Positions 1 through 64,000 of a stretch of DNA of 64,000 nucleotides are shown here, piece by piece. Under the pieces are notes generated by a model. That model was not told where the DNA came from, made no database searches, and was given only the letters and a program-made list of their open reading frames with translations. The translations under genes were made by a program, and so were the position numbers. This stretch comes from an uncultured virus (IMG/VR IMGVR_UViG_3300032770_000008). Taxonomy: Duplodnaviria; Heunggongvirae; Uroviricota; Caudoviricetes. Numbering within the stretch: the stretch's first letter is position 1; every line of letters starts with the position of its first letter. The stretch lies in IMG/VR virus record IMGVR_UViG_3300032770_000008. One strand, written 5' to 3'.

Positions 1-557
1 GTGATCTGCGCCGACTGGTTCGGAAGGATCCGAACACCCGTCGACATCGGCAGCACCTCGCGACCCGCGCGATCCGGATCGCGGTAGTCGATCAGCGCGT
101 TCCGCGGACCGATCCCGAAGTACGAGACCGGCGCCGCGCCGAGATGCTCGCGCATCCCGGACGACGCGCCCTTGCCGGGACCACGCGCTTCCGCGCGGCC
201 CTGCTCGAGCGCCTCTTCGGCGCCGACGATCTGGTGCCATCCGGCGAGGTGAGTCAGTTCGGAAGCGATACCGCCGAACAGATTCGACAGATCGAAACCG
301 CCACCGCCACCGCGCCGTTGACCCGCTGGCGTCTCGATCACTGTCGGATGCGTCGGCGTGACACTCACCTGCGGGTGCCGATGATGTCGGTGATGCCACC
401 AGGGGTGGTATTCCGGCATCGGCGGCGGCGCGTAGACCGGAGGCGGAGGCGGTGGGACGTAGGGCGCCGGACCGAGCGTGACTTCCGTGCCGACGATCTG
501 GCGCCACGCGCCGATCATCGCCTGCACGTCACCACCGCCCATGTACGTCGCCCCCAT
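1..557 (-). CDS. Putative virion structural protein, paralogue of 559..1179 (runs off the left edge of the window)
   Basis: Manual translation from ATG at 557: MGATYMGGGDVQAMIGAWRQIVG...AGWHQIVG...SYFGIGPRNALIDYRDPDRAGREVLPMSTGVRILPNQSAQI, open to the window edge; nt 1-127 are identical to 866-992. Confidence 0.7.
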   Translation of the reverse strand, partial: MGATYMGGGDVQAMIGAWRQIVGTEVTLGPAPYVPPPPPPVYAPPPMPEYHPWWHHRHHRHPQVSVTPTHPTVIETPAGQRRGGGGGFDLSNLFGGIASELTHLAGWHQIVGAEEALEQGRAEARGPGKGASSGMREHLGAAPVSYFGIGPRNALIDYRDPDRAGREVLPMSTGVRILPNQSAQI

Positions 558-992
558 CTCAGATCGCCGCCGTTCCCACGATCGAACCGTAGAACGGCAG
601 ACCGTGCTCCGCCGGACCCACGTAGGTCACGACCATGACCACGTCCATCGCCGTCTGGGCCGTCTCGAACGAGACGAACCCATCGATCGCGTTGGTCGCG
701 AACATGTCGCCCGGCACCTGGCCGGCCTGCGAGAACTGGCTCCGGTTGCCGATCAGGATGTCGTTGACAATCCAATCGGCCGCTCCGTTGCCGCCCACCG
801 CCGCCGAGCCCGCCGCCGAGATGAACACGCGCTCCGGCCGGAACGCGACGCGCTGCGGGCGCGCCGTGATCTGCGCCGACTGGTTCGGAAGGATCCGAAC
901 ACCCGTCGACATCGGCAGCACCTCGCGACCCGCGCGATCCGGATCGCGGTAGTCGATCAGCGCGTTCCGCGGACCGATCCCGAAGTACGAGA
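1..992. repeat. Exact 127-bp direct repeat (1-127 = 866-992) between tandem paralogous genes
   Basis: Identical string gtgatctgcgccgactgg...cccgaagtacgaga at both positions, offset 865 nt; the left copy is cut by the window edge. Confidence 0.95.
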
Positions 993-1179
993 ACGCGCCC
1001 GGATCCGCGGTACGAGCGCCGCGGTGACCGCCGTACGCGCCGTGGTGCAGCTGCGTCGGAACACCGGCCTGCTCGGCGCCGGGATCGGCGCCGACGATCT
1101 GGTACCAGGCACCGAGGAGCGCGTTCTTTTGTGCGCCGCTGAGAAGCGGCAATGCGTGACGAGGACCGTAGCCGTGCAT
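559..1179 (-). CDS. Putative virion structural protein with a C-terminal beta-rich (possible single jelly-roll) domain
   Basis: 206-aa ORF; C-terminal ~120 aa has an alternating beta-strand pattern (REVLPM..QPQ/RPQ..FRPERVFI..DWIVNDILIGNRSQF..DVVMVVTY); fold assignment is inference. Confidence 0.5.
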   Translation of the reverse strand: MHGYGPRHALPLLSGAQKNALLGAWYQIVGADPGAEQAGVPTQLHHGAYGGHRGARTADPGAFSYFGIGPRNALIDYRDPDRAGREVLPMSTGVRILPNQSAQITARPQRVAFRPERVFISAAGSAAVGGNGAADWIVNDILIGNRSQFSQAGQVPGDMFATNAIDGFVSFETAQTAMDVVMVVTYVGPAEHGLPFYGSIVGTAAI

Positions 1180-1380
1180 AGAAATTCCCTTTCGCGACGC
1201 GTGCGCGCCGCTTGCGTGACGTTTCGTCGCGCGCTTGCGACCTCCTGTTGACGTTCTCGATCACGCGCTCGTGATCGGCTCGCGCTCGAGCTCACAAGAA
1301 CCGAAGCGCTTTCTTCGGTCCCTCTGAGCCAGAGCGCGAACGGATGTGCATTCTCACTACATCCGTTCGCGGCGGAAACC

Positions 1381-1926
1381 TCAGCGCGGCGCGGACGCGG
1401 CAGCCTGGCGCATCGTCTCGACGACGGTCGCCATCTGCGCCGGCGAGAGATCGCCATGCACCGCCGCCGCGCCGGGAGCCGCCGGCGCCGGCAGCGTGGG
1501 AGCCGCCGCGTGGTGCCACGGCTGGATCGCCGCGCGGAAGCCGCCGAGCTTCCACCGCTCGCCGAACGCGTAGCCCTTGTTCGACGCGAACGCGGCGACC
1601 AGGCCCGTGCCGACGTTCTCGAGGTGATGGCTCATCTTGTCGCCGGCGAGATCGAAGTGACCCGCGGCGAGCACGCCGAGACCCGCGGCGAGCTCGAACG
1701 GCACCGGACCGATCGACGCGCCGATGGTGACGCCGGTGACCGGATCCACCGACTTCATCGTCTTGCCGTGGATGACGCCGCCGAGCCATGCGCCGAGACC
1801 CACCTCGAGCGGCGTGACGATGTTCTTGGTCACGCGCGCCGCGCCGGCCTTGAAGCTCTCGAGCTTCTGCCAAAGACCGTGGTTGCGCTTGGCCATGTGG
1901 TGGAGATGCTCTTCCGTGATGTCCAT
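1381..1926 (-). CDS. Hypothetical membrane-associated protein (Gly/Ala-rich hydrophobic helices)
   Basis: 181 aa, RBS-like gaaggaaaaaggaac upstream, several GxxxG hydrophobic segments. Confidence 0.6.
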   Translation of the reverse strand: MDITEEHLHHMAKRNHGLWQKLESFKAGAARVTKNIVTPLEVGLGAWLGGVIHGKTMKSVDPVTGVTIGASIGPVPFELAAGLGVLAAGHFDLAGDKMSHHLENVGTGLVAAFASNKGYAFGERWKLGGFRAAIQPWHHAAAPTLPAPAAPGAAAVHGDLSPAQMATVVETMRQAAASAPR

Positions 1927-2068
1927 GTTCCTTTTTCCTTCGCTGTCGATGCGGTTGAATGATCACGAACCGCTCGACGCGGTTCCTTCTTTGATCGCCG
2001 AAGGCCCGCTCGCGGGCTTCGCGAGTCGGGCCAACGTCGCTGCGCGCGACGCTACGCAGAAAAACGAG

Positions 2069-2431
2069 CTACGGCGCCGGTGTCGCCTTCCCCTGCGCCG
2101 CCTGAACCGACGCGATGATGTCGGCGAGAAACCGTCGGCCGTAGTCGGTCAGCCGGATTCGACCGCGCCAGCGATGCGCGATCGATCGCGCGGTCGGCGT
2201 GATGACAGACGACTCGACGAAAGCGTCGACGAGCCCCTTGCCGAGAAAATAGTTGATGCGATCGATCTTGCGATCGCGCTCGGCCGCGTCGCGCGTTCCA
2301 GCCGCGTCGACGATCTCGAGGAGATCCGTATCGACGAAGAGCTCGCCGCCGCGCAGCTGGATCTTCTTGAAGAAGTCACCGTCGAAGCGCGAGGTGAGCT
2401 CGACGGTCTGCTGGATGCCCGCGTCGGTCAC
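2069..2431 (-). CDS. Hypothetical protein (possible winged-helix)
   Basis: GTG start overlaps the TGA of the upstream gene; ends in an 'IRLTDYGRRFL' wing-like motif. Confidence 0.45.
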   Translation of the reverse strand: MTDAGIQQTVELTSRFDGDFFKKIQLRGGELFVDTDLLEIVDAAGTRDAAERDRKIDRINYFLGKGLVDAFVESSVITPTARSIAHRWRGRIRLTDYGRRFLADIIASVQAAQGKATPAP

Positions 2432-2751
2432 GACGGCATCTCCAGCGCGCGCAAGAGCTGCATCGCGAGCTCCTTCGTCGTACACTCGGCCTTCGCGTTG
2501 CCCCCATCGGTGACGACGTAGATCATCTTTCCGGTCACGCCATCGATGAATTCATCGATGCGCCACGCCACGCGCGATCGCGCTGGCGCGCCGGCCGCGA
2601 TCCGATCTACCCTCCGCTTCTCTTCATGCGCCGCCTGAACCTTCGCCTCCGTGTTTCCCATGCGGCGGAAGAAATGCGCGGCCTTGTCGACGACACCATC
2701 GACGAAGTCGTAGAAACGATCGATCTCCGCGGTAGTCGAGTCCTTGGACAC
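2428..2751 (-). CDS. Hypothetical protein
   Basis: 107-aa ORF with normal composition, translationally coupled to the next gene. Confidence 0.5.
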   Translation of the reverse strand: MSKDSTTAEIDRFYDFVDGVVDKAAHFFRRMGNTEAKVQAAHEEKRRVDRIAAGAPARSRVAWRIDEFIDGVTGKMIYVVTDGGNAKAECTTKELAMQLLRALEMPS

Positions 2752-2871
2752 GAGCTTGCGAGATCCGTTCTACGGGATCCGCAAGGTGATCACGGTTGGT
2801 GAGTCGGCGTTCCTTTATGATATTGTTGCGTTCATAGGTTGTAGACAACCTACGTAAGAGAAGCGAAGACC

Positions 2872-3432
2872 ATGGTCGTTGCCACGATGTCGACCGCCAA
2901 ACGCCGCGCCCCCCAGCTCGCAAAAAATGATGACGTCGATCGCAGCGCGTACTGGGATCGCATCCAGATCGTCGACAAGCTCGGCGTATCTGTGCACGCG
3001 ATCTCGGGGTGGGAGCGTCGTGGGCTGCTCAAGCGCTACGTCGCGCTGCGCCCGGATCGCCGGGGGCACGTGCGTCCGGTGTTCGTCTACGATCCGAACG
3101 AGATCGCGCGGCTGCCCAAGCGCGAGCGCTTCGGCCTGTTCGTCGATCCGGGCGAGCTCGCCGCGCGCGCCTTCGAGGCGTTCGATGAGGGATGCACCAT
3201 CCGCGAGCTCGTCATCAAGCTGCGCCAGACGCCCCTCGTGATCGAGGAGCTGCGCGAGCGCTGGCTGAACGCCGGCGGTGCTGCGCTCGTGATCACGCCG
3301 ACAATGAAGGCCGAGCTCGAGAAACACGTCGGGGAATTCGGCGACGTGGCCGAACTCGTCGCGCAGATCACGAAGAAGATCGCCGAGAGCGTGTCGCCGA
3401 AGGACAAAACGGCGAGCGATTCGATCTCATGA
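2872..3432 (+). CDS. HTH (MerR/excisionase-like) DNA-binding protein
   Basis: 'QIVDKLGVSVHAISGWERRGLL' helix-turn-helix pattern. Confidence 0.6.
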   Translation: MVVATMSTAKRRAPQLAKNDDVDRSAYWDRIQIVDKLGVSVHAISGWERRGLLKRYVALRPDRRGHVRPVFVYDPNEIARLPKRERFGLFVDPGELAARAFEAFDEGCTIRELVIKLRQTPLVIEELRERWLNAGGAALVITPTMKAELEKHVGEFGDVAELVAQITKKIAESVSPKDKTASDSIS

Positions 3433-3649
3433 CCGCAGCGTCGGGCTTCGGCAAGCGCGACTTCTAGAGATAGCGCCCCACGAGCGACGCGAACGGGCAA
3501 GCTTACAAAGCTGCTGCCCGGCGGTCGCTTTTTTTCGGCGCCGGCAGGGAACCTGATCGCGCGCGGACGCCGGCTGGTCGGACCAGCAGCCTACTACCGC
3601 CTACGGGGCGAGGCCCGGCGGAAGGTCGGGGCGCCGGAATTTGACGACC

Positions 3650-3790
3650 GTTATCATTTATTTATTTTTCTCTTTATATATAAAGAGATAAGTTAAATAA
3701 TGAATGTGTGCACCTTCCCCGGCTCCGCCCCAGGCTTCTGGTGAAGGGTTAATTACCCCTACCCCCCAAAATAACCCTCCCATCGTTTCC
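3650..3790. other. AT-rich tract with perfect 20-bp palindrome; candidate replication origin
   Basis: TCTCTTTATATATAAAGAGA at 3669-3688 inside a nearly all-AT run in an otherwise very GC-rich sequence, about 0.9 kb from the primase-helicase. Confidence 0.45.
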
Positions 3791-3871
3791 CCTGGAACCG
3801 CGAGGGCGACGCGGTCCCATTCACATTCAACTTGCGCAGAGCGTCAATGCCGTGGGAATCTCAGAAGTCCG

Positions 3872-4363
3872 ATGACAAAGAAAATCGCGTATGACCCGAA
3901 CGCCCTCCTATTCCGCTGGAACTACAGGGAAGACGACGGTCTCGTGCGCCTCATCGGGACTGATCCCGAGCTGAAAACAAAAGCTCGATGGTTTCGCTGG
4001 CCCGACGTCCCGGGCGGTTGGGAACAGCGCGAGGAGTGGGCACAGGGCACCGCGAACGCGACGCCCGCCGACAACCGCGTCGGGCTCGTGAGCGGCTGGC
4101 CAGGAGCGGTGCCGGTGTCGCGCGCGCCGGGGCGCCCGAAGAAAGACGTCGCCGACGACGATCGGCCGGTGAGCGTGTCGACGTCGTTGCGACGCGCCGA
4201 GCTGTTCGAGATCATGAAGCTGGCGTCGAGCTCGCGCCAGTCGGTGAGCGAGTGGGTCGCGGCCGTGCTGCGCGATCGCTTGGACAAGGAGCTCGGCGAT
4301 CCGACCGCGCGCGCCGACGTCGCAGCGTGCGCCAGCGGCGCGGATGTGGAGGCCCGTGGCTGA
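3872..4363 (+). CDS. Hypothetical protein with C-terminal ribbon-helix-helix domain
   Basis: ATG at 3872; 'GRPKK' followed by 'SVSTSLRRAELFEIMKLA...SVSEWVAAVL'. Confidence 0.5.
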   Translation: MTKKIAYDPNALLFRWNYREDDGLVRLIGTDPELKTKARWFRWPDVPGGWEQREEWAQGTANATPADNRVGLVSGWPGAVPVSRAPGRPKKDVADDDRPVSVSTSLRRAELFEIMKLASSSRQSVSEWVAAVLRDRLDKELGDPTARADVAACASGADVEARG

Positions 4364-4617
4364 TCTGACGGACAAGAGCGTGCTGCGGCCGTCGATGATC
4401 GCCGGCGCCCGGATCGCCGCGGGACGCGGCGCCGAGCGGACGCATCGGCAGATCGGTCGCGAGCTCGAGCCGATCGCGCGATTTGGTTACGCGCTTTCGC
4501 TCGCGATCGCGATCTCGTTGCCGACGCACGAGCGACGCGCGAACGCGATCGCCAACGCGATCGTGCTCGCTGGCGCGCTCTTGGATGGCGAGACGATCTA
4601 CGAAGCGGCGTGATCGC

Positions 4618-6411
4618 CTAGAACGGCGTCTCGCCCTCGGCCACGCGCCCCACTTCGATCTCGGGCCAGTTGAACGGACCGCCGCACTGCTTGTCGAATT
4701 CCTCGCGGCAGATCGACAGCGGGGGAAACTTCCAGAAGATGTCGTTGCCGATCTGCGGATCGCCGTTGGCGTCGCGGCCGCGCAGCTTGGCCTGGAACGT
4801 CTTGAGGCCGGGGCACCAGCGTTCGAGTGCGCGCGTGAAGCTCGTCGCGCTCGCGCGCTTGCCGACGCCGAGGCGCTGCGTGTACGTGAGGTAGTCGTCG
4901 ATGAGCGTGCTCTTGGGCACCGGCTCGGTCCAGCCCGCATGCAGCGGGCGCAGGCTCGCGTCGCACAGCCGGCGAAACCAGAATTCTTCGTGTGGCTCGA
5001 GCGAGTGGATCTTCTGATCTTGCAGCGCGGCCGTCTGCGGTACGGTGCGATGATCGAACGCGGAGATATCGCGCGTGAGTAGATCGTGCAAGAGGTTGCC
5101 GAGGCCACCGCTCTTCATGTCGGCATCGATCGCGCCGAAGTAGGTCTTGTCTTGCATGTGTGCCGGCGAGACGTCGAGCACGAGGAAGCGGCGCTCGTCG
5201 TAGCTCGCCGGCACGACCCACTGCGCGTTCGACGCCATGATGAGGTGCACGTAATTCGGCGCGGCCTCCGCATCGAAGCCCTTGCGCTCGACGACGAACG
5301 TGTCTTCCGTGATGAGCGCCTTGAGCACGCCCTCGTGCTTTTTGTCGCCGGCCCAGAACGCCTCGTCGCCGAACAGCACGACGCAGTCGCGCAGGTGCGC
5401 GTTGAAGTTTCCGACGATGTGGCGTGCGTCGGAGACTTGCCAGTAGTGCCGACCGAACAGCGCGCCGAATGTCTTGGCGAAGGTGCCCTTGCCGGTGCCC
5501 TTGCGGCCGCGCAGCACGACGGCGACCTCGCCCGGTGCGTTGGGGACCTGGACCGCGCGCGCCATCCACGACAGGAGATACTGATAGGACGTCTCGTCGC
5601 CGTTGCACAGGTCGACGCGCACGTGCTCGAGGAAACGTAGGTGCTTGTCGCCGGGGCGAGGCTCGACGGCGAAGCCGCGCCACAGGTTGTAGACGCCCTC
5701 GAGCTCGCGGCCCGGCGAGAACGAGATCGACGTGTACTGCCGGCGCGCGGATTGATCGAGCCACCACTTGCCGAGCGGGACCTCGATCGGGCGTCCGTTC
5801 TTGTCGAAGCCGCACGGCACCTTCATGTGCATCCAGCGATTCTTGAAGTCGTCGAAGCTCTGGAACGTGAGCACGGGGCGACCGTTGAAGGCTGGATCAG
5901 GCTGCTCTTCGATCACGCGGCAACGGCCGCCGTAGTTTTCGATCACCGCGAAGCGCTCGTTGAAACGAAGCAGGTGCGGACTGATCGCAAACTCTTTAGC
6001 GCGCTCGATCTGGCGGAGCGCGTAGCGCTCTTTCGAGGCGCCCTTGTCGCGCACGCTCGCGGAGATCTCGTACGCTTCGTCGGTGATGATCGCGTAGATC
6101 GTCGCGTCGTCGACGCCGGCGCGCACGAGATCACAGCACACGCGCAAGACCACGCGTGATCGATCGACGGGGCCGAGCTCGTCGGGATCGTGGCCCTGCG
6201 TGATGAGGATCTTCGTCTTGAGCGTTACCGCGTCGGGGAGCGTGTCGAGCGACTCCAGGCGCGCGACGTTACCGGGCACGCGCGGCACGGTCGGCGATCG
6301 GGATCCGAGGGGCGCGCCGCCCTCTTTCCATGCCGCTTGGATCGGCTGCGCGCGCGTGAACGCACTTAGCGGATAGCGTGCGTTGAGATCGAAGTTAGAC
6401 GACGAAAGCAC
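4618..6411 (-). CDS. D5-like superfamily 3 helicase (C-terminal part of a primase-helicase)
   Basis: Walker A GRKGTGKGT, Walker B LFGDEAF, 'IMASN' motif C, 'ERRF' arginine finger. Confidence 0.85.
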   Translation of the reverse strand: MLSSSNFDLNARYPLSAFTRAQPIQAAWKEGGAPLGSRSPTVPRVPGNVARLESLDTLPDAVTLKTKILITQGHDPDELGPVDRSRVVLRVCCDLVRAGVDDATIYAIITDEAYEISASVRDKGASKERYALRQIERAKEFAISPHLLRFNERFAVIENYGGRCRVIEEQPDPAFNGRPVLTFQSFDDFKNRWMHMKVPCGFDKNGRPIEVPLGKWWLDQSARRQYTSISFSPGRELEGVYNLWRGFAVEPRPGDKHLRFLEHVRVDLCNGDETSYQYLLSWMARAVQVPNAPGEVAVVLRGRKGTGKGTFAKTFGALFGRHYWQVSDARHIVGNFNAHLRDCVVLFGDEAFWAGDKKHEGVLKALITEDTFVVERKGFDAEAAPNYVHLIMASNAQWVVPASYDERRFLVLDVSPAHMQDKTYFGAIDADMKSGGLGNLLHDLLTRDISAFDHRTVPQTAALQDQKIHSLEPHEEFWFRRLCDASLRPLHAGWTEPVPKSTLIDDYLTYTQRLGVGKRASATSFTRALERWCPGLKTFQAKLRGRDANGDPQIGNDIFWKFPPLSICREEFDKQCGGPFNWPEIEVGRVAEGETPF

Positions 6412-6991
6412 GTTCGACGCCTCTCCCCTTCGCGCGCTTCTTTGCGTTCGGGTAGTTTACCGATCCCGGCAGCCGCAGAATGCGATCGACGTTGTGGCAG
6501 GCATCGGCGCCGAACGACCATTCGAGCTGGCGGTTGTAGCTCTCGATCTCCTCGGCGCGCGCGATGTCCCCGTCGATCAGGAAGGGTTCGTCGAGCCGCC
6601 ATAATCCCTGATACCCGCCTCCCGAGAACACCACGGCGGTTGGCTTGGGGATCGGCGCGGGTGGATTCGAGAGCAGTCGCAAGATCCGCTCGCGCTCGCG
6701 CATCAGATCTTCGCCCGCGCGCGGATCGACGTCGACGTGGAGGAAGTGCGCCGCGGCGATGTCGGCCTTCTCGGCTTTTTTCGATAGCTCGCGCGTCGGT
6801 CGATTGACGCTCCAGTAGATGTTCCACTGGTCGTGCTTCTCCAGAAAGGCGGCGACGCGCTTGGTGACGCCGGGATGGAACGTCGCTGTTTCGATCCCGT
6901 AGCGATCTACCTCGATCGCGGTGAGACACCACGGCCCCTCGGGATACGCCCAGGAGAGGAAGTCGATCGCGAGATCGGGATCGTGCTTCAT
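6395..6991 (-). CDS. RepB-like AEP primase domain (N-terminal part of the primase-helicase, separated by a frameshift)
   Basis: HVDVD, 'VFSGGGYQGLW' and 'DRILRLPGSVN' motifs typical of RepB_primase. Confidence 0.8.
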   Translation of the reverse strand: MKHDPDLAIDFLSWAYPEGPWCLTAIEVDRYGIETATFHPGVTKRVAAFLEKHDQWNIYWSVNRPTRELSKKAEKADIAAAHFLHVDVDPRAGEDLMRERERILRLLSNPPAPIPKPTAVVFSGGGYQGLWRLDEPFLIDGDIARAEEIESYNRQLEWSFGADACHNVDRILRLPGSVNYPNAKKRAKGRGVERAFVV

Positions 6992-7630
6992 GGCTAGAAG
7001 GGCAGCGCCTCCTGCGAGGTCTGCGAGGTCTGAGGCGTCGCCGGCGAGCTCGCCGGCGACGGTTCTGTCACCTTCGTCGCCGCCGGCGCCGCCGGTGCGC
7101 CAACGCGCGCCGCGCGCGCGGCCGCGAGCTCGGCCCGGCACGGCGGACAGTGGATCGATCCGCCGTCATCGCCGCCGATCGTCTGGATGAAATGGCAGTG
7201 TGGCCAGGGCACGCCGGTGATGTGCTCTTGGCGCGCGCACTTCGTCCACACGTCGATCGTGGCGCCGGGGACCCACGACACGCGCTTGCCGGCACGATAG
7301 GCGCCGAGCGTGATCCCGCCATACTTGCCGTCATCGAGCGCGTGCATCGCGGCCATCTGGTGGCCTAGGGCGTTGGTCGTCACGGTGTTCCCTTGCAGCG
7401 GACACCGATGTTGAGCTGCTCGCCGAAGAAGCGGATGTAGACGTCGGCCTCGGGGACGCGCGCGCTCAGCTCGGTGACGAGCTGCCGCGCGCGCGCGAGC
7501 TCGCAGGGATGACGAGGCGAGAACAACATGCCCGTACTGAGCGTGGTCTCGTCGAGACCGAAGCCATTTCGCGCGAGGAAGAATTCGATACCGCTCCACA
7601 CGCTCGGATGACGATTCTGCAAGAACATGC

Positions 7631-8053
7631 CTAGTTCCCCTGCCTGCCGATGATCAGCTCCGGCAGCTTCCCGATCTCGTGCGCGTCGAGTACCGCGACC
7701 GCGTTTACGCGCAAGGTTCCTGCCGTCGCTCGTCCGACGATCTGCGCGGCGATGTCGCCGTCGAAGAGCAGCCATTGCCGGGCCTCGCGTACCTCGAGCA
7801 CGAGGTGCGTCGTGCCGTGCGCGGCGCGCCAGCGCTTGAGCAGGAACACGCGTTGTTGCGGCGTGAAGTGTTTGATCTGAACGATGTGCTGCTCCTTCGG
7901 CCAGCACGGGATCGTCTTGAGCTCGATCCAACCGAAAATGTAATTGATATCTGGCGTACCTGGATGAATTGGATTCTCGACGCGGATTGGATCGAGTTTG
8001 GCCATGACGAGATGTGGTCGAAACTTGCGCCACATGAGACTTTCAGCGCGCAC
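7631..8053 (-). CDS. PD-(D/E)xK nuclease (VRR-NUC / phage Holliday-junction resolvase-like)
   Basis: 'ENPIHPGTPDINY...WIELK...FTPQQRVFL' motif. Confidence 0.7.
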   Translation of the reverse strand: MRAESLMWRKFRPHLVMAKLDPIRVENPIHPGTPDINYIFGWIELKTIPCWPKEQHIVQIKHFTPQQRVFLLKRWRAAHGTTHLVLEVREARQWLLFDGDIAAQIVGRATAGTLRVNAVAVLDAHEIGKLPELIIGRQGN

Positions 8054-8717
8054 GCCACACCTTTCCATTTCGAATCAATGAGATCGTTGCTTGTGATACG
8101 CCATAGTGTGCTGCGAGTTCGACTCCTTTTTTGGAGGAATTTCTGATTTCATCTACTTGCAAAGATGTCAGTTTTGCCTGGTGGTGACGTTCGTGACGTA
8201 GCAATGTTCCATGACGACGCATATCATCGCGATTCTCACCAATGGTTCCCCATACAAGGTTGTCGCGTCGGTTGTTTTCGGGATTGCCGTCTAGGTGACG
8301 CGCTTGTTGTCCGTCTTTGCGTGGTCCGATGAATGTTTCAAGTACAAGTCTGTGTACGTAGAAAGGTCGACGTTTTGAATTGCCGTTGACGCGAATATGT
8401 ACTTGTAGATAGCCACCGCGCGCTTCTAATTTGTCTGGATTATAAAGACGAGGGGGCTTGAGATGAGATCCTCGTACTTGTCCGAAGATCGATACTTCGA
8501 TTCGAGGATCGGTTGGCCATGGCTTCCACTCTTCGGTTGACATGAGGAATTTCGGCTTCTGAAAAGCTTCTAATTCCTTCCAAGTCTTGCCTCGTTTAAG
8601 CAAATTGATTGTGTGGCGATGAACGTGCAGTCGCTCAGCAACACTTTTTTCGCCTTCTCCGTGTTCTAAACGCCCCATAGCTTCTAGGGCGAGGTCGAAG
8701 GTCAATCGTTTATTCAC
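8043..8717 (-). CDS. HNH homing endonuclease (NUMOD4/HNH_3 type)
   Basis: 'EEWKP', 'YVHRLVLETFIG...RHLDGNPENNRRDNL', C-terminal HTH; visibly lower GC. Confidence 0.85.
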   Translation of the reverse strand: MNKRLTFDLALEAMGRLEHGEGEKSVAERLHVHRHTINLLKRGKTWKELEAFQKPKFLMSTEEWKPWPTDPRIEVSIFGQVRGSHLKPPRLYNPDKLEARGGYLQVHIRVNGNSKRRPFYVHRLVLETFIGPRKDGQQARHLDGNPENNRRDNLVWGTIGENRDDMRRHGTLLRHERHHQAKLTSLQVDEIRNSSKKGVELAAHYGVSQATISLIRNGKVWRAR

Positions 8718-9295
8718 GACGCGCTCCTCGGCCGCGGCATCCGCCGGTTGTGCTCCTCGCTCGTGCCGAGATCGATTGCGGCGAGCTCGCGCGCGACGCG
8801 GCGAAGCAGGCCGGCCGTCTCGATGCGCGCGCCGCTCCACTTGCTCTCGCGCGGACCGGCGATCAGGAGGCGTAGTCGCCGAGGGCTCTTGATGTCCGGG
8901 CCAAATCCGAGCTGGCGCTGCGCGAGCGCGCGGATCCAGCACGCGATGTTGTAGGTGCTCGTGGTCGGATCGACGATCAGCCGTGGCAGCCGCCGCTCGG
9001 CGGCCAGATCGAGCGTCTTGGCGGTGCCCGGTGTGGCGCGGGGATCGCTCATGTCGGGCACGACGACGAGGAGCGCCTCGGCATCGTGCACGTTCATCTC
9101 CGTGCGCGCGCTGTAACCCGAGCGGGGGCAGGGCGTGAGGTAGCGCGCGATCGCCTTGGGGATCTTGCCGAGCTCGTCGCGGCCGTCCCGGGGCATGTAG
9201 CCGCAGACGCGCCAACCGTCGATCTTGAGCGCGGCCTCGTGCGCGCCGCGATCGACGCCGGTCTGGCCGCCATGTAGGACTCGGATCATCGGCAT
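8714..9295 (-). CDS. SLOG-superfamily protein (putative molybdenum-carrier / YpsA-like)
   Basis: 'GGQTGVDRGA', 'YSARTEMNV', 'IAGPRES' motifs. Confidence 0.75.
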   Translation of the reverse strand: MPMIRVLHGGQTGVDRGAHEAALKIDGWRVCGYMPRDGRDELGKIPKAIARYLTPCPRSGYSARTEMNVHDAEALLVVVPDMSDPRATPGTAKTLDLAAERRLPRLIVDPTTSTYNIACWIRALAQRQLGFGPDIKSPRRLRLLIAGPRESKWSGARIETAGLLRRVARELAAIDLGTSEEHNRRMPRPRSAS

Positions 9296-10322
9296 CCCCG
9301 CGTCAGCACGATCATGGCGCCGAGCACGATCGCCGCGACGCCCTGCGCGACGACGAGCCAGCGCAGGAGGATCCGGATCACCGACTCGCGGCGCGGCCGC
9401 GGCGCCGTGACGGCGTCGTCATCCGGCGCGCCCTCGGCGCTCCACGCCGCGGTGTCGCTCGCGAGCTCCCGCGCATGCGCGTCGTGGCAGCGCGGACAGC
9501 GCGGCCGCTCGCCGAGGATCGTCGTGCCGCAGTCGATACAGCTCGTGACCGTCATGGAGTGGCGACCTCATATTTGGGATTGCGGCGGCCGCAGCGGTTC
9601 GGCGGGCGCGGGATAGGTGATAGGCCCGCGAAGCGGCGCTCGCCGCGCACGCATTCCCACACGAGCGTCTGCGATACGTCGAAGCGATCGGCGATCTCTT
9701 GCAGGGAGAGATCGCCGAGCGCGTAGAGCTCGCGGATACGCGCGATTGCGATGTCGTCGACCGGGGGAACCCAATCGGCGTGCGTGATGTAGAGCTGCGC
9801 GGTCGTGAGCAGGATGATCGTCGCGCCGACGCGGCCGATCTCGACGAATTTTCCCCGGACGCGGATCGGCGGGCGTTGTCGAAAGTTACCGACTCTCACC
9901 GCAACGCCTCCTGGGCCGCCGCGATGAAGCGGCGGAGCTCGCGCGGCGTGATCCACGCGCTGGCAGACGCGTCGGGGCTGCCCGTGATCGCGAGGTAGCT
10001 CGGTCCGCGGGGGCCGAAGTTCTCGAAGAGGATCTTGCGATTGGAGAGTGCGCGGATGCGACGCTTGACGCGGGGCTTGACCTTCACGCGGCCTCCGCCA
10101 GGCCGAGCCGATCCGCGCAGCCGTCATGGATCGCATGCCATGTGTGGATCTTCATCTCCCGGAGTACGCCGAGCACGGAGTGGCGGCGCTTCTGCCGGTA
10201 CCACCCGGGCCGATTCGGATCGGGCTGATCCCAGAGCATGCGCCGGGCTTCGGCGAAGCTCATGCCGAGCCGATGCTCCTCGTAGGTCGCGCCGCAGACA
10301 CATTGCGGCGGAGTTCGCTTCG

Positions 10323-10937
10323 TCATGGGGCCTCTCCGGCGAACGCGGCGGCCATTCCGCGGCGCGATTGGTCGATGGCTTCTTCCTCGACGATCGAGAC
10401 GAGCCGACTCCACGAGCTGATCGAATGCGCGGTCCATGGCACGGGCTCGCCCGTGTTGTGGGGCGTTCGCCAGAACACGCCGCACCGGCCCGGCCAGCGC
10501 TCGAGCCACGCGCGGACGTGTGGCGCGTGATCGTCGACGAAGACGTCGGCCTCGAAATCGTGCTTCTCGTTCTCGTGGTGAACGTGGTCGGCGGGGATCG
10601 CGAAGTGATAACAGAGCCAGTCGGTGCGTTCCTGCTGCCAGGAGGCACTCCCAGGCCACGGAGATGTGACGACGTGGACGTCGCCGAGCTCGCGCAGCTG
10701 GCGTACGCCGGCGATCGCGCCCGGGTAGACGTCGAGCGTCGAGCAGAAGCTGTCCGACGTGCGAATCGCTTCCTTCACGCGCCGGGTCTCGTCGTACGAG
10801 AGCGCGAGCGCCTTGCAGAAATCGAAGCGATCAACATCGGTCTCGCGCCAGCGCTTGCCGGTGACCTGTTCGATGACGCGGAGGGCACCGGCGGTGAAGT
10901 TGCTCAGGAGTCCATCGCTGTCGAGTGCGATCCGCAT
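10323..10937 (-). CDS. HAD-family 5'(3')-deoxyribonucleotidase (NT5C-like)
   Basis: N-terminal 'IALDSDGLL' DxD motif, 'VVTSP', 'DVFVDD'. Confidence 0.8.
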   Translation of the reverse strand: MRIALDSDGLLSNFTAGALRVIEQVTGKRWRETDVDRFDFCKALALSYDETRRVKEAIRTSDSFCSTLDVYPGAIAGVRQLRELGDVHVVTSPWPGSASWQQERTDWLCYHFAIPADHVHHENEKHDFEADVFVDDHAPHVRAWLERWPGRCGVFWRTPHNTGEPVPWTAHSISSWSRLVSIVEEEAIDQSRRGMAAAFAGEAP

Positions 10938-11154
10938 TAGTCCGTCTCCCCGACGCCGTATACGGTCGATCCGTCGAGCACGAGCGCGTCGATCTCGGTG
11001 CAGCCCGGATCGATGTCGATCGCGAACAGGCCGCCGACCATCGTTTCGCCGTCGTCGTTTTGGACGCGGACGATCACTTCCATGTCGGGTGTCGCCTCGG
11101 CCTTGCCGGCGAGCTCGGTGAGCTTGGTGAACAGATCGCGGAACGTCATTGTCT

Positions 11155-11565
11155 TCACGCCGCTCTCCTCATCGTGAACGCCTCGATCACGGCGGTCTGG
11201 AACGTGGGCGTGCGCGTCTCGCCGAACGTCTCGGGTGTCAGGATCCCCGGCATCGGCGGGCGCGTTAGATCGATCTGCGTCTTGCCGAGTTCTCCGGCGC
11301 GCTTCCACTCGAGGATCATTCCGCGCGAGAACTCGCCGCCGACCGCGACGACGCCGTCCGCGCGCTCAAGCGCGGCGATCGCGTCGCGCAGTCCGCGCTC
11401 GCGATCGATCATCGTCTCGGCGTACGGGATCCACGGCGCGGCGATGACGATGTTGGGGATCGCGTCGATGAGCGCGCGTAGCCAGAGTTTGGCTGAGGCG
11501 ACGTTCATGGCGCGCGTGGTGCCGATCGAGACGGGGTGGAGTAGGAAGAAGATGGGGAGCGTCAC
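11155..11565 (-). CDS. Nucleoside 2-deoxyribosyltransferase-like fold protein (DUF4406-like)
   Basis: 'LERADGVVAVGGEFSRGMILE' pattern. Confidence 0.5.
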   Translation of the reverse strand: MTLPIFFLLHPVSIGTTRAMNVASAKLWLRALIDAIPNIVIAAPWIPYAETMIDRERGLRDAIAALERADGVVAVGGEFSRGMILEWKRAGELGKTQIDLTRPPMPGILTPETFGETRTPTFQTAVIEAFTMRRAA

Positions 11566-13535
11566 GCGGCTTCCTTTCGTAGATCGTTCGAAGTCACGGT
11601 GCAGAGCGCCGTCGTATCGCCGTACGATGTGCCCTTCTTCAAATCGACGCGCGACGGCACGCGCAGCTCGGGCGCGACCGAGACCATCACCTCGGCCATG
11701 TGCCGCGCGCGATCGTCGGAATCGTCCGAATAGTCGAACTCGTCGTGAACGGTGAGCTGGAGTGGATAGCCCTCGCGATCGAGCGCGATGAGCGCGAGCT
11801 TGGTCTGGCGCGCGGCCGCGTACTGGATGAGCTTGTTGAGCGCCTTGTGCGATTGCATAATGGCGCCGTTACTATCGAGCTCGAAGTGGATCCGCCGTCC
11901 GTCGATGCCGCGGATGTACTTCTTGTCCTCGCCCGCGCGCTGGCACTTGCGCATGAGCGCCTTGACGTACGGCACGCCGCGATCGAACTTGTCGATAATC
12001 GCCTGCGCCTCGGGACCGGCGGCCTCGTACTCGTAGCCGGTTCGATCGTTCACCTTCATGACCGTCGGCTTCTTGAGTTTCTTTGCCATTTTGCCGCCGC
12101 CCATCCCGTACCCCCGCCCCAGGTAGATCTCTTTCAGGTCGTCGCGTTTCTCGTCGGGCACGAGATCGACGAGCATCTGGTAGCAGTCGTAGAGCGGATC
12201 GCGGCGGAGGATGTCGCCGGCCTGGCGAGCGCCCGGCAGCCGGCACTCCTCGCTGTAGTGGATGATCCAGCGCGGCTCTTGCTGGCTGTAATCGCCCGAG
12301 TACCAGTTCTTTCCCTCGTCGGCGACGTACACCTTGCGCCAGCGTTTCTGGATTTCCTTCGAGCGCTTCATCGACGCCTGCACGTTCGGGTGCTTCGCCG
12401 ACACGCGTCCGAAGCGAGCTCCCTCCGCCTCGTCCTCGTCTTCGGCGTCGTCGCTGTCGCTCGCGAGCTGTTTGAATGTCGGGTGCAAGCGATCTTTGAT
12501 CAGGTGCTTGCGGACGCCGCCGACGTACGTGCCGAGCAGCTTGTCGAACTCGCGGCCGGAGATGATCGCGCGCGCGACGGGATCATCGATCTGTTGGAGC
12601 CACAGCTTCTGAATCGTCGGCACCATCTTGTGCGTGCCGCCGTGCTCTTTCATCGGCACGTGGATCCCGCGCTTGCGCAGGGCCGGTGCGATTTCGGCGC
12701 CCTTCGCCAGCGAGTTGATGCGAATTCCGGTGAGGTGATGGATTTGATCGATGTAGTTCTGGCGGCGCTCTTTCGCCCATGCCTCGATGCGATCGAGCTC
12801 ATCGAGATCGACGCGGATCCCCAGGCGCGTCATGCGCACCAGCGCCGGGGTCACCGCGCACTCCATTTCGTAGGTCGTCCACAGGCCGAGCTCTTCGATC
12901 TCTTTCTCCTGGCGCCGGAGTAGCGCGAGCGGTGCGCGCACGTCCTGCTCGCCGTACGCGCCGACCGCGCCGGCGTGCAGGCGCCACAGGCCCTTCTTCG
13001 GATCGACGCCCCACACCTTGGCGTGCTCGCGCAGGGCGCGCTCGTCCTTGCCAGGCAGGCCGCGCCGCGCGCAGACGGCGTCTATGTTGTAGTTGGTCTG
13101 GAGCTCGTCGATCACGGGCTCGGCAACCTGCGTGTCGCGCACCTTCTGACGCACGCCGATCGGGACCTTGTATTCCCAGAACCAGTCGAGATCGTACGGC
13201 GCGTAGTTGAAGACGGCCTCGCCGTTGAAGCACGCGACCTGATCGCGGAGGTACCGCCAGACTTGCTCTTCGTCGAGGTTGCCGCCGCCCTCGTGGCGGA
13301 TCGGCAGGTAGTACGCGGGACCATCTTCGATCGCGAACGCGATGCCGCAGACGTAGCCGCCGCGCCGCACGCCGGGGCCGAGTTTGTGGAGATCATCGTC
13401 GCGGCATTCAACGTCGAGACAGATGCGCTTGGCGTCGGACCAGCTCGGCAGCGTTGCGAGGTTTGGCGCGGTCCATGTGATCGCCGGCTCGAAGAGCGGG
13501 CGTTGCAGCCAGCCAGGATCTCTCGCGGAGATCAC
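11562..13535 (-). CDS. polA: DNA polymerase family A (3'-5' exonuclease plus polymerase)
   Basis: Exo I 'LDVE', Exo II 'NYAPYD', motif A 'DYSQQEPR', motif B 'K..YLGRGYGMG', motif C 'TVHDE'. Confidence 0.93.
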   Translation of the reverse strand: MISARDPGWLQRPLFEPAITWTAPNLATLPSWSDAKRICLDVECRDDDLHKLGPGVRRGGYVCGIAFAIEDGPAYYLPIRHEGGGNLDEEQVWRYLRDQVACFNGEAVFNYAPYDLDWFWEYKVPIGVRQKVRDTQVAEPVIDELQTNYNIDAVCARRGLPGKDERALREHAKVWGVDPKKGLWRLHAGAVGAYGEQDVRAPLALLRRQEKEIEELGLWTTYEMECAVTPALVRMTRLGIRVDLDELDRIEAWAKERRQNYIDQIHHLTGIRINSLAKGAEIAPALRKRGIHVPMKEHGGTHKMVPTIQKLWLQQIDDPVARAIISGREFDKLLGTYVGGVRKHLIKDRLHPTFKQLASDSDDAEDEDEAEGARFGRVSAKHPNVQASMKRSKEIQKRWRKVYVADEGKNWYSGDYSQQEPRWIIHYSEECRLPGARQAGDILRRDPLYDCYQMLVDLVPDEKRDDLKEIYLGRGYGMGGGKMAKKLKKPTVMKVNDRTGYEYEAAGPEAQAIIDKFDRGVPYVKALMRKCQRAGEDKKYIRGIDGRRIHFELDSNGAIMQSHKALNKLIQYAAARQTKLALIALDREGYPLQLTVHDEFDYSDDSDDRARHMAEVMVSVAPELRVPSRVDLKKGTSYGDTTALCTVTSNDLRKEAA

Positions 13536-14003
13536 GCCTTGACCTCGCGCGCGTGCTCGGGCAGCGCCTTGGGATGCAGATCGTCCCCGAGCTTGGCGTG
13601 CTCGGGGCAGTAGTCGTACATCTTCGTGGGGCCGCGCGACGGTCCTGCGGCGACGAAGCCGTGCCGCCAGCCGCGCAGCGCGGCGAGCTGACGGGTCTGA
13701 TCAGCGCGCGGCAGATCGAGCGCGATCCGCTCGCCGCAGGCGGGGGCATCGCACGCGATCACGTAGACGTGCAGGACGCTCATGACGGCTCCCCGCGATC
13801 TTCGATGACGACGACGTCATGCCCGTCATGTGTTTCGAGTCGGACGAGGCGCCTCATCATCTCTTGCGGCGGCTCGAGCGCGCAGAGCGTTTCGATCCAG
13901 TTCGCGCGGTAGGTGTTCATCAAGATGAGGAGCCGGCGCTCGGTGTCCTTCACGTCGCCACGGTTCCAGGCGGCGATCGCGCCGTTCGCGAGATCGATCG
14001 CGC

Positions 14004-14516
14004 TCATTCGCCGGCGCTCCCCCACGCGATCGCCGGTGCGACCTCGCGCAGGATCTCTCGCGCGCGCTCGCGCGCGTTGCCCGTCCACGATCCGGCATTG
14101 CGCCCGCTTGGGTGCGGTAGCGATACGAGGTGCATCTCACCGTTGGTCCGGGACACGATCTCGTGCGTGAAGAAGGGCTGCCCGTAACCGAACGCGTCGG
14201 CGACCTTGCGGCCGAGCATCACGATCGTTCGCCATGGCGCCGATGGATCGGCGACGAGCAGCGCGGCGCGGCGCCGCGCTTCCCTCATCGACCACGATCC
14301 GTTGCACAGATTGCCGCGGTGGAGCGCGAGGTACTGGTGCTGCGGCAGACCGAGGATCCGGCGCAGGTTGTAACCAGCGCAACCGACGGGGTAGCAGTAG
14401 AGCGCGTAGGACGGATCGCCGTGCCCGGCGAAGTAGGGATTCGCCTCGCCGACCAGCAGCACGCTCGGCGGCGCGAGCTCGCCGCGGATCTCCTCGCGCG
14501 CGACGCAGTCGATCAT
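14004..14516 (-). CDS. Uracil-DNA glycosylase-like protein
   Basis: 'LLVGEANP', 'VMLGRKVA', 'LPHPSGRN' UDG-superfamily motifs. Confidence 0.65.
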   Translation of the reverse strand: MIDCVAREEIRGELAPPSVLLVGEANPYFAGHGDPSYALYCYPVGCAGYNLRRILGLPQHQYLALHRGNLCNGSWSMREARRRAALLVADPSAPWRTIVMLGRKVADAFGYGQPFFTHEIVSRTNGEMHLVSLPHPSGRNAGSWTGNARERAREILREVAPAIAWGSAGE

Positions 14517-14881
14517 GCCGCCCTCCGCCGACCGGCCTTATCGAATCCCGGCCGGAACCGCTGCCCGTCGCTCGCGTTGCACGGGATGCACAGCGCGCGC
14601 ATCGCGACGCCGGCCTCGTATTCCTTCCAGTACCGCGCGTACCGGCGGTGCTGGTTCAGGCTCTCGTGCTGCCAGCCGATTCCGTTCTGGTGATCGACTT
14701 CGAGGTTCTCGTGACCCACTTGCTTGCCACAGCCGGCACAGATCCCATCGGGTGAGAGTCGCTTGATGAGATCGAGGCGGCGCTTGTGGGCGTACTTCGC
14801 TCTCTCGCGCGTGCGCTCGTTCGCGGTCATGCGCGCGCGGCGCGCGCGCGAGCGGAGTGTCGAGGGGTTGACAGCGATCAT
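14513..14881 (-). CDS. Small HNH endonuclease
   Basis: CxxC...LEVDH...LCxxCN. Confidence 0.65.
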   Translation of the reverse strand: MIAVNPSTLRSRARRARMTANERTRERAKYAHKRRLDLIKRLSPDGICAGCGKQVGHENLEVDHQNGIGWQHESLNQHRRYARYWKEYEAGVAMRALCIPCNASDGQRFRPGFDKAGRRRAA

Positions 14882-15993
14882 GCGGCCCCTTTGTAATCAA
14901 CGAAGATGTTTTGTGCCGCCTTCCAGATACGCCCGTCGCGAATATTCCGTACAGTGGCCGGATCGACATTGTATCGCTGTGCTACCACCGTCATGCGTTC
15001 TCCAGCATTGATCGCAGCCAAAATTTCTTTGGCAAGCTCAAGTGTTAGTTTGCGCGCGTGCCATTTCTTCTTTCCTCGCCAATCAACTGGAATGGACTGT
15101 GCCTTATACAAACCATGTTTAGATCGCACAAGCTCCTGATTGCGCGTGAGCAAATGAAGGGCTGAGTACGCAGTAGACCTGTTTATGCTTAAGAACCGAA
15201 TAATTTCACCCGCCGAAAATTCGGCGTTTGAGTTTTCCATGAACAGGGCGAGAATGCGCGAACGCAGCGACAGCGAAGCGTTTGCTGCTGTATCACTTGG
15301 TGAAAATCGCGCTTTGACCGTTTCCGGTAGACAATAGCGATGTCGTCCGAGCCGTACTTGCAATAATTTTCCGTCTTTGATTAGTTGTTTTAGTGCTGTG
15401 ATCGGCACATGCCCATTGCCGAGGCGCTCGCTGATTTCGCTGATTGACAGGAACAGCCCAGGAGAGAATAAAGCGAGTATGTTGTCCATTGTGATCATCG
15501 TCGAAGATCTGTGTGGAGCAACAGCTACATATGGAGCTGCATTCTGCTTACGCTTAGCTGTGCGAACGCGGTGACAACAGGCACAAATGATTTCGCATTT
15601 TGCGATCTCTTCTAGAATCAGTTGTAGCTTGTAGCCTTGTGAGACCATTTCAGCGATCGATTTGCTCTTGGGTCCGATATGATCAAAATCCATCGCGACC
15701 GGCGGAAAGCGGTTCCCACAGTCCAGACACGGAACGTCCTTTATTTTGTCGATGGCTATTTTGGCATTAACCTTGTTCTGTCGATCGCGTTCCTGTTTTT
15801 TTGATCTGTTGTTTGCGTTGTAGGAACGCCGGTAATCTACAAGCCGTTCAAAGTTGTCCTTCGCGTACGCGCCGCGACATTCCCAACAGTCTCCACGTTG
15901 CGTTGTTACGCCAGAGCGCAACACGAAAGATGCAAAGCGATCGATCGGTTTTTCTTGGCCGCACTTCTTGCAAGTCTTTAATGCTATTGTCAT
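14878..15993 (-). CDS. HNH-type endonuclease with multiple C-terminal HTH domains (low-GC insert)
   Basis: CKKC/CWEC zinc knuckle, 'PCLDCG..FPPVAMDFDH...CEIICACCHRVRT'; markedly AT-richer than flanks. Confidence 0.7.
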   Translation of the reverse strand: MTIALKTCKKCGQEKPIDRFASFVLRSGVTTQRGDCWECRGAYAKDNFERLVDYRRSYNANNRSKKQERDRQNKVNAKIAIDKIKDVPCLDCGNRFPPVAMDFDHIGPKSKSIAEMVSQGYKLQLILEEIAKCEIICACCHRVRTAKRKQNAAPYVAVAPHRSSTMITMDNILALFSPGLFLSISEISERLGNGHVPITALKQLIKDGKLLQVRLGRHRYCLPETVKARFSPSDTAANASLSLRSRILALFMENSNAEFSAGEIIRFLSINRSTAYSALHLLTRNQELVRSKHGLYKAQSIPVDWRGKKKWHARKLTLELAKEILAAINAGERMTVVAQRYNVDPATVRNIRDGRIWKAAQNIFVDYKGAA

Positions 15994-17225
15994 TGGACAA
16001 TTACCAGTTGCTTACTCGCACGTGTCAAAGCGGTATATTTCCAGCGGCTGGCATTGTAGCCAAAGGTAGCTGATTCATCAAATACCAATACATTTGGCCA
16101 ACTTGAGCCCTGACTTTTGTGGCAGGTAATTGCCCACGCGTAGCCGACTTCCGCGTGATCACGTCGCCGTACATTTGCTAGTTCCTCTTCGCGCGCCATG
16201 AAGTGATGGAGCCACGCGCTGCACTCGATGCTGCCGTCCTCGTCTTCGAGCTCGATCTTGGCGGTCATCGCGTTGAGGTTCGGGATGCAGCGCGATACAA
16301 CCGACGTCGCACCGTTGAGCAGGCCAAGCTCGTGATCGTTGCGAAGACAGATTGCTTTGTCGCCCGGCACGGGAGCTGGCTCGTCCGCGCGTCCGAGTAG
16401 ACGACGGATCTTCACGTTGCACGCGTGTCGAGTCTTGTTGCGGCCGACGATCATGATGTCGGTTGTGAGCGCGCGCTGTTCGAGCGATGGATCACCGCGG
16501 CGCAGTACCTCACAGTCGCCGTGCTTACCGTATGGCAGGGGCTCGCCGCGGCGCGCGAGACCGGCGAGGAAGTGGATCGGGCTGTCGGCCTCCTGGCGAT
16601 GGATCTCGGTGAGTAGGAAGTCAGGTTCGCGCGCCGTGAAGTAGCCCTCGCCGTAGACGGGTGGAAGCTGTGCTGGATCGCCAAGCACGAGCAATTTAGT
16701 GCCGAACGATTCCAGATCGCGCCCCATACGCTCGTTCGCCATGCTGATCTCGTCGATTACGCAGAGGGCCGCATGACGGAGCGCGCTGCCCGCGTTGAGG
16801 ACGAAGCGTGGTCCGTTCTTTTTTGCGTCGTCTTCTTCGGCGCGCCGGATCTGAGCTTCGATACGATCGGCAGTTTTTTGCGCGTCTGGATCGCCCGTCG
16901 CGCGCAGGCGGGCGACTTCGGCGTGCAGCGTGAGCAGCTCTTCGGCAGTGAGCGGTACGTTGTCGCCGGTTGGTTGATAAATGAGTGAATGCACTGTGAC
17001 TGGATTCGGGCAGCGCTTCTCGCGCAGCACTTTGGCCGCTTTTCCCGTCGGAGCGCAGAAGATGACATCGCCGTCGACATCTTCAGCGAGATCTTTCGCG
17101 AGCGTCGTTTTTCCGGTGCCCGCGTAACCGGCGAGGTAGAACACTTGTGGGGCATGCGGATCGGCGAGCCAGCGTTTCACGGCGAGGAGCGCGCGATCTT
17201 GTTCGGGCGTGTGGAAAAGTTTCAC
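15990..17225 (-). CDS. RecD/Dda-like SF1B DNA helicase
   Basis: GYAGTGKTT, APTGKAA, DEISM, GDPAQLPPV, HKSQGS, YTALTRA. Confidence 0.92.
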   Translation of the reverse strand: MKLFHTPEQDRALLAVKRWLADPHAPQVFYLAGYAGTGKTTLAKDLAEDVDGDVIFCAPTGKAAKVLREKRCPNPVTVHSLIYQPTGDNVPLTAEELLTLHAEVARLRATGDPDAQKTADRIEAQIRRAEEDDAKKNGPRFVLNAGSALRHAALCVIDEISMANERMGRDLESFGTKLLVLGDPAQLPPVYGEGYFTAREPDFLLTEIHRQEADSPIHFLAGLARRGEPLPYGKHGDCEVLRRGDPSLEQRALTTDIMIVGRNKTRHACNVKIRRLLGRADEPAPVPGDKAICLRNDHELGLLNGATSVVSRCIPNLNAMTAKIELEDEDGSIECSAWLHHFMAREEELANVRRRDHAEVGYAWAITCHKSQGSSWPNVLVFDESATFGYNASRWKYTALTRASKQLVIVQ

Positions 17226-17577
17226 TATTCACCCTCCGCCGCGCGGAGTCGCTCCGCGTGCAGGCCGCGGATCGGCGCCACGGTGCCGATCGTCGCGATG
17301 CACGGCGTGTCCCCGGCGGCGCCGCACGTGGGGCACGAAACGACGCACGCCGGGTGACGGGGAGGTTGATCGGAAAACCACGCCGTGTCACGGGCGTGAT
17401 CGTTCACGGAATGCGCGACAGGAGAACGCATCGACAGGTCACCACCTCAGGAACAACGAATGCGACAGGTACGAGCGCCATAAAAGGGCGGCCCTGCCGC
17501 CGCCGACCTGTCAGCGGCAGGCGGCAGAACCTTGAGCCGGTATCGCCTGTCTCGGCTACGCCGGCAAATTTCTGACA

Positions 17578-18498
17578 CTAGAAGGGCGCGGGCTCTTCCG
17601 CGTTCGGTGCCGGATCCTGGCTCATCGTCTCGTAGGCCGCCTTCGCGTGGCCCGCGAGCACGTCGTCGTGCAGCTTCTTGGCCGCGACGTAGCGCGGATC
17701 GTTCTTGCCGATGAGCGACGGCTTGAGATCGTCGCCGCCGAGCTCGGGCGACAGGACCGGGATGAAGTAGGTCCCCTTGGAGTTCGTCTCGATCTCGGTG
17801 GTCATCCGCACGCGGTGCGAGAACAAGGGGATCTGGCCCGGGTTGAACTTCTTCTGCACAGTCGTCCCGTCCGCCTGCCTCATCGGCAGGGTCGGGCTGA
17901 ACTGCGCCAGCTGGCTGTTCCACGCGCGGTAGACCTTGATCTTGGTCGACGCGAACGGGATGACGCCGAAGCCGACGATTTCGCGATCCTTGTGCAGGAT
18001 CGCGTAGACCTCGAACGTCTCGACGAGCTCTTGGGTCGGCAGCGGCTTGTTCTTTTCGTCGAGCTTGGGCTTGCCCTGGTCGTCGATCTGCGGGAACGGG
18101 ATCTTGCCGATGTTGCGGCCGTCGTTGCGCGCGATCATCGCGGCGACGATCTTCGAGCTCGGCTCGTAGCGGCCGCGGAAGCCGCCGCCGTCGTCGCGCG
18201 GCACGAACGCCAAGAAGCAGCGATCCGTGATCGCGGGCGTGAACGTGAGGTCGTCCATCACCTCGCCGGTGACGGTGTTGTAGATTTGCCCCGCGTGGTA
18301 CTTGCCCTTGCTCTCGACGACCTGCGGGCTGTTGGATTGGAGGACGACCAGCATGGGGATCTTGCGATCGACCATCGTCTGGTTCTCGTAGCCCTGGCCG
18401 AGATCCTCGCCGAAGTCGTCGAAGACTTCGATGGCGGTGGTCGGTGGCGGCGCGGTCATCGCCGTGGTGTCCTTCTTCGCAGCTTCTTTCGTGCTCAT
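17578..18498 (-). CDS. Putative phage single-stranded DNA-binding / replication accessory protein
   Basis: 'IPMLVVLQSNSPQV', acidic C-terminal tail ending 'EEPAPF'; located in the polA/helicase module. Confidence 0.5.
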   Translation of the reverse strand: MSTKEAAKKDTTAMTAPPPTTAIEVFDDFGEDLGQGYENQTMVDRKIPMLVVLQSNSPQVVESKGKYHAGQIYNTVTGEVMDDLTFTPAITDRCFLAFVPRDDGGGFRGRYEPSSKIVAAMIARNDGRNIGKIPFPQIDDQGKPKLDEKNKPLPTQELVETFEVYAILHKDREIVGFGVIPFASTKIKVYRAWNSQLAQFSPTLPMRQADGTTVQKKFNPGQIPLFSHRVRMTTEIETNSKGTYFIPVLSPELGGDDLKPSLIGKNDPRYVAAKKLHDDVLAGHAKAAYETMSQDPAPNAEEPAPF

Positions 18499-18705
18499 GT
18501 CGCTTGCTTCCTTCCTTCGTTCGTTTTGTTCAGCGCGGCGCCGAGGCGTCGCGAAATCGACGGCACTTTGTTTCCAGCCACGCGATCGCGTCGTCGTGGC
18601 GGGCGTGCTGGGTGTCGCGCGCGACGTCGCGCGCGAACGTCCTGAGCGGAACGTTGCTAGGACGCGCGCGCTTGAGGCGCGCGCCGGGCGTGCCGGTGCC
18701 GACGC

Positions 18706-19311
18706 TCACGCGTCCCTCCGCGCGAGCTTCGTCGTCTTCTGATCGAACACGTTGAGGCAGTCGCGCGGGACGATCTTGCCGGCGGCGACGAGCTCGCGGA
18801 TGAGCGCCGACAGCGTGCCGGCGTGGACGTCCTTGTACGATTGGGGATCGAACCCGCGCTCGCGCAGCTCGGCGGCGAGCTGCGCGGCGCGCTCGTCGTG
18901 GCCGCGATCGAGATCGACGACGATCTTGTTCTTGATCACGCCGCCGTTGCCGCCTTCCATGAGCCACGCGAACGCGCGTGCGCGCTTGTCGACGTGCTCG
19001 AGTCCAGGCAGCGAGGCGCGAATCTCGCGCTTGACGACGACCTCGATGCCCGAGCTCGTTGTGCACTTGTCGAGGCGCATTTTTTCGAGCAGCTCGGGGA
19101 TCTGGCGCTCGAGTAGATCGCGCTCGGCGTCCTTGGCCTTCTGGAGATCTTCCTCGGCGCGCTTGCGGCGCGCGATCGCGCGCTCGGCCAGGAGCGTGAG
19201 CCGATCGAGATCGGCGAAGGCTTGGGCGACGACGGCTCCATCCGGATCCGCGTCGCTCCCGAAGTCGAAGTCGTTTTCGGCGACGCCGGTGGCGTCATTG
19301 ACAGGTTGCAT
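18706..19311 (-). CDS. Conserved phage replication-module protein
   Basis: Coiled coil, then 'AFAWLMEGGNGGVIKN' and 'VHAGTLSALIRE' motifs seen in polA-phage modules. Confidence 0.55.
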   Translation of the reverse strand: MQPVNDATGVAENDFDFGSDADPDGAVVAQAFADLDRLTLLAERAIARRKRAEEDLQKAKDAERDLLERQIPELLEKMRLDKCTTSSGIEVVVKREIRASLPGLEHVDKRARAFAWLMEGGNGGVIKNKIVVDLDRGHDERAAQLAAELRERGFDPQSYKDVHAGTLSALIRELVAAGKIVPRDCLNVFDQKTTKLARRDA

Positions 19312-20263
19312 GCGATCGACGCTCGCACGCAGGTCTGACGGTGAGTCTCGGCGGTCAATCTGCCGAGCAGATGCAATCACAGAAGGACAGGTCATCGCAG
19401 GCGAAGTCGCCTTCTACGAAATCGTCGCGTGCGCCGTCAACGTCGAAACGAGCGCGATCGTCACAGCGCGCGATGACGCACGGACAGATCGTGTCGTGAT
19501 CGCACGCTGACGATTCGGATCTGTCCACAACGCGATTGCGGGGCGCGTCGTCGATCGATCCACAGGACGCACAAGTTGTCCACAGAACCCTTTGGCCTGC
19601 GGATCGCGCGAGATCGCGCGCGGCCTAACTTCGCCTGACCGAGATCGCGCGAGTGAGGCAGCGCTCGCACGTGATCGTCTCGTCCGCGCGCGCTGGCGCG
19701 TCGAGCTCGATCAAGTCGAGGCACTCAGCGCACCACGCGTAGCGCGCGCACGTCGCGCACGCATTCCACACCGCGCCGTGGACGCAGCGCGGTTGGGGGA
19801 CGTAGCTCGGTACGCGGCGGCGGGACACCGAGCGAGCGTAGTGGACCGGTGTGACAGTTACACGAACTAGATCCCGCGCGTCCACGGGCCGACGATCTGC
19901 GGCGCTTCCTCGCGGCGCACGGCGCGTACGACGCCCGACCACGGCCACTGCTTGACTCGGTGCCGGAACGACTCGAACACGAGCTCGCAGCCGCTGTCGC
20001 CGGCGAGCAGCGTGATCGGGGCCTTCTCGGTGATGATCGCGGTGAAGGAGGGGGCGCCGTCGATGCGGCGCGCGCCGGGCGCCTCCCAATCGACGCGCGG
20101 CATGCCGTTGTCGAGCGATGGGATCGCGTCGGCGAGGAGACGCTCGGCGAGCTTGAGCAGATCGGTAGCTTGTCCGTCGCGACGCAGTTGCTTGATGTAG
20201 GCGCGGGCGACGGCGAGCTCGGATTCGGTCATGATGGTGTCCTCTCTTCGTTGCGCTCGACCG

Positions 20264-20731
20264 TCAGTCGAGACCCCTGGCCTTGCGAATTGCCAGCGCG
20301 GTTTCTAACGCTGGCAGCGCGGCGAGATCTTTCGGCCGCCCGGCGGCCCGCTTGGACTTGATGACGTCCACGAGTGACGCGACGGTGAGGACGTCGGTGC
20401 CGACGGGTGCTAGATGCGATCGGGCGCGCGCAGATGCGTAGGTGATCCCGCCGGACAGCTTGTCGAACAGGATGTCGATTGGGACGCGCGGGCCGAAGAT
20501 GCGCCGCGTCTTGTCGGCGATCGGAACCAGGGTGCCGCCGAGCTCGGCCGCGAGCAGCTTGAGCTTCTTCTGATTCTGCGGCGTGTCGCGCACGAGGAGA
20601 TCCACGTCGTGCGTCAGTACCGACGCGTCGCTGAGGATGGCTGCCGTGTTTCCGACCACGATCGCCTCGAGCTTCACGCGGCGAAGTACTGTCGCGAGGA
20701 TGCCTAGGAATCGATCATCTCTAGAAATCAT
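20264..20731 (-). CDS. Nucleotidyltransferase-fold protein (toxin-antitoxin-like)
   Basis: 'VGNTAA...THDVDL...IKSKRAAGRPKD' pattern of the DUF6036/AbiEii-like NTase group. Confidence 0.65.
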   Translation of the reverse strand: MISRDDRFLGILATVLRRVKLEAIVVGNTAAILSDASVLTHDVDLLVRDTPQNQKKLKLLAAELGGTLVPIADKTRRIFGPRVPIDILFDKLSGGITYASARARSHLAPVGTDVLTVASLVDVIKSKRAAGRPKDLAALPALETALAIRKARGLD

Positions 20732-20957
20732 AGCCGCCTTCGGGGCGCGGGAAGATGAAGAAGACGCGATCATCACGGGGACCGCGGCACATGCGCTCGA
20801 TGACGAGCAGCGCGTCTCCCGGATCGGTGTCTGGGATCTTCGACGCGATCTCCGCGTAGATCGCCTGGATCCGCGCGACCAGCACGTTCGCTTTTCGAGG
20901 TCGTCCGCCGAGCGCGCCGTTGCGGCGCGAGGCGCGTTTGCGCGCGCTGTGTGTCAT
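20721..20957 (-). CDS. Small protein coupled to the NTase (putative antitoxin)
   Basis: Overlaps the NTase start; basic N-terminus 'NGALGGRPRK'. Confidence 0.45.
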   Translation of the reverse strand: MTHSARKRASRRNGALGGRPRKANVLVARIQAIYAEIASKIPDTDPGDALLVIERMCRGPRDDRVFFIFPRPEGGYDF

Positions 20958-21222
20958 GACGAAGATTGTAGCGCCGCAGTTAGGTTTGGTCAACGCGTCG
21001 CTAGAAAACCTAGGATTAGTTTCTCCGATAGTTCTTGAAGAAGTCGGGTTGCTGCTCGTCGCGCAGGAGCTTGCCGTGATCGTCGAGTTCGACGCCGAAG
21101 AAGTTGCGGCAGCCTCGGTCGAAGTGTGATTGGACGTACTCGCGCGAGAGCTTCCACTTGACGCCCTCGAAGGCGGCGCGTGCTCTCATGTAGGTGCAGA
21201 GTGCGTTGACTTCCATCGCACT

Positions 21223-22875
21223 TCAACCTTCCTCGAGCCACGCTCGATAGCTGTCGCCGGTAAGTTGATCGGAAATATTTTTGCTCTCGCGCAGCGATCG
21301 CAGGATCTTTTCATCGACGGTGCGAGCGGCGATGAGATCGTAGTACGTCACGGCCTTGTGCTGTCCCGGCCGGTGCGATCGATCTTCGGCCTGCACGCGG
21401 TCGAGCAGGCTGAATGTGTTCGAGTAGAACACGTGCGCGCTCGCCTCGTTGATCGTGAGGCCGACACCCATGCTCGCGGCTTTAGCGATGATAAAACGGG
21501 CCTTGCCAGAACGGAAGCGATCGAGGGCGATCTCTCGCTTCGGTCCAGAGACCTCACCGTCATAGCGGACGCACCTCGCCGGACCGAGCTCGCGCGTGAT
21601 TCGATCGATGTCGTACGTGAAGCGTGCCCAGATGATCGATGGCGGCAGATCTTCGCAGAGTTCGAGTAGGTGCTCGATGCGGGGATCGTGCCCATCGCGC
21701 GGGAAGAGCTGTGGAGGAGCATCTGGATTTTCGACATCTGGCAGGAAGCCGCACGCGAGCTGTTGCAGGCGCAAAACGCGTACGAGTGCGAGCGTGGCGG
21801 TGACGAGCGTGCCGGAGTCGAGCTCGAGCATATATTCGCGTCGTAACTGATCGTAGGCGCGGCGCTGCTCGGGGTGGAGATCGAACAAGATCCTCGAGTA
21901 AAGCTTCGGGGGCAGATTGAGCCCAGCGGCCTCTTTCGTGAGGCGAGAGGACATTGGCTGGAGCATCTCGCGGAGGCGATCGAGCTCGCGGAACCCGACG
22001 ACGACCTCGATGGTTCGTCCAATCGTCGGTTGATGTTTTTCGGCCGCTGACGAAGAAACATCACCATTTGGTTGATGTTTTTCGATCAGGGTCGAAGAAA
22101 CGTTACCGATGCTTTCTAAATCGAGCTGTTCGTAGAGATCGACATCGCCTGCGCCGTGCGGGACGATCGGATCACGCTTGCTGGTCTTGACCTTGTTGTC
22201 ATCGCGATCGTCCTCGCCGCCCACGACGATCTTCTTCATCACCGCGAAGCGCGCTTGGAACGCGGTCCACGATCCGATTCCGTGACGAACCCAGTAGTTC
22301 TCGTCGAGGATCTTCATCTGCGCGTAGACGTCGAGGGCACTGTTTGTCGACGGCGTGCCGTTCAACAAGCGCACGTAGCGTGCGAGTTTGCGGAGCGCGG
22401 CGACCTTCTTCGTGCGCAGCGCTGTCGGATTCTTCACCCGGCTGCCCTCGTCGATTACGAGCATGAAGCGCGGGCACTTCTCCTTGAAGGCGAGCACCGC
22501 GGCACGTCCACGCGCGGTGATAATCCCCTCGAAGGTGCAGGCGAAGAAGAGGAGCTTCTGCTGGTTGTTCAAGAGCTCGGCGAGCGCGCGATCTTGTCCC
22601 TTGCCGCGATCGGAGTGCCAGTCGAGACCGTTCCACTCGATCGCACAGTGTCGCGGGATTTCGTCGGAGACCCACGCTCGATGCACACCACGCGGCGCGA
22701 TGACGACGGCACCGTCGATCTTGCCGGCGTTGTAGAGGCGGACGGCCGTGTGGATCGTCGGGGCGGTTTTGCCGCAGCCGCACTCCCAGAAGATAGCGAA
22801 GGCTTCGTGCTGCCACGTCTCTTCGAGCAGCGCCGTTTGATGCGGGAAGAGAGGAGGAGGAACCTTGGATTGCAT
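21223..22875 (-). CDS. SNF2-family helicase
   Basis: 'LFPHQ', 'WECGCGKT', 'IDEGS', 'LNGTP', 'QAEDRSHRPGQ'. Confidence 0.9.
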   Translation of the reverse strand: MQSKVPPPLFPHQTALLEETWQHEAFAIFWECGCGKTAPTIHTAVRLYNAGKIDGAVVIAPRGVHRAWVSDEIPRHCAIEWNGLDWHSDRGKGQDRALAELLNNQQKLLFFACTFEGIITARGRAAVLAFKEKCPRFMLVIDEGSRVKNPTALRTKKVAALRKLARYVRLLNGTPSTNSALDVYAQMKILDENYWVRHGIGSWTAFQARFAVMKKIVVGGEDDRDDNKVKTSKRDPIVPHGAGDVDLYEQLDLESIGNVSSTLIEKHQPNGDVSSSAAEKHQPTIGRTIEVVVGFRELDRLREMLQPMSSRLTKEAAGLNLPPKLYSRILFDLHPEQRRAYDQLRREYMLELDSGTLVTATLALVRVLRLQQLACGFLPDVENPDAPPQLFPRDGHDPRIEHLLELCEDLPPSIIWARFTYDIDRITRELGPARCVRYDGEVSGPKREIALDRFRSGKARFIIAKAASMGVGLTINEASAHVFYSNTFSLLDRVQAEDRSHRPGQHKAVTYYDLIAARTVDEKILRSLRESKNISDQLTGDSYRAWLEEG

Positions 22876-22977
22876 TGGAGCGCACCGCTTCGCGTGGGCT
22901 TGCAGGGACATGCTTCGCCTCGCCGTGCGATGGCCAGCATTGCCCGGCCTGGCCACGGCATGCGTTACAGGGCAGCG

Positions 22978-23604
22978 TTAAGCTGTTTTTTTCGCTTCCT
23001 TGATCTTCTGTTCTACGAATACCTCCCAGTGCGATACGAGGAAGCGGCCAAATGGCCCCTTCCTCGATGGCCTGAAGTCTCCGAGTCCGATTTTTGTGCC
23101 GAGATCGTCGACGAGCAGCCGAACGATTGCGTGATCGAACATCTTGTCGTCGATGAGTAACGTGAAGTCGAGCCCCCACGCGTCGAAGCGTGGTCGATGA
23201 CACATCATCCGCCCGCCGGTCGCGGGGTTCACGACAGAGCGGCTGTCGACCTCCCAGGTTGGCCACTCTCCGGGCTTGAATGGATCGGAGAGTAAGCATT
23301 CGAGCTCTTCGATCTGGACGCCAGCCGGGACGAGCGATGACTTGTGTGTCGTGATCGCTTTGCGTCCCGCCTTGTGAAAGGCGCCCGCGTCGATGAGGCC
23401 ACGAAAAACGTTCGGTCCGGGTAGCATCGGCCGTCCATTCGCTGACGTGTAGAGCTTTGGTTCGGCTTGCTCGCGTGGTGTGCCGCGCGCGCTGATTGTG
23501 ATCGTGGAGGAAGAACCGGCGCTGATCTTCGCGGCCGCTTGCTCGGTGAAGCGATTCATGAGGAGCGGCGAGGAGCCGGCGATGGAGCATTTGATCTTGG
23601 ACAC
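22978..23604 (-). CDS. Conserved phage hypothetical protein
   Basis: 'SPLLMN...RPRF..W...GLGDFRP...GPFGRF' family pattern; RBS aaggaaagg. Confidence 0.6.
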   Translation of the reverse strand: MSKIKCSIAGSSPLLMNRFTEQAAAKISAGSSSTITISARGTPREQAEPKLYTSANGRPMLPGPNVFRGLIDAGAFHKAGRKAITTHKSSLVPAGVQIEELECLLSDPFKPGEWPTWEVDSRSVVNPATGGRMMCHRPRFDAWGLDFTLLIDDKMFDHAIVRLLVDDLGTKIGLGDFRPSRKGPFGRFLVSHWEVFVEQKIKEAKKTA

Positions 23605-23641
23605 AAGAACCTTTCCTTGGAGAGCTTTGCCTGTGGCGAGC

Positions 23642-23848
23642 CTAGCCGGGGACTGCCTTGCCCCGCCGAACCGAGCCACGCCCTGAACTAACGTCTCGCT
23701 CGATTATTTCATTGGCCGCTTCGCGCAAAAATTCCGCGATACGTAGCCGCTTCGTCTTCGCGTGCTTCAACCAACGCCGATAATCCGCCGGCGTGCAGCG
23801 CATCTCGAAGCGTTTCGAGAGTCGCCGTGAGGGATGCAGTACGTTCAC
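23642..23848 (-). CDS. Ribbon-helix-helix DNA-binding protein
   Basis: 'KRFEMRCTPADYRRW...IAEFLREAAN'. Confidence 0.55.
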   Translation of the reverse strand: MNVLHPSRRLSKRFEMRCTPADYRRWLKHAKTKRLRIAEFLREAANEIIERDVSSGRGSVRRGKAVPG

Positions 23849-23856
23849 GCCACGGG

Positions 23857-23885
23857 CTTGTACGTAAACGTAGACGGGATGTCAA
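23857..23885 (-). promoter_or_regulatory. Sigma70-like promoter TTGACA-N17-TACAAG
   Basis: Exact -35 hexamer and 17-nt spacer directly upstream of the RHH gene start at 23848. Confidence 0.6.
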
Positions 23886-24611
23886 GCGTCATCTGGCCGC
23901 GCGTCTCTGACGCTTCGCGAGCTCTTCGACGATCTTCTGCTGCCAGCGCTCGAGCCACGCGAGCCGCGATCGCCCGCGCGCGTTCGCGGTGATGTGCTGC
24001 ATGCGCGCGTCGATGTGGACGAGCGCGTCTTCGAGCAGCTCGCGCGAGACGGTCGTCCAGGTCGCGTAGCGGCCGACCAATAGGCCGAGCCGCATGAGCG
24101 GCGTTGCCCGGAAGCGGCGCTGGCGCTGGCGCTCGAGCTTTGCCGCGCGCCGATCTTCGTTCATGGCCCTCACGTGGCGGTCTCCGAAAAATCGGTCAGC
24201 TCCTCGACGGAGACGCGCTGTTCGTAGCCAGTCTCGCGATCGAGCTTCGACGTGATCCCGACGTCGCCGAGGCGCGAGACCATGGTCACGCGCACACGCG
24301 CCCCGGCGTGCGTCGCGAAGAGCCGCGGATACGGCGCGGGATCGAGCATGCCGTGCGCTGGCATGCGGGCGCGTGCGAGGAACTTGCGGAGCGCGTCGGG
24401 CGCCGCGGGATCGTCGATGTAGTCGTCGCAGTGCCTCACGGTTGTTCCGCCGGTGGCAGCGATGCCTTCGCCTCTTGGAGTTGTCGAACGAATTCGTCGA
24501 GCTGCTCCGGCGTCATGTCGACTTGCACGAGACCGAGTCGATTCTTGTGGAAGAGAATCGAGACGAGGCGCTGCGTGCGGTTCGTCGTGACGTCGTATTC
24601 GACCCGGCGTA

Positions 24612-26387
24612 TCACCCGAATAGCTCCTGTGCCGCGCGCACGCCGCCGGGCACCTTCACCACGTAGCCCATCTCCGCGAACCGCGCGAGCGCGGTCGACG
24701 TGTCGCCGCTGCACGCGTATGGCTTGATCGCGTCGGCGCGCGCGATCGTGTTCGGGTACACCTCGCACACGTTGCTGAGGATTGTCCGCTCCATCTGCGA
24801 GAGCTTGCCGGCGCCGTTCAGGAGTCGCGCGCGGAGCGCGTCGCCGGTTGGTAGCTTCTCGAAGTCGCCTAGGATATCGAGGGCGCTGTCTGTCGCGTGG
24901 AGCTTCCCGTCGAGCGCCTTATCGATGTGTCCGGCCTCGATCAGTCGCGCGATCGCGGTCGACGTGTCGCCGCTCCGCGCGTAGCCGGCGAAGAGGAGGG
25001 TCTGCTTTCGAGTGAGGCCGCTTGGGTGCTGCGCGATCGCGGTTAAGATGCGCCGCTCGATCGGCTTGAGCTCGCCGGTGTCACGTGGCTTGGTCATGGC
25101 CGATCGCGCGCCCTGGCCGGCGTCGAGATCGTGCATGCCGCGCGGCGGTTGAATGCCGGTACCTGCGAACGGCGGTTTCGCTGGCGGCGGTGCCGGCGTG
25201 CCCGCCAGCTGGATCGCTTTGCGTAGCTCATCCGCCGCCTGCTCGAGCCGCGCGATCGGTGCCGCGAACGTGGCGCGCACGTCCTCGATCGTCTTCTCGA
25301 CGCGCGCGGTGGTGATGTCGGCGAGCCGCCCGACGCTCTCGACGAGCTTCTCGGCGCGGGTGAGCTGGCCGTCCTTCAGGACGGGTTTCTCGACGATCTT
25401 CTTGTTTGCTGGCGCGCCCGGCGCGCCCGGCGGTTTCTTCGCGAGCTCGCGCTCGAGCTCGGCGACGCGCAGCTTGAGCGCTTTCGGATCGTTGGCCTTC
25501 TGCCGCTCGGCGGCCTCGGCCATCGTCTTGCCAAGTCGGGCGATGTCGATCGGCGCTAGGATCTTAGGCTCGCGTTTCTTTTCGCCAGCCTTGGGCGTTG
25601 CGCCCGAGTCGAACGTGTGGCGCTGACGGATCGCGACGCGCTTGAACAGATGCTGCGACGGATTCCACGCCCACGCTTCGCCGCGCGGCAGCGAGGGCAG
25701 CGAGGTCATCATCTCCGCGGCGAGCTTCGCGTCGGCATTGCGGCGCACCCACTTGTCGATCGCGTCGAGATCGAGCGGATGGCTGCACCCCATCGCGATC
25801 AGCATGTCGGCTTGCGAAAGCACGTTCTTGTTGAGCACGCTCGCGCGCTGCGTGATGAGCGTGCAGCCGATGCCCTTCTTGCGGCCGCGCCGGACAATGT
25901 CGTCGGTCGCGCCGCACGTCTTCATCTCGCCGCCGAATGGTTGCTGCGGTGCGAAAATGTCGGCCTCGTCGAGGAAGAGGTGCATCGCCTCGCGGTTCTT
26001 GCGGTAAAGGGTCTCCAGAAAGTCGCCGACGAACCGGAGCTCCTCGCCCTTAGTCATCGTCTCGGTGCACACGATTGCGGAGAAGCGCTCGCGCACGATC
26101 GCCTCGGCGAGTACCGCGCCGCCACCGGGCTCGAGCTGGATGTCGCCGTGATCGCCGCCGAATACCGCGATCGGGTAGCCGGTCGATCGCCCGTCGGGGC
26201 TCGATCGGAGGCCGTAGTGCGCGTCGGTCGGATCGACGATCACGACGAGTTGTCCAGCGTCGAGCAGTTCTTCGGCTTCGACAGCGGCTGTGTACGACTT
26301 GCCCTTGCCTTTTTGCGCGAGGATCGCCTGCGTTGAGGTGACGAAGTCGGCGCCGAGAATGAGATCGTCGGAGATGCGGAGCTTCAT
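24612..26387 (-). CDS. HerA/FtsK-like ATPase (DUF87-type) with C-terminal winged helices
   Basis: Walker A 'AQKGKGKS', 'VDPT', Walker B 'LDEAD', 'GRKKGIG..LITQR'. Confidence 0.8.
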   Translation of the reverse strand: MKLRISDDLILGADFVTSTQAILAQKGKGKSYTAAVEAEELLDAGQLVVIVDPTDAHYGLRSSPDGRSTGYPIAVFGGDHGDIQLEPGGGAVLAEAIVRERFSAIVCTETMTKGEELRFVGDFLETLYRKNREAMHLFLDEADIFAPQQPFGGEMKTCGATDDIVRRGRKKGIGCTLITQRASVLNKNVLSQADMLIAMGCSHPLDLDAIDKWVRRNADAKLAAEMMTSLPSLPRGEAWAWNPSQHLFKRVAIRQRHTFDSGATPKAGEKKREPKILAPIDIARLGKTMAEAAERQKANDPKALKLRVAELERELAKKPPGAPGAPANKKIVEKPVLKDGQLTRAEKLVESVGRLADITTARVEKTIEDVRATFAAPIARLEQAADELRKAIQLAGTPAPPPAKPPFAGTGIQPPRGMHDLDAGQGARSAMTKPRDTGELKPIERRILTAIAQHPSGLTRKQTLLFAGYARSGDTSTAIARLIEAGHIDKALDGKLHATDSALDILGDFEKLPTGDALRARLLNGAGKLSQMERTILSNVCEVYPNTIARADAIKPYACSGDTSTALARFAEMGYVVKVPGGVRAAQELFG

Positions 26388-26610
26388 GGCGCTGTTCCTT
26401 GCTCGAGGATCCGCGCGGCCGTTCCGTCCTCGCCGATGTCGCGGAGCTCGATGGCGGTTCCGGGATTGACGTCGCGGCGTGTTTGTGGCGCGACCAGTGA
26501 CCGATACGACTTGAGTGCCTCGATGTACGAGTGGTGTCGGGACCAGAGGCGCTGCTCGCCGTCGAGATGCGAGATGCGGACCTCGTAGCGGCAGCCGCGG
26601 AATGGCTTGG

Positions 26611-26958
26611 TCATCGGTCCTCGAAGGCTTTGTCGAGCGCGTGCTCGCGCTGCTCTGCGCGCAGGCGATCGATCTCGTCGAGCAACGCGAGCACGACGCT
26701 CGGCTGCGCCGCGACGATGTAGTCGAGCACCTCGGGCCGCGCGTGCAAATCGGGATGGCCGTCGCTCGGCTGCCTGACCGCGCACAGTACGTCGCCATCG
26801 CCGTTGCAGCCGATCCGGCGGAAGCTGTTGCTCGTCTGGAGCTCCCAGCGGGATCGAAGCGCGCTCGGGATGCGTTCGGTGATCTCGCGGAGCTTGTCGC
26901 GCCAGGGAAGCGTCACAGGCCGGCTCCGATTCCGACGATCGCGACTTTTTGGAACCAC
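26611..26958 (-). CDS. Ead/Ea22-like phage protein
   Basis: 'YIVAAQPSVVLALLDEIDRLR' signature. Confidence 0.6.
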   Translation of the reverse strand: MVPKSRDRRNRSRPVTLPWRDKLREITERIPSALRSRWELQTSNSFRRIGCNGDGDVLCAVRQPSDGHPDLHARPEVLDYIVAAQPSVVLALLDEIDRLRAEQREHALDKAFEDR

Positions 26959-27692
26959 GATCGTTCGATCTGGCTCTGCTCGTCCAAGAACAGCCGCAGC
27001 ACCTCGAGCTGCTTATCGCGCGTGAGCCGCGTGGTTGCCAGGAGGATCGACAGGTAGCTCGCGTGCGTCGGTGCATCTCCCGGGACGGGGGCGTCATCTT
27101 CGCGTTGACGCAGTGTCTGGATCTGTCGCGTGAGCGCCTTGTACGCGTCGCTCTTCCGCTCGTGCTTCTTCCGCTTCTTCTCACAGATCGCGATCAGCTG
27201 CTCGGGGTGCAGCAGGTAGCGCCCGCGTCGACTCGGGACGATCGTGAGGATTTTGGGATGGAGCGGGTGGATTTCGCTGGCGCCCTGGAGCGAAGCGAGC
27301 TGCTCGAGCGAGAAGCCGATCCACACGCCGCTCACGAGCATTCCGCTCTGCCAGTCGTCGACGAAATCGATCCAGGTCTTCTTGACCATTTCACCGCCGT
27401 CGAGTCCCGGTGGATTGAGGAAGCCCGTGCCGCCACCCCCGCCCATCGCGCGCCGGCGATCTTCGCTGATGAGCATGTCGCGCCCGCGCTTGCCGTCGAG
27501 GTACGCCGTTGGCCGCTGACCGTCGGGCCAGTGCTCGTTCCAGTACGTCGAGCTCGCGTAGTCGAGGTTGATCGCGCAGCCGATGCCGGCCGGGGCGAGC
27601 ACGCGCAGCGCAAGCGCCTTGCCAAGCATCGGCGTGCCCCAGTCCGGGCTCGCGGTGGAGTGCATAGCAATGGAGGGAGCAGCGTTGATCAT
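26913..27692 (-). CDS. Phage DNA adenine methyltransferase-like protein
   Basis: 'DWGTP', 'LDYASS', 'FLNPPG' (variant of NPPY). Confidence 0.5.
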   Translation of the reverse strand: MINAAPSIAMHSTASPDWGTPMLGKALALRVLAPAGIGCAINLDYASSTYWNEHWPDGQRPTAYLDGKRGRDMLISEDRRRAMGGGGGTGFLNPPGLDGGEMVKKTWIDFVDDWQSGMLVSGVWIGFSLEQLASLQGASEIHPLHPKILTIVPSRRGRYLLHPEQLIAICEKKRKKHERKSDAYKALTRQIQTLRQREDDAPVPGDAPTHASYLSILLATTRLTRDKQLEVLRLFLDEQSQIERSWFQKVAIVGIGAGL

Positions 27693-28180
27693 GTTTCGGC
27701 TTCTTTCAGCGCTTTCCACGTTTGGCCGCGAACGGCATGTCGAACCACGTGATATCGAACGCCGGCGGTGCGCGCGATGTCGACGATTCTTTCGCCACTG
27801 TCGACGCGCTGCCGCCACTCGTGCACCAATTCCGGTGTTGCCTGCCTGTTGTGATGACGTCCTCGCAGCGCGCAGTCGGTGATGTTCTTGCTCTGATCGC
27901 CGTCCTCAAGATGATCGGCGTTCACGCAGGCACGTGTGTCGCAGGTGTGCAAAGCGAGCTGCGATGGCCATCGTCCGTGCTTCAAGAAGAAAGCGTAACG
28001 ATGAGCTCGTACGTCTTTTTGCCTTAGCTGGCCGGATGGTTTTCGTGTGTCGAGCGTGATTCGGAACTTGCCGTAGCCGTCTTTGTCGAGCCCACCTGTC
28101 CAAAGATGGCAGCCGTTCGGCGCCACCTCGATGTGGCTTTGGAAAAGAACAGCGGGATCTGTTCTGGCGCCTTTACGCAT
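27689..28180 (-). CDS. HNH homing endonuclease
   Basis: 'CHLWTG...GYG...AHRYAF...HTCDTRACVNADHL...N'. Confidence 0.85.
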   Translation of the reverse strand: MRKGARTDPAVLFQSHIEVAPNGCHLWTGGLDKDGYGKFRITLDTRKPSGQLRQKDVRAHRYAFFLKHGRWPSQLALHTCDTRACVNADHLEDGDQSKNITDCALRGRHHNRQATPELVHEWRQRVDSGERIVDIARTAGVRYHVVRHAVRGQTWKALKEAET

Positions 28181-28204
28181 CGATCTGTCCGATCCGCATC
28201 TCGA

Positions 28205-28369
28205 TCACTTCGCCGCTCCGTTCTCCTGCACCGCGTTGTTCGCCGCGACGCGCACGAACGCTGCGACGCCGGGGAGCTTGAGCTGCTTGGCCCGTTTCTC
28301 CCAGCGCCGGAATTCGGCCGGAGAGCAGCGGAGCTCGAAGCGCTTGGTCAGGATCGGCGGCTTTGCCAT
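28205..28369 (-). CDS. Ribbon-helix-helix protein (54 aa, not in ORF track)
   Basis: Manual translation MAKPPILTKRFELRCSPAEFRRWEKRAKQLKLPGVAAFVRVAANNAVQENGAAK; clear paralogue of 23642..23848. Confidence 0.6.
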   Translation of the reverse strand: MAKPPILTKRFELRCSPAEFRRWEKRAKQLKLPGVAAFVRVAANNAVQENGAAK

Positions 28370-28460
28370 GCCCACGTACGTACATCATCAGGCTGACATC
28401 GGGAAGTGGGGATCTCTTCGCGAACTGGACGCGCCGAGCGTGCCCGCGTAGAAGGAGATC

Positions 28461-28676
28461 ATGCGTCGAACGACCTCGAAGCACACCACGATCTCGATGC
28501 GGGGCGAGACCTACGCGCGCCTCCGCGATCGGATCGATCGCGAGGCGGCTGTTCGGCACCACCGCGGTCGCCGGATCGGTAACGTCGGCCAGGTCGTCGA
28601 TGATCTGATCGTCATCGCGCTCGATGATCCGGCGATCGCCGCCGAGATCATCGCGCGAATCGCCGGCGCCAATTGA
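28461..28676 (+). CDS. Small DNA-binding protein (RHH-like)
   Basis: 'HTTISMRGETYARL...VGQVVDDLI'. Confidence 0.45.
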   Translation: MRRTTSKHTTISMRGETYARLRDRIDREAAVRHHRGRRIGNVGQVVDDLIVIALDDPAIAAEIIARIAGAN

Positions 28677-28708
28677 CATACGTACGTGAACGTGCTCCTT
28701 TGACGCGT

Positions 28709-29080
28709 ATGCTGAACGATACGCAGTCTCGCGTCACAAAATTGGTGTCTCGATTCCAGTCCGATCTCGTCGCGCTCGCGTCGGAGATTGCCTCGCAGAC
28801 GATTCGAGATGCTCTCGTCGTCAACGGCAACGGCCATTCCAATGGCCACGCGCGCGGCGGTTCCCAGAAGGGTCAGAAGCGCGATCCCGCCGTGATCGCG
28901 GAGACGGGCAAGCGCTTCGTCGCGTTCGTCGCCAAGCACCCGGGCCTGCGCATCGAGCAGATCAACAAGCAGCTCGGTACGACGACCAAGGATCTCGCGC
29001 TGCCGATTCGCAAGCTCCTCGCGGACAAGGCGATCAAGATCAAGGGACAGAAGCGCTCGACGACGTACTTCGTGAAGTAA
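28709..29080 (+). CDS. Histone-like basic DNA-binding protein of the type common in myxobacteria
   Basis: 'HPGLRIEQINKQLGTTTKDLALPIRKLL...KGQKRSTTYF' recalled as a Polyangia/Myxococcota DNA-binding protein family. Confidence 0.6.
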   Translation: MLNDTQSRVTKLVSRFQSDLVALASEIASQTIRDALVVNGNGHSNGHARGGSQKGQKRDPAVIAETGKRFVAFVAKHPGLRIEQINKQLGTTTKDLALPIRKLLADKAIKIKGQKRSTTYFVK

Positions 29081-30099
29081 GCTGGCGTCTCGTTAGAGAT
29101 CGTCGCCGTCGTTCCCGTCGTCGATCGCCTCGACGGGTACTTCGACGGCGATCTCGAGACCCGGATCGTTCGGATCGACGACGCGCTTGTCGGGCGCGTC
29201 GGGGGTCCGCGCCGTGCGCGTGCGTGCCATCGCGATCAGCGGATCGGCCATGGGCGGCGTATCGTCGTCGCCCTCGTAGTCGCTCTCGATGTCGTCGCGC
29301 ACGACCTCGGGCAGCTCCTCGCGGAGCTCGATAGCGGTCACGTCGACGCCGGCCATCGTGCGCGCGTGCTGCCACGCCTTGGTGGGATCGAGATACGCGG
29401 CGAGGGGTCCCACGTTGGGAGCCCACACGACGTGCAGCGTCATCTTGGCTCGTGCCACCCGCGCTCGATCGTAACAGCCGGCGCGCGCCGGGGCTTGACG
29501 AGATCTCGTGCGATTTTGTAGAAGGGCCGCTGCTATGTGGTTTCCCGCGTTGTGCCTGGGCGCGCTGGTGCTGGTCGTGGAGGCGGCACGGTGGCACTTC
29601 CGGCCGGCGGCGCGGCGAGCTCGACACGTGCGCCGGATCCGGCGCCAGGAGCGGCTGTGCTAAGGCCGGAGGTCGCGCGCGCGATCGTCGCGATGTCGTT
29701 CGGCGTCGGCGCTCGCGCGCTCGCGCAGCACCACGACGCCGATACCTTGATCTGGACTGCGTACGATCGATCATTCAAGGTGCACTACCGCGCCGAGCGC
29801 GCCGCCGCCGAGTGGATCGACCACGGAGGCGAGGGATGAGCTTCATGCTGGACATCGAGCTGCACCAGCGATCGCCGCTCGAGCAGCTCGCGATCGACTT
29901 CTTCAGGTCGCGCAACAAGACGCCGTCGATCGACTTCTGCCGGCGCGCGCTTGGCGTGCCCGAGAACGAGGCGATCGTCGCACGCCGGCTCGGCGTTGCG
30001 ATCTCGACGGTGCGCGGCTGGCGCGAAATCGGTGCCCGCGCGCGCGGTTTGAGCTGCGAGTAGCCGCACACGGGACAATGCACGGTCAGGGCCTTGCCT

Positions 30100-31227
30100 C
30101 TAAATAACACGAGAGACTTTTCCTTCATCGTTGGATTGCTCCAACTCCAGAGCGCGCTGGCCGCGCGCGAGGACGTTGATCGCCGCGTTGTGGTCGCGAT
30201 CGATCATCAGTCCACAGTTTGGGCAGTCGTGAGTCCGATCGGCGAGTGTCTTATCGACGATCTCATCACACCGGCTGCACAACTTCGACGTGTTTCTGGG
30301 ATCGATCGGCACCAGATGCTTCCCAGCTTCTTCCGCTTTGGAAGCGAGGCACCGGAGGAGGAGTCCCCAGGACGCGTCGCAAAACGACTTCGCGAACATT
30401 CCGCGGGCGAGTCCGCGGACGTTCAGTTTCTCGTGGGCAATCAGGTCGAAGCGATCGACGATTTTCTTGGCCTCCTTCCGGGCGTGGTCGAGCCGCTGGT
30501 TGACGATCTTCGCGTGCGACTGCGCGACGAGGATCCGCGCGCGCTCACGATTCCGCGATCCTTTCTTCGCGCGAGCAAGTTGCCGCTGGCGATCGGCGAG
30601 CTCAGCCTCGGCGCGGCGAAGGAAACGATGATTTTCGATCTTCTCGCCGGTCGAGAGCGTCGCGAGCGCTTCGAGGCCGAGATCGATCCCGACGCTGGAC
30701 GTGATCGCGACCTTCGGCGGAGCGGGGCCGAGATCGCATTGGATCGTGACCCACCACTTCCCACAGGCGTCGCGCCGTACGATCGCGTTCTTGATCGTTC
30801 CCGTGATCGGTCGGTGGAGGTTCATCTTCACGTGGCCGAGCTTTGGGATGTGGACGCGATCTTTCTTGACCTTCACGGTGCCGAGGGCGAACGAATCGTA
30901 GCGTCGATGGGAGCGGAATCGCGGAAAGCCGGGCACCTCGCCCGATCGACAGCGCCGAAAGAACGCCTGGAAGGCGAGGTCGACGCGACGGAGAGCGGAT
31001 CGCTGGACTTCGACGGGCACGGCGGCCCAGGCCGGATCGGCACCGCGCAGCTCGGTGAGCTGCGCGGTTTGGTCGAAGCGTGTGATCGACTTCCGCTGCG
31101 ACTTCCAGGCAATGATCCGCTGCTCGAGGGCCGCGTTGCCGAGCGAGCAGCATTGCCGACGCCAGCCGTCGAGAACGCATTCTTGCGAAGTGTTTGGGTG
31201 GAGTCGGAACTTGAAAGAGCGCCGCAC
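30100..31227 (-). mobile_element. tnpB: IS200/IS605-family RNA-guided endonuclease TnpB, no adjacent tnpA (IS1341-like)
   Basis: N-terminal 'SFKFRLHP', RuvC-I 'GIDLG', RuvC-II 'IAHEKL', zinc finger CSRC/CPNC, RuvC-III 'DRDHNAAIN'. Confidence 0.93.
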
Positions 31228-31279
31228 GCGTCTTGGAAGCTAACAAGCGGATCTGACGTTCAGCGTGTAGGCGTGTAGG

Positions 31280-31936
31280 GTGCCGATCCCGGTCCCCGGT
31301 TCCGCGATCCGCACGTCAGTCGTTCGAGTTACCGTGACGGCGTTGGTGACGGCGGATCGCTCACCCCCGCAGACGAGGCGCCCGCGGCGAGTTCGCCGCT
31401 ATCGCTCGAGCACGATCTCGTTCCGGGACATGGAAGACGAGGTCGAGGCCGCGCGCGATCTCGTGCGCGACGAGCTCGAGCTCGATTACGATCGCCCGCG
31501 GATCCGCGCCGATTGCGAGCCGTGTCCGGTGTGCCAGGCGGCGCGCGATGCAAGGCGCGACGTCGATCCGACGACGCGCCTTGCCTGCGGACACGGCGGC
31601 GACGAGATCCTGATGCACAGCCGGCCGTGCGTCTACGTGGGCTGCCGGCACAGCGCGTTCTTGGAGGTGAGCGACGTCGGATCGATCCACCTGCTTCACG
31701 CCGATAACGAGCCGGAGGAGATGCCCGCGGATATGTCGTGTTCGCTCGATGTTTCTCAGTGGGGCGATCGCACGCTCGACCTGGTCGGAAGAGTCAGCGG
31801 GGTTTCGAGAGAGCGTGCCCGCCAACTGGAGGTACTCGCGAAGCGCCACCTCGCCGCGGGGCTTCGCGCGAGTCGGATCCGGGATGCGGATGGGTTCGAT
31901 CATCCTGAGGGCTTTACGGAGCCGCCGAGCGAATGA
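31280..31936 (+). CDS. Phage protein with sigma70 region-4-like HTH
   Basis: Cys-rich N-part plus 'TLDLVGRVSGVSRERARQLE'. Confidence 0.6.
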   Translation: MPIPVPGSAIRTSVVRVTVTALVTADRSPPQTRRPRRVRRYRSSTISFRDMEDEVEAARDLVRDELELDYDRPRIRADCEPCPVCQAARDARRDVDPTTRLACGHGGDEILMHSRPCVYVGCRHSAFLEVSDVGSIHLLHADNEPEEMPADMSCSLDVSQWGDRTLDLVGRVSGVSRERARQLEVLAKRHLAAGLRASRIRDADGFDHPEGFTEPPSE

Positions 31937-32526
31937 GCGACGCGGTTGAGTTCGCCGAGCAGATCGTCGCGCGCTTCAAGGAGCTCGATCTGGAGCTCGC
32001 GCGCGAGCACGCCGACGTCGACAGCGCGTCGATTCTCGCGGAGTGCCACGTCGGGCTGGGGATTCGCATGATCATGGAGTGCGGCTGGTCGGTGGAAGAG
32101 GTTGTCGCGCTCGTGAAGAGTCTCGCGGCCGAGGTCGCCGAGGATCTGCCGGAGAGGAATTGATGAAGAGCTTGCATCTCGGCGGCTCTGATCTTGGTGT
32201 GATTCGCGCCAAGAAGACGCTTGGCACATCGAAGATCTGGCTGACCGAGAAGTCGGACGCGACACCGTGCGCACTTTCTGATCGGGACCCGCGACCACGA
32301 CCCACCATGTCGCGTGGTCCGGGTCGCTCCACGAGAGCGTCACGTAGGTCGGACGCTTGCCCTTGGCAGCGAGGCCGCGGGGATCGCGTAGAGCTTCTCG
32401 CGCCTGGCGCCGGTACGCGCGACCGCGTGATCGATCGCGGTTTGTTCGAAGCGCGCCTCGAGCTCGAGGATCGGTCCGGGCCGATCGATCTCGTACACGG
32501 TCCAGATTTTCGTCCCGGCCATGGGA

Positions 32527-33093
32527 TCAGTGTCCGTAGCCGGCCGCGGTCTCCTGATGCGGCTTGCCGTCCCACCGCCACGCGTGGTGATCGCCGATCT
32601 TGATCTGGTATTCGCCCTTCCGATAGCCCTTCTGCACGCGAACGCGCTTTTCCACACTGGTGTAGTTGCCGGGAATGGGCACGACGCCATCGCTGTATGG
32701 CCCTGGCACTGCGACGCGCTTGGCGACCTTGCGGATTGTCGCCATTTGCCCAGAGACGGCGACGATCTCGTAGTAGTCGATATTCTGTTGGTCGTAGCCC
32801 CACGAGACGTACAAGATGTCTCCCACCTTCGCGGTCGGCGCTGCCTCGAGCTCGCGCTCGGCGCCCTCCTTGCCGTACGAGCGCGTGAGGATCTGCATCG
32901 CCTTGTCGGCCTGTCCCGATTTCATGAGCTCCTTGGCGACGGTCTTGGCCTGCGGCTTGGTCAACCACGTGCCGACGCTCGCGAGCAGCTTCTCGCCCTC
33001 GTCGATTCGCCCCTCGAGAAAGGCGTCCATCGCGACCTTGCGATAGTCATCGGCGAGCGCTGATTTCGAAGAGGGTCGGTATCGATAGCCCAT
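32527..33093 (-). CDS. Conserved phage hypothetical protein
   Basis: 'KVGDILYVSWGYDQQNIDYYEIV' motif frequent in phage early proteins. Confidence 0.55.
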   Translation of the reverse strand: MGYRYRPSSKSALADDYRKVAMDAFLEGRIDEGEKLLASVGTWLTKPQAKTVAKELMKSGQADKAMQILTRSYGKEGAERELEAAPTAKVGDILYVSWGYDQQNIDYYEIVAVSGQMATIRKVAKRVAVPGPYSDGVVPIPGNYTSVEKRVRVQKGYRKGEYQIKIGDHHAWRWDGKPHQETAAGYGH

Positions 33094-34277
33094 GATCAGA
33101 TGTCCTTCCCCGGCATCGGCGTGATCCCGCCGCGCCGCTTCGCCTCGCCCATGATCTGCTGGTACGCGTCGTTCGCGTCGATCCCGCGCCGCCTCGCGAC
33201 CGCGTTGATCTTCCGGTGCATGCGATCGTAGAGCTTCTGCTCGTCGGTGATTCGCATGCTGAGTCCCTTGCCGATGTAGAGCTGCGCGGCGCGCACCGCG
33301 TCCTCGATATCCTTCGCCGGGCCGCGCTTGGTGGCGGGCTTGCTCTTGGTCTTGTCCGGCACGATCAGCGAGGCGCGCCGCACGCAGTGGATCTGGCCGT
33401 TGGTTAGCCGGATATTGACGTAGTCGGTGCCGTAGTCCTCGAACACGACGGCGAGCTCGGGGGCGGCGAGCTTGCCGCGCTCGGTCTCGGTGACGAGCAC
33501 CTGCTGGCCCTTGGTGAGGCGCGTAGACGACATCGTGATCAGCGGCTTTCGTACCGCGCGCGGTACCCGGCCGCGTAGCCCTTGTCCCACGGTGTCGCGT
33601 CGCGCTTGCGCGCACTGGCCTCGAGTGATCGGAGCCCGTGGACCTCGGCGAACACGCGGCCGTACTTCGCGATGTTCTCGTCGGCGGCCGCGAATCCGTG
33701 GTCGAAGCCCTTGAAGTACTCGGGGGCGCGCTTCTTCGATGCGCTCACGGCTACTTGCCCTTTCGGCCGTCGCCGCTCGCGATCGCGAGCAGCGCGAAGC
33801 CACCGATCGCTGCCAAGCTGATCGCCGCGCCGGCCATCGGCAGGTGCTTCTGGTGGCGCTCGATTAGGACGTCGCCGAATCCGCCGACCAGGAACGCGCC
33901 GAGTCCCGCGCCGGCGATTCGGTGCTCCTTCGACAGCGCGGCGCCGAGCGCGCCGCCGCCGATCCAGGCGGCGAGGGAGAGGGGGGCAATCTTGGTCATC
34001 AGACGATTCTCCCGCGCAGGTGCCACAGCTTCTCCGCGAGCGTATCGCCGGCGAGCGGGAACGGTGCGTGGTTCCCCTCTTCATCGCCGGCGACATCTTC
34101 GAGCCAGCTCCACGCCTCGCTCTCGGTCAGCCCGACCTCGCCCGTCTTTGGATCGAGGTGATTGTAGATCCGGTTCGGCCAGCCGTAGCGGCCGCGCGCG
34201 AAGATCACCGCGTCGATCTCGCCCGGGGTGAGCTTGATCGTGTACGCGATGCGGCGTGGGCGGGGTTTGGCCATCGA

Positions 34278-34589
34278 TCAGCGCGCTCCCCAGCTGTGTT
34301 GGTACGATTCGAGCCGCTGCTTGAGCTCCTTGGCGAGCATCCGATCGTACGAGGTCAATGCACCCTCGCGCATGTCCTTCGCGAGCCGCGCGGCCGCCGC
34401 CTGCGGCGTGGGTCCGTCGGCCGATTGGAGTACGCCGATGCCGAGGCTGATCAAACGCGCGATGAAGCCTCCGCGCGACGGATCGATCGCGACGGTGACG
34501 CGGTACTGCCCGCGGCCGAGATCGAACGAGGCGATGATCGTGCGGGAGATGTCGCGCGCGAGCTGTGCGTCGGTCTTCGTCACGATCAC
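34278..34589 (-). CDS. Hypothetical protein with KTxxQLxR(E/D)I motif
   Basis: N-terminal 'TKTDAQLARDI'. Confidence 0.5.
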   Translation of the reverse strand: MIVTKTDAQLARDISRTIIASFDLGRGQYRVTVAIDPSRGGFIARLISLGIGVLQSADGPTPQAAAARLAKDMREGALTSYDRMLAKELKQRLESYQHSWGAR

Positions 34590-35895
34590 ACCTTCCGTCG
34601 GAATCGGCTGAGGTGCCCGGCGTCCGCGGTGAACTTGCTCACCTGGTTCGACAGCGGGTCGATGCGGAGCTTGCCGTTCTTGTAGATCTTATCGACGAGG
34701 ATCGAGTGCGGATAGCGATCGAGCGGCGCCTGGTACCACAGCCGATCACCGCGCTCGGCGGCGGCGAGGACGTCGGCCCACGTGATGAACGATTCGAACA
34801 TCAGATCACCTCCAGGTCGCTCACGCGCCACGGCCTGATCTTGCCGCTCTTGTCGAGCTTCACGCGCACGATGAGCGCGCCCTTCTGCGGATCGTCTCCG
34901 GGCGCCTTGTGCCGCAGCCGCATGCGCGTGAGCGACACGATCGTGCCGTAGCGATCGCCCTGCATCCACGTGTCGCTCCACACGGGGATCTGCACGCGCT
35001 TGCCGATCAGGTAGTCGTCGCGACTCATAGTGATCCCGGCGGTCGCCCGCGCAAGATGTTCTCGAGCTCGAGGGCCTTCTGCCCCTTGGCGCTGATCGCG
35101 ACGTAGCCCGGGTGGCGATGCCCGCGCGTGTTGCATTTCGCCTTGCGGACCTCGCGGAGCCAGCCCTCGCGCGCGAAGATCTTGCGAGGGCCGGCTGGCA
35201 CGTCGTGCCACCAGGTTTCGGGGTGCCACGCGAGATCGCGCAGCGCGAGCAGCTGCGCGTCCGTCATCGTCGTTTTCAAGCGCTTCTTGTCGGTGAGGCC
35301 CGTCATCAGTCCACCTCTTCGATGAATTTGCCGCGGTAGTAGGCGGTACCGCCGATCTTGATCGCGGCGTTCATCGCGTCCGTCTCGTTCGTGTAGCGGC
35401 CGTAGAGCTGACCGGCAGCATCTTTCACCGTGTAAGGACGGGCCGCGTGGTGCGCGCGGTTGCGCTCGCTCGTGATTCTCGTTTGAACTTCGTGCTTGAG
35501 CTCGCGGATGCCGGCGACGAAGATCTTTTTCTCGAGATCGGCGATCGCCTCTTTGCGCGTGGCGCCGTAGCCGACGACGTCGCCGCGACGATCGGCGTAC
35601 GCGGTGAAGCGTGCGTTGCCGGAGGTCTTGTGATCGATCGTCGAGATCTTCATGGCTAGTGTTTGGCGTACGCTTGAGGCGCGTCAGCAAGGTCCGTTGC
35701 TGTTGTCGATCGCTTGCGAGATCTCCGCGAGGGAAGATCGCGAGACGGCTGCGCACTTCGTGTCGCGCGGCGTTGCCGTCCACCAACCCTTGGAGGTCTT
35801 CCGAATGCGCCATACCGTTCCACGGCCATAGCCGACGTATTCGCCACGATGGAAACCGGACGGTTCGAGGTTGTGATGGTAGCGAGCCACGTCTT

Positions 35896-36390
35896 CTATC
35901 CTACGCGTCGGACTCGCGATCCGCGATGTTTCCTCCGGGCGACGATCTGGTCGATCTCCCGCTGGATCTGCCGCGCCGTACGCGGCCGCGCCGCCCCTGC
36001 GTCGGGCCTGGGGATCACCGCGACGGGTCCCGTCGGCGATCGCAGGAACGCGCGATACGCGCGCTCGACGTCGGAGAGGTTCGATGTGCGCTGGCCGCGG
36101 AAGACGCGCTCGCGCGCCGACGCGATGTCGTGGGCGTGGTCGTAGTCCATGCCGTGGCGAAGCATGAGGTGGCGCTCGACCATCTCGTGGAGGATCGTCG
36201 CGGCGCGATCGCGGGGGCCGAGCACGCTGTCGATCCAGATCTCGCGTGCGGGAACGTAGGACGGATAGATCGCTTCGTTCCCGCCCTGCGTGAAGTCGAT
36301 ATCGAGCGTGTTGCGAATGCAGTTGCCAGAGACCGCGTAGATCGTGAGGCCGCTGATCGTGCCGAGGCGGCGGATGTACGGCGATTTCAC
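35896..36390 (-). CDS. Putative zincin-like metal-binding protein
   Basis: 'ILHEMVERHLM...YDHAH'. Confidence 0.45.
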   Translation of the reverse strand: MKSPYIRRLGTISGLTIYAVSGNCIRNTLDIDFTQGGNEAIYPSYVPAREIWIDSVLGPRDRAATILHEMVERHLMLRHGMDYDHAHDIASARERVFRGQRTSNLSDVERAYRAFLRSPTGPVAVIPRPDAGAARPRTARQIQREIDQIVARRKHRGSRVRRVG

Positions 36391-36710
36391 GACCCGGGAT
36401 GCTCCGCGAGCCACGCCGCGATCTCACGATCGAGCTGGGTCGCCGTCTTCGGCGTCGTCCGCCGGCCGACCGCGTAGATCGACACCGGTCCGCGCGCGCC
36501 GGTCTCGCGCGGCGCGTTCGGCTCGAGCAGATCGCCCTCGTGCTCGGAGATGTACGCGAGCGCGGCCGGCAGGCTGCCGGTGTTCGCGATGATCCGCGCC
36601 TTCTTCTGACGCCGACCCTTGAAGAAGACGGCGTGCACGCCGGCGCCGTGGTGCTCGACGTGGTACGTGCCGACCGGGGAGGTGAGCGTGACGAGAGCTT
36701 CGCGGGCCAT
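36387..36710 (-). CDS. Hypothetical protein with KTxxQLxREI motif
   Basis: C-terminal 'TPKTATQLDREIAAWL'. Confidence 0.5.
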   Translation of the reverse strand: MAREALVTLTSPVGTYHVEHHGAGVHAVFFKGRRQKKARIIANTGSLPAALAYISEHEGDLLEPNAPRETGARGPVSIYAVGRRTTPKTATQLDREIAAWLAEHPGS

Positions 36711-38053
36711 GATCGATCAGCTTCCCAACCGGACGGTTTGCCCCGCGCCCGAAATCTGGAAATCTTCGCCGCGTCGTGCCCGCAGTTTCGCGGCCTCGCG
36801 CTGGATCGCCTTGCGCATGGTGTCGGGCATCGGAGCGCCGGTCCACTCGAGCTCGAGTGTGCGGTACGGCAGGAACGCGAGCTTCAAATAGTCGCCGTGG
36901 AGCTCGCGGCTACGATCGGCGAAGGAGAGGCCCGTCGAGTAGACGCCGATGAAGAGGCGATCGTCGGTCGATTTCTTCGCCATGGGGATAATTTGAGCCT
37001 ACCGCGCCAGGGCGTGATCACGCCAGAACGCCTCGGACGCCGCGAGATCCTTGCAACCCGGATCGCCCGGTTCCTGGGGCGCCGCCGGGCCGCCGAACGC
37101 TGTGTACAAGATGCACGGCCAGTCGACGATTCCGTCCGAATGTGGCCCGCCGATCACCGTCACCTCGTGCTGCTGGCGCGGCGGCAGATCGACGAGGCGC
37201 GACGTCCACGCGCGAACTCCGCGCGGCTCGTACGTGACCTCGTCCTCCTGGATCGGCGGGTCGCCCATCACGGGGCCGTAGAGTCCGCACGGCACGGTAC
37301 CGAGCTCGGGCGGGAGCGTGAACGTCTCGATGAAGAAGCTCTGGCGATCGCCGAAGCGCTTCATGATGTGATCGATCTGCGCGGCGGTGAGGGCGTGGTC
37401 GAGGTGACTGTCGGGGTGCTGGATCATGGTGTCGTGTCCTTTCGATCACCCTGACGGTTAGAGCCCCGCGGATCTGACAGCCGCGCGGAGCTTTTCGCGC
37501 GAAATTCGGCGCGCTCGCTCGCGCCGAAGTTGAGGTATTCCTCGCAGAGCTGCCGGCAGCCGGCGCGCTTGCAGAGCATGTACGCGGGGACCTCGCCGAT
37601 CGGCATCAACGTGTCCTCGTTGAGCACGATGACGCTACGGTTGCGCCAGGTCTGCTGCTTGGATCGGCACGCGGCGACGCCGCCGTCGATCATCACGTGG
37701 TACCGCGTGGCACGACCGTGCGTGGATGTCCAGACCTCGCGGAAGCCGACGAGGAAGTCATCGGGCGAGATCTCGGCGAAGGGTCGATCGTAGCGCACGT
37801 GTTCAGCGCCGCTCGCCGGGTGGGAGCTCGATGCCGAGGGCCTCGACGAGGTCGTCCTTCGCGCCCTCGATGCGCTCCTGCATGCGCCGGTGCATCGCGA
37901 CGACCCGCGTCGCGTCGTCCGCGCCCATCACGCGCTCCTGGAGGATCAGGTCGATCAGGCGGTTCAGGAGGTCGGCGTCCACGACGGCGTATCCGCCGGG
38001 CGCCGCGATCGAGAACCCGTGACCTACGATCCGTCCGTGCTCGTGTCGGAAAC

Positions 38054-38752
38054 TCATGGGACCTCTCCGGTGGCGTACAAGATCACGCTGCCCGTCGCGC
38101 CGGCGGCGCCGACGGTCTCTGGCTTTTGGATCACGCACGTGGTCGACGTGAGATAAGCCGGATGATCTTCGGCGGCGATCGTCGATCCGATCACGAACGT
38201 CCCGCCGGGCGGCTCGTCGGGCGCCGCGACGGACAAGACGAAGTTGCCGCCCGCGGGGATCGTCGCCGCGATCGCGACGGTCTGGATGCCGGAGCTCGCC
38301 GGCGCGGCCTGGACGGACGCCAGCGTCGTCACCTGGGAGAGATCGATCGTGCTGCCGCCGATCGCACCGGCGTACGATCCGACCGCGACCGCGACGGGCG
38401 AGCTCGCGCTCGAGCCCTGGACGCCGAACGAGACGCTCGTGATGCGCAGGGTCTCCGTGATCCCGTAATCGGAGAGCGCGATCGCGCGGTACCACGTCAT
38501 CCCGTATTCCTGTCCCGATTCGCCGTCGCAGGGGAAGTTCTGGCCCGGCGCGACGACGTCGTCGGCCGTCTGCTGGAGCGTCCGGATCTGCTCGATGATC
38601 GCGTCACCTGATGGAGCGTCCGCGGCGGCGCCGTCCGCCGGCAGATCCGCGTCGGATGCGGCGCCAGCGTCGGGAGCCGCTGGATCGGGCGGCGCGCTCT
38701 TCGAGAACGAGCACCCGAGTAGCGCGATCGCGGCGATTGCGGTCCCTCTCAC
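38054..38752 (-). CDS. Lipoprotein with beta-rich domain
   Basis: Signal peptide and lipobox 'AIAAIALLGC', then a D/A/P-rich linker. Confidence 0.6.
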   Translation of the reverse strand: MRGTAIAAIALLGCSFSKSAPPDPAAPDAGAASDADLPADGAAADAPSGDAIIEQIRTLQQTADDVVAPGQNFPCDGESGQEYGMTWYRAIALSDYGITETLRITSVSFGVQGSSASSPVAVAVGSYAGAIGGSTIDLSQVTTLASVQAAPASSGIQTVAIAATIPAGGNFVLSVAAPDEPPGGTFVIGSTIAAEDHPAYLTSTTCVIQKPETVGAAGATGSVILYATGEVP

Positions 38753-39890
38753 GGGGACACCCGACCGGCGAGGGCGTCGATCGCGCGCCGGGTTCGCGTG
38801 GTCTCTAGCTGATAGATCGCGCCGATCGCGACGATCGCGGCGGCGTAGCCGGCCTCGAATGCGGCGATGAGATCGGCGCGCGTCGCGTAGCTCGGCGCGA
38901 TCGAGGCTAGCATCCGATCGGCGGCTGCCTCGGCCCGCGCGCGGCGTAGCGCGATCGCGGCGGCGATCTGATCGTCGAGATCGAGCGGGGGCGGGTTCAC
39001 GGACCTCTCCTTCCCTCACCTACGCCGCGTGCATCGACGCGGATCTGCGCACCGCAGACGCACGTCCACTCGGTGATCAGCGACGGATGCTCGACGGGTC
39101 CGTCCTTGTCGCAGGCGGGGCAGCTCAGCGCCAGGTACCACCGCCCGATCTCGCCCACATGCCCCGGTGCTCGCACTTCGGTCACAGCGCGCTCCCCGCC
39201 GAGCTCCCCATCTGCGGCAGGCACTCGATCTTCGATCCATCTTCCTGCGGGCATTCGCACGCGCCGTGGAAGTAGCAGAGCAGGACAGGGTGCGTGCTCG
39301 CCGGGCAGCCGACGTCGGCGCACGGCGGTGGCGTGTTGTCGCCCGTGCAGCCGGTGATCGCGGCAATCGCGAACAAGATCGCGCGCAGAAAGAGCGGGAA
39401 CTGGAGGGCGCGGGACAGGTCGTCGGTCTCGATCATCGGATCTCCTTGAGGACAGTCGCGCGGAGCACGACGAACTCGCGTCCGTGGCGCCACGCGTTTC
39501 GAATGAGCGCGAACCAGGCGACGGTTTGATCATCGTCGCTCATCTAGTCGCGCTCCTCGTCGCGCTCGCGCGCGCGGTAGCCGGCGATGTAGCCGGTGCG
39601 GAAGGCTTGATATGCGGCGGAGCTCGTGCTCGCCATTTGCGCGAAGGCTTCCTCGGCGCGCAGCTCGAGCATGTGATCGGTCACGAAGGCGACGTCCCTG
39701 CGGAGCTCGGCGCGGCTCTTGGGAGGCGGCGCGAGGTGCATCGCTGCCATCGCCTCTGGCAGGGGCTCGGCGCGCGCGAACATGTGCGGGCCGTCGTGAC
39801 CGTCGGGCAGCGCGCAGCGCGCGCCGGGCGCCGGCAAGTGCGGATCGTCGCTAATCGGCAGCGCGTAGCGGACCTGGCACCACTTCGTCA

Positions 39891-40295
39891 TCACGACTCC
39901 CCCGCGGTGATGGCATCGGCGCGCTCCGGTGCACGGCCGATCGCCGCCGCGATCCGCTCGATGACCGCGGCGACCACGCGGTGATGACCTGCGATCGCGG
40001 CTAGGCGCGAGGTGTACCGGCCGGCGATGTCGACGTCGTGCGCGCGGGGCGGATCTTGATCGCTCGCCGATGTGAAGACGGCGGTCTCCCACAGGACGGG
40101 TGCCGCGTCGGTGCCGCCGTGCCAGATGCCGAGGAAGACGGTTGAGATGCGTGTGTGGATCGCGCCGCGATCGGAGAGCGTCGTGACGGCGACGGTGCGC
40201 TCTTGATCGGCCTTCGCGTACCAGTCGGCCCACGCGAGAGCGTCGTCGCAGGCGACGGCGTTGCTGCGGGCGTCGAGGCGATAGAGGTGCTTCAT
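39891..40295 (-). CDS. Hypothetical phage protein, paralogue of 41884..42279
   Basis: Shared 'W..W....RxVAVT...STVFLGI...P.LWETA.FT...IAGRYT.R.AA.AGH'. Confidence 0.65.
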   Translation of the reverse strand: MKHLYRLDARSNAVACDDALAWADWYAKADQERTVAVTTLSDRGAIHTRISTVFLGIWHGGTDAAPVLWETAVFTSASDQDPPRAHDVDIAGRYTSRLAAIAGHHRVVAAVIERIAAAIGRAPERADAITAGES

Positions 40296-40744
40296 AGCGA
40301 GATCCGCCGGAACGAGGCCGTCTCGCTGTAATAACCGTTGCTCGATCCGTACCAGCGGATCGTGACGTAGCCCTTGGCGGTCGCGAGTCGGTAGAACGTC
40401 CAGGTGAAGGAATCGGCGTACTCGTCTTTGGGAGAATCGGAGTTCGTGCTCTCCTCCGCCAGCGCGATCGGCGCGCCGACCAGATCTTCTAGATCGCCGA
40501 TGACATCCTCGATGGTGCACACCGCGCAGCAGTCTGGCTCGTAGTACATCTGCCAGCGCTCGCCCGTGACGGCCTCGAAGTCGATCGTCTCGTCGCCGTT
40601 TCGCGTGACCGACTTCATCGTTTTGCCGAGCAGCTCTTCTAGACCCGACAGCGGGGCGATCTGCGCGCGGAGTGCGGCGGCTTCGGCGGTTCGTCCCTCC
40701 AGTTCCGCATCTGCGGCGACTGCCTTGATGTCTTCGCGGTTCAT
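40292..40744 (-). CDS. Conserved phage hypothetical protein
   Basis: 'DCC....EDVIGDL.DL.G.PI..AEE...TWTFYRLAT.KG.V.IRW.G.SNGYYSE'. Confidence 0.65.
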   Translation of the reverse strand: MNREDIKAVAADAELEGRTAEAAALRAQIAPLSGLEELLGKTMKSVTRNGDETIDFEAVTGERWQMYYEPDCCAVCTIEDVIGDLEDLVGAPIALAEESTNSDSPKDEYADSFTWTFYRLATAKGYVTIRWYGSSNGYYSETASFRRISL

Positions 40745-41527
40745 GGTGACGGCGCCTCCTTGACGCCCACGATCTTCGCGTACTGGATCGCGGCGCGCGC
40801 GGTCGGCAGCCACGCCAGGAGCGGCTCGGGCATGCCGACCGACAGCACGTTCAAGACCCACTCGATTTCCGCGGCACGGCAGCGCGCGTGCCAATGGGCC
40901 GCCGGATCGCCGGTCCACATCCCGCTCCGCTCGGCCGTCTGCCAGAGCGCGACGATCTCGGCGGGCGTCTTGCCGCGGCACGCCTCGAAGCCCTCGATCG
41001 AGCCGCGCAGCATCTCGGCGACGTAGTCGCCGGCGCGCTGGCCGTAGTCGGCGCGCGCGGCCTCGATGCCGGTCTCGATGATCGCGTTCAGGAGGTCTTG
41101 ATAGGTCATCGACATTCGGCGCTCCTGACGTGCAGCGTGGTCCCCACGATCCGATCGACGCGGACGTCGTACGCCACGCGGCCGTCGATCCAGTGCAGCG
41201 TTACGACGTCGCCTACGCACGGTGCGCGATCGGCGGGGAAGCGCTCGAAGCCGAACAGTTCTGGCGCGTCGTTCGGGAAGTGTTCGATCACCTTGTACTC
41301 GATCAGGATCATCGGATGCCCGCTCCCCGCGTCGCCGCTGGATCGAGCTCGATGTACGCCGAGCAGGTGACGTGGATACCGCGCGTGCGTGGATCGCCGG
41401 CAGTCGCGTTGCCCACGCAGGCGGTCGCGAAGCCGCGCCCGCGGCGGTGGCAGGCGGTGCCGATCGCGAGGCGCGCGCCGATGGTGAGGGGGATGGCTGG
41501 CTTCATTTGGCGTGTCTTGTCCTTTCG

Positions 41528-41601
41528 TGAACCGAGAGGGATTCGAACCCCCGACCTGACGCTTATAAGGCGTCCGCTCTTACCAACTGAGCTATCGGTT
41601 C
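41528..41601 (-). tRNA. tRNA-Ile, anticodon UAU
   Basis: Cloverleaf GAACCGA-TA-GCTC agttggtaa GAGC-G-GACGC cttataa GCGTC-aggtc-GGGGG ttcgaat CCCTC-TCGGTTC-A; CCA not encoded. Confidence 0.9.
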
Positions 41602-41602
41602 T

Positions 41603-41887
41603 CTACAGCGTGATCGTCTCTCCCGTCGTGTGCGAGGTCGTCAGGTTGCCGCTCTGATCGTAGCGACGTCGGTACTTCTTTCCGGCGCGCGTCGCGACAC
41701 GGGGGCCGAGGCGCACGACGCCGCCCGCCGGGCGGATCCAGATCGCGGAACCGTCGGGATGCCGCCACTCGCGGTAGCTGCCACGCGCGAGGCCGTGGAA
41801 CAAGAAGCCGGCGCGTTCGATCTGACGGATCGCCTGATCGAGCGTGGTGCCCGTGAGATCGGGGAGCGCTTGTACGGCGAGCTTCAC
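41603..41887 (-). CDS. Small basic protein resembling a polymorphic-toxin C-terminal (RNase-like) domain
   Basis: 'GSYREWRHPDGSAIWIRPAGGVVRLGP...RYDQSG...SHTTGE' recalled from Rhs C-termini; stop codon lies 1 nt before the tRNA. Confidence 0.4.
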   Translation of the reverse strand: MKLAVQALPDLTGTTLDQAIRQIERAGFLFHGLARGSYREWRHPDGSAIWIRPAGGVVRLGPRVATRAGKKYRRRYDQSGNLTTSHTTGETITL

Positions 41888-42279
41888 GATTCCCCCGCGG
41901 TGAGATCGGTCCGATCGAGCTTCTCGGTGCTCGCGGCCTCGAGCTCGGCGATCACAGCGTGATGGCCGGCGAGCGCGGCCTCGCGCGTCGTGTAGCGGCC
42001 GGCGATGAGGACATCGCTCGCGCGCGGCGGGCTCGCGTCGGTCGCCGGCGTGAAGATGGCGGTCTCCCACAAGATCGGGGAACCATCGGCCGCCCAGCCA
42101 GGGACGATGCCGAGAAAGACGGTCGAGACGCGCGCGCGGACCTGGCCGCTCGCGGAAAGCCGCGTGACGGCGACGACGCGGTTGTCGTCCTTCTCGAACC
42201 ACGCGGCCCAATCGAGCACGGCGTCATCTTCGACCGGGACGGGTTCGCCGCGATCGCTCAGGCGGTAGATGAGTTTCAT
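41884..42279 (-). CDS. Hypothetical phage protein, paralogue of 39891..40295
   Basis: Shared motifs with 39891..40295. Confidence 0.65.
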   Translation of the reverse strand: MKLIYRLSDRGEPVPVEDDAVLDWAAWFEKDDNRVVAVTRLSASGQVRARVSTVFLGIVPGWAADGSPILWETAIFTPATDASPPRASDVLIAGRYTTREAALAGHHAVIAELEAASTEKLDRTDLTAGES

Positions 42280-43265
42280 GAGACGAGCTCCGCATCTTCG
42301 ACGTCATCGATCATCCGGTTCTTCGGCGCCCACGCCACCGGCCTCGGCGCCAGGTGCGCGACGCCCGCCGCGGTCGCGACGCGTCCGGCCTTGGTCCGGC
42401 GCACGAGCCCGGCCGCGAGCAGGTACGGCTCGATGACCTCCTCGATCGTCCGGCGCTCCTCGCCGAGCTCGGCCGCGATTGCATCGAGGCCGATCGCGCC
42501 GGCGGCGCGCGCGACGATCGTCAGGTAGGCGCGATCGGTGCCATCGAGCCCGATCTCGTCCACGCCGATCGCGTCGAGCGCCGCGCCGGCGCACGTCGCG
42601 GAGACGAACGGACCGCAGCCGGCGGACGCGGCGAAGTCTCGGGCCGCACGCAGAAGGCGCAGCGCGACGCGCGGCACGCCGCGCGACCGCCGCGCGATCT
42701 CTCCACACGCAGCTTGATCGACCACGAGGCCGAGCGGGGCGCTTGCGCGACGGATGATCTCGGCGATCGCCTCGGGCGCGTAGGGCCTGAGCTGGAACGT
42801 GTACGCGAACCGATCGCGGAGCGGCGCGGTCAGGAGCGCCGCGCGCGTGGTCGCGGCGACCAGCGTGAACGGCTCGAGCTTCATGCGGATCATGCGCTTG
42901 CCGGCCTGGAGATCGATGACGCCGTCCTCGAGCGCGCTGTACAAGATCTCTTGCAGCTTGCGATCGAGCCCGTGGATCTCGTCGACGAAGAGCACCGCGC
43001 CGGCGGGCAGGCCGGTGAGCAGCGCCGCGAGCGCGCCCTTGTGCTCGATCGCCGGGCCGGTCGTCGCGACCAGCGGCGCGCCGATCTCGGCGGCGATGAT
43101 CTGCGAGATCGTCGTCTTGCCGCAGCCCGAGCTGCCGGCGAAGAGCAGGTGACCGAGCTGGCGGCCGCCCTGCTTCGCGGCGGTGATCGCGCGGCGGAGC
43201 GCGGTGACGATCTCGGGTTGGCCGATGTAGTCGGCGAGGGCCGCCGGTCGGATCGCGGCGCTCAC
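42276..43265 (-). CDS. ruvB: Holliday junction branch-migration AAA+ helicase RuvB
   Basis: 'IRP..LADYIGQ', Walker A GSSGCGKTT, 'FVDEIH', 'FTLVAATTR', 'PLRDRF', 'SRGVPR', 'IEPYL', 'RTKAGR'. Confidence 0.92.
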   Translation of the reverse strand: MSAAIRPAALADYIGQPEIVTALRRAITAAKQGGRQLGHLLFAGSSGCGKTTISQIIAAEIGAPLVATTGPAIEHKGALAALLTGLPAGAVLFVDEIHGLDRKLQEILYSALEDGVIDLQAGKRMIRMKLEPFTLVAATTRAALLTAPLRDRFAYTFQLRPYAPEAIAEIIRRASAPLGLVVDQAACGEIARRSRGVPRVALRLLRAARDFAASAGCGPFVSATCAGAALDAIGVDEIGLDGTDRAYLTIVARAAGAIGLDAIAAELGEERRTIEEVIEPYLLAAGLVRRTKAGRVATAAGVAHLAPRPVAWAPKNRMIDDVEDAELVS

Positions 43266-43657
43266 GACGCACCTCCGGCACGGCGCAGCGCACTCCGGGT
43301 CCAGCTCTCCAGCGTCGCGCGCTCGGTCGCGACGCACGCGTCGACCGCGACGGTCGCGTCCTGCTTGCGGTAGCCGGATCCGACGAGCGCCGCGATGACG
43401 TCGGCGCGATGCTGGGTCGGCGGCGGAGCGCTCGGCGGGCGCATGCCGCGTACGCGCTCGGTCTTGATGTCGTCACGCTGCGCGACAATCACGCTCTCCG
43501 TCGCGCGCGCGGCCTCGAACGTTGCTGCGGCGAGCTCGCGCGCCTTCGGCGCCGGCCGCTGCACGCGCAGGCCGCGGATGCGCTCGGCGATCGCGGTGAC
43601 GAGTACGCCGAGCATGACGAGCGCGGCGCCGAGCAGCATGTGGAGTGCATCGTTCAT
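43262..43657 (-). CDS. Membrane-anchored protein with RuvA C-terminal (domain III)-like region
   Basis: N-terminal hydrophobic helix 'LHMLLGAALVMLGVLVTAIA'; C-terminal 'DVIAALVGSGYRKQDATVAV...LESWTRSALR'. Confidence 0.6.
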   Translation of the reverse strand: MNDALHMLLGAALVMLGVLVTAIAERIRGLRVQRPAPKARELAAATFEAARATESVIVAQRDDIKTERVRGMRPPSAPPPTQHRADVIAALVGSGYRKQDATVAVDACVATERATLESWTRSALRRAGGAS

Positions 43658-43774
43658 GATTCCTTCATCCTCCTACCCGCGTGGGGCTACCTGGAAGACC
43701 TTGCGTTTCGCGTGCCGATGCTTCGTGTCCCAAGTAGTTGACGCGTCTGCCCGGGTAGCCGGATACCCGTGTCC

Positions 43775-43803
43775 GGGATACGTCAATCGTGTACGTACGT
43801 CAA
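43775..43803 (-). promoter_or_regulatory. Promoter-like TTGACG-N17-TATCCC with ACGTACGT motif
   Basis: Intergenic, upstream of the RuvA-CTD/ruvB operon. Confidence 0.45.
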
Positions 43804-44213
43804 CGATCTTTCACGTCGCCCTCGGCCTCGCGAGCAGCTCCTCCGCGGCCCGCTTGCACGCGTCGCACGTCGCGTCCTTTGCCTCTTCGAGGCGGATCCA
43901 CTCGCGGCCCTCCGGCCAGAAGCCCGGCACCACGCCAGGCATGAAGCCACACAGCGCGCGGCCGTGGCGGAGCACGTGGATCGTCACGACGGGATCGCTC
44001 ACGGCGTGTCGCGCTCCACGGCCGCGAGTAGGTCGCGCGCGACGTCGTAGAATCGCTTGTCGGCCTCGTCGATCATGCGGCTCGCGGCCTCGAGCTCGGG
44101 GGTCGCGTGGCCGTGCGTCGCCACGGCCGCCGCGTACTCGCGATCGGCCCGCGCCCACGTGATCGCGACGTCGATGATCGCTCGCTCGAGCTCGGCCCGG
44201 GTCAGTGTCGTGC

Positions 44214-44609
44214 TCATGGGCGCGCCTCCGCCGGATCGTCCGCGCGCACCTTTGCGCGGCACGCCGCCTCGAACTCCTCGTACGTCGACGGCTTGTCGAT
44301 CACAGGCACGCCGAGCTCGCCGGCCTCTGGTGATCCGGTGAAGAAGAAGAAGTGCGGCACCAGGTCGGGCGCGCTCGCGCGCAGGAAGGCGAGGACGTCG
44401 GCGCCGGTCTCCTTGCCGCGGCCGAGGTCGTAGTCGGAGACGATGAGGCGCCACGCGCCCGGGTTGGCCGTGACGAGCGAGATCGCCTCGCGCGCGTCGA
44501 GAGCGTGCGCGACGAGGGCGTCGACGAACACCTTGCGGAGCCAGCGCGTGGTGGCGCGAACGACGACGGGGTCGTCCTCGATGAGGAGGATGGGGGTCAC
44601 ACTGTGCAT
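44214..44609 (-). CDS. Single-domain response regulator (CheY-like receiver)
   Basis: 'ILLIEDD', phosphoacceptor 'IVSDYDL', 'FTG', 'DKP'. Confidence 0.8.
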   Translation of the reverse strand: MHSVTPILLIEDDPVVVRATTRWLRKVFVDALVAHALDAREAISLVTANPGAWRLIVSDYDLGRGKETGADVLAFLRASAPDLVPHFFFFTGSPEAGELGVPVIDKPSTYEEFEAACRAKVRADDPAEARP

Positions 44610-44815
44610 GGGCTACTCCTCCGAGTCCTGCGCGGCGAGCACCGCGCGATGTTCGCCGCGCTTGTACTGTTCGTGCTCGCGCGTGCCGATCGTGTACGGA
44701 CAATGGATTCCGCGCAGCTCGGATCCGGGCCAGTCGGCCTCCATGTAGTGGACGTAGCCCTGCTGGAATGGCGCGAGGACTTCCCACTCGGCGAGCGTGT
44801 GGAGCTGCGGCTTGG

Positions 44816-45271
44816 TCACGATGCCTCCTCGATGATCGCGCGCAATCGCATGATCGTGTGGACGTGGTCCCACAGCATCGACTGCACCAGGAAGAGTCGC
44901 CAGCTCGCGGGATCGCTCGCGATCGCCGCGGGCTCGAGCGGTCGTATGCTGTGCTCGTCGAGGTGCGCCGCGAGGTAGACCGCGAAGTCGAGGGCCTCCT
45001 GGTAGGCGTCGATCAGGTGATCGCGGCCGTTTCCGGCCGTCAGCGGCGTGCCGTACCGCTCGCGCCCGACGCGCTCGCGCTCGTCCATGTCGGCGAGGAC
45101 GAGGTCGACGATGCCCGTCGTGCCGTAGGCGTTGTCGTGCCCGGTGCGGTTGCGGTACGTGACGATCGGCCACGCGCAGCGGCAGTTCTCCGCGATCATC
45201 TTGGCGAGGGCGACCGCCGCGGCGCGCGCCTCGGCCGCCTTCCGCAGCGTCTTGGCGTCGTACTCCCTCAC
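44816..45271 (-). CDS. Putative all-alpha NTP pyrophosphohydrolase-like phage protein
   Basis: 'GRERYGTPL...NGRD.LIDAYQEALD..VY' acidic helix pattern. Confidence 0.45.
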   Translation of the reverse strand: MREYDAKTLRKAAEARAAAVALAKMIAENCRCAWPIVTYRNRTGHDNAYGTTGIVDLVLADMDERERVGRERYGTPLTAGNGRDHLIDAYQEALDFAVYLAAHLDEHSIRPLEPAAIASDPASWRLFLVQSMLWDHVHTIMRLRAIIEEAS

Positions 45272-47403
45272 GCCGCCACCTGCGCCGGCTCCTCGGCCGC
45301 CTCGTCCAGTCCGAGCGCCGCGCGGACGATCGCGGTTGCGATCGGCGGGCACACGCTGTTGCCGCACATGCGGATCTGCGCCGTCTTCGACAGTGGCTTG
45401 CCGTTCCAGGTCGGCGCGATCTCGTAGTCGTCCGCGAAACCCTGCGCGCGGAACAGTTCACGCGGTTCCAGCATGCGCATCTTGATGTCGACGACCACGT
45501 ACTCCTCGCCGTCGATCTCGACCGTCACCAGGCCGTAGCGATCTTTCGTGGTCAGGATGCCCAGCGGCGATTCGACGCTCTCGGCGTCGCCCGTGCCGTT
45601 GTAGCGGACCAGGAATGCGGCGACGCGGCGCGCGCGATCGGCGAGCTCGGGGCTCAGCTCTGCGGGCGCGAGCTCGGTCTCGACCTCGGCGAGATGTGTG
45701 CCACGCGCCGAGATCGTTGGCAGCGGCTCGGCGACGTCGTGCGCGCTCGCCTCGACGTGCGCCTCGCTCGTGCCGCGCATCTTGACGAGGTGGCTGGCGA
45801 CGAGGCCCATGCGGCGCGAGGTGTCGAGCGTCGAGATCGGCTGATCGGCAGCCTGACCACGTGCCGATCCGTCGCTGTTCTCGCCGTTGTAGCGGACGAG
45901 GTGCGCCACCGTGAGCGCCTTGGTGTTCTTGACGCAGACCGTGTCCACGGGCTGATCGACGCGCTGACCGCTCGAGCCGTGCGCGTCGTTGTTGCCGCCG
46001 TTGTGCTTGACGAGCATTGCCGCGCAGAGTGCGTGCTTGTTGCCGCCGGCGCAGATCGTACCGAGTGGCTTCTCGGCGTCGTAGATCCGCGGCTCCTGGC
46101 CGGGACGTTCGCCGTTCGATCGATGGACGAGGTAGGCTGCCGCGATCGCGTGCTCGCCGCGCTTGCTCGCGGTGATCGTGTTGAGCGGTTCGTCTGCCGG
46201 GCGCGCACCGTTTCCGCCGCCGCCGTAGGTCTTGGCCTTCATGAAGACGGGCGCGACGAGGAAGTTCCGGTTGCCGGTCGTGATCGTCGGGACGGGCTCG
46301 TTGATGCCCTTGGGGACGTTGTTCGTGTTGTTCGGCATGACGAACGCGTCCGAGCGGACGAGCGAAGGCTCGACGATCGCGTGGCTACCGCGGTTGCCGC
46401 AGATCGTCCGCAGCGGCTCGTCGATCGAGTTGACGCGGACGTCGGTGCCGCCCTTGTCGCCGTGTCCCGGCGGAACCAGGAACGGCCGCGCGGCTTCCAG
46501 CACGAATTTCTTCACGCCGCGTGCAATGCGCGCGAGCGTCTTGTCGGCCAGATCGCGATCGCGGTCGAAGATGCTCTTGCACGGGATCGACCAGTCGATG
46601 CACTCGGCCGCCGTGCGGTACGGCTTCTCGCGCCCCGGGCCGTGCGTCGGCTGCGGCCACCGGATCGGCTGATCACTCGCCTGGAGGAAGAGCCGCTTGC
46701 GCGTGGTCGGCGCGCCGAAGTCGCACGCGCGGAGCTGGCGCCACTCGACGTGCTTGTAGTACGCGCGGAGCTTGGCGACGAACGCGCGAAACGTCTCGCC
46801 GGCGCGCGCCTTGATCGGCTTGTAGATTTCGCAGCCCTTCGCGCACGCGACGCCGGGGCAGCCGGCGATGTGGCGCTTGATCGTCGTGCCACGCGTGCGG
46901 CGGTTCTTGGGCTGTTTGCCGAAGCAACATCCCTCGACGCACGCGACACCGGGGCAGCCGCGCGAGTGTTGGCGGTGAACGGGTCCCCACTTCTCGAACT
47001 CTTCGACGTTCTCCAGAAGGATCAGGCGGGGTTTGACCGCGGCGGCCCAGCGGATCGCGAGCCACGCGAGCGCGCGAATCTTGATCGTGTCCTTGTCGAG
47101 TGGGGCGCCGCGCGCCTTGCTGAAAAACGAACACGTCGGCGAGAGCCACATGAGGCCGACCGGCTTGCCGGCGCTGGCCTTGGCCGGATCGACCTGCCAG
47201 ACGTTCTCGATGTAGTGCTTGCACGTCGGATGATTCGCCGCGTGCATCGCGATCGCCTCGGGATCGTGGTTGATGGCGACGTTGGGGGAGCGGCCGAGCG
47301 CCTGCTCGATGCCCGAGCTCGCGCCGCCGCCTCCCGCGAAGCTATCGACGATGATGGCGTCATCGAGCCAGGTGCGGATGATCGGGTTGCGCTTCGTCGC
47401 CAT
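45268..47403 (-). CDS. DNA cytosine-5 methyltransferase with expanded repetitive variable region
   Basis: Motif I 'DSFAGGGG', motif IV 'SPTC', motif VI 'ENV', motif VIII 'TTRKRLF', motif X 'GNSVCP'. Confidence 0.92.
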   Translation of the reverse strand: MATKRNPIIRTWLDDAIIVDSFAGGGGASSGIEQALGRSPNVAINHDPEAIAMHAANHPTCKHYIENVWQVDPAKASAGKPVGLMWLSPTCSFFSKARGAPLDKDTIKIRALAWLAIRWAAAVKPRLILLENVEEFEKWGPVHRQHSRGCPGVACVEGCCFGKQPKNRRTRGTTIKRHIAGCPGVACAKGCEIYKPIKARAGETFRAFVAKLRAYYKHVEWRQLRACDFGAPTTRKRLFLQASDQPIRWPQPTHGPGREKPYRTAAECIDWSIPCKSIFDRDRDLADKTLARIARGVKKFVLEAARPFLVPPGHGDKGGTDVRVNSIDEPLRTICGNRGSHAIVEPSLVRSDAFVMPNNTNNVPKGINEPVPTITTGNRNFLVAPVFMKAKTYGGGGNGARPADEPLNTITASKRGEHAIAAAYLVHRSNGERPGQEPRIYDAEKPLGTICAGGNKHALCAAMLVKHNGGNNDAHGSSGQRVDQPVDTVCVKNTKALTVAHLVRYNGENSDGSARGQAADQPISTLDTSRRMGLVASHLVKMRGTSEAHVEASAHDVAEPLPTISARGTHLAEVETELAPAELSPELADRARRVAAFLVRYNGTGDAESVESPLGILTTKDRYGLVTVEIDGEEYVVVDIKMRMLEPRELFRAQGFADDYEIAPTWNGKPLSKTAQIRMCGNSVCPPIATAIVRAALGLDEAAEEPAQVAA

Positions 47404-48078
47404 GGCTACTTGACCTCCTTGTCGGTCTCGCGCAGGTACTTGCGGATGCCCCGCGCGACGCGCTCGCGCGTCGCTGGCGACAGCTCGTCGGGATCGCGCT
47501 TCTCGCCGCCGCGCATCTCGATCGAGGTGATCTCAACGCGGCTGCCGTCGATCATGACGTGCATGTAGTACGCGCAATCGACGCAGCGGCCGTAGTCGTC
47601 GCTCTCGCCGGGATGCGCGGGGACACCGCAGACGGGGCAATGCTCGATCGTCATGACAGGCTCCTTGTTGTCGCTCGCGGGGCTGACGTCGCGACTGCAC
47701 TCGCACTCGTGGTACGCGCAGCCGCAGCGGAGGCAAGCTCCTCGGGTCACGCGAGGTTCCTCGCGATGCGATCCGCGCGCTCGATCACGGCGCCAATGCG
47801 CTCTCGCAGGTCGCGCGAGACGCGGCAGTCGCGAAGCGCGGCGCGCAAGATATCGCCGATCTCGCGAGCGTCCTCGATAGACTGCTCGCGGCCCATCTCG
47901 GCCAGCGCGGGGATCTTCATCGCCATGCAGCCCCGACATTGCGAGGCACGTGCCGCGTGTACGTACGTCATAACTCCGCGACGGCTCGAGCGGCGCGCCG
48001 CGGCGCGTCCGTGACCGCGGGATGACGATCCGCCGGTGGCGGCGCGCGGCGTATCCGGGTGCGTAGCTACCCACCCCG

Positions 48079-48867
48079 TCACGGCTCGACGACCAGGCCG
48101 CTCAGGTCCCAGCCGAACGCGAGGCTCGGTCCGTCGTCATCGAGCTCGGTGCCGATCTCCAGCACGCACAGGCCCGTGCGCTCGTCGAACGCGCGGAGCA
48201 CGCGGCGCCGCAGCCGCTCGCGCAGCGCGACGTTCGCGACGATCGGTGGATCGATCGGCGGGATGGCCGGCGCGCCCAGCTGCACGAGCGCCGCGTACTC
48301 GTCGCGCGTCACCGCGTAGATCGTGCAGGCGTCGTTGCCGGCGGCCTCGAAGACGGCGACGCGGTCGTCGATCTCGATCGCGACGGTGCGCGCAGTGTCG
48401 TATCCGTCGACGACGCGCGTAACTCCGCTCCAGATCCCGCGGATCACGCGCAGGCCGCCGAGATCGGCGATGTTGACCTGCTTCTCCGCCGGCAGCTCGC
48501 GCGGCCACGTCGCAACCGCAACTGCCGTGGGTCGAATGTCGACCAGGAGATCGGTCGGCGAGATCGCGACGCCGACGCGCGTCGCCAGTGGCCGCCGCGT
48601 GAGCAGGCCGTTCTCGCCGGACCAGTAGACCACGCCAGGCACGAGCGGTCCGCCGGCGACCGGGGTCCACTGCTCGGGCTCAAGGCGCACGATCCCGCTC
48701 GTTGCGACCTGCACCTCGCCGCCGTCGACGCGCGCGGCGATGCCGGCGACGGGTGAGAACACGGAGGTCGGTTCCACGCGCGCCGCGGAGCTTTCGTCGG
48801 CCGTGGTGATCGTGACGGCTGTGCCTGGGAGGATCTCGCCGTCGGTGTCATCGTCGAAGTGGATCAC
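48079..48867 (-). CDS. Hypothetical protein (N-terminal region resembles capsid decoration/fibre domains)
   Basis: 'VAGIA...VQVATSG...LVPGVVYW...G.LT' pattern; weak. Confidence 0.35.
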   Translation of the reverse strand: MIHFDDDTDGEILPGTAVTITTADESSAARVEPTSVFSPVAGIAARVDGGEVQVATSGIVRLEPEQWTPVAGGPLVPGVVYWSGENGLLTRRPLATRVGVAISPTDLLVDIRPTAVAVATWPRELPAEKQVNIADLGGLRVIRGIWSGVTRVVDGYDTARTVAIEIDDRVAVFEAAGNDACTIYAVTRDEYAALVQLGAPAIPPIDPPIVANVALRERLRRRVLRAFDERTGLCVLEIGTELDDDGPSLAFGWDLSGLVVEP

Positions 48868-49432
48868 GGTGTAGCCGCCTTGCTGGCGCGCCGCGCTGCG
48901 CGCTCTTCGGCTGAAGGCATTCGCAGGATTGGGATCATTTCGCGTTGAACGCTGAACACGAAGCCGTACGGGCAGTGGTACGGCACGATTCCCCAATCGA
49001 AGACGAGACAGCTTCCGACATTGAGAAGAAATTTTCCGGGGAAGCACGTTCCAAATTCAACAAGAAGGTTGGGACCATCATCATCGTTCCAGTACACGCC
49101 GAGATCAGCGCGACCGTACCAACCGTCTGGTTCCAAGACGGTGTCGTCACCAAGCGCTGCGACGCACTTCCACGCCGGATCCTCCGGGCTGTGCTTGGTC
49201 AGCGGACACGGTAGCTCGATGTGTCGGACGAGGATGCGCTTCTCGCGAACCCAGCGCGCGAGTGTCGAGCAGGCCCATCGGTCGGAGATGTGATGGCCTC
49301 CCCAGCCGACGAGGATATCTTGCGGCGCCCAGTGTTTGCCGTCAGGTGTCGTCCACGCTGGTTCTGGCCACGTCGTGCACGCGAGTACGTCTTCGCGCTC
49401 GCCGAGAACATCAAGTAAGGTCCCTGTCCTTC

Positions 49433-49663
49433 TCACGACACGTTCGCCTTGAGTGCGTCGTCCTGGCGGATCCGCGCTTCGATCGTCGCGCGGATCCACT
49501 CGCTGAGCGTCACGTCCGCGCGGCGAGCTCGTTCTCGCCAATCGGTGTATTCGCGATCGCGCAGCCGCAGGTGAAGGACGCGGCGCCGGCGCGACGCCAA
49601 GATGCGTCCGGGGGGCTGCGGGACGGCGGCCTTCGCCGCCGGCGGGGGAACTTTTCGAGTCAT
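49433..49663 (-). CDS. Ribbon-helix-helix protein
   Basis: 'LHLRLRDREYTDWRERARRADVTLSEWIR'. Confidence 0.55.
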   Translation of the reverse strand: MTRKVPPPAAKAAVPQPPGRILASRRRRVLHLRLRDREYTDWRERARRADVTLSEWIRATIEARIRQDDALKANVS

Positions 49664-49781
49664 GCGCTACGAATGCTCTCACGAATGTGTGGACAACGCA
49701 AGATCGAGATCTTGCGCGTACGCGAGGCCGCGAAATACGCTTGTTTGAATCAGCCTTCAAGTCGTAAATTCGATATGATGT

Positions 49782-50777
49782 GTGTCGATGCCTCGCCCAG
49801 GATCCGGCTCCCTCGTTCACCGGCCGCGCGCCGCCGGCGGCGAGCTCGATGTCCCGCGCGCCGCGCAGGAGCATCCGGTCGTCGTCTATCTCGCTGGTCT
49901 CGCGCCCGACAGCCGGCCCGCGATGATGTCCGCGCTCAAGACGATGGCCGCGATGATCGATCAGCGTGCCGATGTCTACACGCTGCCGTGGCACGAGCTG
50001 CGCTTCCAGCACACGAAGGCGCTTCGCGCGAAGCTCGGTGAGGAGTACGCCGAGCGCACGGTCAATCGAATGCGTGCGGCTCTTCGCGGCGTGCTGAAGA
50101 TGGCGTGGAAGCTCGGCCAGATCTCGACGGACGATTACATGCACGCGATCGACTTCAAGGGCGAGAAGACGACCGGCCTCGAGCCAGCGGGGCGCGTCGT
50201 GCCGATCGAAGACGTGCGCCAGCTCTTCCGCGCCGCGCACAGCCGCCCCGATCCGATGAACCGGCGCGATCAGGCACTGCTCGTGGTGCTCTATGCCGGC
50301 GGACTTCGGCGCCAGGAGGCGAGCGCGCTTGATGTCGCGAACTACGATCCGACGGACGGTGGAATCCGCGTGCGCCGTGGCAAGGGCAACAAGTTCCGCG
50401 TGACCTACGTCGCCGAGGGCTATCGGCCGTGGATCCAACCATGGCTCGATTTTCAGAAGCGGCGCGCTTGCGAGCCGATGTTCGTGCGCTGGGATCGCGA
50501 CGACGGTCCGACGATGGATCGCCTGGGGCGTGCCGGCGTCGACGTGGTCCTTGGCGAGCTCGTAGAGCGCGCGCAGATCGCGCCCGTGACGCCGCACGAC
50601 CTGCGGCGATCGTTCGCGACTGATCTGCTCGAGCGCGGTGCCGATCTCATCACGGTGCAGCGCCTCATGGGTCACGCTGACGTGAAGACGACGGCGATCT
50701 ACGATCGACGCGGCGAGAAGACGAAGCGCGAGGCAGTCGAGAAGATGCCGATCGCGCTGCGCTACGAGGAAGCGTGA
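49782..50777 (+). CDS. Tyrosine recombinase / integrase
   Basis: Catalytic R (GLRRQE), K (GKGNK), HxxR (HDLRRS), H (MGH), Y (TTAIY). Confidence 0.92.
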   Translation: MSMPRPGSGSLVHRPRAAGGELDVPRAAQEHPVVVYLAGLAPDSRPAMMSALKTMAAMIDQRADVYTLPWHELRFQHTKALRAKLGEEYAERTVNRMRAALRGVLKMAWKLGQISTDDYMHAIDFKGEKTTGLEPAGRVVPIEDVRQLFRAAHSRPDPMNRRDQALLVVLYAGGLRRQEASALDVANYDPTDGGIRVRRGKGNKFRVTYVAEGYRPWIQPWLDFQKRRACEPMFVRWDRDDGPTMDRLGRAGVDVVLGELVERAQIAPVTPHDLRRSFATDLLERGADLITVQRLMGHADVKTTAIYDRRGEKTKREAVEKMPIALRYEEA

Positions 50778-51506
50778 GCTCGCTTGTCCCACCTCCACGC
50801 GTGCACACGCGCATTCTTCGGCACGTCTCCGATCGCGACGCGCTCCACCGCGATCGAAAGCTTCCGTTGCTCTTTCTTCGCCCACGGATCCCACAGCACG
50901 CGCCGCGACGTCTGGTGGATCGCCTCGACGCGGTACGCGTAGCGCGGCCGCACGGGGCTCATGAGGTAGTCGCCCGGCCGCGGCGGCGGGCCGAGCCAGC
51001 GCGCGCGGAGCGTCACGGCTGGGGCACTTCGCCGGCGGCGTCTTCCAGATACGCGATCCATCGCCGCAGCTGCCCGATCTCGGCCGCGCGCGCGGCGCTG
51101 CCGTCGTCTACCGCGTCGAGCTGGCGGAGCCGCGCGCTCAGGTACGCGCATAGCGAGGTCTCATTGGAAGCGCCGTCGTGCGGCGAGGGATTCTTGGCAG
51201 CACCGTCAACCTCGCTCACGATCGCGCGGGCGATCACGATGCTCGTCTCGGCGACGCCGTCTACGTCATCGCCCTCGAGCTCGTGCCAGTTGAGGCTGGC
51301 GACGAGCCCGCCGGCGATGTTCCCGGCCATGCGCAGGATCGCCGACCGATCTCGCGCTGCCAGGTGTTCGGTTTCAGCCCTTCGCGCGCCCGCCGCCGCG
51401 GTGACGTGATGATTTCGCAGATCGCGATAGTGGGCGGCGATGACATCTACGCCGTTGATCTTGATGATCTCGACGAGTTCGGCATCGGTCAGTGCGTGGA
51501 ATGCTT

Positions 51507-51734
51507 TCACGGGGTGCCTCCTGGCAATCGCGGGAACGGCACGAGCGTGCCGTCCGGCTGGATCACGTCGACCTTCTGCTCCGCCGCGGCGAGCTCGGCG
51601 GCGATCTCGCGGCCAAGCGCGACGCCGCGATCGTACTCGGCCAGGCTCTCCTCGAGCGAGAGCTTGCCGGACTCGATGCGCGCGGTGATCGCGCGGAGCT
51701 CGGACAGCTTGGCGGCGAGCGGCGACGCGCTCAA
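51507..51734 (-). CDS. xseB: Exodeoxyribonuclease VII small subunit
   Basis: 'L.EL..I...IESGKLSLEESLAEYDRGV.L......L..AEQKV' XseB signature. Confidence 0.8.
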   Translation of the reverse strand: MSASPLAAKLSELRAITARIESGKLSLEESLAEYDRGVALGREIAAELAAAEQKVDVIQPDGTLVPFPRLPGGTP

Positions 51735-52058
51735 TCGATCACCTCATCGAGCGGCGGCCACTCGCCGTTCAGGGTGCGCTGCTTCCGCAGCTCGTGATAG
51801 CACGTGGTCTCGATCATCCGATCGCCGTCGGGCGGCACGATCTCGACGACGGCCGGTTTCTCCTCGATCGTCTCGACGTGGCGCTCGTCGTAGCTCTGGG
51901 GCCACGCCGTACCCTGCGCGAAGATCGCGCGCGCCTCGGCCTCGGTCGCGGCCTTGATCGTTCGCTCGTAGACGACGCGGACGACGCGCTCGACGCCGAT
52001 CTTGAATCGCGGCAGCGGGTAGCAGCGATCGCAGTCGTCGTTACCGCACGGCTCGCGA

Positions 52059-52526
52059 TCACGCACGGACCACGCTCGCGATCATGCCGCGCACCGCGGC
52101 GAGCTTGGCTTCGAGCCCCTCGCGCGTCCGCGGCAGGCGGACGCAGTTGTGCTTCCGCAAGATCGCGCGGACGCGCCGCCGGGCGCTCGGATCGTCCAGG
52201 TGCATCATCGTCTCGTAATCGGTCTCCTCGCCCTCGCGTCGGGCGATATCGCGCCGTCCGCAGGCGATGAGCAGCCGGCGCGAGACGGACATCGCGGCCA
52301 GCTCGCGACAACATAGTTCATGCGTTTTCGGACTGTCGAGCTCGCCGTTATCGTCGAGTCCGAACATCGGCAGGCCGATCCACTCGGGCGGTACGGTCAG
52401 GAGATGCCCCAGCTCGTGCGCCGGCCACCACAGGGCTCCGTCGGAGGGCCACGCTCTCGGGTGGCGCGACGCGACGGGGACGTAGCGACGGTACAAGAGG
52501 GAGAGATCGCGGAGCGTGAGCTTCAT
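52059..52526 (-). CDS. Putative zinc metallopeptidase-like protein
   Basis: HELGH motif with downstream E ('CRELAA'). Confidence 0.45.
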   Translation of the reverse strand: MKLTLRDLSLLYRRYVPVASRHPRAWPSDGALWWPAHELGHLLTVPPEWIGLPMFGLDDNGELDSPKTHELCCRELAAMSVSRRLLIACGRRDIARREGEETDYETMMHLDDPSARRRVRAILRKHNCVRLPRTREGLEAKLAAVRGMIASVVRA

Positions 52527-54131
52527 CCGATCACCGCCCCGACACGCCGGAAGTAGCGTCCGAAGCCGCCGCGTACCACGTCGACGCGATCGCGCGGCCG
52601 CGCCAGGCGACGAAGGGCGACGATCACGCAGATCGCGGCGAAGGCGCCGATCGAGAACGGAACGATCAGGCTGAGCGGGTTGTTATCGCCCACCGTGCGC
52701 CCGCGCCTTCCGCGCCTCGCGGATCGCGTTGATCGACTCTCGCGTGAGCGAGAGCTCGACACGCGCACCAGGCAGTAGCGTGCCCCGCGGCACGACGCTC
52801 TTGAGCCCGTCTACGATCAAATCGACGATCTGTTTGTCATCGAGGAATGGGATGCCGTCGCGATCGTCATCGATCAGGACGAGGTAATCGAGCTTGACGC
52901 GGGCGACGCGCTTCATCGAAACCTCGAGCTCTCGCGCAACAGGCACCACCAACCGGTCAGTGCGGTGCACCAACCCATCGACGCGTTCGTATGTGCGCCT
53001 GCGAGACTTGCGACGAAGACTGTCAAACACAAGATCACCTGACATCGAAGCAGGTACACGCCGATCGGTTTCATCGTCCCTCCATCGTGATGGCCCAGCG
53101 CTTGGCGATGTCGTTCACCTGCTCTCGATCGTCCTCGTCGTCGAGGACCCCGTGGCACGCGAGTACGAGGCGGAGTAGCCACGCGACGTCGCGGCGCGCC
53201 TGCTCGGTGGTTGGCAGTTTCGATTTCCGCTTGGTCATCGCGTCTCCATGTGAGCAATCGCGTCGATCCGCCGCCGCCGCTCCGCGACCGCCTCCGGCGC
53301 GTAACGGCCGACGCGTCGCTGCTCCTGGCAGGTGAGGCACAGCCGGACGTGCCGGCGCTGCCCCTTCCACCGATACGCCACGATCCCGCTGCACGCGCGG
53401 CAGACGTCGTCGCCGCAGCCCCAGCACGTGACGATCGAGCTCGCCGCCGCACCCTGGCCGGGGGCGGCCTCGCAGTCGATCGAGTCGACGACCGAGCAGG
53501 ATCGATCCGTCATCGTGGTCCGTATCGCGCCGGTCTTCTCCAGCACGTGCTGGCAGTCCATCGCAGCGGTCACAAGATCGCTCCGATCAAGAGCAGCGGC
53601 CAGATCGCCGCGACGAAGAGTCCGATCGCGAGCGCGCTCATCTTCGGCGACTTGAAGTAGCCGCGGCCGTCCGTGCGCATGAGGAGAGGTTCCTCCGTGA
53701 AGATTTCGATCGCCGCGACGCAGCTACCGAAGAAGATCGAGAGGCCGATGTAGATGCAGAGCCAGATCATTTCGCGGCCTCCAGTCTCGCGCGAAGATCC
53801 TCGCGCTCACCCTCGTCGTTCCACAGCCGCTCGAACGCCTCCGCGCCCGCCTCGTCGGCGCACTCGCGGCCGAAGAAGTAGAACTCGCGCGCGAGCGCCT
53901 TCACGTCGCTTAGCGTGCGCGGCGGATCGCGGAACACCTCTTCTGGCGATCGCGGCTGGCGCTTGAGCGGAATCGTCGAGCCCTCGGCGCCGTGCTTGTG
54001 CGGGCACGGGCACGCGTTCAAGACGAACTTGATCGGCTGCTTGTCGCCCGAGTAGCAGACGCCACCGTAGTCGTGCGCGTGGTGGTGGCCGCACGCCGCG
54101 CAAAGCCGCTCACATAGGCGCGCCGACTGCG

Positions 54132-54986
54132 TCACGGCATCCCTCGGACGAGGTGCATCGCCGCGACGCCGAACGCGGCCGTCAGGCCCGCGTCCGGGCG
54201 GCCGTCGCTCGCGTCGCCGAACGGATTCTTGTAGCGGAGAAAACCGAGGTCGACCCACCGCCCGTCCTTCGTCGGCTGGAGCACGGTCGCCTCGTTCCGC
54301 AGCCACGGCTCGCGGTGCTCGAGAATGAGCTTGGCGGCGAGCACTTCTTCTTCGCCGGGCACGGTCCAGTCGTGGAAGTGAAGGACACAGCGATCGTCGA
54401 CGTCGTAGCAGATCTTGCCGAGCTTGACGGCGGTGTCCGAGTGGCGGTGCGCGATCAGGTAGCGATGACCGGAGAGACCGCCGCGGACCATGATCGCGCG
54501 GTGCCTGGCCCAGTCGGCGTGCTCCTCGGGCGTAAGGAACGAGAGCAAGACCTCGCTGGCCATGTCCACGCTCCCCGGTACGCACTCCGGGCAGCACGGC
54601 GTCGGACGCGCGACGGACGCGGCCTTCGATCGTCGCCTGCCCTTCTTCGCCTCGGCCGCGATCGTCTCGATCGCGCCGGTCTCGGCGATCTCGAGCTTGC
54701 CGTCCTCGAACTTGACGGCGGTCAGCGTGCGATCGGCGGGCTTGGCGAGCTTGACGAGCACCGGACCGACGTCCTCGACCGGCGCCGCGATCGAGATCGT
54801 CTGCTGGCGATCGTCGCCGAGCTCGGCAGCGGTCCACTTCTTCTTCTTCGCCTGCGCGAGGAAGCGGCCTAGGACGTCGCGCTCGTGCGGCGTCGGATCG
54901 GTGACGACGAGCTCGCATGTGTCGTCACCAGCGGCGACGAGGCGGAAGTCCCCGTTCCACGCGGGAAAAAACCAGGCGTCGATCAC
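54132..54986 (-). CDS. Hypothetical phage protein
   Basis: 284-aa ORF, normal composition, coupled to neighbours. Confidence 0.55.
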   Translation of the reverse strand: MIDAWFFPAWNGDFRLVAAGDDTCELVVTDPTPHERDVLGRFLAQAKKKKWTAAELGDDRQQTISIAAPVEDVGPVLVKLAKPADRTLTAVKFEDGKLEIAETGAIETIAAEAKKGRRRSKAASVARPTPCCPECVPGSVDMASEVLLSFLTPEEHADWARHRAIMVRGGLSGHRYLIAHRHSDTAVKLGKICYDVDDRCVLHFHDWTVPGEEEVLAAKLILEHREPWLRNEATVLQPTKDGRWVDLGFLRYKNPFGDASDGRPDAGLTAAFGVAAMHLVRGMP

Positions 54987-55756
54987 GAGTCACTCTCCAT
55001 GAGCGCCCGGACGGTCTCCTCGGAGATCTGGCCGCCGCCAGTCACGGCGTCGGGCAGCTGGTCGAGCTCCTCGACAAGGCCGTCGAGCCGCGACTCGGCC
55101 GGCGCCGCCGTAACGCCTCGCCGCCGCGCGATCGCCGCGTCCCATCCGGCCTGGTACGCCGGCGTCCTGGCGCTCGCGGCGACGACGGCGCAGCCGTCCA
55201 CCAGGTCGCGGTCGAAGTTGTCTTGCTGGGATCCGTCGAGGAAGCCGTGCTCGAAGCTGCCCCTCACGACCTCGACGCGCGCGATCTCGTCCGCCGTGGT
55301 GGCCGCCGGGACCTCGAAGCGCGTGCCGACGAGGCGCCGCTCGAGCTCGCGAGCGACGTCGTGCAGCCCGCGATCGTGGGCGTCGGCGATCGCGGCGACG
55401 AGCTTCTGCGGGTCGCCGCCGAACATCTTTGGCGCCAGCGCGAGCAGCTCGCGCAGGATCCGCGCGCCGAACGTCTCCGCCTGCTGGGCCAGGGCCGCGC
55501 TCGCTGCGCCGGGGAGGCCCACGGTGTCGGGATTGAGTCCCATCGGCGCCGCGAGCGACTCCATCGCGCCGCCGACGTCTGCGATCACCTGCTGGACATC
55601 GCCGACGCTCTTGGCGAGCGTGGTGAGCAAGTCCTTGGCGGCGATCGCGACGTCGTAGAGGCGGCGCGCGGTCGCGATGTCGAACGGCTTGCCGCCGTTG
55701 TCCAAGATGTCGCGCAGCTCAGCGCGGAGGGCCTCGGCGATTCGTTCGGTGGTCAT
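54983..55756 (-). CDS. Hypothetical phage protein
   Basis: ATG at 55756 with RBS gaaggaaggac. Confidence 0.55.
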   Translation of the reverse strand: MTTERIAEALRAELRDILDNGGKPFDIATARRLYDVAIAAKDLLTTLAKSVGDVQQVIADVGGAMESLAAPMGLNPDTVGLPGAASAALAQQAETFGARILRELLALAPKMFGGDPQKLVAAIADAHDRGLHDVARELERRLVGTRFEVPAATTADEIARVEVVRGSFEHGFLDGSQQDNFDRDLVDGCAVVAASARTPAYQAGWDAAIARRRGVTAAPAESRLDGLVEELDQLPDAVTGGGQISEETVRALMESDS

Positions 55757-56760
55757 GGTCGTCCTTCCTTCGTAGCCGCGCCGGTTGAGATCCTGGCGCC
55801 AGTAGGTTTTCGCGAGCACGCCGAGCATGCTCAGTTCCGCCACAAGATCGAGCTCGGCGCGATGCCGCGGACACCGCGCGCGCGGATCCGCCACGTGCCG
55901 CCCTGCAACGCGATGTGCGCTTCCATGTAGGCCATCGCGGCCTCGAACGTTCCGGTATTGTACTGCTCGCCCCAGCGATCGCGCCGCGTGAGGGCCGTCT
56001 TGACGAGCTTCTCGACGACGAAGCGGCCGCGCGCGCCGCGGGTGGCTGGATTGTGTCGACTCACGATAGTCCCTCCGCGATCGCGCGAACCACGCCGGCA
56101 ACCTCGGAGATGGGCTCCGCTCGATCATAGGCGCTCTCGTCGAGATCGCCGTTGCCCGCGATCACCGTCGCGCGCTTGTCGAGTCGATCAGCGAGGCGCG
56201 CGAGCACCTCGGCGATCTCTCGGCGCACTTGCGCGCGTGTAGCTCGATCTTCGTCGCTCACAGCTTCACGAACCTTCCGTCGCACAGCCGGTGCAACCAC
56301 GGGAACCCAACGACGATCGCGTGATCGTAATACGGCCGCTTGCAAAGCTTGCAGGCGACGTCGCCGCTCGCGCGCTGCCAGTCGGCCGCCTCGACGCGCG
56401 CGAGGTCGATCTTGTTGGGCCGGGACAGCTCGACGATCGCGCGAGCGAACGAGACGATCGTGTCGAGGGTGCGATCACCGTCCGGCAGCACCGCGACGTC
56501 GCCGGCAGTGATGCGGCGGGCGTACTCGATCGCGGTGCGCGTCGCGTCGGTCACGTCTCCTCCGCGCGCTCGGTGATCCGCAGCGCGACGACCTTGCCAT
56601 TCCCGGCCCTGATGGCGGCGTCGAGTCCGCACGGGAAGCACATGTTGAGGAGCATCTTCGCGCGTTCGTCTGACGCGCCGGCGCGGACCTGGATCATCGA
56701 CGGGAACGCCCCCGGGCGCTCGGCGTTTTCCCAGCCATAATGCGTGCTCTAGTTTCTCGC

Positions 56761-57039
56761 TCACGCGCGCCTCCGCTTCGCGTGGTGCCGGTAGTACGCG
56801 GCGCGATCGTAACGAATGCCGACACGCTCGAGCGCGTCGAAGAACTTGTCCTGCCACTGCCCCGCCAGCGTCGGTGCTCCGCCGGCGCGCAGCGCGGTCA
56901 GGTTGATCACGAGGCCCGGGGCGGACTGCTTCAAGTAGCGAAGCGCGAAGTCGACGCACGAGGCGAGCTCCGTCGCGGCCGCGCGTAGCTCCTGGTACTC
57001 GGCCTCGGTGTGCTTCTTCTTCGGCGGCTTCTTCTTCAT
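56761..57039 (-). CDS. Hypothetical protein, paralogue of 59084..59533
   Basis: 'AA.ELA.CVDF.LR..K...WQ..FFDAL...G..YDRA.YY'. Confidence 0.6.
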   Translation of the reverse strand: MKKKPPKKKHTEAEYQELRAAATELASCVDFALRYLKQSAPGLVINLTALRAGGAPTLAGQWQDKFFDALERVGIRYDRAAYYRHHAKRRRA

Positions 57040-58914
57040 CGCCTGTCCTCCTGAACCGCGAGTGCCGCATCGGTGAGCCGATCGAGCTCGTCCTCCGCGC
57101 GCTCCCACTCCTCGCAGAGCGACACACATTCGGGGAGGCCGTCTCCGCGATCGTGCGCGGCATCGAACGCGAGATCCTTGCGCCGCCGATCGAGCGCGGC
57201 CTCGTAGATCGGTCGCATGCGCTCACACTCGGCGTGTAGCGCACCGGCGTCGCCACGGACCTCGTTCTGTTCGATCACCACGGGCAGACGATCTTGTAGC
57301 TCCGCGACCTCGTCACGCTCGACAAGCCGTCTAACCTGCTCCGCAAGCGCGACGTCAAACGCGTCGAGCCGAATCCGCGCGTCGCGCAACATCTTCACCT
57401 CGTCGAGCAGCCGGATCGCATCCAACGATGTGAAGCGATCTGGTCCAGTGGCCAGCGACGTACACTCCTCGCGATACCACGCGTCGGCAAGCGCCCGCAG
57501 ATGAGCGATCTCATCGTCGGTCAGTAAGGCGATGGTGCTCATCGCGGCTCCTTCGCTTCGACAGCACGGCGAACTCGCGCCGCCGCGTCCGCGTGTGCGG
57601 CGTTGGTGACGAGTCTCAGCTGCTCCCGTTTTTCTCCCAGCGCGCACCGCACGTCGTGCCCGTCGATCGCGGGGCACTCGTCGTACTTCTCGCAGGCCGC
57701 CTGCCCGAGAGCCATCGCCGCCACGAACACCGGTCGCATGCGCGCGATCTCGGCATGCAGCCGCTCGATCTCGCGCTGCGCGGTTCCGTCGCCGACCGCG
57801 AACGTACCATCGAGCACCGCGGCCATCCGCTCGTCAGCAGCGATAACGTCCGCGCGCAGTTTCTCGGCCTCGGCGCGCAGGGTGTCGCGCTCGGCCTTCA
57901 ACGTCTCGCGAATGCGCTCGGCGAGATCGCCGGGCTCGGTTGGACCGTTGAGGAGTCGCTCTCGCAACCTCTGCACCTCGTCGAGCAGCCGAGGCACCGA
58001 GTCGCGAGATATCTCCTTCGCCGCGAGACCGGCGCCGTCGCGGTGATGCTTGTACGAATCGGCCAAGAACTTCGCTCGCGCCGCGATCTGCAGCAGCTCG
58101 TCGTCGGTCAGCCCGCTCATCGCGGCCCCTTCGACTCGGCGAGCGCGGCGTCGACGGCATAGCGAAGGTAGTTGACGCAGGGACCACGCACCTTGATCTC
58201 GCCGACGCGATCCTCGTCGCTTGCGTCACGTATCGCCTCAAGGACCGGCCGCATGCGCTCGTTCTCGGCGCGCAGGGCGTCGCGCTCGGCGATCACCGGT
58301 CCGATCGCACCGTCCTCCAAGATCTTTCGCTCGTCCCGCCGGAGCTGCTCGTAGTCCATGAGCGGCCCGTGATCGATCGCGCCAGGTCCCAGATCGGCGG
58401 CCGCGTGCACGCGCCGGAGGTTGGCGAAGACGACGCCCGTGCGATCGACGACCTCGACGAGTGCGCCGGCGAAGCGCGCGGCCCCGTTGTCGAACTCGGA
58501 TTCGCTGAGACCTCCCGCCGCGAGGAACTCGCGCGCGCCCTCGATCGTACGCTGGAGCTCGGTCATGGCGCGTTGCTTATCGCGCCGCGGCGCACACCAC
58601 GCCTCGGCGAACGCGAGGCTGTCGCGCGCGTCGATTTCGTCGAGCATCTCGCGCAGCGCGTGGGGAACGTCCTCCCCATCTTCGCGGATGATCTTTTCGA
58701 TCCCGGACCGGAGCTCCTCGGCCTCCCCGCCGTGGATCGCGCCCGCGTGCTTGCCGCACGGCAGACCCACGACGCAGCGGCCGGCGATCTGAACGAGTGC
58801 CTCGGCACACTTGACCGCCCACTCGGACGTCGCGCGCTTGTTCATGTGCCCGTCGGGCAGCGCGACGAGCTCGCCCGCCTCTTCGATCGTCTGCTGGAGA
58901 TCGTCGTCCGTCAT
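57036..58914 (-). CDS. Three tandem coiled-coil Ead/Ea22-like proteins (57036-57542, 57539-58120, 58117-58914)
   Basis: Shared 'TDD(E/D)', 'LLDEV'/'MLDEI' and '(E/A)RMRP(I/V)' motifs. Confidence 0.5.
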
Positions 58915-59083
58915 CGTGGCGCGATCTCCCGCAGGTACCGCAGGCAGCGGTAGATGTTCGGCAACTGCACCGCGAGCGCCGGCGGCAACGCCGCGATCGC
59001 AGTGATGTGCTTCTGCACGATCGCGATCGCCTCGTCGATGTCGCGTGCGGAGGGCGGCTGCCCCGTCTTGTCGTCGAATTCGA

Positions 59084-59533
59084 TCACGACGCGCGCCCCC
59101 GCTTCTTCTTGCCGAGACTCGCGTAGTATCCGGCGCGGTCGTACTCGACGCCGAGCAGCGCCAGCGCGTCGAAGAAGTCCTCCTGCCAGCGGCGCACCGA
59201 CGTCGGCTTCCCGGCCCTCATCGCGGCGAGGTCGATCATCATGCCGGATCCGCCGAGGTGCTTGTAGTGGCGCAGCGTGAAGTCGACGCACCGGGCGAGC
59301 TCGAGCGCGGCCGCCTTCCAATCGATCGCGTCGTCCGGCGTCGCCGCGAGGATCGCGGCGATCTTGGCCAGGGTCCGCACGGCCGTGTTGCTCTGGCTGC
59401 GCTTCGGATCTTGGTGCGCGTCGAGCCGGGCGGCGATCCGCGGCCAGTCGAACATCGAGCTGCCGACCGCCGCGCGGATCTCGCGGAGCGGAGACGGCGC
59501 GGGCGACGGGGGTTGCTTCGTCGCGGTCTTCAC
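59084..59533 (-). CDS. Hypothetical protein, paralogue of 56761..57039
   Basis: Shared motifs with 56761..57039. Confidence 0.6.
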   Translation of the reverse strand: MKTATKQPPSPAPSPLREIRAAVGSSMFDWPRIAARLDAHQDPKRSQSNTAVRTLAKIAAILAATPDDAIDWKAAALELARCVDFTLRHYKHLGGSGMMIDLAAMRAGKPTSVRRWQEDFFDALALLGVEYDRAGYYASLGKKKRGRAS

Positions 59534-59974
59534 GACGCGGGTCCCTTGTCGACGGTGAGCTCGCCGCGCGCGGTGCGTCGCACGCACTCCCACAACATGA
59601 TCGTCATCTGGAGGAAGTTGTCCGGCGCCTCCGCGGCGGTCGGATCGACCTCGATGTAATTGGTGAGCGCGATCTTGCGCTGTCCCTCGTCGGTCTCGAT
59701 CCACATCTCCTTGATTCGCATTTAGGTCCCCTCGCGCATGCGCGCGTAGAGCGCCGCGCGCTCCTTGTCGGTCAGCTTGCTCGTCAGCCGCGCGATCGCG
59801 CCGTCGGTCGCCGACTCGATGAGTTGCGCCACGTACGTAGTGACCAGCTCGATCCGGCGCTCGCGCGCGTCGTCTCCGCGCGTCGCGACGATCTCGTCGA
59901 CGATCCGCGCGGCGAGATCTCGGATCCGTAGCTGCCGATCCATGGTAGCGTCGCCTCGCTTGATCGCCTGAGAA

Positions 59975-60241
59975 TCAAGTTTTGTGTTTCTGTTCATACT
60001 TGCTCGGTGAGTCAACTGCCGAGACACGACGGCCTCCGCTTGCTGTTGTCAAAGGCAGCTCGGCCTGATCGCCACCGACGACGGGCGGAACGGGCGCCGC
60101 GGGCGGGACCGCGGCGGCGTTGCCGAGCGCTCGGATCCAATCCGCGATCGGCTGCGCGCTCCGCCGCGCGGCGCGCTTCCAGTTCGCGAACTCGCGCGCC
60201 GTGAGCCGGATCTGAAAGGGGTGAGATCTCTTCGCGGGCAC
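59975..60241 (-). CDS. Ribbon-helix-helix protein divergent from the cas operon
   Basis: 'FQIRLTAREFANWKRAARRSAQPIADWIR'. Confidence 0.55.
   Translation of the reverse strand: MPAKRSHPFQIRLTAREFANWKRAARRSAQPIADWIRALGNAAAVPPAAPVPPVVGGDQAELPLTTASGGRRVSAVDSPSKYEQKHKT
59990..60025 (+). repeat. Orphan variant CRISPR repeat
   Basis: CTGTTCATACTTGCTCGGTGAGTCAACTGCCGAGAC shares TGCTCGG and ACTGCCGAGAC with the array repeat at the same offsets. Confidence 0.7.
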
Positions 60242-60249
60242 GTCATTCG

Positions 60250-60278
60250 CTCTTAGCGCGACGTAATTACGTTGTCAA
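60250..60278 (-). promoter_or_regulatory. Promoter TTGACA-N17-TAAGAG with 12-bp palindromic operator ACGTAATTACGT
   Basis: Palindrome 60261-60272 lies in the spacer; the RHH start follows at 60241. Confidence 0.55.
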
Positions 60279-60313
60279 TCTCCGAATGATCATGCTATGA
60301 GAGATCTCTACCC

Positions 60314-60556
60314 GTGATTTCAGCCTTCCTTTTCCAGGGCACGCTCCACGCCGTCCACGTCGTCGCTCGTTCCGGGCTCACCAAGATCGCGGTGACCGCG
60401 CTGTGCGCGGCCGCCGGCGACGCCGGCGACGGGATCTACCAGGTGCCGACGTGGGCGTTCGACGGCCGCACTTCCTACGCGACCGCGACGGCGTGCGGTG
60501 AATGTGGCAAGCGGCTGCGCGCCATGATGACGGCGCCGAAGGGAGATGGATCGTGA
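60314..60556 (+). CDS. Small hypothetical protein upstream of the Cas effector
   Basis: 80-aa ORF with H, C and CxxC residues. Confidence 0.35.
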   Translation: MISAFLFQGTLHAVHVVARSGLTKIAVTALCAAAGDAGDGIYQVPTWAFDGRTSYATATACGECGKRLRAMMTAPKGDGS

Positions 60557-60627
60557 ACGAGACCTACGGGTCGATCGCGATCTGGCTCGTCATCATCGAA
60601 CTCTGTTTCCGCTGATCAAAGGATCCC

Positions 60628-62595
60628 ATGAAGCGCAAGACCTCCGACGTCCCGACCCGGATCTACTCCTACCGCTGCCTGCCGCCTCTCACCGAGGCCG
60701 CACGCGTCGAGGATCAGTTCCGTCTCGCTCACCAGTACAAAAACGCGCTCGTCAAGATCGAGCTCGACCTGCGCGAGCGGTTTCGCGACGTCCAGCTCAC
60801 GGTGCCCCAGGTAGCGGCGGCTCTCTTGGCCTACGAGGACGCCGACGCGGCCGTCGAGAGCGCGATCGAAGATCTGCGCGCGGCCAAATCGGGCACGGCC
60901 AACCCCGATCTCGCCGCTCACCGGCTGCGGCTCGAGGCGGCCAAGGAGCTCCGCGCGCTGCGCGGAAGCGAGCTCCGCGACGCCAAGCGCGATCACGACG
61001 AGGTGTTGCGGCCCGGATACGAGGACGCCCGGAAAGGGGCGCACGCCGAAATGCTCGCGGCCCGCGCCGACTTCTCGCGCCGCGGCCTACGCCACGGCAC
61101 GTACGTGCGGATCGAGGACGCCGTCCAGCAGGCCGCGCGATCGACGAAGCGGCCCCTGCACTTTGAGCGCTACGACGGATCCGGCTCGATCGGCACGCAG
61201 CTCGTCGGCCGCGATGGACCCGAGGGCGTCCGCGGCCTGACGCTCTCCGAGCTGCACTCGTGCGTGGACACACGGCTGCGCGTGGCGGCGCTGCCGTGCG
61301 CCGGCGATGTCGTCGCGATGCCCCCGTGGGGCGGATTCGGCTCGGAAGACGTCTTCTGGAACATGCGTCGCGGCGATCGCCGGCGCGCGGCACGCGTGCA
61401 CATGTGGCTGCGCGTTGGGAGCAATCCCGATCGGTCGCCGATCTTCGCGGAGTTTCCGATCACGATGCACCGCCCGCTGCCGAAGGACGCGATCATCAAG
61501 TGGGCGTACGTCGTGCGCAAGAGGATCGGCCCGCACCTCGAGTGGCGGTTCCAGGTCACGATCGAGAGCAAGACGTTCTGCGCGCCGACCGCCGCGTTCG
61601 GCGAGGGCACCTGCGCGATCGACCTGGGCTGGCGCTGGAAGCTCGACGACGAGGGACAGTCCGTCGCGCTGCGCGCCGGCTATCTCGTCGACGACCAGGG
61701 GCGCGAGCGCGAGCTCGTCGTGCCCGAGAAGCTGTGGCGGCAGATGCCCAAGGTGTACGACCTCGCGAAAATCCGCGACCAAAACCTCGAGCGCGCGCAG
61801 CTGGCGCTCTCCGAATGGATCGCCGATCGGGGCGAGATCCCGCCAGAGTGGCAGGCCGCCGAGGAAGACGGTCGACCGAGCATGGCGGATCGGCTGCGGG
61901 GCTACGCGCAGTGGCGCGCGGCGCGCAAGCTCCAGGCATTCGTCGATCGCTGGACCGAGCGCCGGGTGCCCGGCGACGCGGCGATCTACGACCAGATCCA
62001 GGCGTGGGCGCGGCAAGATCGCCACCTCCAGGCGTGGAGCGAGCACCAGCGCGACCGGCTGATCGCGCACCGGCGCGAGGTGTGGCGCGTGATCGCCGCC
62101 GAGATCGCGCGGACGTACTCGACGATCCTGATCGAGGACGGCCGCAACGCGAACCAGACGATGCGCCTGCCGGAGATCGAGGGCTGGGAGCGGCCCGCGC
62201 CCGAAGACGGCGATCCGTCGGACGGGCGCGACCAGCGGCGGACGAACCGCCTGGTCGCCCCCGGCGAGCTCCGCGACGCGATCGTCAAGGCGGCCCACAA
62301 GACCGGCGCGAAGATCGAAGTCGAGCGCAGCGCGGGAACGACGAAGGAATGCGCGCGCTGCGGCCACACGCAGGAGCACGTCGACTTCCGCGCGCAGATC
62401 ACGTATCGCTGCGAGGGCTGCGGGGCGATCGACGATCAGGACGCCAACGCGTGCCGGAACCTGCTCAAGCGACACGGGATCGCGGGCGGCCCGGTGCCGC
62501 CGCGCGCGCCCAAGGTGCTCGCGCCGGCGAAGAGGCCGCCGGAGCTCGGCAATCACGGAGCGTCACACGCGGCAGAGACGTTCGCCGCGCCGTAG
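60628..62595 (+). CDS. cas12m: Type V CRISPR effector, Cas12m (V-U1)-like
   Basis: Motifs colinear with Cas12m as recalled: 'QFRLAHQYKNALV', long coiled-coil REC, 'RYDGSGSIGTQL', 'PITMHRPLP', RuvC-I 'AIDLGWR', RuvC-II 'ILIEDG', 'APGELR', zinc finger CARC/CEGC, RuvC-III 'DQDANA'; CRISPR array 63 nt downstream. Confidence 0.85.
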   Translation: MKRKTSDVPTRIYSYRCLPPLTEAARVEDQFRLAHQYKNALVKIELDLRERFRDVQLTVPQVAAALLAYEDADAAVESAIEDLRAAKSGTANPDLAAHRLRLEAAKELRALRGSELRDAKRDHDEVLRPGYEDARKGAHAEMLAARADFSRRGLRHGTYVRIEDAVQQAARSTKRPLHFERYDGSGSIGTQLVGRDGPEGVRGLTLSELHSCVDTRLRVAALPCAGDVVAMPPWGGFGSEDVFWNMRRGDRRRAARVHMWLRVGSNPDRSPIFAEFPITMHRPLPKDAIIKWAYVVRKRIGPHLEWRFQVTIESKTFCAPTAAFGEGTCAIDLGWRWKLDDEGQSVALRAGYLVDDQGRERELVVPEKLWRQMPKVYDLAKIRDQNLERAQLALSEWIADRGEIPPEWQAAEEDGRPSMADRLRGYAQWRAARKLQAFVDRWTERRVPGDAAIYDQIQAWARQDRHLQAWSEHQRDRLIAHRREVWRVIAAEIARTYSTILIEDGRNANQTMRLPEIEGWERPAPEDGDPSDGRDQRRTNRLVAPGELRDAIVKAAHKTGAKIEVERSAGTTKECARCGHTQEHVDFRAQITYRCEGCGAIDDQDANACRNLLKRHGIAGGPVPPRAPKVLAPAKRPPELGNHGASHAAETFAAP

Positions 62596-62658
62596 CGCGG
62601 CAGGTGCTCGCGATCGGAGCTGTATGATCGCGGCGTGACAACTGAATAGGATACTACT

Positions 62659-63495
62659 GTGATCGTGACTGCTCGGCAGGCTGACTGCCGAGACAAGGTG
62701 ATGGCGTTCGCCGTGGAGGTCAACTTCCGCGAGTGATCGTGACTGCTCGGCAGGCTGACTGCCGAGACCGGCGAACTGCTCGGGCGCCGCGTACGCTGGC
62801 GTTCGTGATCGTGACTGCTCGGCAGGCTGACTGCCGAGACGCATCGATGGTTCCGGTGTCGCGAAGCAGGAGCAAGGTGATCGTGACTGCTCGGCAGGCT
62901 GACTGCCGAGACTCCAGTTTCGCGTTGCTGACGCCCGTGGCGACGAAGCCGTGATCGTGACTGCTCGGCAGGCTGACTGCCGAGACTATCCTGGCCGAAC
63001 GGGCGGCCCTCGTATCGATCCCGTGATCGTGACTGCTCGGCAGGCTGACTGCCGAGACAAACACCAAGCTGGCTAGAATTCGATTCTTAGGGGCGTGATC
63101 GTGACTGCTCGGCAGGCTGACTGCCGAGACTTCGGCGGCTTCGCGGCAAGGTCCCTGGCCGCTTTCGGTGATCGTGACTGCTCGGCAGGCTGACTGCCGA
63201 GACGGCGATCCATGTTAGCGCACGGTCGACGAGCCCAGGCGTGATCGTGACTGCTCGGCAGGCTGACTGCCGAGACGCAAGAACGGCTTGCCGCGCCGCG
63301 GGGTCTCGGCGGCGAGTGATCGTGACTGCTCGGCAGGCTGACTGCCGAGACCCCTGGGGACCCTCGAGCACAAGAACCGTGTCGAGTGATCGTGACTGCT
63401 CGGCAGGCTGACTGCCGAGACGCGTCTTGGAGGGGTAGGAATCCTCGTCGAGAGACATTGTGATCGTGACTGCTCGGCAGGCTGACTGCCGAGAC
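62659..63495 (+). CRISPR. CRISPR array: 12 identical 36-nt repeats GTGATCGTGACTGCTCGGCAGGCTGACTGCCGAGAC and 11 spacers of 34-39 nt
   Basis: Repeats start at 62659, 62733, 62805, 62877, 62951, 63023, 63095, 63168, 63241, 63316, 63386, 63460; 8-bp hairpin CTCGGCAG/CTGCCGAG plus AC at the 3' end. Confidence 0.98.
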
Positions 63496-63710
63496 TTGCC
63501 AGGTCCGTCGCCCCCGTTCTCGGCGAGCTGACTGCCGAAACCGGCCGCCGGCCGTGCGTGTGGTGCTCATGATCGTACTTGTTCGGTGAGTTGATCGCCG
63601 AGACAGTGGGACCTTCCGCAGATCGTAGTTGCTCGGCGAACTGACTGCCGAGACGCAGAGTGGTCGATTGCACGTAAATCGCACTTGCTCGGCGTATTGA
63701 CTGCCGAGAC
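63496..63710 (+). CRISPR. Trailer of four variant repeats with short spacers
   Basis: Variant repeats end at 63541, 63604, 63654 and 63710; spacers between them are 27, 14 and 20 nt. Confidence 0.8.
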
Positions 63711-64000
63711 CCGAGCTGGCGAACGTTTTTCGCTAGTCCTACGCGATCGCGTCCTGGCCGTGCAGCCAGAGCGATCGCACGTACTCGCTCGGCCAGCCGG
63801 CGAGGATCATCTCCCAGCACGCGCGTATCCGATCGTAGTACGCCTGCGCCGCATTCTCCTCGCGCGCCGTGCGGGGGCGCGACAGCCACGGTTCGGCGCG
63901 GTGCTCCACAATCGCGAGCTCATCGCTCGAGCGGAGCTCGATCCGATCGCGGCCGCGCAAGAGCGGGACGATGTCGATCGTCACCGGGCCTCGACGAGCG

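Follow-up and report, generated by a model that had tools for sequence, protein, structure and literature searches.

Outside of the CRISPR array of an uncultured virus, and on the far side of its cas gene, a 36-nt sequence resembling the array repeat stands by itself at positions 59990–60025 (+). This raises the question of whether the sequence is a true copy of the repeat and, if so, whether it serves at present as a guide, a regulator or a decoy, or is a relic. An earlier note on this DNA proposed a delocalised single crRNA-like unit (autoregulatory or decoy) or a remnant marking the left boundary of an acquired CRISPR cassette. The sequence (termed orphan 1) was analyzed within the window, i.e. 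the whole 64,000-nt stretch of DNA that contains it, and by comparison with related loci.

The type V-M locus

The window has a GC content of 66% and displays a phage-like replication and early region. Its genes include those for a family A DNA polymerase, a DUF5906/VapE-like primase-helicase, an SNF2 helicase and RuvB, and in addition for a C5 methylase, an integrase, and Pam3 gp33- and gp34-like proteins. A compact CRISPR locus forms the right end of the window, with the gene order RHH gene, orf80, cas12m and array.

The effector gene (cas12m, positions 60628–62595 (+), 655 aa) encodes Cas12m, the type V-M effector. The translated sequence gives full-length matches to solved structures (23vw_A, E-value = 3.9e-59; Cas12m2 8hio, E-value = 1e-25; GoCas12m 8pm4, E-value = 2.9e-25) and carries a Cas12f1-like TNB zinc ribbon (Pfam PF07282). 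At the RuvC positions that align with His317/Asp485/Asp579 of Cas12m2, the residues are D, E and D. Published Cas12m proteins with several RuvC configurations are reported to bind DNA without cutting (PMC11013384).

Cas12m is followed by a 62-nt leader (positions 62597–62658 (+)) that is conserved in relatives. The canonical part of the array (62659–63495 (+)) consists of 12 identical 36-nt repeats and 11 spacers of 34–39 nt, and the trailer part (63506–63710 (+)) has four degenerate repeats, which start at 63506, 63569, 63619 and 63675. The spacers at the trailer end are shortened to 10, 27, 14 and 20 nt, and the trailer end (63496–63710) displays deletional decay. In the trailer repeat at 63569 the eight-pair stem is maintained by compensating changes in both arms.

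The RHH-like regulator gene is located at 59975–60241 (-), and orf80, a small open reading frame without a known family, lies at 60314–60556 (+) between it and cas12m. With the exception of one doubtful call, all genes from about position 51000 to 60241 run leftward; the gene that follows the RHH gene in this operon (59722–59943 (-), 73 aa) has no family. Two other open reading frames of the operon, 56761–57129 (-) and 59084–59704 (-), share a similar C-terminal region in their translations; they are paralogues with no function assigned. The base composition of the RHH–cas12m–array block does not differ from its surroundings, and no Rfam match was found in 59400–63800.

The 72-bp gap between the RHH gene and the divergent orf80/cas12m contains a perfect 12-bp palindrome (60261–60272), which overlaps TTGACA-like hexamers on both strands and is a candidate operator of the RHH protein. 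The same phage carries an IS605-type TnpB gene (OrfB_IS605 plus TNB domain) at 30100–31227 (-). It also has a second NikA-like RHH gene (49433–49663 (-)), divergent from a tyrosine integrase gene (49782–50777 (+)); this pair suggests a temperate phage or another integrating element.

Orphan 1 as a repeat

The 36 letters quoted in the earlier note are found at 59990–60025 (+), in the same orientation as the array (62659–63710). A stretch of 602 nt separates them from the beginning of cas12m at 60628, in agreement with the distance of about 600 bp given there. Orphan 1 is identical to the canonical repeat at 24 of 36 positions and to the trailer repeats at 63569, 63619, 63675 and 63506 at 28, 27, 25 and 22 positions, respectively. 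The two highest values bear out the statement that it is closer to the trailer variants than to the canonical repeat.

As a control for chance matches, 100 first-order Markov sequences of window length were compared on either strand, without gaps, with the five distinct array repeats. The best matches were 22 (2 sequences), 23 (55), 24 (35), 25 (6) and 26 (2); none of the 100 sequences reached 27 or more. Because the null sequences reach 24–26, the identity of 24/36 with the canonical repeat is not significant alone, and the case rests on the trailer variants.

Profile searches give the same result. A profile built from the array repeats only scores orphan 1 at 21.7 bits (E-value = 1.2e-5), compared with 7.7 bits (E-value = 0.38) for the highest-scoring unrelated site of the window. 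With a profile of 13 repeats from different loci the score is 18.9 bits (E-value = 9.8e-5). A covariance model built from these 13 repeats with an eight-pair stem aligns orphan 1 over its full length (1–36) with 29.4 bits (E-value = 7.5e-6); on the same scale the canonical repeat has 48.6 bits, the trailer repeats 40, 27.6, 22.8 and 13.7 bits, and a second solitary repeat (orphan 2, see below) 38.5 bits.

A minus-strand orientation of orphan 1 was considered and rejected, as nhmmer and cmsearch both place the matches on the + strand only. A possible partial second repeat at 60065–60077 (9/13 identity, 39-nt spacing, empirical p ~0.012) was also rejected, since its bases encode the GGDQ motif that is present in all three RHH homologues described below. 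Apart from this rejected candidate there is no neighboring repeat at spacer distance, and orphan 1 stands alone.

Orphan 1 is thus a true solitary copy of the resident type V-M array repeat, of the older, trailer-type generation. The part of the earlier proposal that describes a delocalised single unit of the array, of the old type, is supported by this likeness. The placement at a left edge is also correct, as orphan 1 is situated at the outer left edge of the block formed by the RHH gene, orf80, cas12m and the array.

The end of the RHH gene

Orphan 1 was described as antisense to the 3′ end of an RHH gene, and this is confirmed for the open reading frame at 59975–60241 (-), which has 88 codons. 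The family match of this reading frame is NikA-like but is below the Pfam cut-off (E-value = 0.0066, 17 bits vs a cut-off of 27). The last 16 codons (60025–59978) are a read-through across the repeat and beyond.

Three RHH homologues in the protein collection (P0121–P0123) have a 64%–77% identity to the window protein and a chain length of 72–76 aa. They align through the proline-rich tail to a common GDQ-ELPL stretch, and their ends correspond to residues 70–74 of the window protein. In a tblastn search, P0121 was aligned from 60241 down to exactly 60026. Codon 73 of the window reading frame is the first codon that comes from the repeat, read backwards, and opens a run of 16 codons up to the stop at 59975–59977. 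Since the homologues end where the repeat begins, the single repeat occupies the natural end of the RHH gene, where it has taken the place of the stop codon.

The same alignments bear on the supposed guide, the 39 nt that follow the repeat (60026–60064 (+), termed the pseudo-spacer), which are the antisense of RHH codons 60–72. The 20 letters given for a potential guide do follow the repeat as quoted. They are native RHH coding sequence read backwards and not an acquired spacer, because the homologues align through this region and end where the repeat starts. The GC content at third codon positions of the RHH reading frame is 0.8–1.0 and drops to about 0.5 in the tail; as the homologues align through that region, the drop does not mark a boundary of foreign DNA before 60026.

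Fold and decay

Orphan 1 is identical to the working repeat in the seven bases before the stem, the first five stem bases and the last 11 bases. All seven columns that are invariant among the 13 family repeats are kept. Six of nine near-invariant columns are kept as well, with two of the three near-invariant loop bases (columns 24–26) lost. Loop columns 24 and 25, each with a conservation of at least 90% among the 13 family repeats, are changed only in orphan 1 among the seven repeat forms of the window.

The basal stem has six pairs in register (five Watson-Crick pairs and one G-U pair) and the 3′ tail is intact. Stem pairs 6–8 consist of the G-U pair, a shifted pair and a mismatch, and the stem therefore falls short of eight pairs. 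The predicted fold energy is −8.8 kcal/mol vs −15.9 kcal/mol for the canonical repeat, and 39 of 200 shuffled sequences fold equally well. The statement that the hairpin still pairs thus holds for the six basal pairs; the pairing is weak, at a level that shuffled sequences match, and the upper stem is gone.

In the available text on the Cas12m2 structure, the loop contributes bases that brace the scaffold, the final base is recognized in a base-specific manner and the first seven bases are disordered (PMC10442227). By analogy, orphan 1 would retain part of the functionally important scaffold and would have lost another part.

Leader and expression signals

A profile of the leader only, built from 13 loci, finds the leader of the window at 62597–62658 (E-value = 6.8e-15) and gives no match near 59920–59989 or upstream of either orphan. 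A remnant consisting of the leader with the first repeat was a candidate origin for orphan 1 and was rejected by this search. The leader is strongly conserved across the window and 12 loci despite protein identities of 44%–63%, and more so than the 5′ parts of the repeats. It consists of a GC-rich hairpin and then a 14-nt A-rich motif that ends 11 nt before the first repeat.

A scan for consensus promoters in 59600–60700 on both strands found nothing, not even for the RHH gene and cas12m, and is thus uninformative for orphan 1. Because the surrounding genes run leftward, rightward transcription through orphan 1 would need a promoter of its own.

Searches for targets of the pseudo-spacer

The earlier note suggested a search for PAM-adjacent matches to the 15–20 nt downstream of the repeat. 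Anchored searches (12 nt with at most one mismatch, 16 with at most three, 20 with at most five) gave no match on either strand of the region that contains the cas12m and RHH promoters (60242–60627). One mid-spacer 8-mer is shared with that region, which is approximately chance level (by an eye reading and a rough hand estimate). The best match in the window is 12/13 at 26218 (-) and does not extend. The autoregulatory proposal of the earlier note is not supported, given the lack of a PAM-proximal match in 60242–60627 and the origin of the guide as native RHH sequence.

When the pseudo-spacer was searched by blastn-short in the window and in the 19 related loci, the self-match was the only one returned. 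The spacers of the array itself likewise have no match in this set, except for a weak one of 19/20 (95% over 20 nt) in locus L005. Two exact matches to the initial 18 nt of the pseudo-spacer are present in IMG/VR; they diverge after 18–19 nt and their flanks are not T- or C-rich. A blastn search with the 39 nt against GenBank phages and plasmids gave nothing better than an E-value of 6.

Other solitary repeats in the window and in relatives

A second solitary repeat, orphan 2, is found in the window at 19345–19380 (-). It has a 29/36 identity to the canonical repeat, an E-value of 2.1e-6 with the array profile and 38.5 bits with the covariance model. It is better preserved than orphan 1, with all 16 conserved family columns kept. 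Orphan 2 has the same orientation as a Pam3 gp33-like gene (18706–19311, PF23984), the likely start of which follows about 33 nt later. Weak covariance matches were also seen at 43737–43779 (+), between two rightward genes (17.8 bits, E-value = 0.009), and at 40328–40366 (+) (13.8 bits, E-value = 0.1); these may be very decayed repeats or chance hairpins.

For a comparison with relatives, an alignment of 47 Cas12m homologues was used to collect 18 metagenome loci and one viral locus, with identities of 44%–63%. Thirteen of the related loci include 1 kb or more of DNA upstream of cas12m, and in none of them does a + strand repeat occur in the 1 kb ahead of the gene, a weak test as the relatives are distant. 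A repeat at 23/36 or better before cas12m is absent from all 14 related loci with a defined repeat. The lack of conservation at this position is weak evidence, given the protein identities above.

Closer relatives were not found in the collections searched. A blastn search of 58900–60640 against GenBank phages detected no close phage relative, and the two flanking proteins gave partial matches of 33%–42% or none in IMG/VR. Scans with the single Cas12m protein yielded no close relative, and the genome collection yielded none even with the homologue alignment. A search of IMG/VR for the repeat-handle pattern returned five single matches, four of them without likeness in the 5′ part and one with an E-value of 3e-4, as would be expected by chance. 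The 95-kb record of L019 has no lone repeat at three or fewer mismatches in 27.

Repeat-like units outside of arrays (E-value <0.01) are present in four of the 19 loci (L004, L006, L008 and L010), in addition to the two in the window. The small RHH-like gene of L006 diverges from cas12m, and a lone repeat (872–837 (-)) starts on the stop codon of this gene. A second lone repeat (741–706 (-)) precedes the next gene, 131 nt further on. The two share the orientation of the RHH-like gene and are inverted relative to the array.

The cas12m gene of L006 itself, an intact open reading frame of 715 codons, contains two in-frame repeat-like units, at 1822–1857 and 2731–2766 (+), each of which is translated as an LARS-x-DDRD peptide. 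The unit at 2731–2766 is followed by a 19-nt direct duplication (18/19 identity, 2771–2789 and 2798–2816). The first of the two sites is shared with L004, where it is in a decayed form (8845–8876). From these sequences, the effector message of L006 may carry its own handle.

L004 has in addition a lone unit of a foreign repeat flavor 4 kb upstream. L008 and L010 are near-duplicates on contigs of >200 kb and show one lone repeat-like unit right after cas12m (9907–9934 (+) and 10484–10457 (-), respectively) and no array within 8 kb. A single-guide or an array-less V-M locus is possible in these two cases. L002 has a second array of about 90 units directly upstream of cas12m (48–7870 (+)), with the usual array downstream. 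The 36-nt repeat of the second array belongs to a different family but likewise has a hairpin plus GAC at its end.

In seven of the 13 loci with upstream DNA, a small RHH-like gene is found next to cas12m; four of these genes are sub-threshold NikA-like and three have no Pfam match. For plasmid type IV and V-M loci, a figure legend of a review (PMC11656645) names a transcription regulator as one of the genes.

Origin and possible function of orphan 1

Orphan 1 appears to be a decaying by-product of the scattering of single repeats; it would have little activity today, if any, and would not be an autoregulatory guide. We give this reading a probability of about one half. An older-generation repeat unit of the phage's own type V-M system would have arrived at the natural end of the RHH gene. 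Its arrival would have removed the RHH stop codon, so that the open reading frame runs 16 codons further through the reversed repeat. Decay is seen in the loss of the upper stem and of two conserved loop bases out of three, while the base of the stem and the 3′ tail remain. Whatever process distributes single repeats among elements of this Cas12m clade, orphan 1 would be one of its by-products and now inert or nearly so.

The absence of an array-type leader, the position antisense to an operon and a native flank without a target are the reasons for reading orphan 1 as a by-product that is probably silent at present. Decay is supported by the covariance score of 29.4 bits, which is within the range of the decayed trailer repeats (13.7–40), by the weak fold and by the changes in loop columns 24–25. 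The scattering process is supported by the lone units in four of 19 loci and by the two in the window. The missing conservation of orphan 1 in the distant relatives is weak evidence for the same reading. Two points go against a relic. The seven invariant columns are intact, and so are the seven bases ahead of the stem and the 11 at the 3′ end, so that Cas12m may still bind orphan 1. A random relic is also questioned by L006, where a lone repeat at the end of a regulator gene beside cas12m recurs, although the L006 repeat is in the sense of the regulator and orphan 1 is antisense.

In a second reading, which we consider possible but doubtful, orphan 1 would be a working lone guide, or would give rise to a Cas12m-capped antisense RNA that lowers RHH expression. 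A local rightward promoter in the AT-richer 46-nt gap at 59944–59989 would produce an RNA with the handle first, and Cas12m would use the next 17–20 nt, native RHH antisense, as the guide. The carrier would be spared, with the repeat's own end standing in the place of the PAM, and binding and silencing would affect close kin phages in which the same RHH gene end lacks the repeat (superinfection exclusion). The intact handle positions (the invariant columns, six basal pairs and the 3′ tail) fit such a function, as does the recurrence of lone repeats in this Cas12m clade, with orphan 2 of the same phage fully kept. Cas12m is also reported to be guided by a single short crRNA, to process its own precursor and to bind DNA without cutting (PMC11013384, PMC10442227). 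Against this, orphan 1 lacks its upper stem and two near-invariant loop bases, no leader-like sequence or consensus promoter was found, and the unit is antisense to a long leftward operon. Searches of IMG/VR and GenBank phages also yielded no kin target, nor a close relative of this phage, and the RHH homologues differ at the protein level in the seed region.

A broader form of this idea is that lone Cas12m repeats are planted on purpose beside native genes. The adjoining sequence would become the guide, the end of the repeat would replace the PAM and protect the carrier, and Cas12m would silence close kin lacking the repeat; orphan 1 could alternatively yield a Cas12m-capped antisense RNA acting on the cas12m regulator. 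Orphan 2 would be a fresh unit of this kind and orphan 1 an ageing one. We hold this to be unlikely.

Two further readings, both from the earlier note in some form, are less probable still. A decoy or sponge RNA would titrate Cas12m of the phage or of a competitor without guiding it, in the manner of RNA anti-CRISPRs. Solitary repeat units of viruses are described as acting in this way (PMC10651486), and degenerate handles could form dead-end complexes, but orphan 1 matches the phage's own array. The missing consensus promoter also counts against a decoy, though none was found for any gene of the region. A recombination scar marking a mobile RHH–cas12m–array cassette is about equally improbable. 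Its appeal is in the geometry, as old-type repeats in direct orientation, left and right, bracket 59990–63710 between two leftward genes; RHH-like genes adjoin cas12m in seven of 13 loci, and L002 has its second array directly before cas12m. The composition of the block is not distinct, however, and the left repeats of L006 are inverted relative to the array.

An autoregulatory crRNA-like RNA of the crlRNA/CreR type, which would guide Cas12m to the cas12m or RHH promoter by partial complementarity, is hardly credible here: the role would suit a binding-only effector, standalone repeat-like sequences are reported beside cas12a in about a third to half of V-A loci (PMC10120712) and mini-arrays targeting cas promoters are described as common (PMC10120712; 10.1101/2023.03.10.532045), but 60242–60627 has no anchored match on either strand, there is no second repeat (the match at 60065 being conserved GGDQ coding sequence) and the unit is not conserved in relatives.

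On the reading as a scattered by-product, orphan 1 alone is a minor, decaying element, and its value is as a further example of lone Cas12m repeats. Such V-M repeats are found in phage-borne and other elements at the ends of regulator genes, before the starts of genes and, in one relative, in frame within cas12m. No description of scattered lone repeats for type V-M was found among the Cas12m papers listed; the terms "orphan" and "autoregulat" do not occur in PMC11013384. Loading of lone units onto Cas12m would, if it occurs, provide a binding-only effector with fixed guides derived from native sequence. Kin exclusion or self-regulation could then take place by a new route.

Comparison with known systems

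The crlRNA/CreR units (PMC10120712; 10.1101/2023.03.10.532045) are the first systems to be compared. Like these, orphan 1 is a single degenerate repeat in a cas locus, upstream of and co-oriented with a type V effector gene. In the available text, units of this type are proposed to be derived from the terminal unit of an array (PMC10120712; 10.1101/2023.03.10.532045). Orphan 1 differs in that its flank does not partially match a cas promoter, a second repeat is absent and the unit is not conserved in related loci. It also overlaps a gene end on the other strand and belongs to subtype V-M, which the available text of the survey mentions once, in a different context (PMC10120712).

Racr (Camara-Wilpert et al. 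2023, PMC10651486) is likewise a lone CRISPR repeat in a phage genome. Unlike Racr as described there, orphan 1 copies the phage's own array, and the effector is also phage-encoded.

The Cas12m2 crRNA scaffold (Omura et al. 2023, PMC10442227) has in common with orphan 1 a 36-nt repeat, a stem adjacent to the guide and a two-base 3′ tail ending in C; its 5′ part is reported to be disordered (PMC10442227). The effector of the window is a homologue of the Cas12m proteins characterized biochemically (Bigelyte et al. 2024, PMC11013384). Phage Cas12m was found reported only in a 2026 preprint on myxophages (10.64898/2026.09.14.751636), the available text of which makes no mention of lone repeats. 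Unlike Cas12m2, the effector of the window has D-E-D at the RuvC positions, not H-D-D, and is phage-borne. Unlike the Cas12m2 scaffold, orphan 1 lacks some of the loop bases that are conserved in the family.

The terminal repeats of CRISPR arrays are degenerate and display the same kind of decay as orphan 1. Orphan 1 is set apart from them by its location, 2.6 kb from the array and on the far side of cas12m, but its nearest sequence relatives are the trailer repeats of this same array.

Follow-up and report, generated by a model that had tools for sequence, protein, structure and literature searches.

A phage-borne Cas12m gene and its adjacent CRISPR array in an uncultured viral contig

The stretch of 64 kb analysed here (the window, from the IMG/VR record IMGVR_UViG_3300032770_000008) encodes a full-length Cas12m protein (type V-M, formerly V-U1), directly followed on the same strand by a CRISPR array (Table 1). 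The phage-borne Cas12m locus is real, but the system type is already known: Cas12m on prophages has been published, and the accessible part of a recent preprint describes it in a myxophage (Li and Ni, bioRxiv 10.64898/2026.09.14.751636, Sept 2026). The reading that we favour, with a probability of roughly 0.65, is that of a stand-alone type V-M Cas12m module which is located on a temperate phage-like element and would bind rather than cut double-stranded DNA.

Table 1. Features of the Cas12m locus and related elements, with their positions in the window
Feature	Coordinates	Strand	Description
Lone repeat	19345..19380	-	43 kb from the array; 29/36 bases as in the array repeat; 35.9 bits, E=1.4e-7
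Terminase large subunit	24612..26798		partial match
Plain TnpB	30100..31227	-	similar to the window Cas12m (P0001) only over 47 zinc-ribbon residues
88-aa ORF	59975..60241	-	weak hint of a ribbon-helix-helix (NikA-like) family; divergent from the cas12m side
Lone degenerate repeat	59990..60025	+	about 600 nt upstream of cas12m; 26.2 bits, E=5.5e-5
80-aa ORF	60314..60556	+	CxxC motif; directly upstream of cas12m; no family match
cas12m	60628..62595	+	655 aa; triad D332/E503/D605; C-terminal zinc-ribbon TNB domain, residues 548-612
Inverted repeat CGCGATC...GATCGCG	62609..62632	+	between the cas12m stop and the array (alignment reading)
Leader motif	62636..62649	+	9 nt ahead of the first repeat; single copy in the window
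CRISPR array	62659..63495	+	12 identical 36-nt repeats; 11 unique spacers, 34-39 nt
Eroded distal array end	63506..63710	+	four degenerate repeats, 46-63 nt start to start; 3/4 with the 3' hairpin

An initial sequence-only reading of this DNA had called the gene product Cas12m-like, and this identity was confirmed by profile searches and structure prediction. In phmmer searches full-length matches were obtained to PDB 23vw, a solved D-E-D Cas12m (E=3.9e-59, residues 13-614), and to MmCas12m2 and GoCas12m (8hio, 8pm4) at about 1e-25. The PADLOC Cas12u1 model was recognised at E=3.6e-88, with positions 3-529 of its 533 covered. The AlphaFold model (mean pLDDT 80) is predicted to adopt the bilobed Cas12m fold with WED, REC, RuvC and TNB domains; the first four Foldseek ranks are all Cas12m structures (E 1e-31 to 4e-25, TM 0.46-0.56), ahead of Cas12f (1e-11) and TnpB (1e-8). 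A plain TnpB operating with an omega RNA was rejected because the NCBIfam TnpB models cover only residues 437-615, scoring 25-41 bits against cut-offs of 100-425, and because an array is present. TnpB has the ancestral RuvC and zinc-ribbon core in common with the window Cas12m, but comprises about 375-400 aa and lacks an array.

The D-E-D proteins MsCas12m, TfCas12m and that of 23vw (PMC11013384 and clades 3/4 of PMC10442227, in the accessible parts of both) share with the window protein full-length homology and fold, the RuvC motifs AIDLGWR, xxxE and DQDxNA, a 36-nt repeat with GAC at its end and a 3' hairpin, and the lack of adaptation genes. They are, however, only about 30% identical to it, are shorter (536-577 against 655 aa) and are plasmid-borne, whereas the window protein belongs to a separate clade of 64 rows and resides on a phage-like element. 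MvCas12m of the myxophage MV-1 is likewise a phage-borne D-E-D protein with an adjacent array, and its locus, as far as the accessible part of the preprint describes it (bioRxiv 10.64898/2026.09.14.751636), resembles ours in having neither cas1/cas2/cas4 nor a tracrRNA and no spacer targets found. Compared by description only, it is a different protein: MvCas12m has 610 residues, the triad D305/E463/D555 and 8 spacers in its array, whereas the window protein comprises 655 residues, with D332/E503/D605 as its triad and 11 spacers in its array. RNA-guided binding and silencing are modelled on the best structural matches, MmCas12m2 and GoCas12m (PDB 8hhl, 8hio, 8pm4). Unlike the window protein, both have an H-D-D triad, with His for the first Asp and Asp for Glu; they are encoded on actinobacterial plasmids and are 21-26% identical to it. 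Single effectors carried by phages together with an array but no adaptation module are also known from CasPhi (Cas12j) of huge phages and from viral mini-CRISPR arrays, for which a role in competition between mobile elements is presumed; CasPhi, however, represents a different Cas12 family and cuts DNA.

All 12 repeats of the array have the sequence GTGATCGTGACTGCTCGGCAGGCTGACTGCCGAGAC, and their spacing of 70-75 nt therefore leaves 11 spacers of 34-39 nt. The repeat ends in a predicted 3' hairpin of 8 bp (-15.9 kcal/mol, z -3.4), and in 10 related arrays 98.8% of the hairpin cells pair, with compensatory changes in five of the eight pairs, a covariation score that was reached by 0/500 shuffles. 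The description of a 12-repeat array next to cas12m, with a 36-nt repeat and a 3' hairpin, was thus accurate. In the alignment, related loci show a stem with another sequence at the position of the inverted repeat. The motif TGACAACTGAATAG is found as an exact copy directly ahead of the first repeat in six related loci; this leader motif at the gene-proximal end of the array is conserved across the clade. A covariance-model search of both window strands revealed no reverse-strand copy of the repeat near the locus that would indicate a tracrRNA or anti-repeat, and the minus-strand matches there were only 7.6-bit echoes of the palindrome of the hairpin itself. A scan for sigma-70 promoters in the region 59600-64000 gave 0 sites, and the Rfam search returned tRNA only. 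Among listed sequencing runs, the window stretch is contained in one DNA run, from a wetland metagenome, and in no RNA run. The contig of the DNA run passes directly from the first to the last repeat; this jump is read as an assembly collapse, the repeat being longer than the word size, and not as biology.

By analogy with characterised members of the family, the array would be transcribed in the cas12m direction, and Cas12m would bind each repeat at its 3' hairpin and trim the transcript to crRNAs consisting of a repeat handle and a guide of roughly 17-20 nt. The Cas12m-crRNA complex would then bind PAM-flanked double-stranded DNA and block transcription or replication without a cut, the likely role being the exclusion of rival phages or plasmids. 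The triad's acidic residues would probably provide a metal-mediated grip on the displaced strand instead of catalysis, and adaptation genes would not be among the module's own.

The motifs AIDLGWR (D332), ILIEDG (E503) and DQDANA (D605) align with the corresponding RuvC motifs of PDB 23vw; the intact D-E-D triad reported by the sequence-only reading is indeed present. Its standing as a special feature was lost, as D-E-D is the commonest triad (76/105 homologues), is found in 60 of the 79 Cas12m loci detected in IMG/VR, and is already described, in the accessible part of PMC10442227, as clades 3 and 4. According to the accessible text of PMC11013384, eight Cas12m variants were chosen for assay (four D-E-D, two H-D-D and two N-D-D), of which none cut double-stranded DNA and six showed PAM-dependent binding; these assays concern members outside the 64-row clade, whose proteins share only about 30% identity with any assayed Cas12m. 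Conversion of Cas12m2 from H-D-D to D-E-D did not restore cutting (PMC10442227, accessible part). Since D-E-D is the commonest triad and already published, and four D-E-D variants bound double-stranded DNA but left it uncut, the intact triad is weak evidence for cleavage.

It is unlikely that the D-E-D proteins of this clade cut or nick their targets, with the N-G-D and N-E-D sisters as natural dead derivatives. Conservation speaks for such activity: none of D332, E503 and D605 varies among the 32 closest homologues, and within the well-supported 64-row clade D-E-D is kept in 45 rows, which could be a sign of a catalytic role. Omura et al. also write of clades 3 and 4, in the accessible part of PMC10442227, that they 'may facilitate' two-metal DNA hydrolysis. 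The closest solved structure, 23vw, is itself D-E-D, yet was deposited as a 'DNA-binding protein'. Furthermore, the first Asp has been replaced by Asn in at least three lineages of the clade (N-G-D in two, N-E-D in one), where Glu is mostly lost too, while Asn-bearing lineages, for example L001, still have arrays. Such repeated loss of the two residues with retention of arrays shows that catalysis is dispensable there.

The genomic setting among phage genes, noted in the sequence-only reading, was substantiated. The PolA encoded in the window matched 267 phage records, the best with 44.7% identity over 96% of its length, and is 44% identical to that of Pseudomonas PaMx11-like phages. The replication module also includes a primase, genes resembling Pam3 gp33 and gp34, a Dda-like helicase and an SNF2 helicase. 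When 60 of the window ORFs were compared with PHROGs, there were no capsid, portal or tail matches, and the partial terminase was the only head-and-packaging match, this search covering the 64-kb window of the 119.5-kb contig. Because the window is without a capsid or tail gene, the term 'phage' rests on the replication module and the integrase. The reported absence of nearby cas1, cas2 and cas4 also holds within the window, none of whose 90 ORFs has a Cas1, Cas2 or Cas4 Pfam match up to the right edge, 290 nt past the last repeat-like copy. The same genes were not found among 139 ORFs beside eight close relatives, and the nearest viral relative has no Cas1 in its 95-kb record. This relative and the window share only Cas12m and a weak SNF2 match; a search of IMG/VR with the gp34-like protein yielded no relatives of the phage itself, and the 64-row clade is mostly phage- and megaplasmid-borne. 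The Cas12m module behaves as a cassette moving between unrelated elements.

No spacer has a match elsewhere in the window (best 26/38 bases). In blastn searches with the array, 50,697 phage records gave five matches, all with E >= 1, and 72,556 plasmid records 57 matches, the best of which (E=2e-4) lies partly over the repeat; as spacer targets all 57 were rejected, since they resemble GC-rich chance matches. The spacer search thus yielded no protospacer in phage or plasmid records from which a PAM could be derived. Local blast of the fetched arrays against the window, and of the window array against the fetched loci, gave nothing beyond chance, and exact 24-mers of two of the 11 spacers had 0 matches in IMG/VR. 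In 32 million genome contigs a scan for the repeat core produced three lone matches with no array and no Cas12m; no host array with the window repeat was found in these contigs, nor any match to protein patterns from the homologue alignment (A2). The acquisition of spacers through host adaptation machinery, proposed in the sequence-only reading, thus gains no support from these contigs.

The lack of targets in these searches would fit a decaying relic, that is, a cassette captured without adaptation genes and now non-functional. The eroded array tail agrees with this, as do the relatives, among which arrays are heavily eroded, with spacings of 25-60 nt, or are missing beside a cas12m gene (L081, L086 and L087 among them). 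We nevertheless regard decay of the window locus as very improbable: its cas12m ORF is intact and has a third-position GC of 0.90, in the top class within the window, the 12 repeats are identical, and neither the leader motif nor any family-invariant residue has been lost.

The degenerate tail repeats and two lone repeat copies outside the array had not been recorded in the sequence-only reading. The copy close to cas12m is antisense to two small minus-strand ORFs, while the distant one is on the same strand as its neighbouring genes and lies either shortly before the Pam3 gp33-like gene or within its 5' end. Both keep the base of the hairpin. One of the minus-strand ORFs in this region, of 88 aa, is a possible regulator, its NikA-like hint having E=0.0066 and 17 bits against a Pfam cut-off of 27; the 80-aa ORF may be co-transcribed with cas12m.

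Other CRISPR types have autoregulatory crRNA-like elements. A comparable device, in which Cas12m together with the lone repeats and the short-spacer tail units would process phage transcripts or repress phage or host genes, appears distinctly unlikely here. The lone copies do score well over background, occur in the relatives L084, L085, L086 and L087 as well, and in the case of the distant copy lie on the sense strand of an operon. However, the guide sequences after them find no match elsewhere in the window above the chance level (16/20 at best), in the nearest viral relative repeat copies are confined to the array, and inspection of related loci revealed no matching position for them; recombination relics would give an identical picture. 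Similarly doubtful is a broader scheme in which the D-E-D proteins of the clade still cut or nick, the N-G-D and N-E-D forms represent steps from nuclease to binder, and the lone repeats supply guides or decoys tuning the phage programme.

The analysis shows that Cas12m modules are common on viral contigs, as the 79 IMG/VR loci, 60 of them D-E-D, indicate, and the window protein is a further divergent member of a family with existing uses in base and epigenome editing. If the clade does cut DNA, a single lineage would offer active enzymes and their naturally dead counterparts side by side. Three features of the locus are relevant to the persistence of arrays in the absence of adaptation genes, namely the conserved leader motif, the eroded units with short spacers and the lone repeats.

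The 655-aa product of the cas12m gene (P0001) belongs to Cas12m, the type V-M effector family formerly called V-U1 or Cas12u1. Among solved structures the best match, which is whole-length, is 23vw (E=3.9e-59, residues 13-614), deposited under the title 'CRISPR-associated DNA-binding protein Cas12m', followed by Cas12m2 (8hio and 8hhl; 1e-25), GoCas12m (8pm4; 2.9e-25) and UnCas12m4a (23vu). The match to the PADLOC Cas12u1 model, which carries the older family name, spans model positions 3-529 of 533 (E=3.6e-88). An AlphaFold2 model of P0001 (32 homologues as input; mean pLDDT 80) retrieved Cas12m structures as its top four Foldseek matches (E 1e-31 to 4e-25), followed by Cas12f (1e-11) and then TnpB (about 1e-8). 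These matches bear out the Cas12m-like identity proposed in the sequence-only reading, whose gene and array coordinates and counts proved correct on recheck. The third-position GC of the gene, 0.90, is among the highest in the window.

The sequence similarity of P0001 to plain TnpB is confined to its C-terminal part. Its Pfam match covers only a Cas12f1-like TNB domain at the C-terminus, and NCBIfam TnpB models align with the last third of the protein, far below the model cut-offs. TnpB and Cas12f structures match the zinc ribbon only (E >= 4e-4), and the plain TnpB encoded in the window resembles P0001 over just 47 residues. Since the structure, PADLOC and Foldseek matches are to Cas12m, P0001 does not cluster with plain TnpBs.

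The RuvC triad had been read as an intact D-E-D, and this holds: D332, E503 and D605 align with the 23vw motifs AIDLGWR, IVLEEF and DQDYNA. A word-index search yielded 129 homologues at E <= 1e-5; 105 of the best 120 were aligned, the 15 with low query coverage (24-89%) being left out. In this set D-E-D occurs in 76 of the 105, N-G-D in 15, N-E-D in four, N-D-D in three and N-A-D in two, while five other states occur once each. A FastTree tree of 110 rows, with supports as local values only, comprised these homologues, MsCas12m, a Mycobacterium plasmid H-D-D protein, a protein of phage Rctr197k, the closest IMG/VR protein and, as outgroup, the window TnpB. P0001 falls in a 64-row clade (support 100) in which D-E-D is the commonest state (45/64); the first Asp has been replaced in at least three lineages of this clade, mostly with loss of the Glu as well, and the characterised Cas12m proteins lie far outside it. 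An intact D-E-D triad is thus the usual state of the family. Directly after the catalytic Glu, residues 506-532 are modelled with pLDDT below 50, although G519, W520, P525, G528 and P530 are invariant in the 32 closest homologues; this stretch may be a lid-like element.

An intact triad has not meant cutting in any tested Cas12m. Omura et al. (PMC10442227) report that conversion of the Cas12m2 H-D-D triad to D-E-D did not restore cutting. Of the eight variants picked by Bigelyte et al. (2024; PMC11013384), four carry D-E-D; six gave a binding signal, and the paper concludes that proteins with D-E-D, H-D-D or N-D-D triads leave dsDNA uncut and bind it in a PAM-dependent manner. The same paper describes pre-crRNA processing by MsCas12m as unaffected by D274A.

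The array begins 63 bases past the cas12m stop codon. Across ten related arrays, 98.8% of the cells of the 8-bp repeat hairpin are paired; in five of the eight pairs both bases vary, and pairing falls to 23-44% when the partner is shifted by one to three columns. Alignment of the gene-to-array junction of five loci revealed an invariant block, TGACAAC-GAATA, 9-10 nt ahead of the first repeat and preceded by a hairpin whose stem sequence varies by locus. The window contains a single exact copy of the 14-mer TGACAACTGAATAG (0.05 expected by chance); the motif also stands directly ahead of the first repeat in six further loci (L083, L084, L085, L091, L092 and L095), in L092 before both arrays. 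This position is kept although the proteins of those loci are just about 50-60% identical. The position of TGACAACTGAATAG, together with the decayed repeats at the far end, places the leader at the cas12m-proximal end, and the motif is a candidate promoter or integration signal; a sigma-70 scan of the locus gave no promoter match. A public unitig-style contig of the wetland metagenome run X1 fuses the first repeat with the last, so that the array is missing altogether; assembly collapse of this kind could conceal such arrays in collections of contigs.

Features of the cas12m locus and related elements in the window (repeat scores from a covariance model of the clade's repeat)
Feature	Coordinates	Strand	Details
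cas12m ORF	60628-62595	+	655 aa
CRISPR array	62659-63495	+	12 identical 36-nt repeats GTGATCGTGACTGCTCGGCAGGCTGACTGCCGAGAC, 46.4 bits, E=2.3e-10 each; 11 unique spacers, 34-39 nt
Leader hairpin, then TGACAACTGAATAG	62609-62649		TGACAACTGAATAG ends 9 nt before first repeat
Four degenerate tail repeats	63506-63541, 63569-63604, 63619-63654, 63675-63710		After last perfect repeat; three of four (+) at 25.8-31.7 bits, E 1.8e-6 to 7.1e-5
Lone repeat copy	19345-19380	-	35.9 bits, E=1.4e-7
Lone repeat copy	59990-60025	+	26.2 bits, E=5.5e-5
Weak repeat match	40328-40366	+	16 bits, E=0.027
Spacer 11	63422-63459
Dropped in run X1 contig	62657-63459
Palindrome ACGTAATTACGT	60261-60272		Perfect, 12 bp
Plain TnpB	30100-31227	-	375 aa; OrfB_IS605 and TNB domains; PHROG transposase E=5e-95
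tRNA-Ile, anticodon TAT	41527-41601	-	Rare AUA reader; within 66% GC element

The degenerate tail copies lie 46-63 nt apart, start to start, with gaps of 10-27 nt instead of full spacers; the 3' hairpin is kept in three of the four, and the copy at 63569 forms it with different bases. Many repeat spacings of 25-60 nt also occur in the related arrays L001, L080, L091, L092 and L093. The regular 34-39-nt spacers of the perfect units look like past products of a Cas1-Cas2 integrase. The guide portion of mature Cas12m crRNAs is reported to be just about 17 nt long (bioRxiv 10.64898/2026.03.26.714355). If no adaptation module is present, a spacer could lose sequence from its unused 3' part at no cost, which may account for the short units.

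The lone copy 43 kb from the array shares 29 of 36 bases with the array repeat, keeps the hairpin base and has the same orientation as the replication operon, where it is placed at the 5' end of the Pam3 gp33-like gene. The other, some 600 nt upstream of cas12m, overlaps in antisense the boundary between two small ORFs of the minus strand. The sequences downstream of the lone copies, in the position of guides, have no match elsewhere in the window. Lone copies also occur in L084, L085, L086 and L087. Three close D-E-D homologues with full flanks (L081, L086 and L087) have no array, and in L086 and L087 merely one or two lone repeat-like copies stand just past the gene.

The minus strand carries nearly all genes of the window. 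Among them are a primase, a DnaB-like helicase and a family-A polymerase, which shares 44.7% identity across 96% of its length with that of Pseudomonas PaMx11-like siphophages and matches 267 phage records, as well as HNH endonucleases, a Dda-like helicase, Pam3 gp33/gp34-like proteins, an SNF2 helicase, RuvB, a C5 cytosine methyltransferase, a tyrosine integrase, the plain TnpB and the tRNA-Ile. No capsid, portal or tail genes were seen in these 64 kb of a 119,516-bp contig, about 55 kb of which lie outside the window, and the element is most safely called a phage-like temperate element. The palindrome ACGTAATTACGT, in the gap that separates the cas12m-side genes from a divergent 88-aa ORF of ribbon-helix-helix-like type, may be an operator.

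A profile-pattern scan found relatives in 79 distinct IMG/VR viral loci, 60 of them with D-E-D by pairwise alignment and 56 with at least one array by a crude k-mer finder, mostly starting 100-300 nt past the gene. Against 1.84 billion cluster representatives, phmmer matched 2,599 clusters at E <= 1e-10, of which 1,302 reach E <= 1e-30, and a metagenome scan gave 22 related loci, the closer ones 44-59% identical, whose arrays have clearly related repeats. Among 139 neighbouring ORFs of eight related loci none matched Cas1, Cas2 or Cas4; the neighbours are mainly orphan genes, alongside SNF2 and UvrD helicases, a primase-polymerase, an RNA ligase, ParB and Lar. The nearest viral relative (51% identical, triad N-G-D) lies in a 95-kb record that contains no Cas1 and, apart from Cas12m, shares with the window only a weak SNF2 match. 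The related 333-kb contig L084 has several orphan genes in common with the window, two of them upstream of cas12m in both. The module looks like a cassette moving among large mosaic elements. Two Cas12-like effectors occur on one 461-kb metagenome contig (L082), each accompanied by an array of its own with a different repeat (3-1682 and 2894-6212 against 9914-14985).

Cas12m on phages has been published before, and public viral contigs carry it frequently. The myxophage reported by Li and Ni (bioRxiv 10.64898/2026.09.14.751636) encodes a 610-aa D-E-D Cas12m and has an 8-spacer array, with neither cas1, cas2 or cas4 nor spacer targets found; the authors present it as the first Cas12m from a phage. 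A D-E-D homologue annotated as 'similar to transposase' is also present in the GenBank record KX853510 of a phage (Virus Rctr197k), where it adjoins an annotated 1.5-kb CRISPR.

No spacer targets were found in the window, phage and plasmid records or fetched loci, nor in IMG/VR for two of the 11 spacers searched as exact 24-mers. In reverse complement, spacer 11 is an open frame that begins with ATG (MSLDEDSYPSKT), so its putative protospacer may cover the start of a gene. The proposal that a host system loads the spacers gains no support here, because a pattern requiring exact matches found no array with the window's repeat core in 185,579 species-representative genomes.

RNA-guided binding and silencing of competing DNA is the best-supported mechanism, with a probability of about 0.65. 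The locus is real and its assignment to Cas12m was right: it is a divergent addition to the already known Cas12m systems.

Follow-up and report, generated by a model that had tools for sequence, protein, structure and literature searches.

Described Cas12m and related systems

Described relatives of the locus reported here are the type V-M CRISPR systems with their effector Cas12m, for which crRNAs of 50-60 nt are given in the available text of PMC11013384. All eight Cas12m orthologues assayed in that text bind DNA without cutting it, and four of them have a D-E-D triad; the terms "degenerate" and "terminal repeat" are never used in it. The accessible part of PMC10442227 describes the crRNA of Cas12m2 as a 36-nt scaffold plus the guide, with the first 7 scaffold bases disordered and with the protein specifically reading a G:A pair, the stem and the last C of the scaffold, while the guide-target heteroduplex measures only 17 bp. 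The PAM of Cas12m2 is TTN. For the phage Cas12m of a September 2026 preprint (10.64898/2026.09.14.751636), no protospacers were found. A second point of reference, and the nearest precedent for the tail of this array, is provided by the Cas12k transposons: at the end of their array or beyond it they carry truncated repeat-spacer units of processed-crRNA size, with spacers of 17 bp, that target tRNA genes (Hsieh and Peters, bioRxiv 10.1101/2021.02.06.429022).

Phage genome and effector gene

The stretch of DNA analyzed here, referred to as the window, represents 64 kb of a 119,516-nt (119.5-kb) contig of an uncultured virus, with about 55 kb lying outside of view. Judged by its gene content, the window is that of a phage, as genes for a DNA polymerase, primase, large terminase, integrase, clamp-loader-like ATPase and methyltransferase were found in a PHROGs scan of its 64 ORFs. 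The integrase is a tyrosine integrase and the phage has a G+C content of 67%.

Directly upstream of the array lies an effector gene (60628..62595, + strand) recognized by PDB and Pfam matches. Its product (P0001, 655 aa) matches a Cas12m structure over residues 13-614 (PDB 23vw_A, E 3.9e-59) and the Cas12m2 structures 8hio/8hhl (E 1e-25), contains a Cas12f1-like TNB domain (PF07282, E 3.7e-09) with a C-terminal zinc ribbon, and carries D332, E502 and D605 (a D-E-D triad, read from the translation) in its RuvC-like motifs. The length of about 600 aa, RuvC-like fold and TNB zinc ribbon typical of a type V-M effector are thus found in this protein, and the adjacent repeats of about 36 nt with a 3' scaffold stem and terminal AC are those of a type V-M array. 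By homology, the effector is a Cas12m of type V-M. As the D-E-D residues occupy its RuvC motifs, DNA binding without cutting is inferred for P0001 only from its relatives.

No member of the Cas1, Cas2 or Cas4 families and no Tn7-type gene (tnsB, tnsC, tniQ) was detected among the 64 ORFs with PHROGs or among the 42 of these also searched with Pfam, the search covering 64 kb of the 119.5-kb contig. A promoter and terminator scan of 59700-64000 returned no sigma-70-type promoter, no T-tract terminator and nothing otherwise useful.

Organization of the CRISPR array

The presumed leader, assigned by its position, extends from the stop codon of cas12m to the first repeat (62596..62658, + strand). 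It is followed by the canonical array (62659..63495, + strand), consisting of 12 identical repeats of 36 nt with 11 intervening spacers of 34-39 nt. Beyond this, four variant repeats (R13-R16) continue in register with intervening spacers of 27, 14 and 20 nt. The original prediction, made from the DNA alone, had described this succession of perfect and variant repeats with the same spacer lengths, and this was confirmed here, as were the strings TCGTACTTG, TCGTAGTTG and TCGCACTTG in the variants and the G at position 20 in all four of them.

The first variant, R13 (63506-63541, + strand), is identical to the canonical repeat at 22 of 36 positions and scores 27.1 bits with the covariance model described below. 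It forms part of a junction (63496..63541, + strand) that is composed of 23 nt of spacer-like sequence and a repeat remnant in which only the 3' half with the hairpin is left (63519-63541), with G34 changed to A. The 27-nt spacer S13 (63542..63568, + strand), for which no target was found in the searches below, separates this broken repeat from R14 (63569..63604, + strand; 25/36 identical, 46.7 bits). R14 folds into the canonical hairpin with its full 8-pair stem, just as had been predicted. The 14-nt spacer S14 (63605..63618, + strand), or 17 nt if extended by the first three bases of R15, which are non-canonical, also gave no target in these searches. R15 (63619..63654, + strand; 28/36 identical, 41.3 bits) has a 7-pair stem and retains G13 and the terminal AC. 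It is followed by the 20-nt spacer S15 (63655..63674, + strand), which is identical to positions 10-29 in tRNA genes of class-II type, where the D-arm and the first part of the anticodon stem are encoded. The last variant, R16 (63675..63710, + strand; 25/36 identical, 41.9 bits), has a 7-pair stem and is flanked on its 3' side by DNA that is not a spacer.

Between the end of the array and the stop of a convergent gene (63739-63984, - strand, from the ORF list) lies a 9-pair hairpin (63715..63737, no strand assigned; -11.5 kcal/mol), which is possibly a two-way terminator. The further hairpin that had been proposed to close the unit is therefore present with its nine pairs, but its energy is no better than that of shuffled sequences (z = -1.12; 21 of 200 shuffles fold equally well). 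It should also be noted that contigs from one DNA run, which may be the source sample, contain the tail without differences, while the 12 identical repeats are collapsed in them with a skip of 801 nt at the joint.

Conservation of the repeat scaffold

To search for repeat units a covariance model was used, a nhmmer repeat profile being less sensitive. Trained on 34 repeats including the window's own units (6 repeat types from the window and 28 repeats from six related loci), it found the 16 array units and two solitary repeats, lone1 and lone2, with the best non-repeat match in the 64 kb at 11.8 bits. Within this family of 34 repeats the stem covaries strongly, with 95.2% of cells paired versus 84.2% in shuffles. 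Five of the eight stem pairs change on both sides across the family, and none of 500 shuffles matched the observed covariation score.

R15 and R16 take up their 7-pair fold in the same register as R14 and the canonical repeat. All three of R14-R16 retain G13, the stem 14-21/27-34 with at least 7 pairs, A35 and C36, and their 8-11 differences from the canonical repeat are confined to the 5' tail, the loop and the top of the stem. When the same number of differences was placed at random, these scaffold features were retained with P values of 0.0019 (R14, 11 differences), 0.016 (R15) and 0.0038 (R16). This test does not, however, separate repeats that are still selected from recently frozen copies of once-active repeats, since differences were also acquired during the period of active use. 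In R14, pair 20:28 is G-C versus A-T in the canonical repeat and pair 21:27 is A-T versus G-C, both sides being swapped in each case, and two pairs are weakened to wobble. The remaining tail units and lone1 are found in a half-changed state, with a G-U pair plus an A-C mismatch; the stem-restoring changes of R14 at positions 27-28 are without counterpart in lone1, its nearest look-alike.

The minimum free energy structure of R13 is a different one from the scaffold fold, and its 5' half and G13 are lost in addition to the change of G34. Changes that ignore the RNA fold, as expected of neutral decay, are accordingly seen in R13 and not in R14, R15 or R16. It had been argued that random decay was an improbable origin of the variants; this can be upheld for the three units that keep the scaffold, with the P values given above, but not for the broken R13.

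Age of the variant repeats and arrays of relatives

The features of the variants had originally been regarded as derived. However, an alignment of six related loci showed CTTG at positions 10-13 in 24 of the 28 repeat rows of relatives, the same positions being CTTG in R14 and R16, GTTG in R15 and ACTG in the canonical repeat. G20 and A21 are present in the first two repeats of the array (L001) that adjoins the closest Cas12m with DNA examined (59% identity). As ACTTG, G20 and A21 also occur in the repeats of relatives and are not specific to the tail, the variants read as an older repeat type and not as a newly derived class, and the proposal of a separate, designed second class of repeats is not supported. 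From these comparisons the variants are better read as an older repeat type and the 12 identical repeats as a newer type at the cas-proximal end. A purely ancestral origin of the variants was also considered and partly withdrawn, since the canonical G21-C27 is the commonest state of the family too and the picture is mixed.

Some direction is offered by a distant V-M lineage, in which the last spacer is common to three related contigs and an additional unit is present at the end near the cas gene. By analogy with this lineage, the cas-proximal end would be the new end of the array, and the tail discussed here its old end.

In the L001 array all 15 repeats are mutually different, each with 6-7 of 7 pairs, and the spacers range from 8 to 67 nt. 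The stem states C-G, U-G and U-A alternate along this array, which argues for constraint acting in place and is not explained by a simple series of frozen snapshots. The L014 array resembles that of L001, and the far ends of the arrays in three further relatives (L003, L005, L018) carry variant units in which the stem is compensated. L011 and L012 look similar to L001 by uneven covariance-model scores alone. On the sequences compared, arrays of mutually different repeats, separated by spacers of uneven and frequently short length, recur in this Cas12m clade and are therefore no peculiarity of the window. No close relative of the locus was found in a single-protein scan of genome contigs, the repeat pattern gave no match in viral contigs, and blastn of the array against phage records returned nothing at E <= 0.01.

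Size of the tail units

Measured from scaffold end to scaffold end, the tail units are 63, 50 and 56 nt long, and the lengths of 50 and 56 nt lie in the size range of mature Cas12m crRNAs. As only 17 nt of the guide pair with the target, a spacer of 20 or 27 nt is a full-length guide. The 14-nt S14 falls below the 17-bp duplex and is marginal, reaching 17 nt only with the three first bases of R15. The shrinkage of the units fits with what is dispensable in the Cas12m family, namely the first repeat bases and, in a spacer of 36 nt, its 3' part.

In the original prediction, the short spacers were taken to be a dedicated set of short-guide crRNAs for a binding-only mode. The latter part could not be maintained: binding without cutting is the norm of the family with any guide, and 17 nt pair in the solved complex, so that short spacers do not define a separate mode. 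The former part fared better with regard to the preserved scaffolds of R14-R16, the crRNA-like size of the units and the tRNA matches of S15, but R13 is decayed and S12-S14 are without targets in the searches made.

Matches of S15 to tRNA genes

In a scan of viral contigs with exact 20-mers, S15 was matched at 20 of 20 positions in two contigs, where both matches begin at tRNA position 10, one in a tRNA-Tyr and one in a long-arm tRNA called Trp by ARAGORN. About 0.1-0.2 such exact matches per query would be expected by chance in a collection of this size (rough estimate), so the weight of the result lies in the repeated landing at one tRNA position and not in the exact match alone. When 50,697 phage records were searched, 24 of the 28 matching records aligned from the first base of the spacer, over 16-18 nt. 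Sixteen of these 24 fall on annotated tRNA-Tyr or tRNA-Ser genes, with no feature annotated at the site in the other eight, and in both of the two phage records inspected the match begins at tRNA position 10. All five of the tRNA genes examined start 9 nt upstream of the S15 match, which covers 20/20 nt in two of them, 18/20 and 17/20 in two others and 17/17 in L125. The tRNA core conserved in S15 comprises 17 nt.

A PAM would lie at tRNA positions 7-9, which read TTG in three of the five genes, GTG in one and ATG in one. Of these, TTG is of the TTN type required by Cas12m2, from which the PAM of P0001 may differ. The guide is in the sense of the tRNA and would therefore pair with the template strand. 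Among 201 bacterial genomes of one phylum, a single exact 17-nt match was found, namely in a chromosomal tRNA-Ser at position 10; at one mismatch or fewer there were 4 matches versus 3 for the reversed control, and only the exact one is a tRNA. In five bacterial genomes encoding Cas12m relatives, S15 gave only non-informative matches with three mismatches. The carriers of the tRNA matches are AT-richer phages and one of the 201 bacterial genomes, none being a known host or rival of this phage.

The possibility that the tail is the remnant of a tRNA gene was rejected. Since the match extends precisely from one repeat border to the other and no tRNA was called there by ARAGORN, S15 is a spacer. 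The phage's own tRNA-Ile agrees with it at only 9 of 20 positions in register and is not a target.

Target searches with the other guides

Exact 20-mers of S13, S06 and the guides of lone1 and lone2 gave no match in the viral contigs, and when phages were searched by blastn with S12, S13 or S14 as the query, the only hits were at E >= 1 in unrelated coding genes, unanchored at the spacer start. Within the 64-kb window, promoters included, no site above chance was found elsewhere for S12-S16 or the guides of lone1 and lone2, the thresholds being three mismatches or fewer in the first 16 nt (two or fewer for S14 with its 14 nt), four mismatches or fewer in 17 nt for lone2, and seeds of 9-12 nt that match exactly. 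An 11-nt seed match of S13 at 60408 is composed of G and C only and has no T-rich sequence beside it; chance alone would give about 0.8 matches of this kind (estimate). Comparison of spacers with those of 117 related loci did not rise above background, the best agreement being 13-16 of 18 nt (for S14, 14 of 17), and a look-alike of S14 within the cas12m of L001 (14/17) is at the level of chance by estimate. The original prediction had asked whether the short spacers have PAM-flanked targets. S15 has exact matches in tRNA genes, with a TTG flank in three of the five genes examined, S12-S14 gave no target, and no promoter was matched in the 64 kb.

Solitary repeats in the window

Two repeats of the same family are located outside of the array, and both fold in the register of the scaffold. 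The first, lone1 (59990..60025, + strand), is of the variant type, lies upstream of cas12m and scores 46.0 bits, being itself a training row of the model. It has ACTTG and TGAGT in common with R14. Its location is past the coding part of a divergent gene whose product weakly matches a NikA-like RHH protein (E 0.0066), the GC3 over the last 39 codons of this ORF being 0.51 versus 0.90 over the first 50. The second, lone2 (19345..19380, - strand; 40.1 bits, E 1.4e-9), was not a training row; it precedes the ATG of a Pam3 gp33-like gene by 33 nt, and the DNA at this place is non-coding (GC3 0.54 vs 0.86). A relative (L010, Cas12m 52% identical) has an RHH gene like that beside lone1, followed by two units on the strand of the RHH gene. 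In the one relative scanned whole, the 95-kb viral contig of L087, units were found solely in the array.

Interpretation

The reading that we favor, with moderate confidence, is that a phage V-M array has its old, leader-distal end in this tail, in which R14-R16 may still be competent as compacted crRNA units, one of them aimed at the tRNA D-arm, and in which R13 is dead. What was computed here are the features of the sequence, the folds, the family membership and the tRNA match, and from these a course of transcription, processing, loading, binding and targeting can be proposed. The array would be transcribed by read-through from the cas12m side; Cas12m would bind each scaffold and cut upstream of it; the first 17 nt of the guide would then pair with DNA beside a TTN-type PAM; and Cas12m would stay on the DNA without cutting it, thereby blocking transcription or replication. 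With the unit of R15 and S15 as guide, Cas12m would be directed to class-II-type tRNA genes (Tyr/Ser type) of rival phages or of the host, at their D-arm region. The retention of so old a unit would be explained by this target, which is conserved and can hardly be altered by mutation.

A serious rival, which we consider possible though somewhat doubtful, is that the tail units are trailer-end relics, that is, frozen copies of older leader-proximal repeats that are neutral and slowly decaying, with S15 as an old spacer that was once acquired from the tRNA gene of some mobile element and later truncated by deletion. Their leader-distal position, the traits shared with the repeats of relatives and the stepwise series in the loop and stem top (GTAT in R16, GAAC in R15, GAGC in R13 and AGGC in the canonical repeat) are all as such relics would have them, and so is the distant V-M lineage with its cas-proximal additions and shared last spacer. 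The broken R13 demonstrates that decay occurs in the tail, yet three of the four repeats are without any scaffold-breaking change despite 8-11 differences, and R14 even has two stem-restoring changes (27-28) that are missing from lone1. Similarly, irregular spacer lengths are expected from deletions, but the shortest units end near the size of a mature crRNA, which does not look like random shrinkage. Three of the four tail spacers (S12, S13 and S14) are targetless in these searches, whereas in relatives with all-unlike arrays the stem is maintained through alternating compensatory states.

It is rather improbable that the compact units and the solitary repeats form a dedicated class of hard-wired guides, kept as private guides for a fixed task (silencing of tRNA genes in a host or rival, or regulation of phage genes) apart from the turnover of the array. 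The truncated tRNA-targeting units at the array end of Cas12k elements invite the comparison, and S15 as a 20-nt spacer at the array end does match tRNA genes, but no Tn7-type genes were found in the 64 ORFs scanned (42 also with Pfam) and the repeats are of full length, not truncated. The two solitary repeats with intact folds adjoin genes, and the relative L010 has two units after the same RHH gene; against this, no guide matched anywhere in the 64-kb window and the one related viral contig scanned whole had no solitary unit. Moreover, an effector that only binds has no need of special short guides to avoid cutting. A bolder version, in which the array-end and solitary units are minimal-size, hard-wired guides of the phage Cas12m, one at the tRNA D-arm would silence tRNA genes of the host or of rival phages by a roadblock, and the "private guide" logic of Cas12k would have arisen independently in a virus, is likewise held to be unlikely.

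Lastly, a role of the variant and solitary repeats as decoy RNAs, either sponges in the manner of RNA anti-CRISPRs for the Cas12m of a host or rival or a buffer for the phage's own, is very improbable, since despite the solitary phage repeat units known as RNA anti-CRISPRs (PMC10651486, accessible part) and folds that are intact while most guides are targetless, the phage itself encodes the cognate effector, the units lie within its own array where they would be co-transcribed with working guides, and S15 has a real target class.

Returning to the favored reading of an old array end with competent units, its significance lies in Cas12m being a natural programmable DNA binder of which the native targets are almost unknown, so that the match of S15 to the tRNA D-arm presents a concrete candidate for a target class. 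The set of scaffolds tolerates 8-11 changes and spacers of 14-27 nt, and this gives a hint of the minimum size of a functional unit. Should the units be active, V-M arrays of phages would pair long-lived guides to conserved sequences with spacers of fast turnover, and a principle otherwise known only in CRISPR-associated transposons and in regulatory crRNA-like RNAs would be extended. As relics, they would still show in what way V-M arrays age, the scaffold surviving longer than the parts that are dispensable.

Comparison with known systems

With the characterized type V-M systems (Cas12m2, GoCas12m and MsCas12m, as described in the accessible parts of PMC10442227 and PMC11013384) the locus shares the effector family, the 36-nt repeat, the 3' stem, the terminal AC and a single crRNA, and also the lack of adaptation genes nearby among the ORFs scanned in the window. 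It differs from them in being phage-borne, in the old tail of unlike repeats and in the solitary repeats elsewhere in the genome.

Ordinary degenerate terminal repeats have in common with this tail the leader-distal place, the stepwise divergence and one clearly decayed unit (R13). Unlike in these, three successive units here keep the protein-binding fold, one of them with compensatory repair, and the spacers are at working length. RNA anti-CRISPRs (Racr) are viral mimics in genomes without the cognate effector, whereas here the cognate cas12m lies in the same phage.

The crRNA-like regulators (crlRNA, CreR and CreA; accessible part of bioRxiv 10.1101/2024.12.27.630466) resemble the tail units in having a worn repeat with a short guide and in Cas-bound repression without cutting. 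However, in the part of that preprint available the cases are of type I-C and their guides match a PAM-flanked promoter in or near the locus, of which there is none in this window.

The analogy to the units of CRISPR-associated transposons and to regulatory RNAs drawn in the original prediction holds in so far as S15 matches tRNA genes and the units at the array end are compact, and it fails with respect to Tn7 genes and to a promoter match in the window. Compared with the Tn7-CRISPR-Cas12k (V-K) elements, a type V effector of a non-cutting family is again found with units at or after the end of the normal array, a spacer near the pairing length (17 bp in V-K; 20 nt here with a conserved core of 17 nt) and a target inside a tRNA gene. 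On the other hand, tnsB, tnsC and tniQ were not found in the ORFs scanned, and the units are carried by a phage that has a tyrosine integrase; R14-R16 are full 36-nt scaffolds versus the 13-nt stubs of V-K, with only R13 truncated and that one also damaged; a tracrRNA is not expected in V-M; and the tRNA matches of S15, the only one of the three short spacers to match a tRNA, were found in other genomes, whereas V-K units match a tRNA gene beside the element's own insertion site. By this comparison, membership among the V-K elements fails, while the likeness in logic to the Cas12k tRNA units is close. The tail of the array combines known kinds, namely old repeats at the trailer end and compact tRNA guides in the style of Cas12k.

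Solitary repeats in the window

Besides the array, two solitary repeats of the Cas12m type were detected in the window. One of these, lone2, lies on the minus strand at 19345–19380, 43 kb from the array, and scored 40.1 bits with the covariance model of the family repeats, to whose training set it did not belong. It precedes a Pam3 gp33-like gene, whose start codon is located 33 nt further downstream, and the non-coding stretch of approximately 230 nt around the repeat also contains three TGTGGA(C/T) motifs (19500–19600). The other, lone1, is a repeat of the variant type found upstream of cas12m on the plus strand (59990–60025), convergent with an RHH-like gene (59975–60241, minus strand). It shares the motifs ACTTG and TGAGT with R14, one of the variant repeats of the array tail (63569–63604).

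The region upstream of cas12m also holds a perfect 12-nt palindrome, ACGTAATTACGT (60261–60272), situated where the RHH-like gene diverges from the small ORF preceding cas12m (60314–60556). This palindrome is a candidate operator. The RHH-cas12m layout was also present in the related locus L010.

Canonical array

In a public assembly of the single run containing the stretch, repeat 1 is joined to repeat 12, with 801 nt skipped (window 62657–63459), which is a collapse of identical repeats in assembly. The variant tail is intact in the assembly of the same run. Canonical spacer 8 (63204–63240) was observed to resemble window positions 59934–59950, with 14 of its first 16 nt identical and 19 of 37 over the whole spacer. 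This site is the start-codon region of a small gene of the phage itself (59722–59943, minus strand), and the target of spacer 8 may be the same small gene in a related phage.

Repeats in related loci

Whole arrays of unlike repeats with covarying stems were found at L001 (2063–3012) and L014 (4863–6880), adjoining Cas12m genes 59% and 50% identical to that of the window, respectively. All 15 repeats of L001 differ, and spacers in the two arrays range from 8 to more than 300 nt. No array was present within 5 kb of the Cas12m gene (52% identical) in L009 and L015 (contigs of 231 and 202 kb); each has a single repeat-like unit (7457–7492, minus strand) approximately 550 nt downstream of this gene and on the opposite strand, followed by two more direct repeats bearing hairpins.

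L010, whose Cas12m is also 52% identical, carries two 36-nt repeat-like units (1822–1857 and 2731–2766, plus strand; 29.6 and 36.4 bits) in frame within cas12m, as insertions relative to the window protein, encoding peptide stretches that include ILARSDDDRD and KLARSVDDRD. After the second unit, the 12-nt stretch GCCCGAGATCGA (2772) is repeated 27 nt on (2799). Such peptides occurred at matching insertion places in only one of 120 homologues, P0039, the L010 protein itself (a regular-expression search for them also gave a match in P0113).

Cas12m relatives are encoded on 31 viral contigs (L087–L117), many of 90–200 kb; a preprint of September 2026 presents its own phage Cas12m as the first reported (10.64898/2026.09.14.751636).
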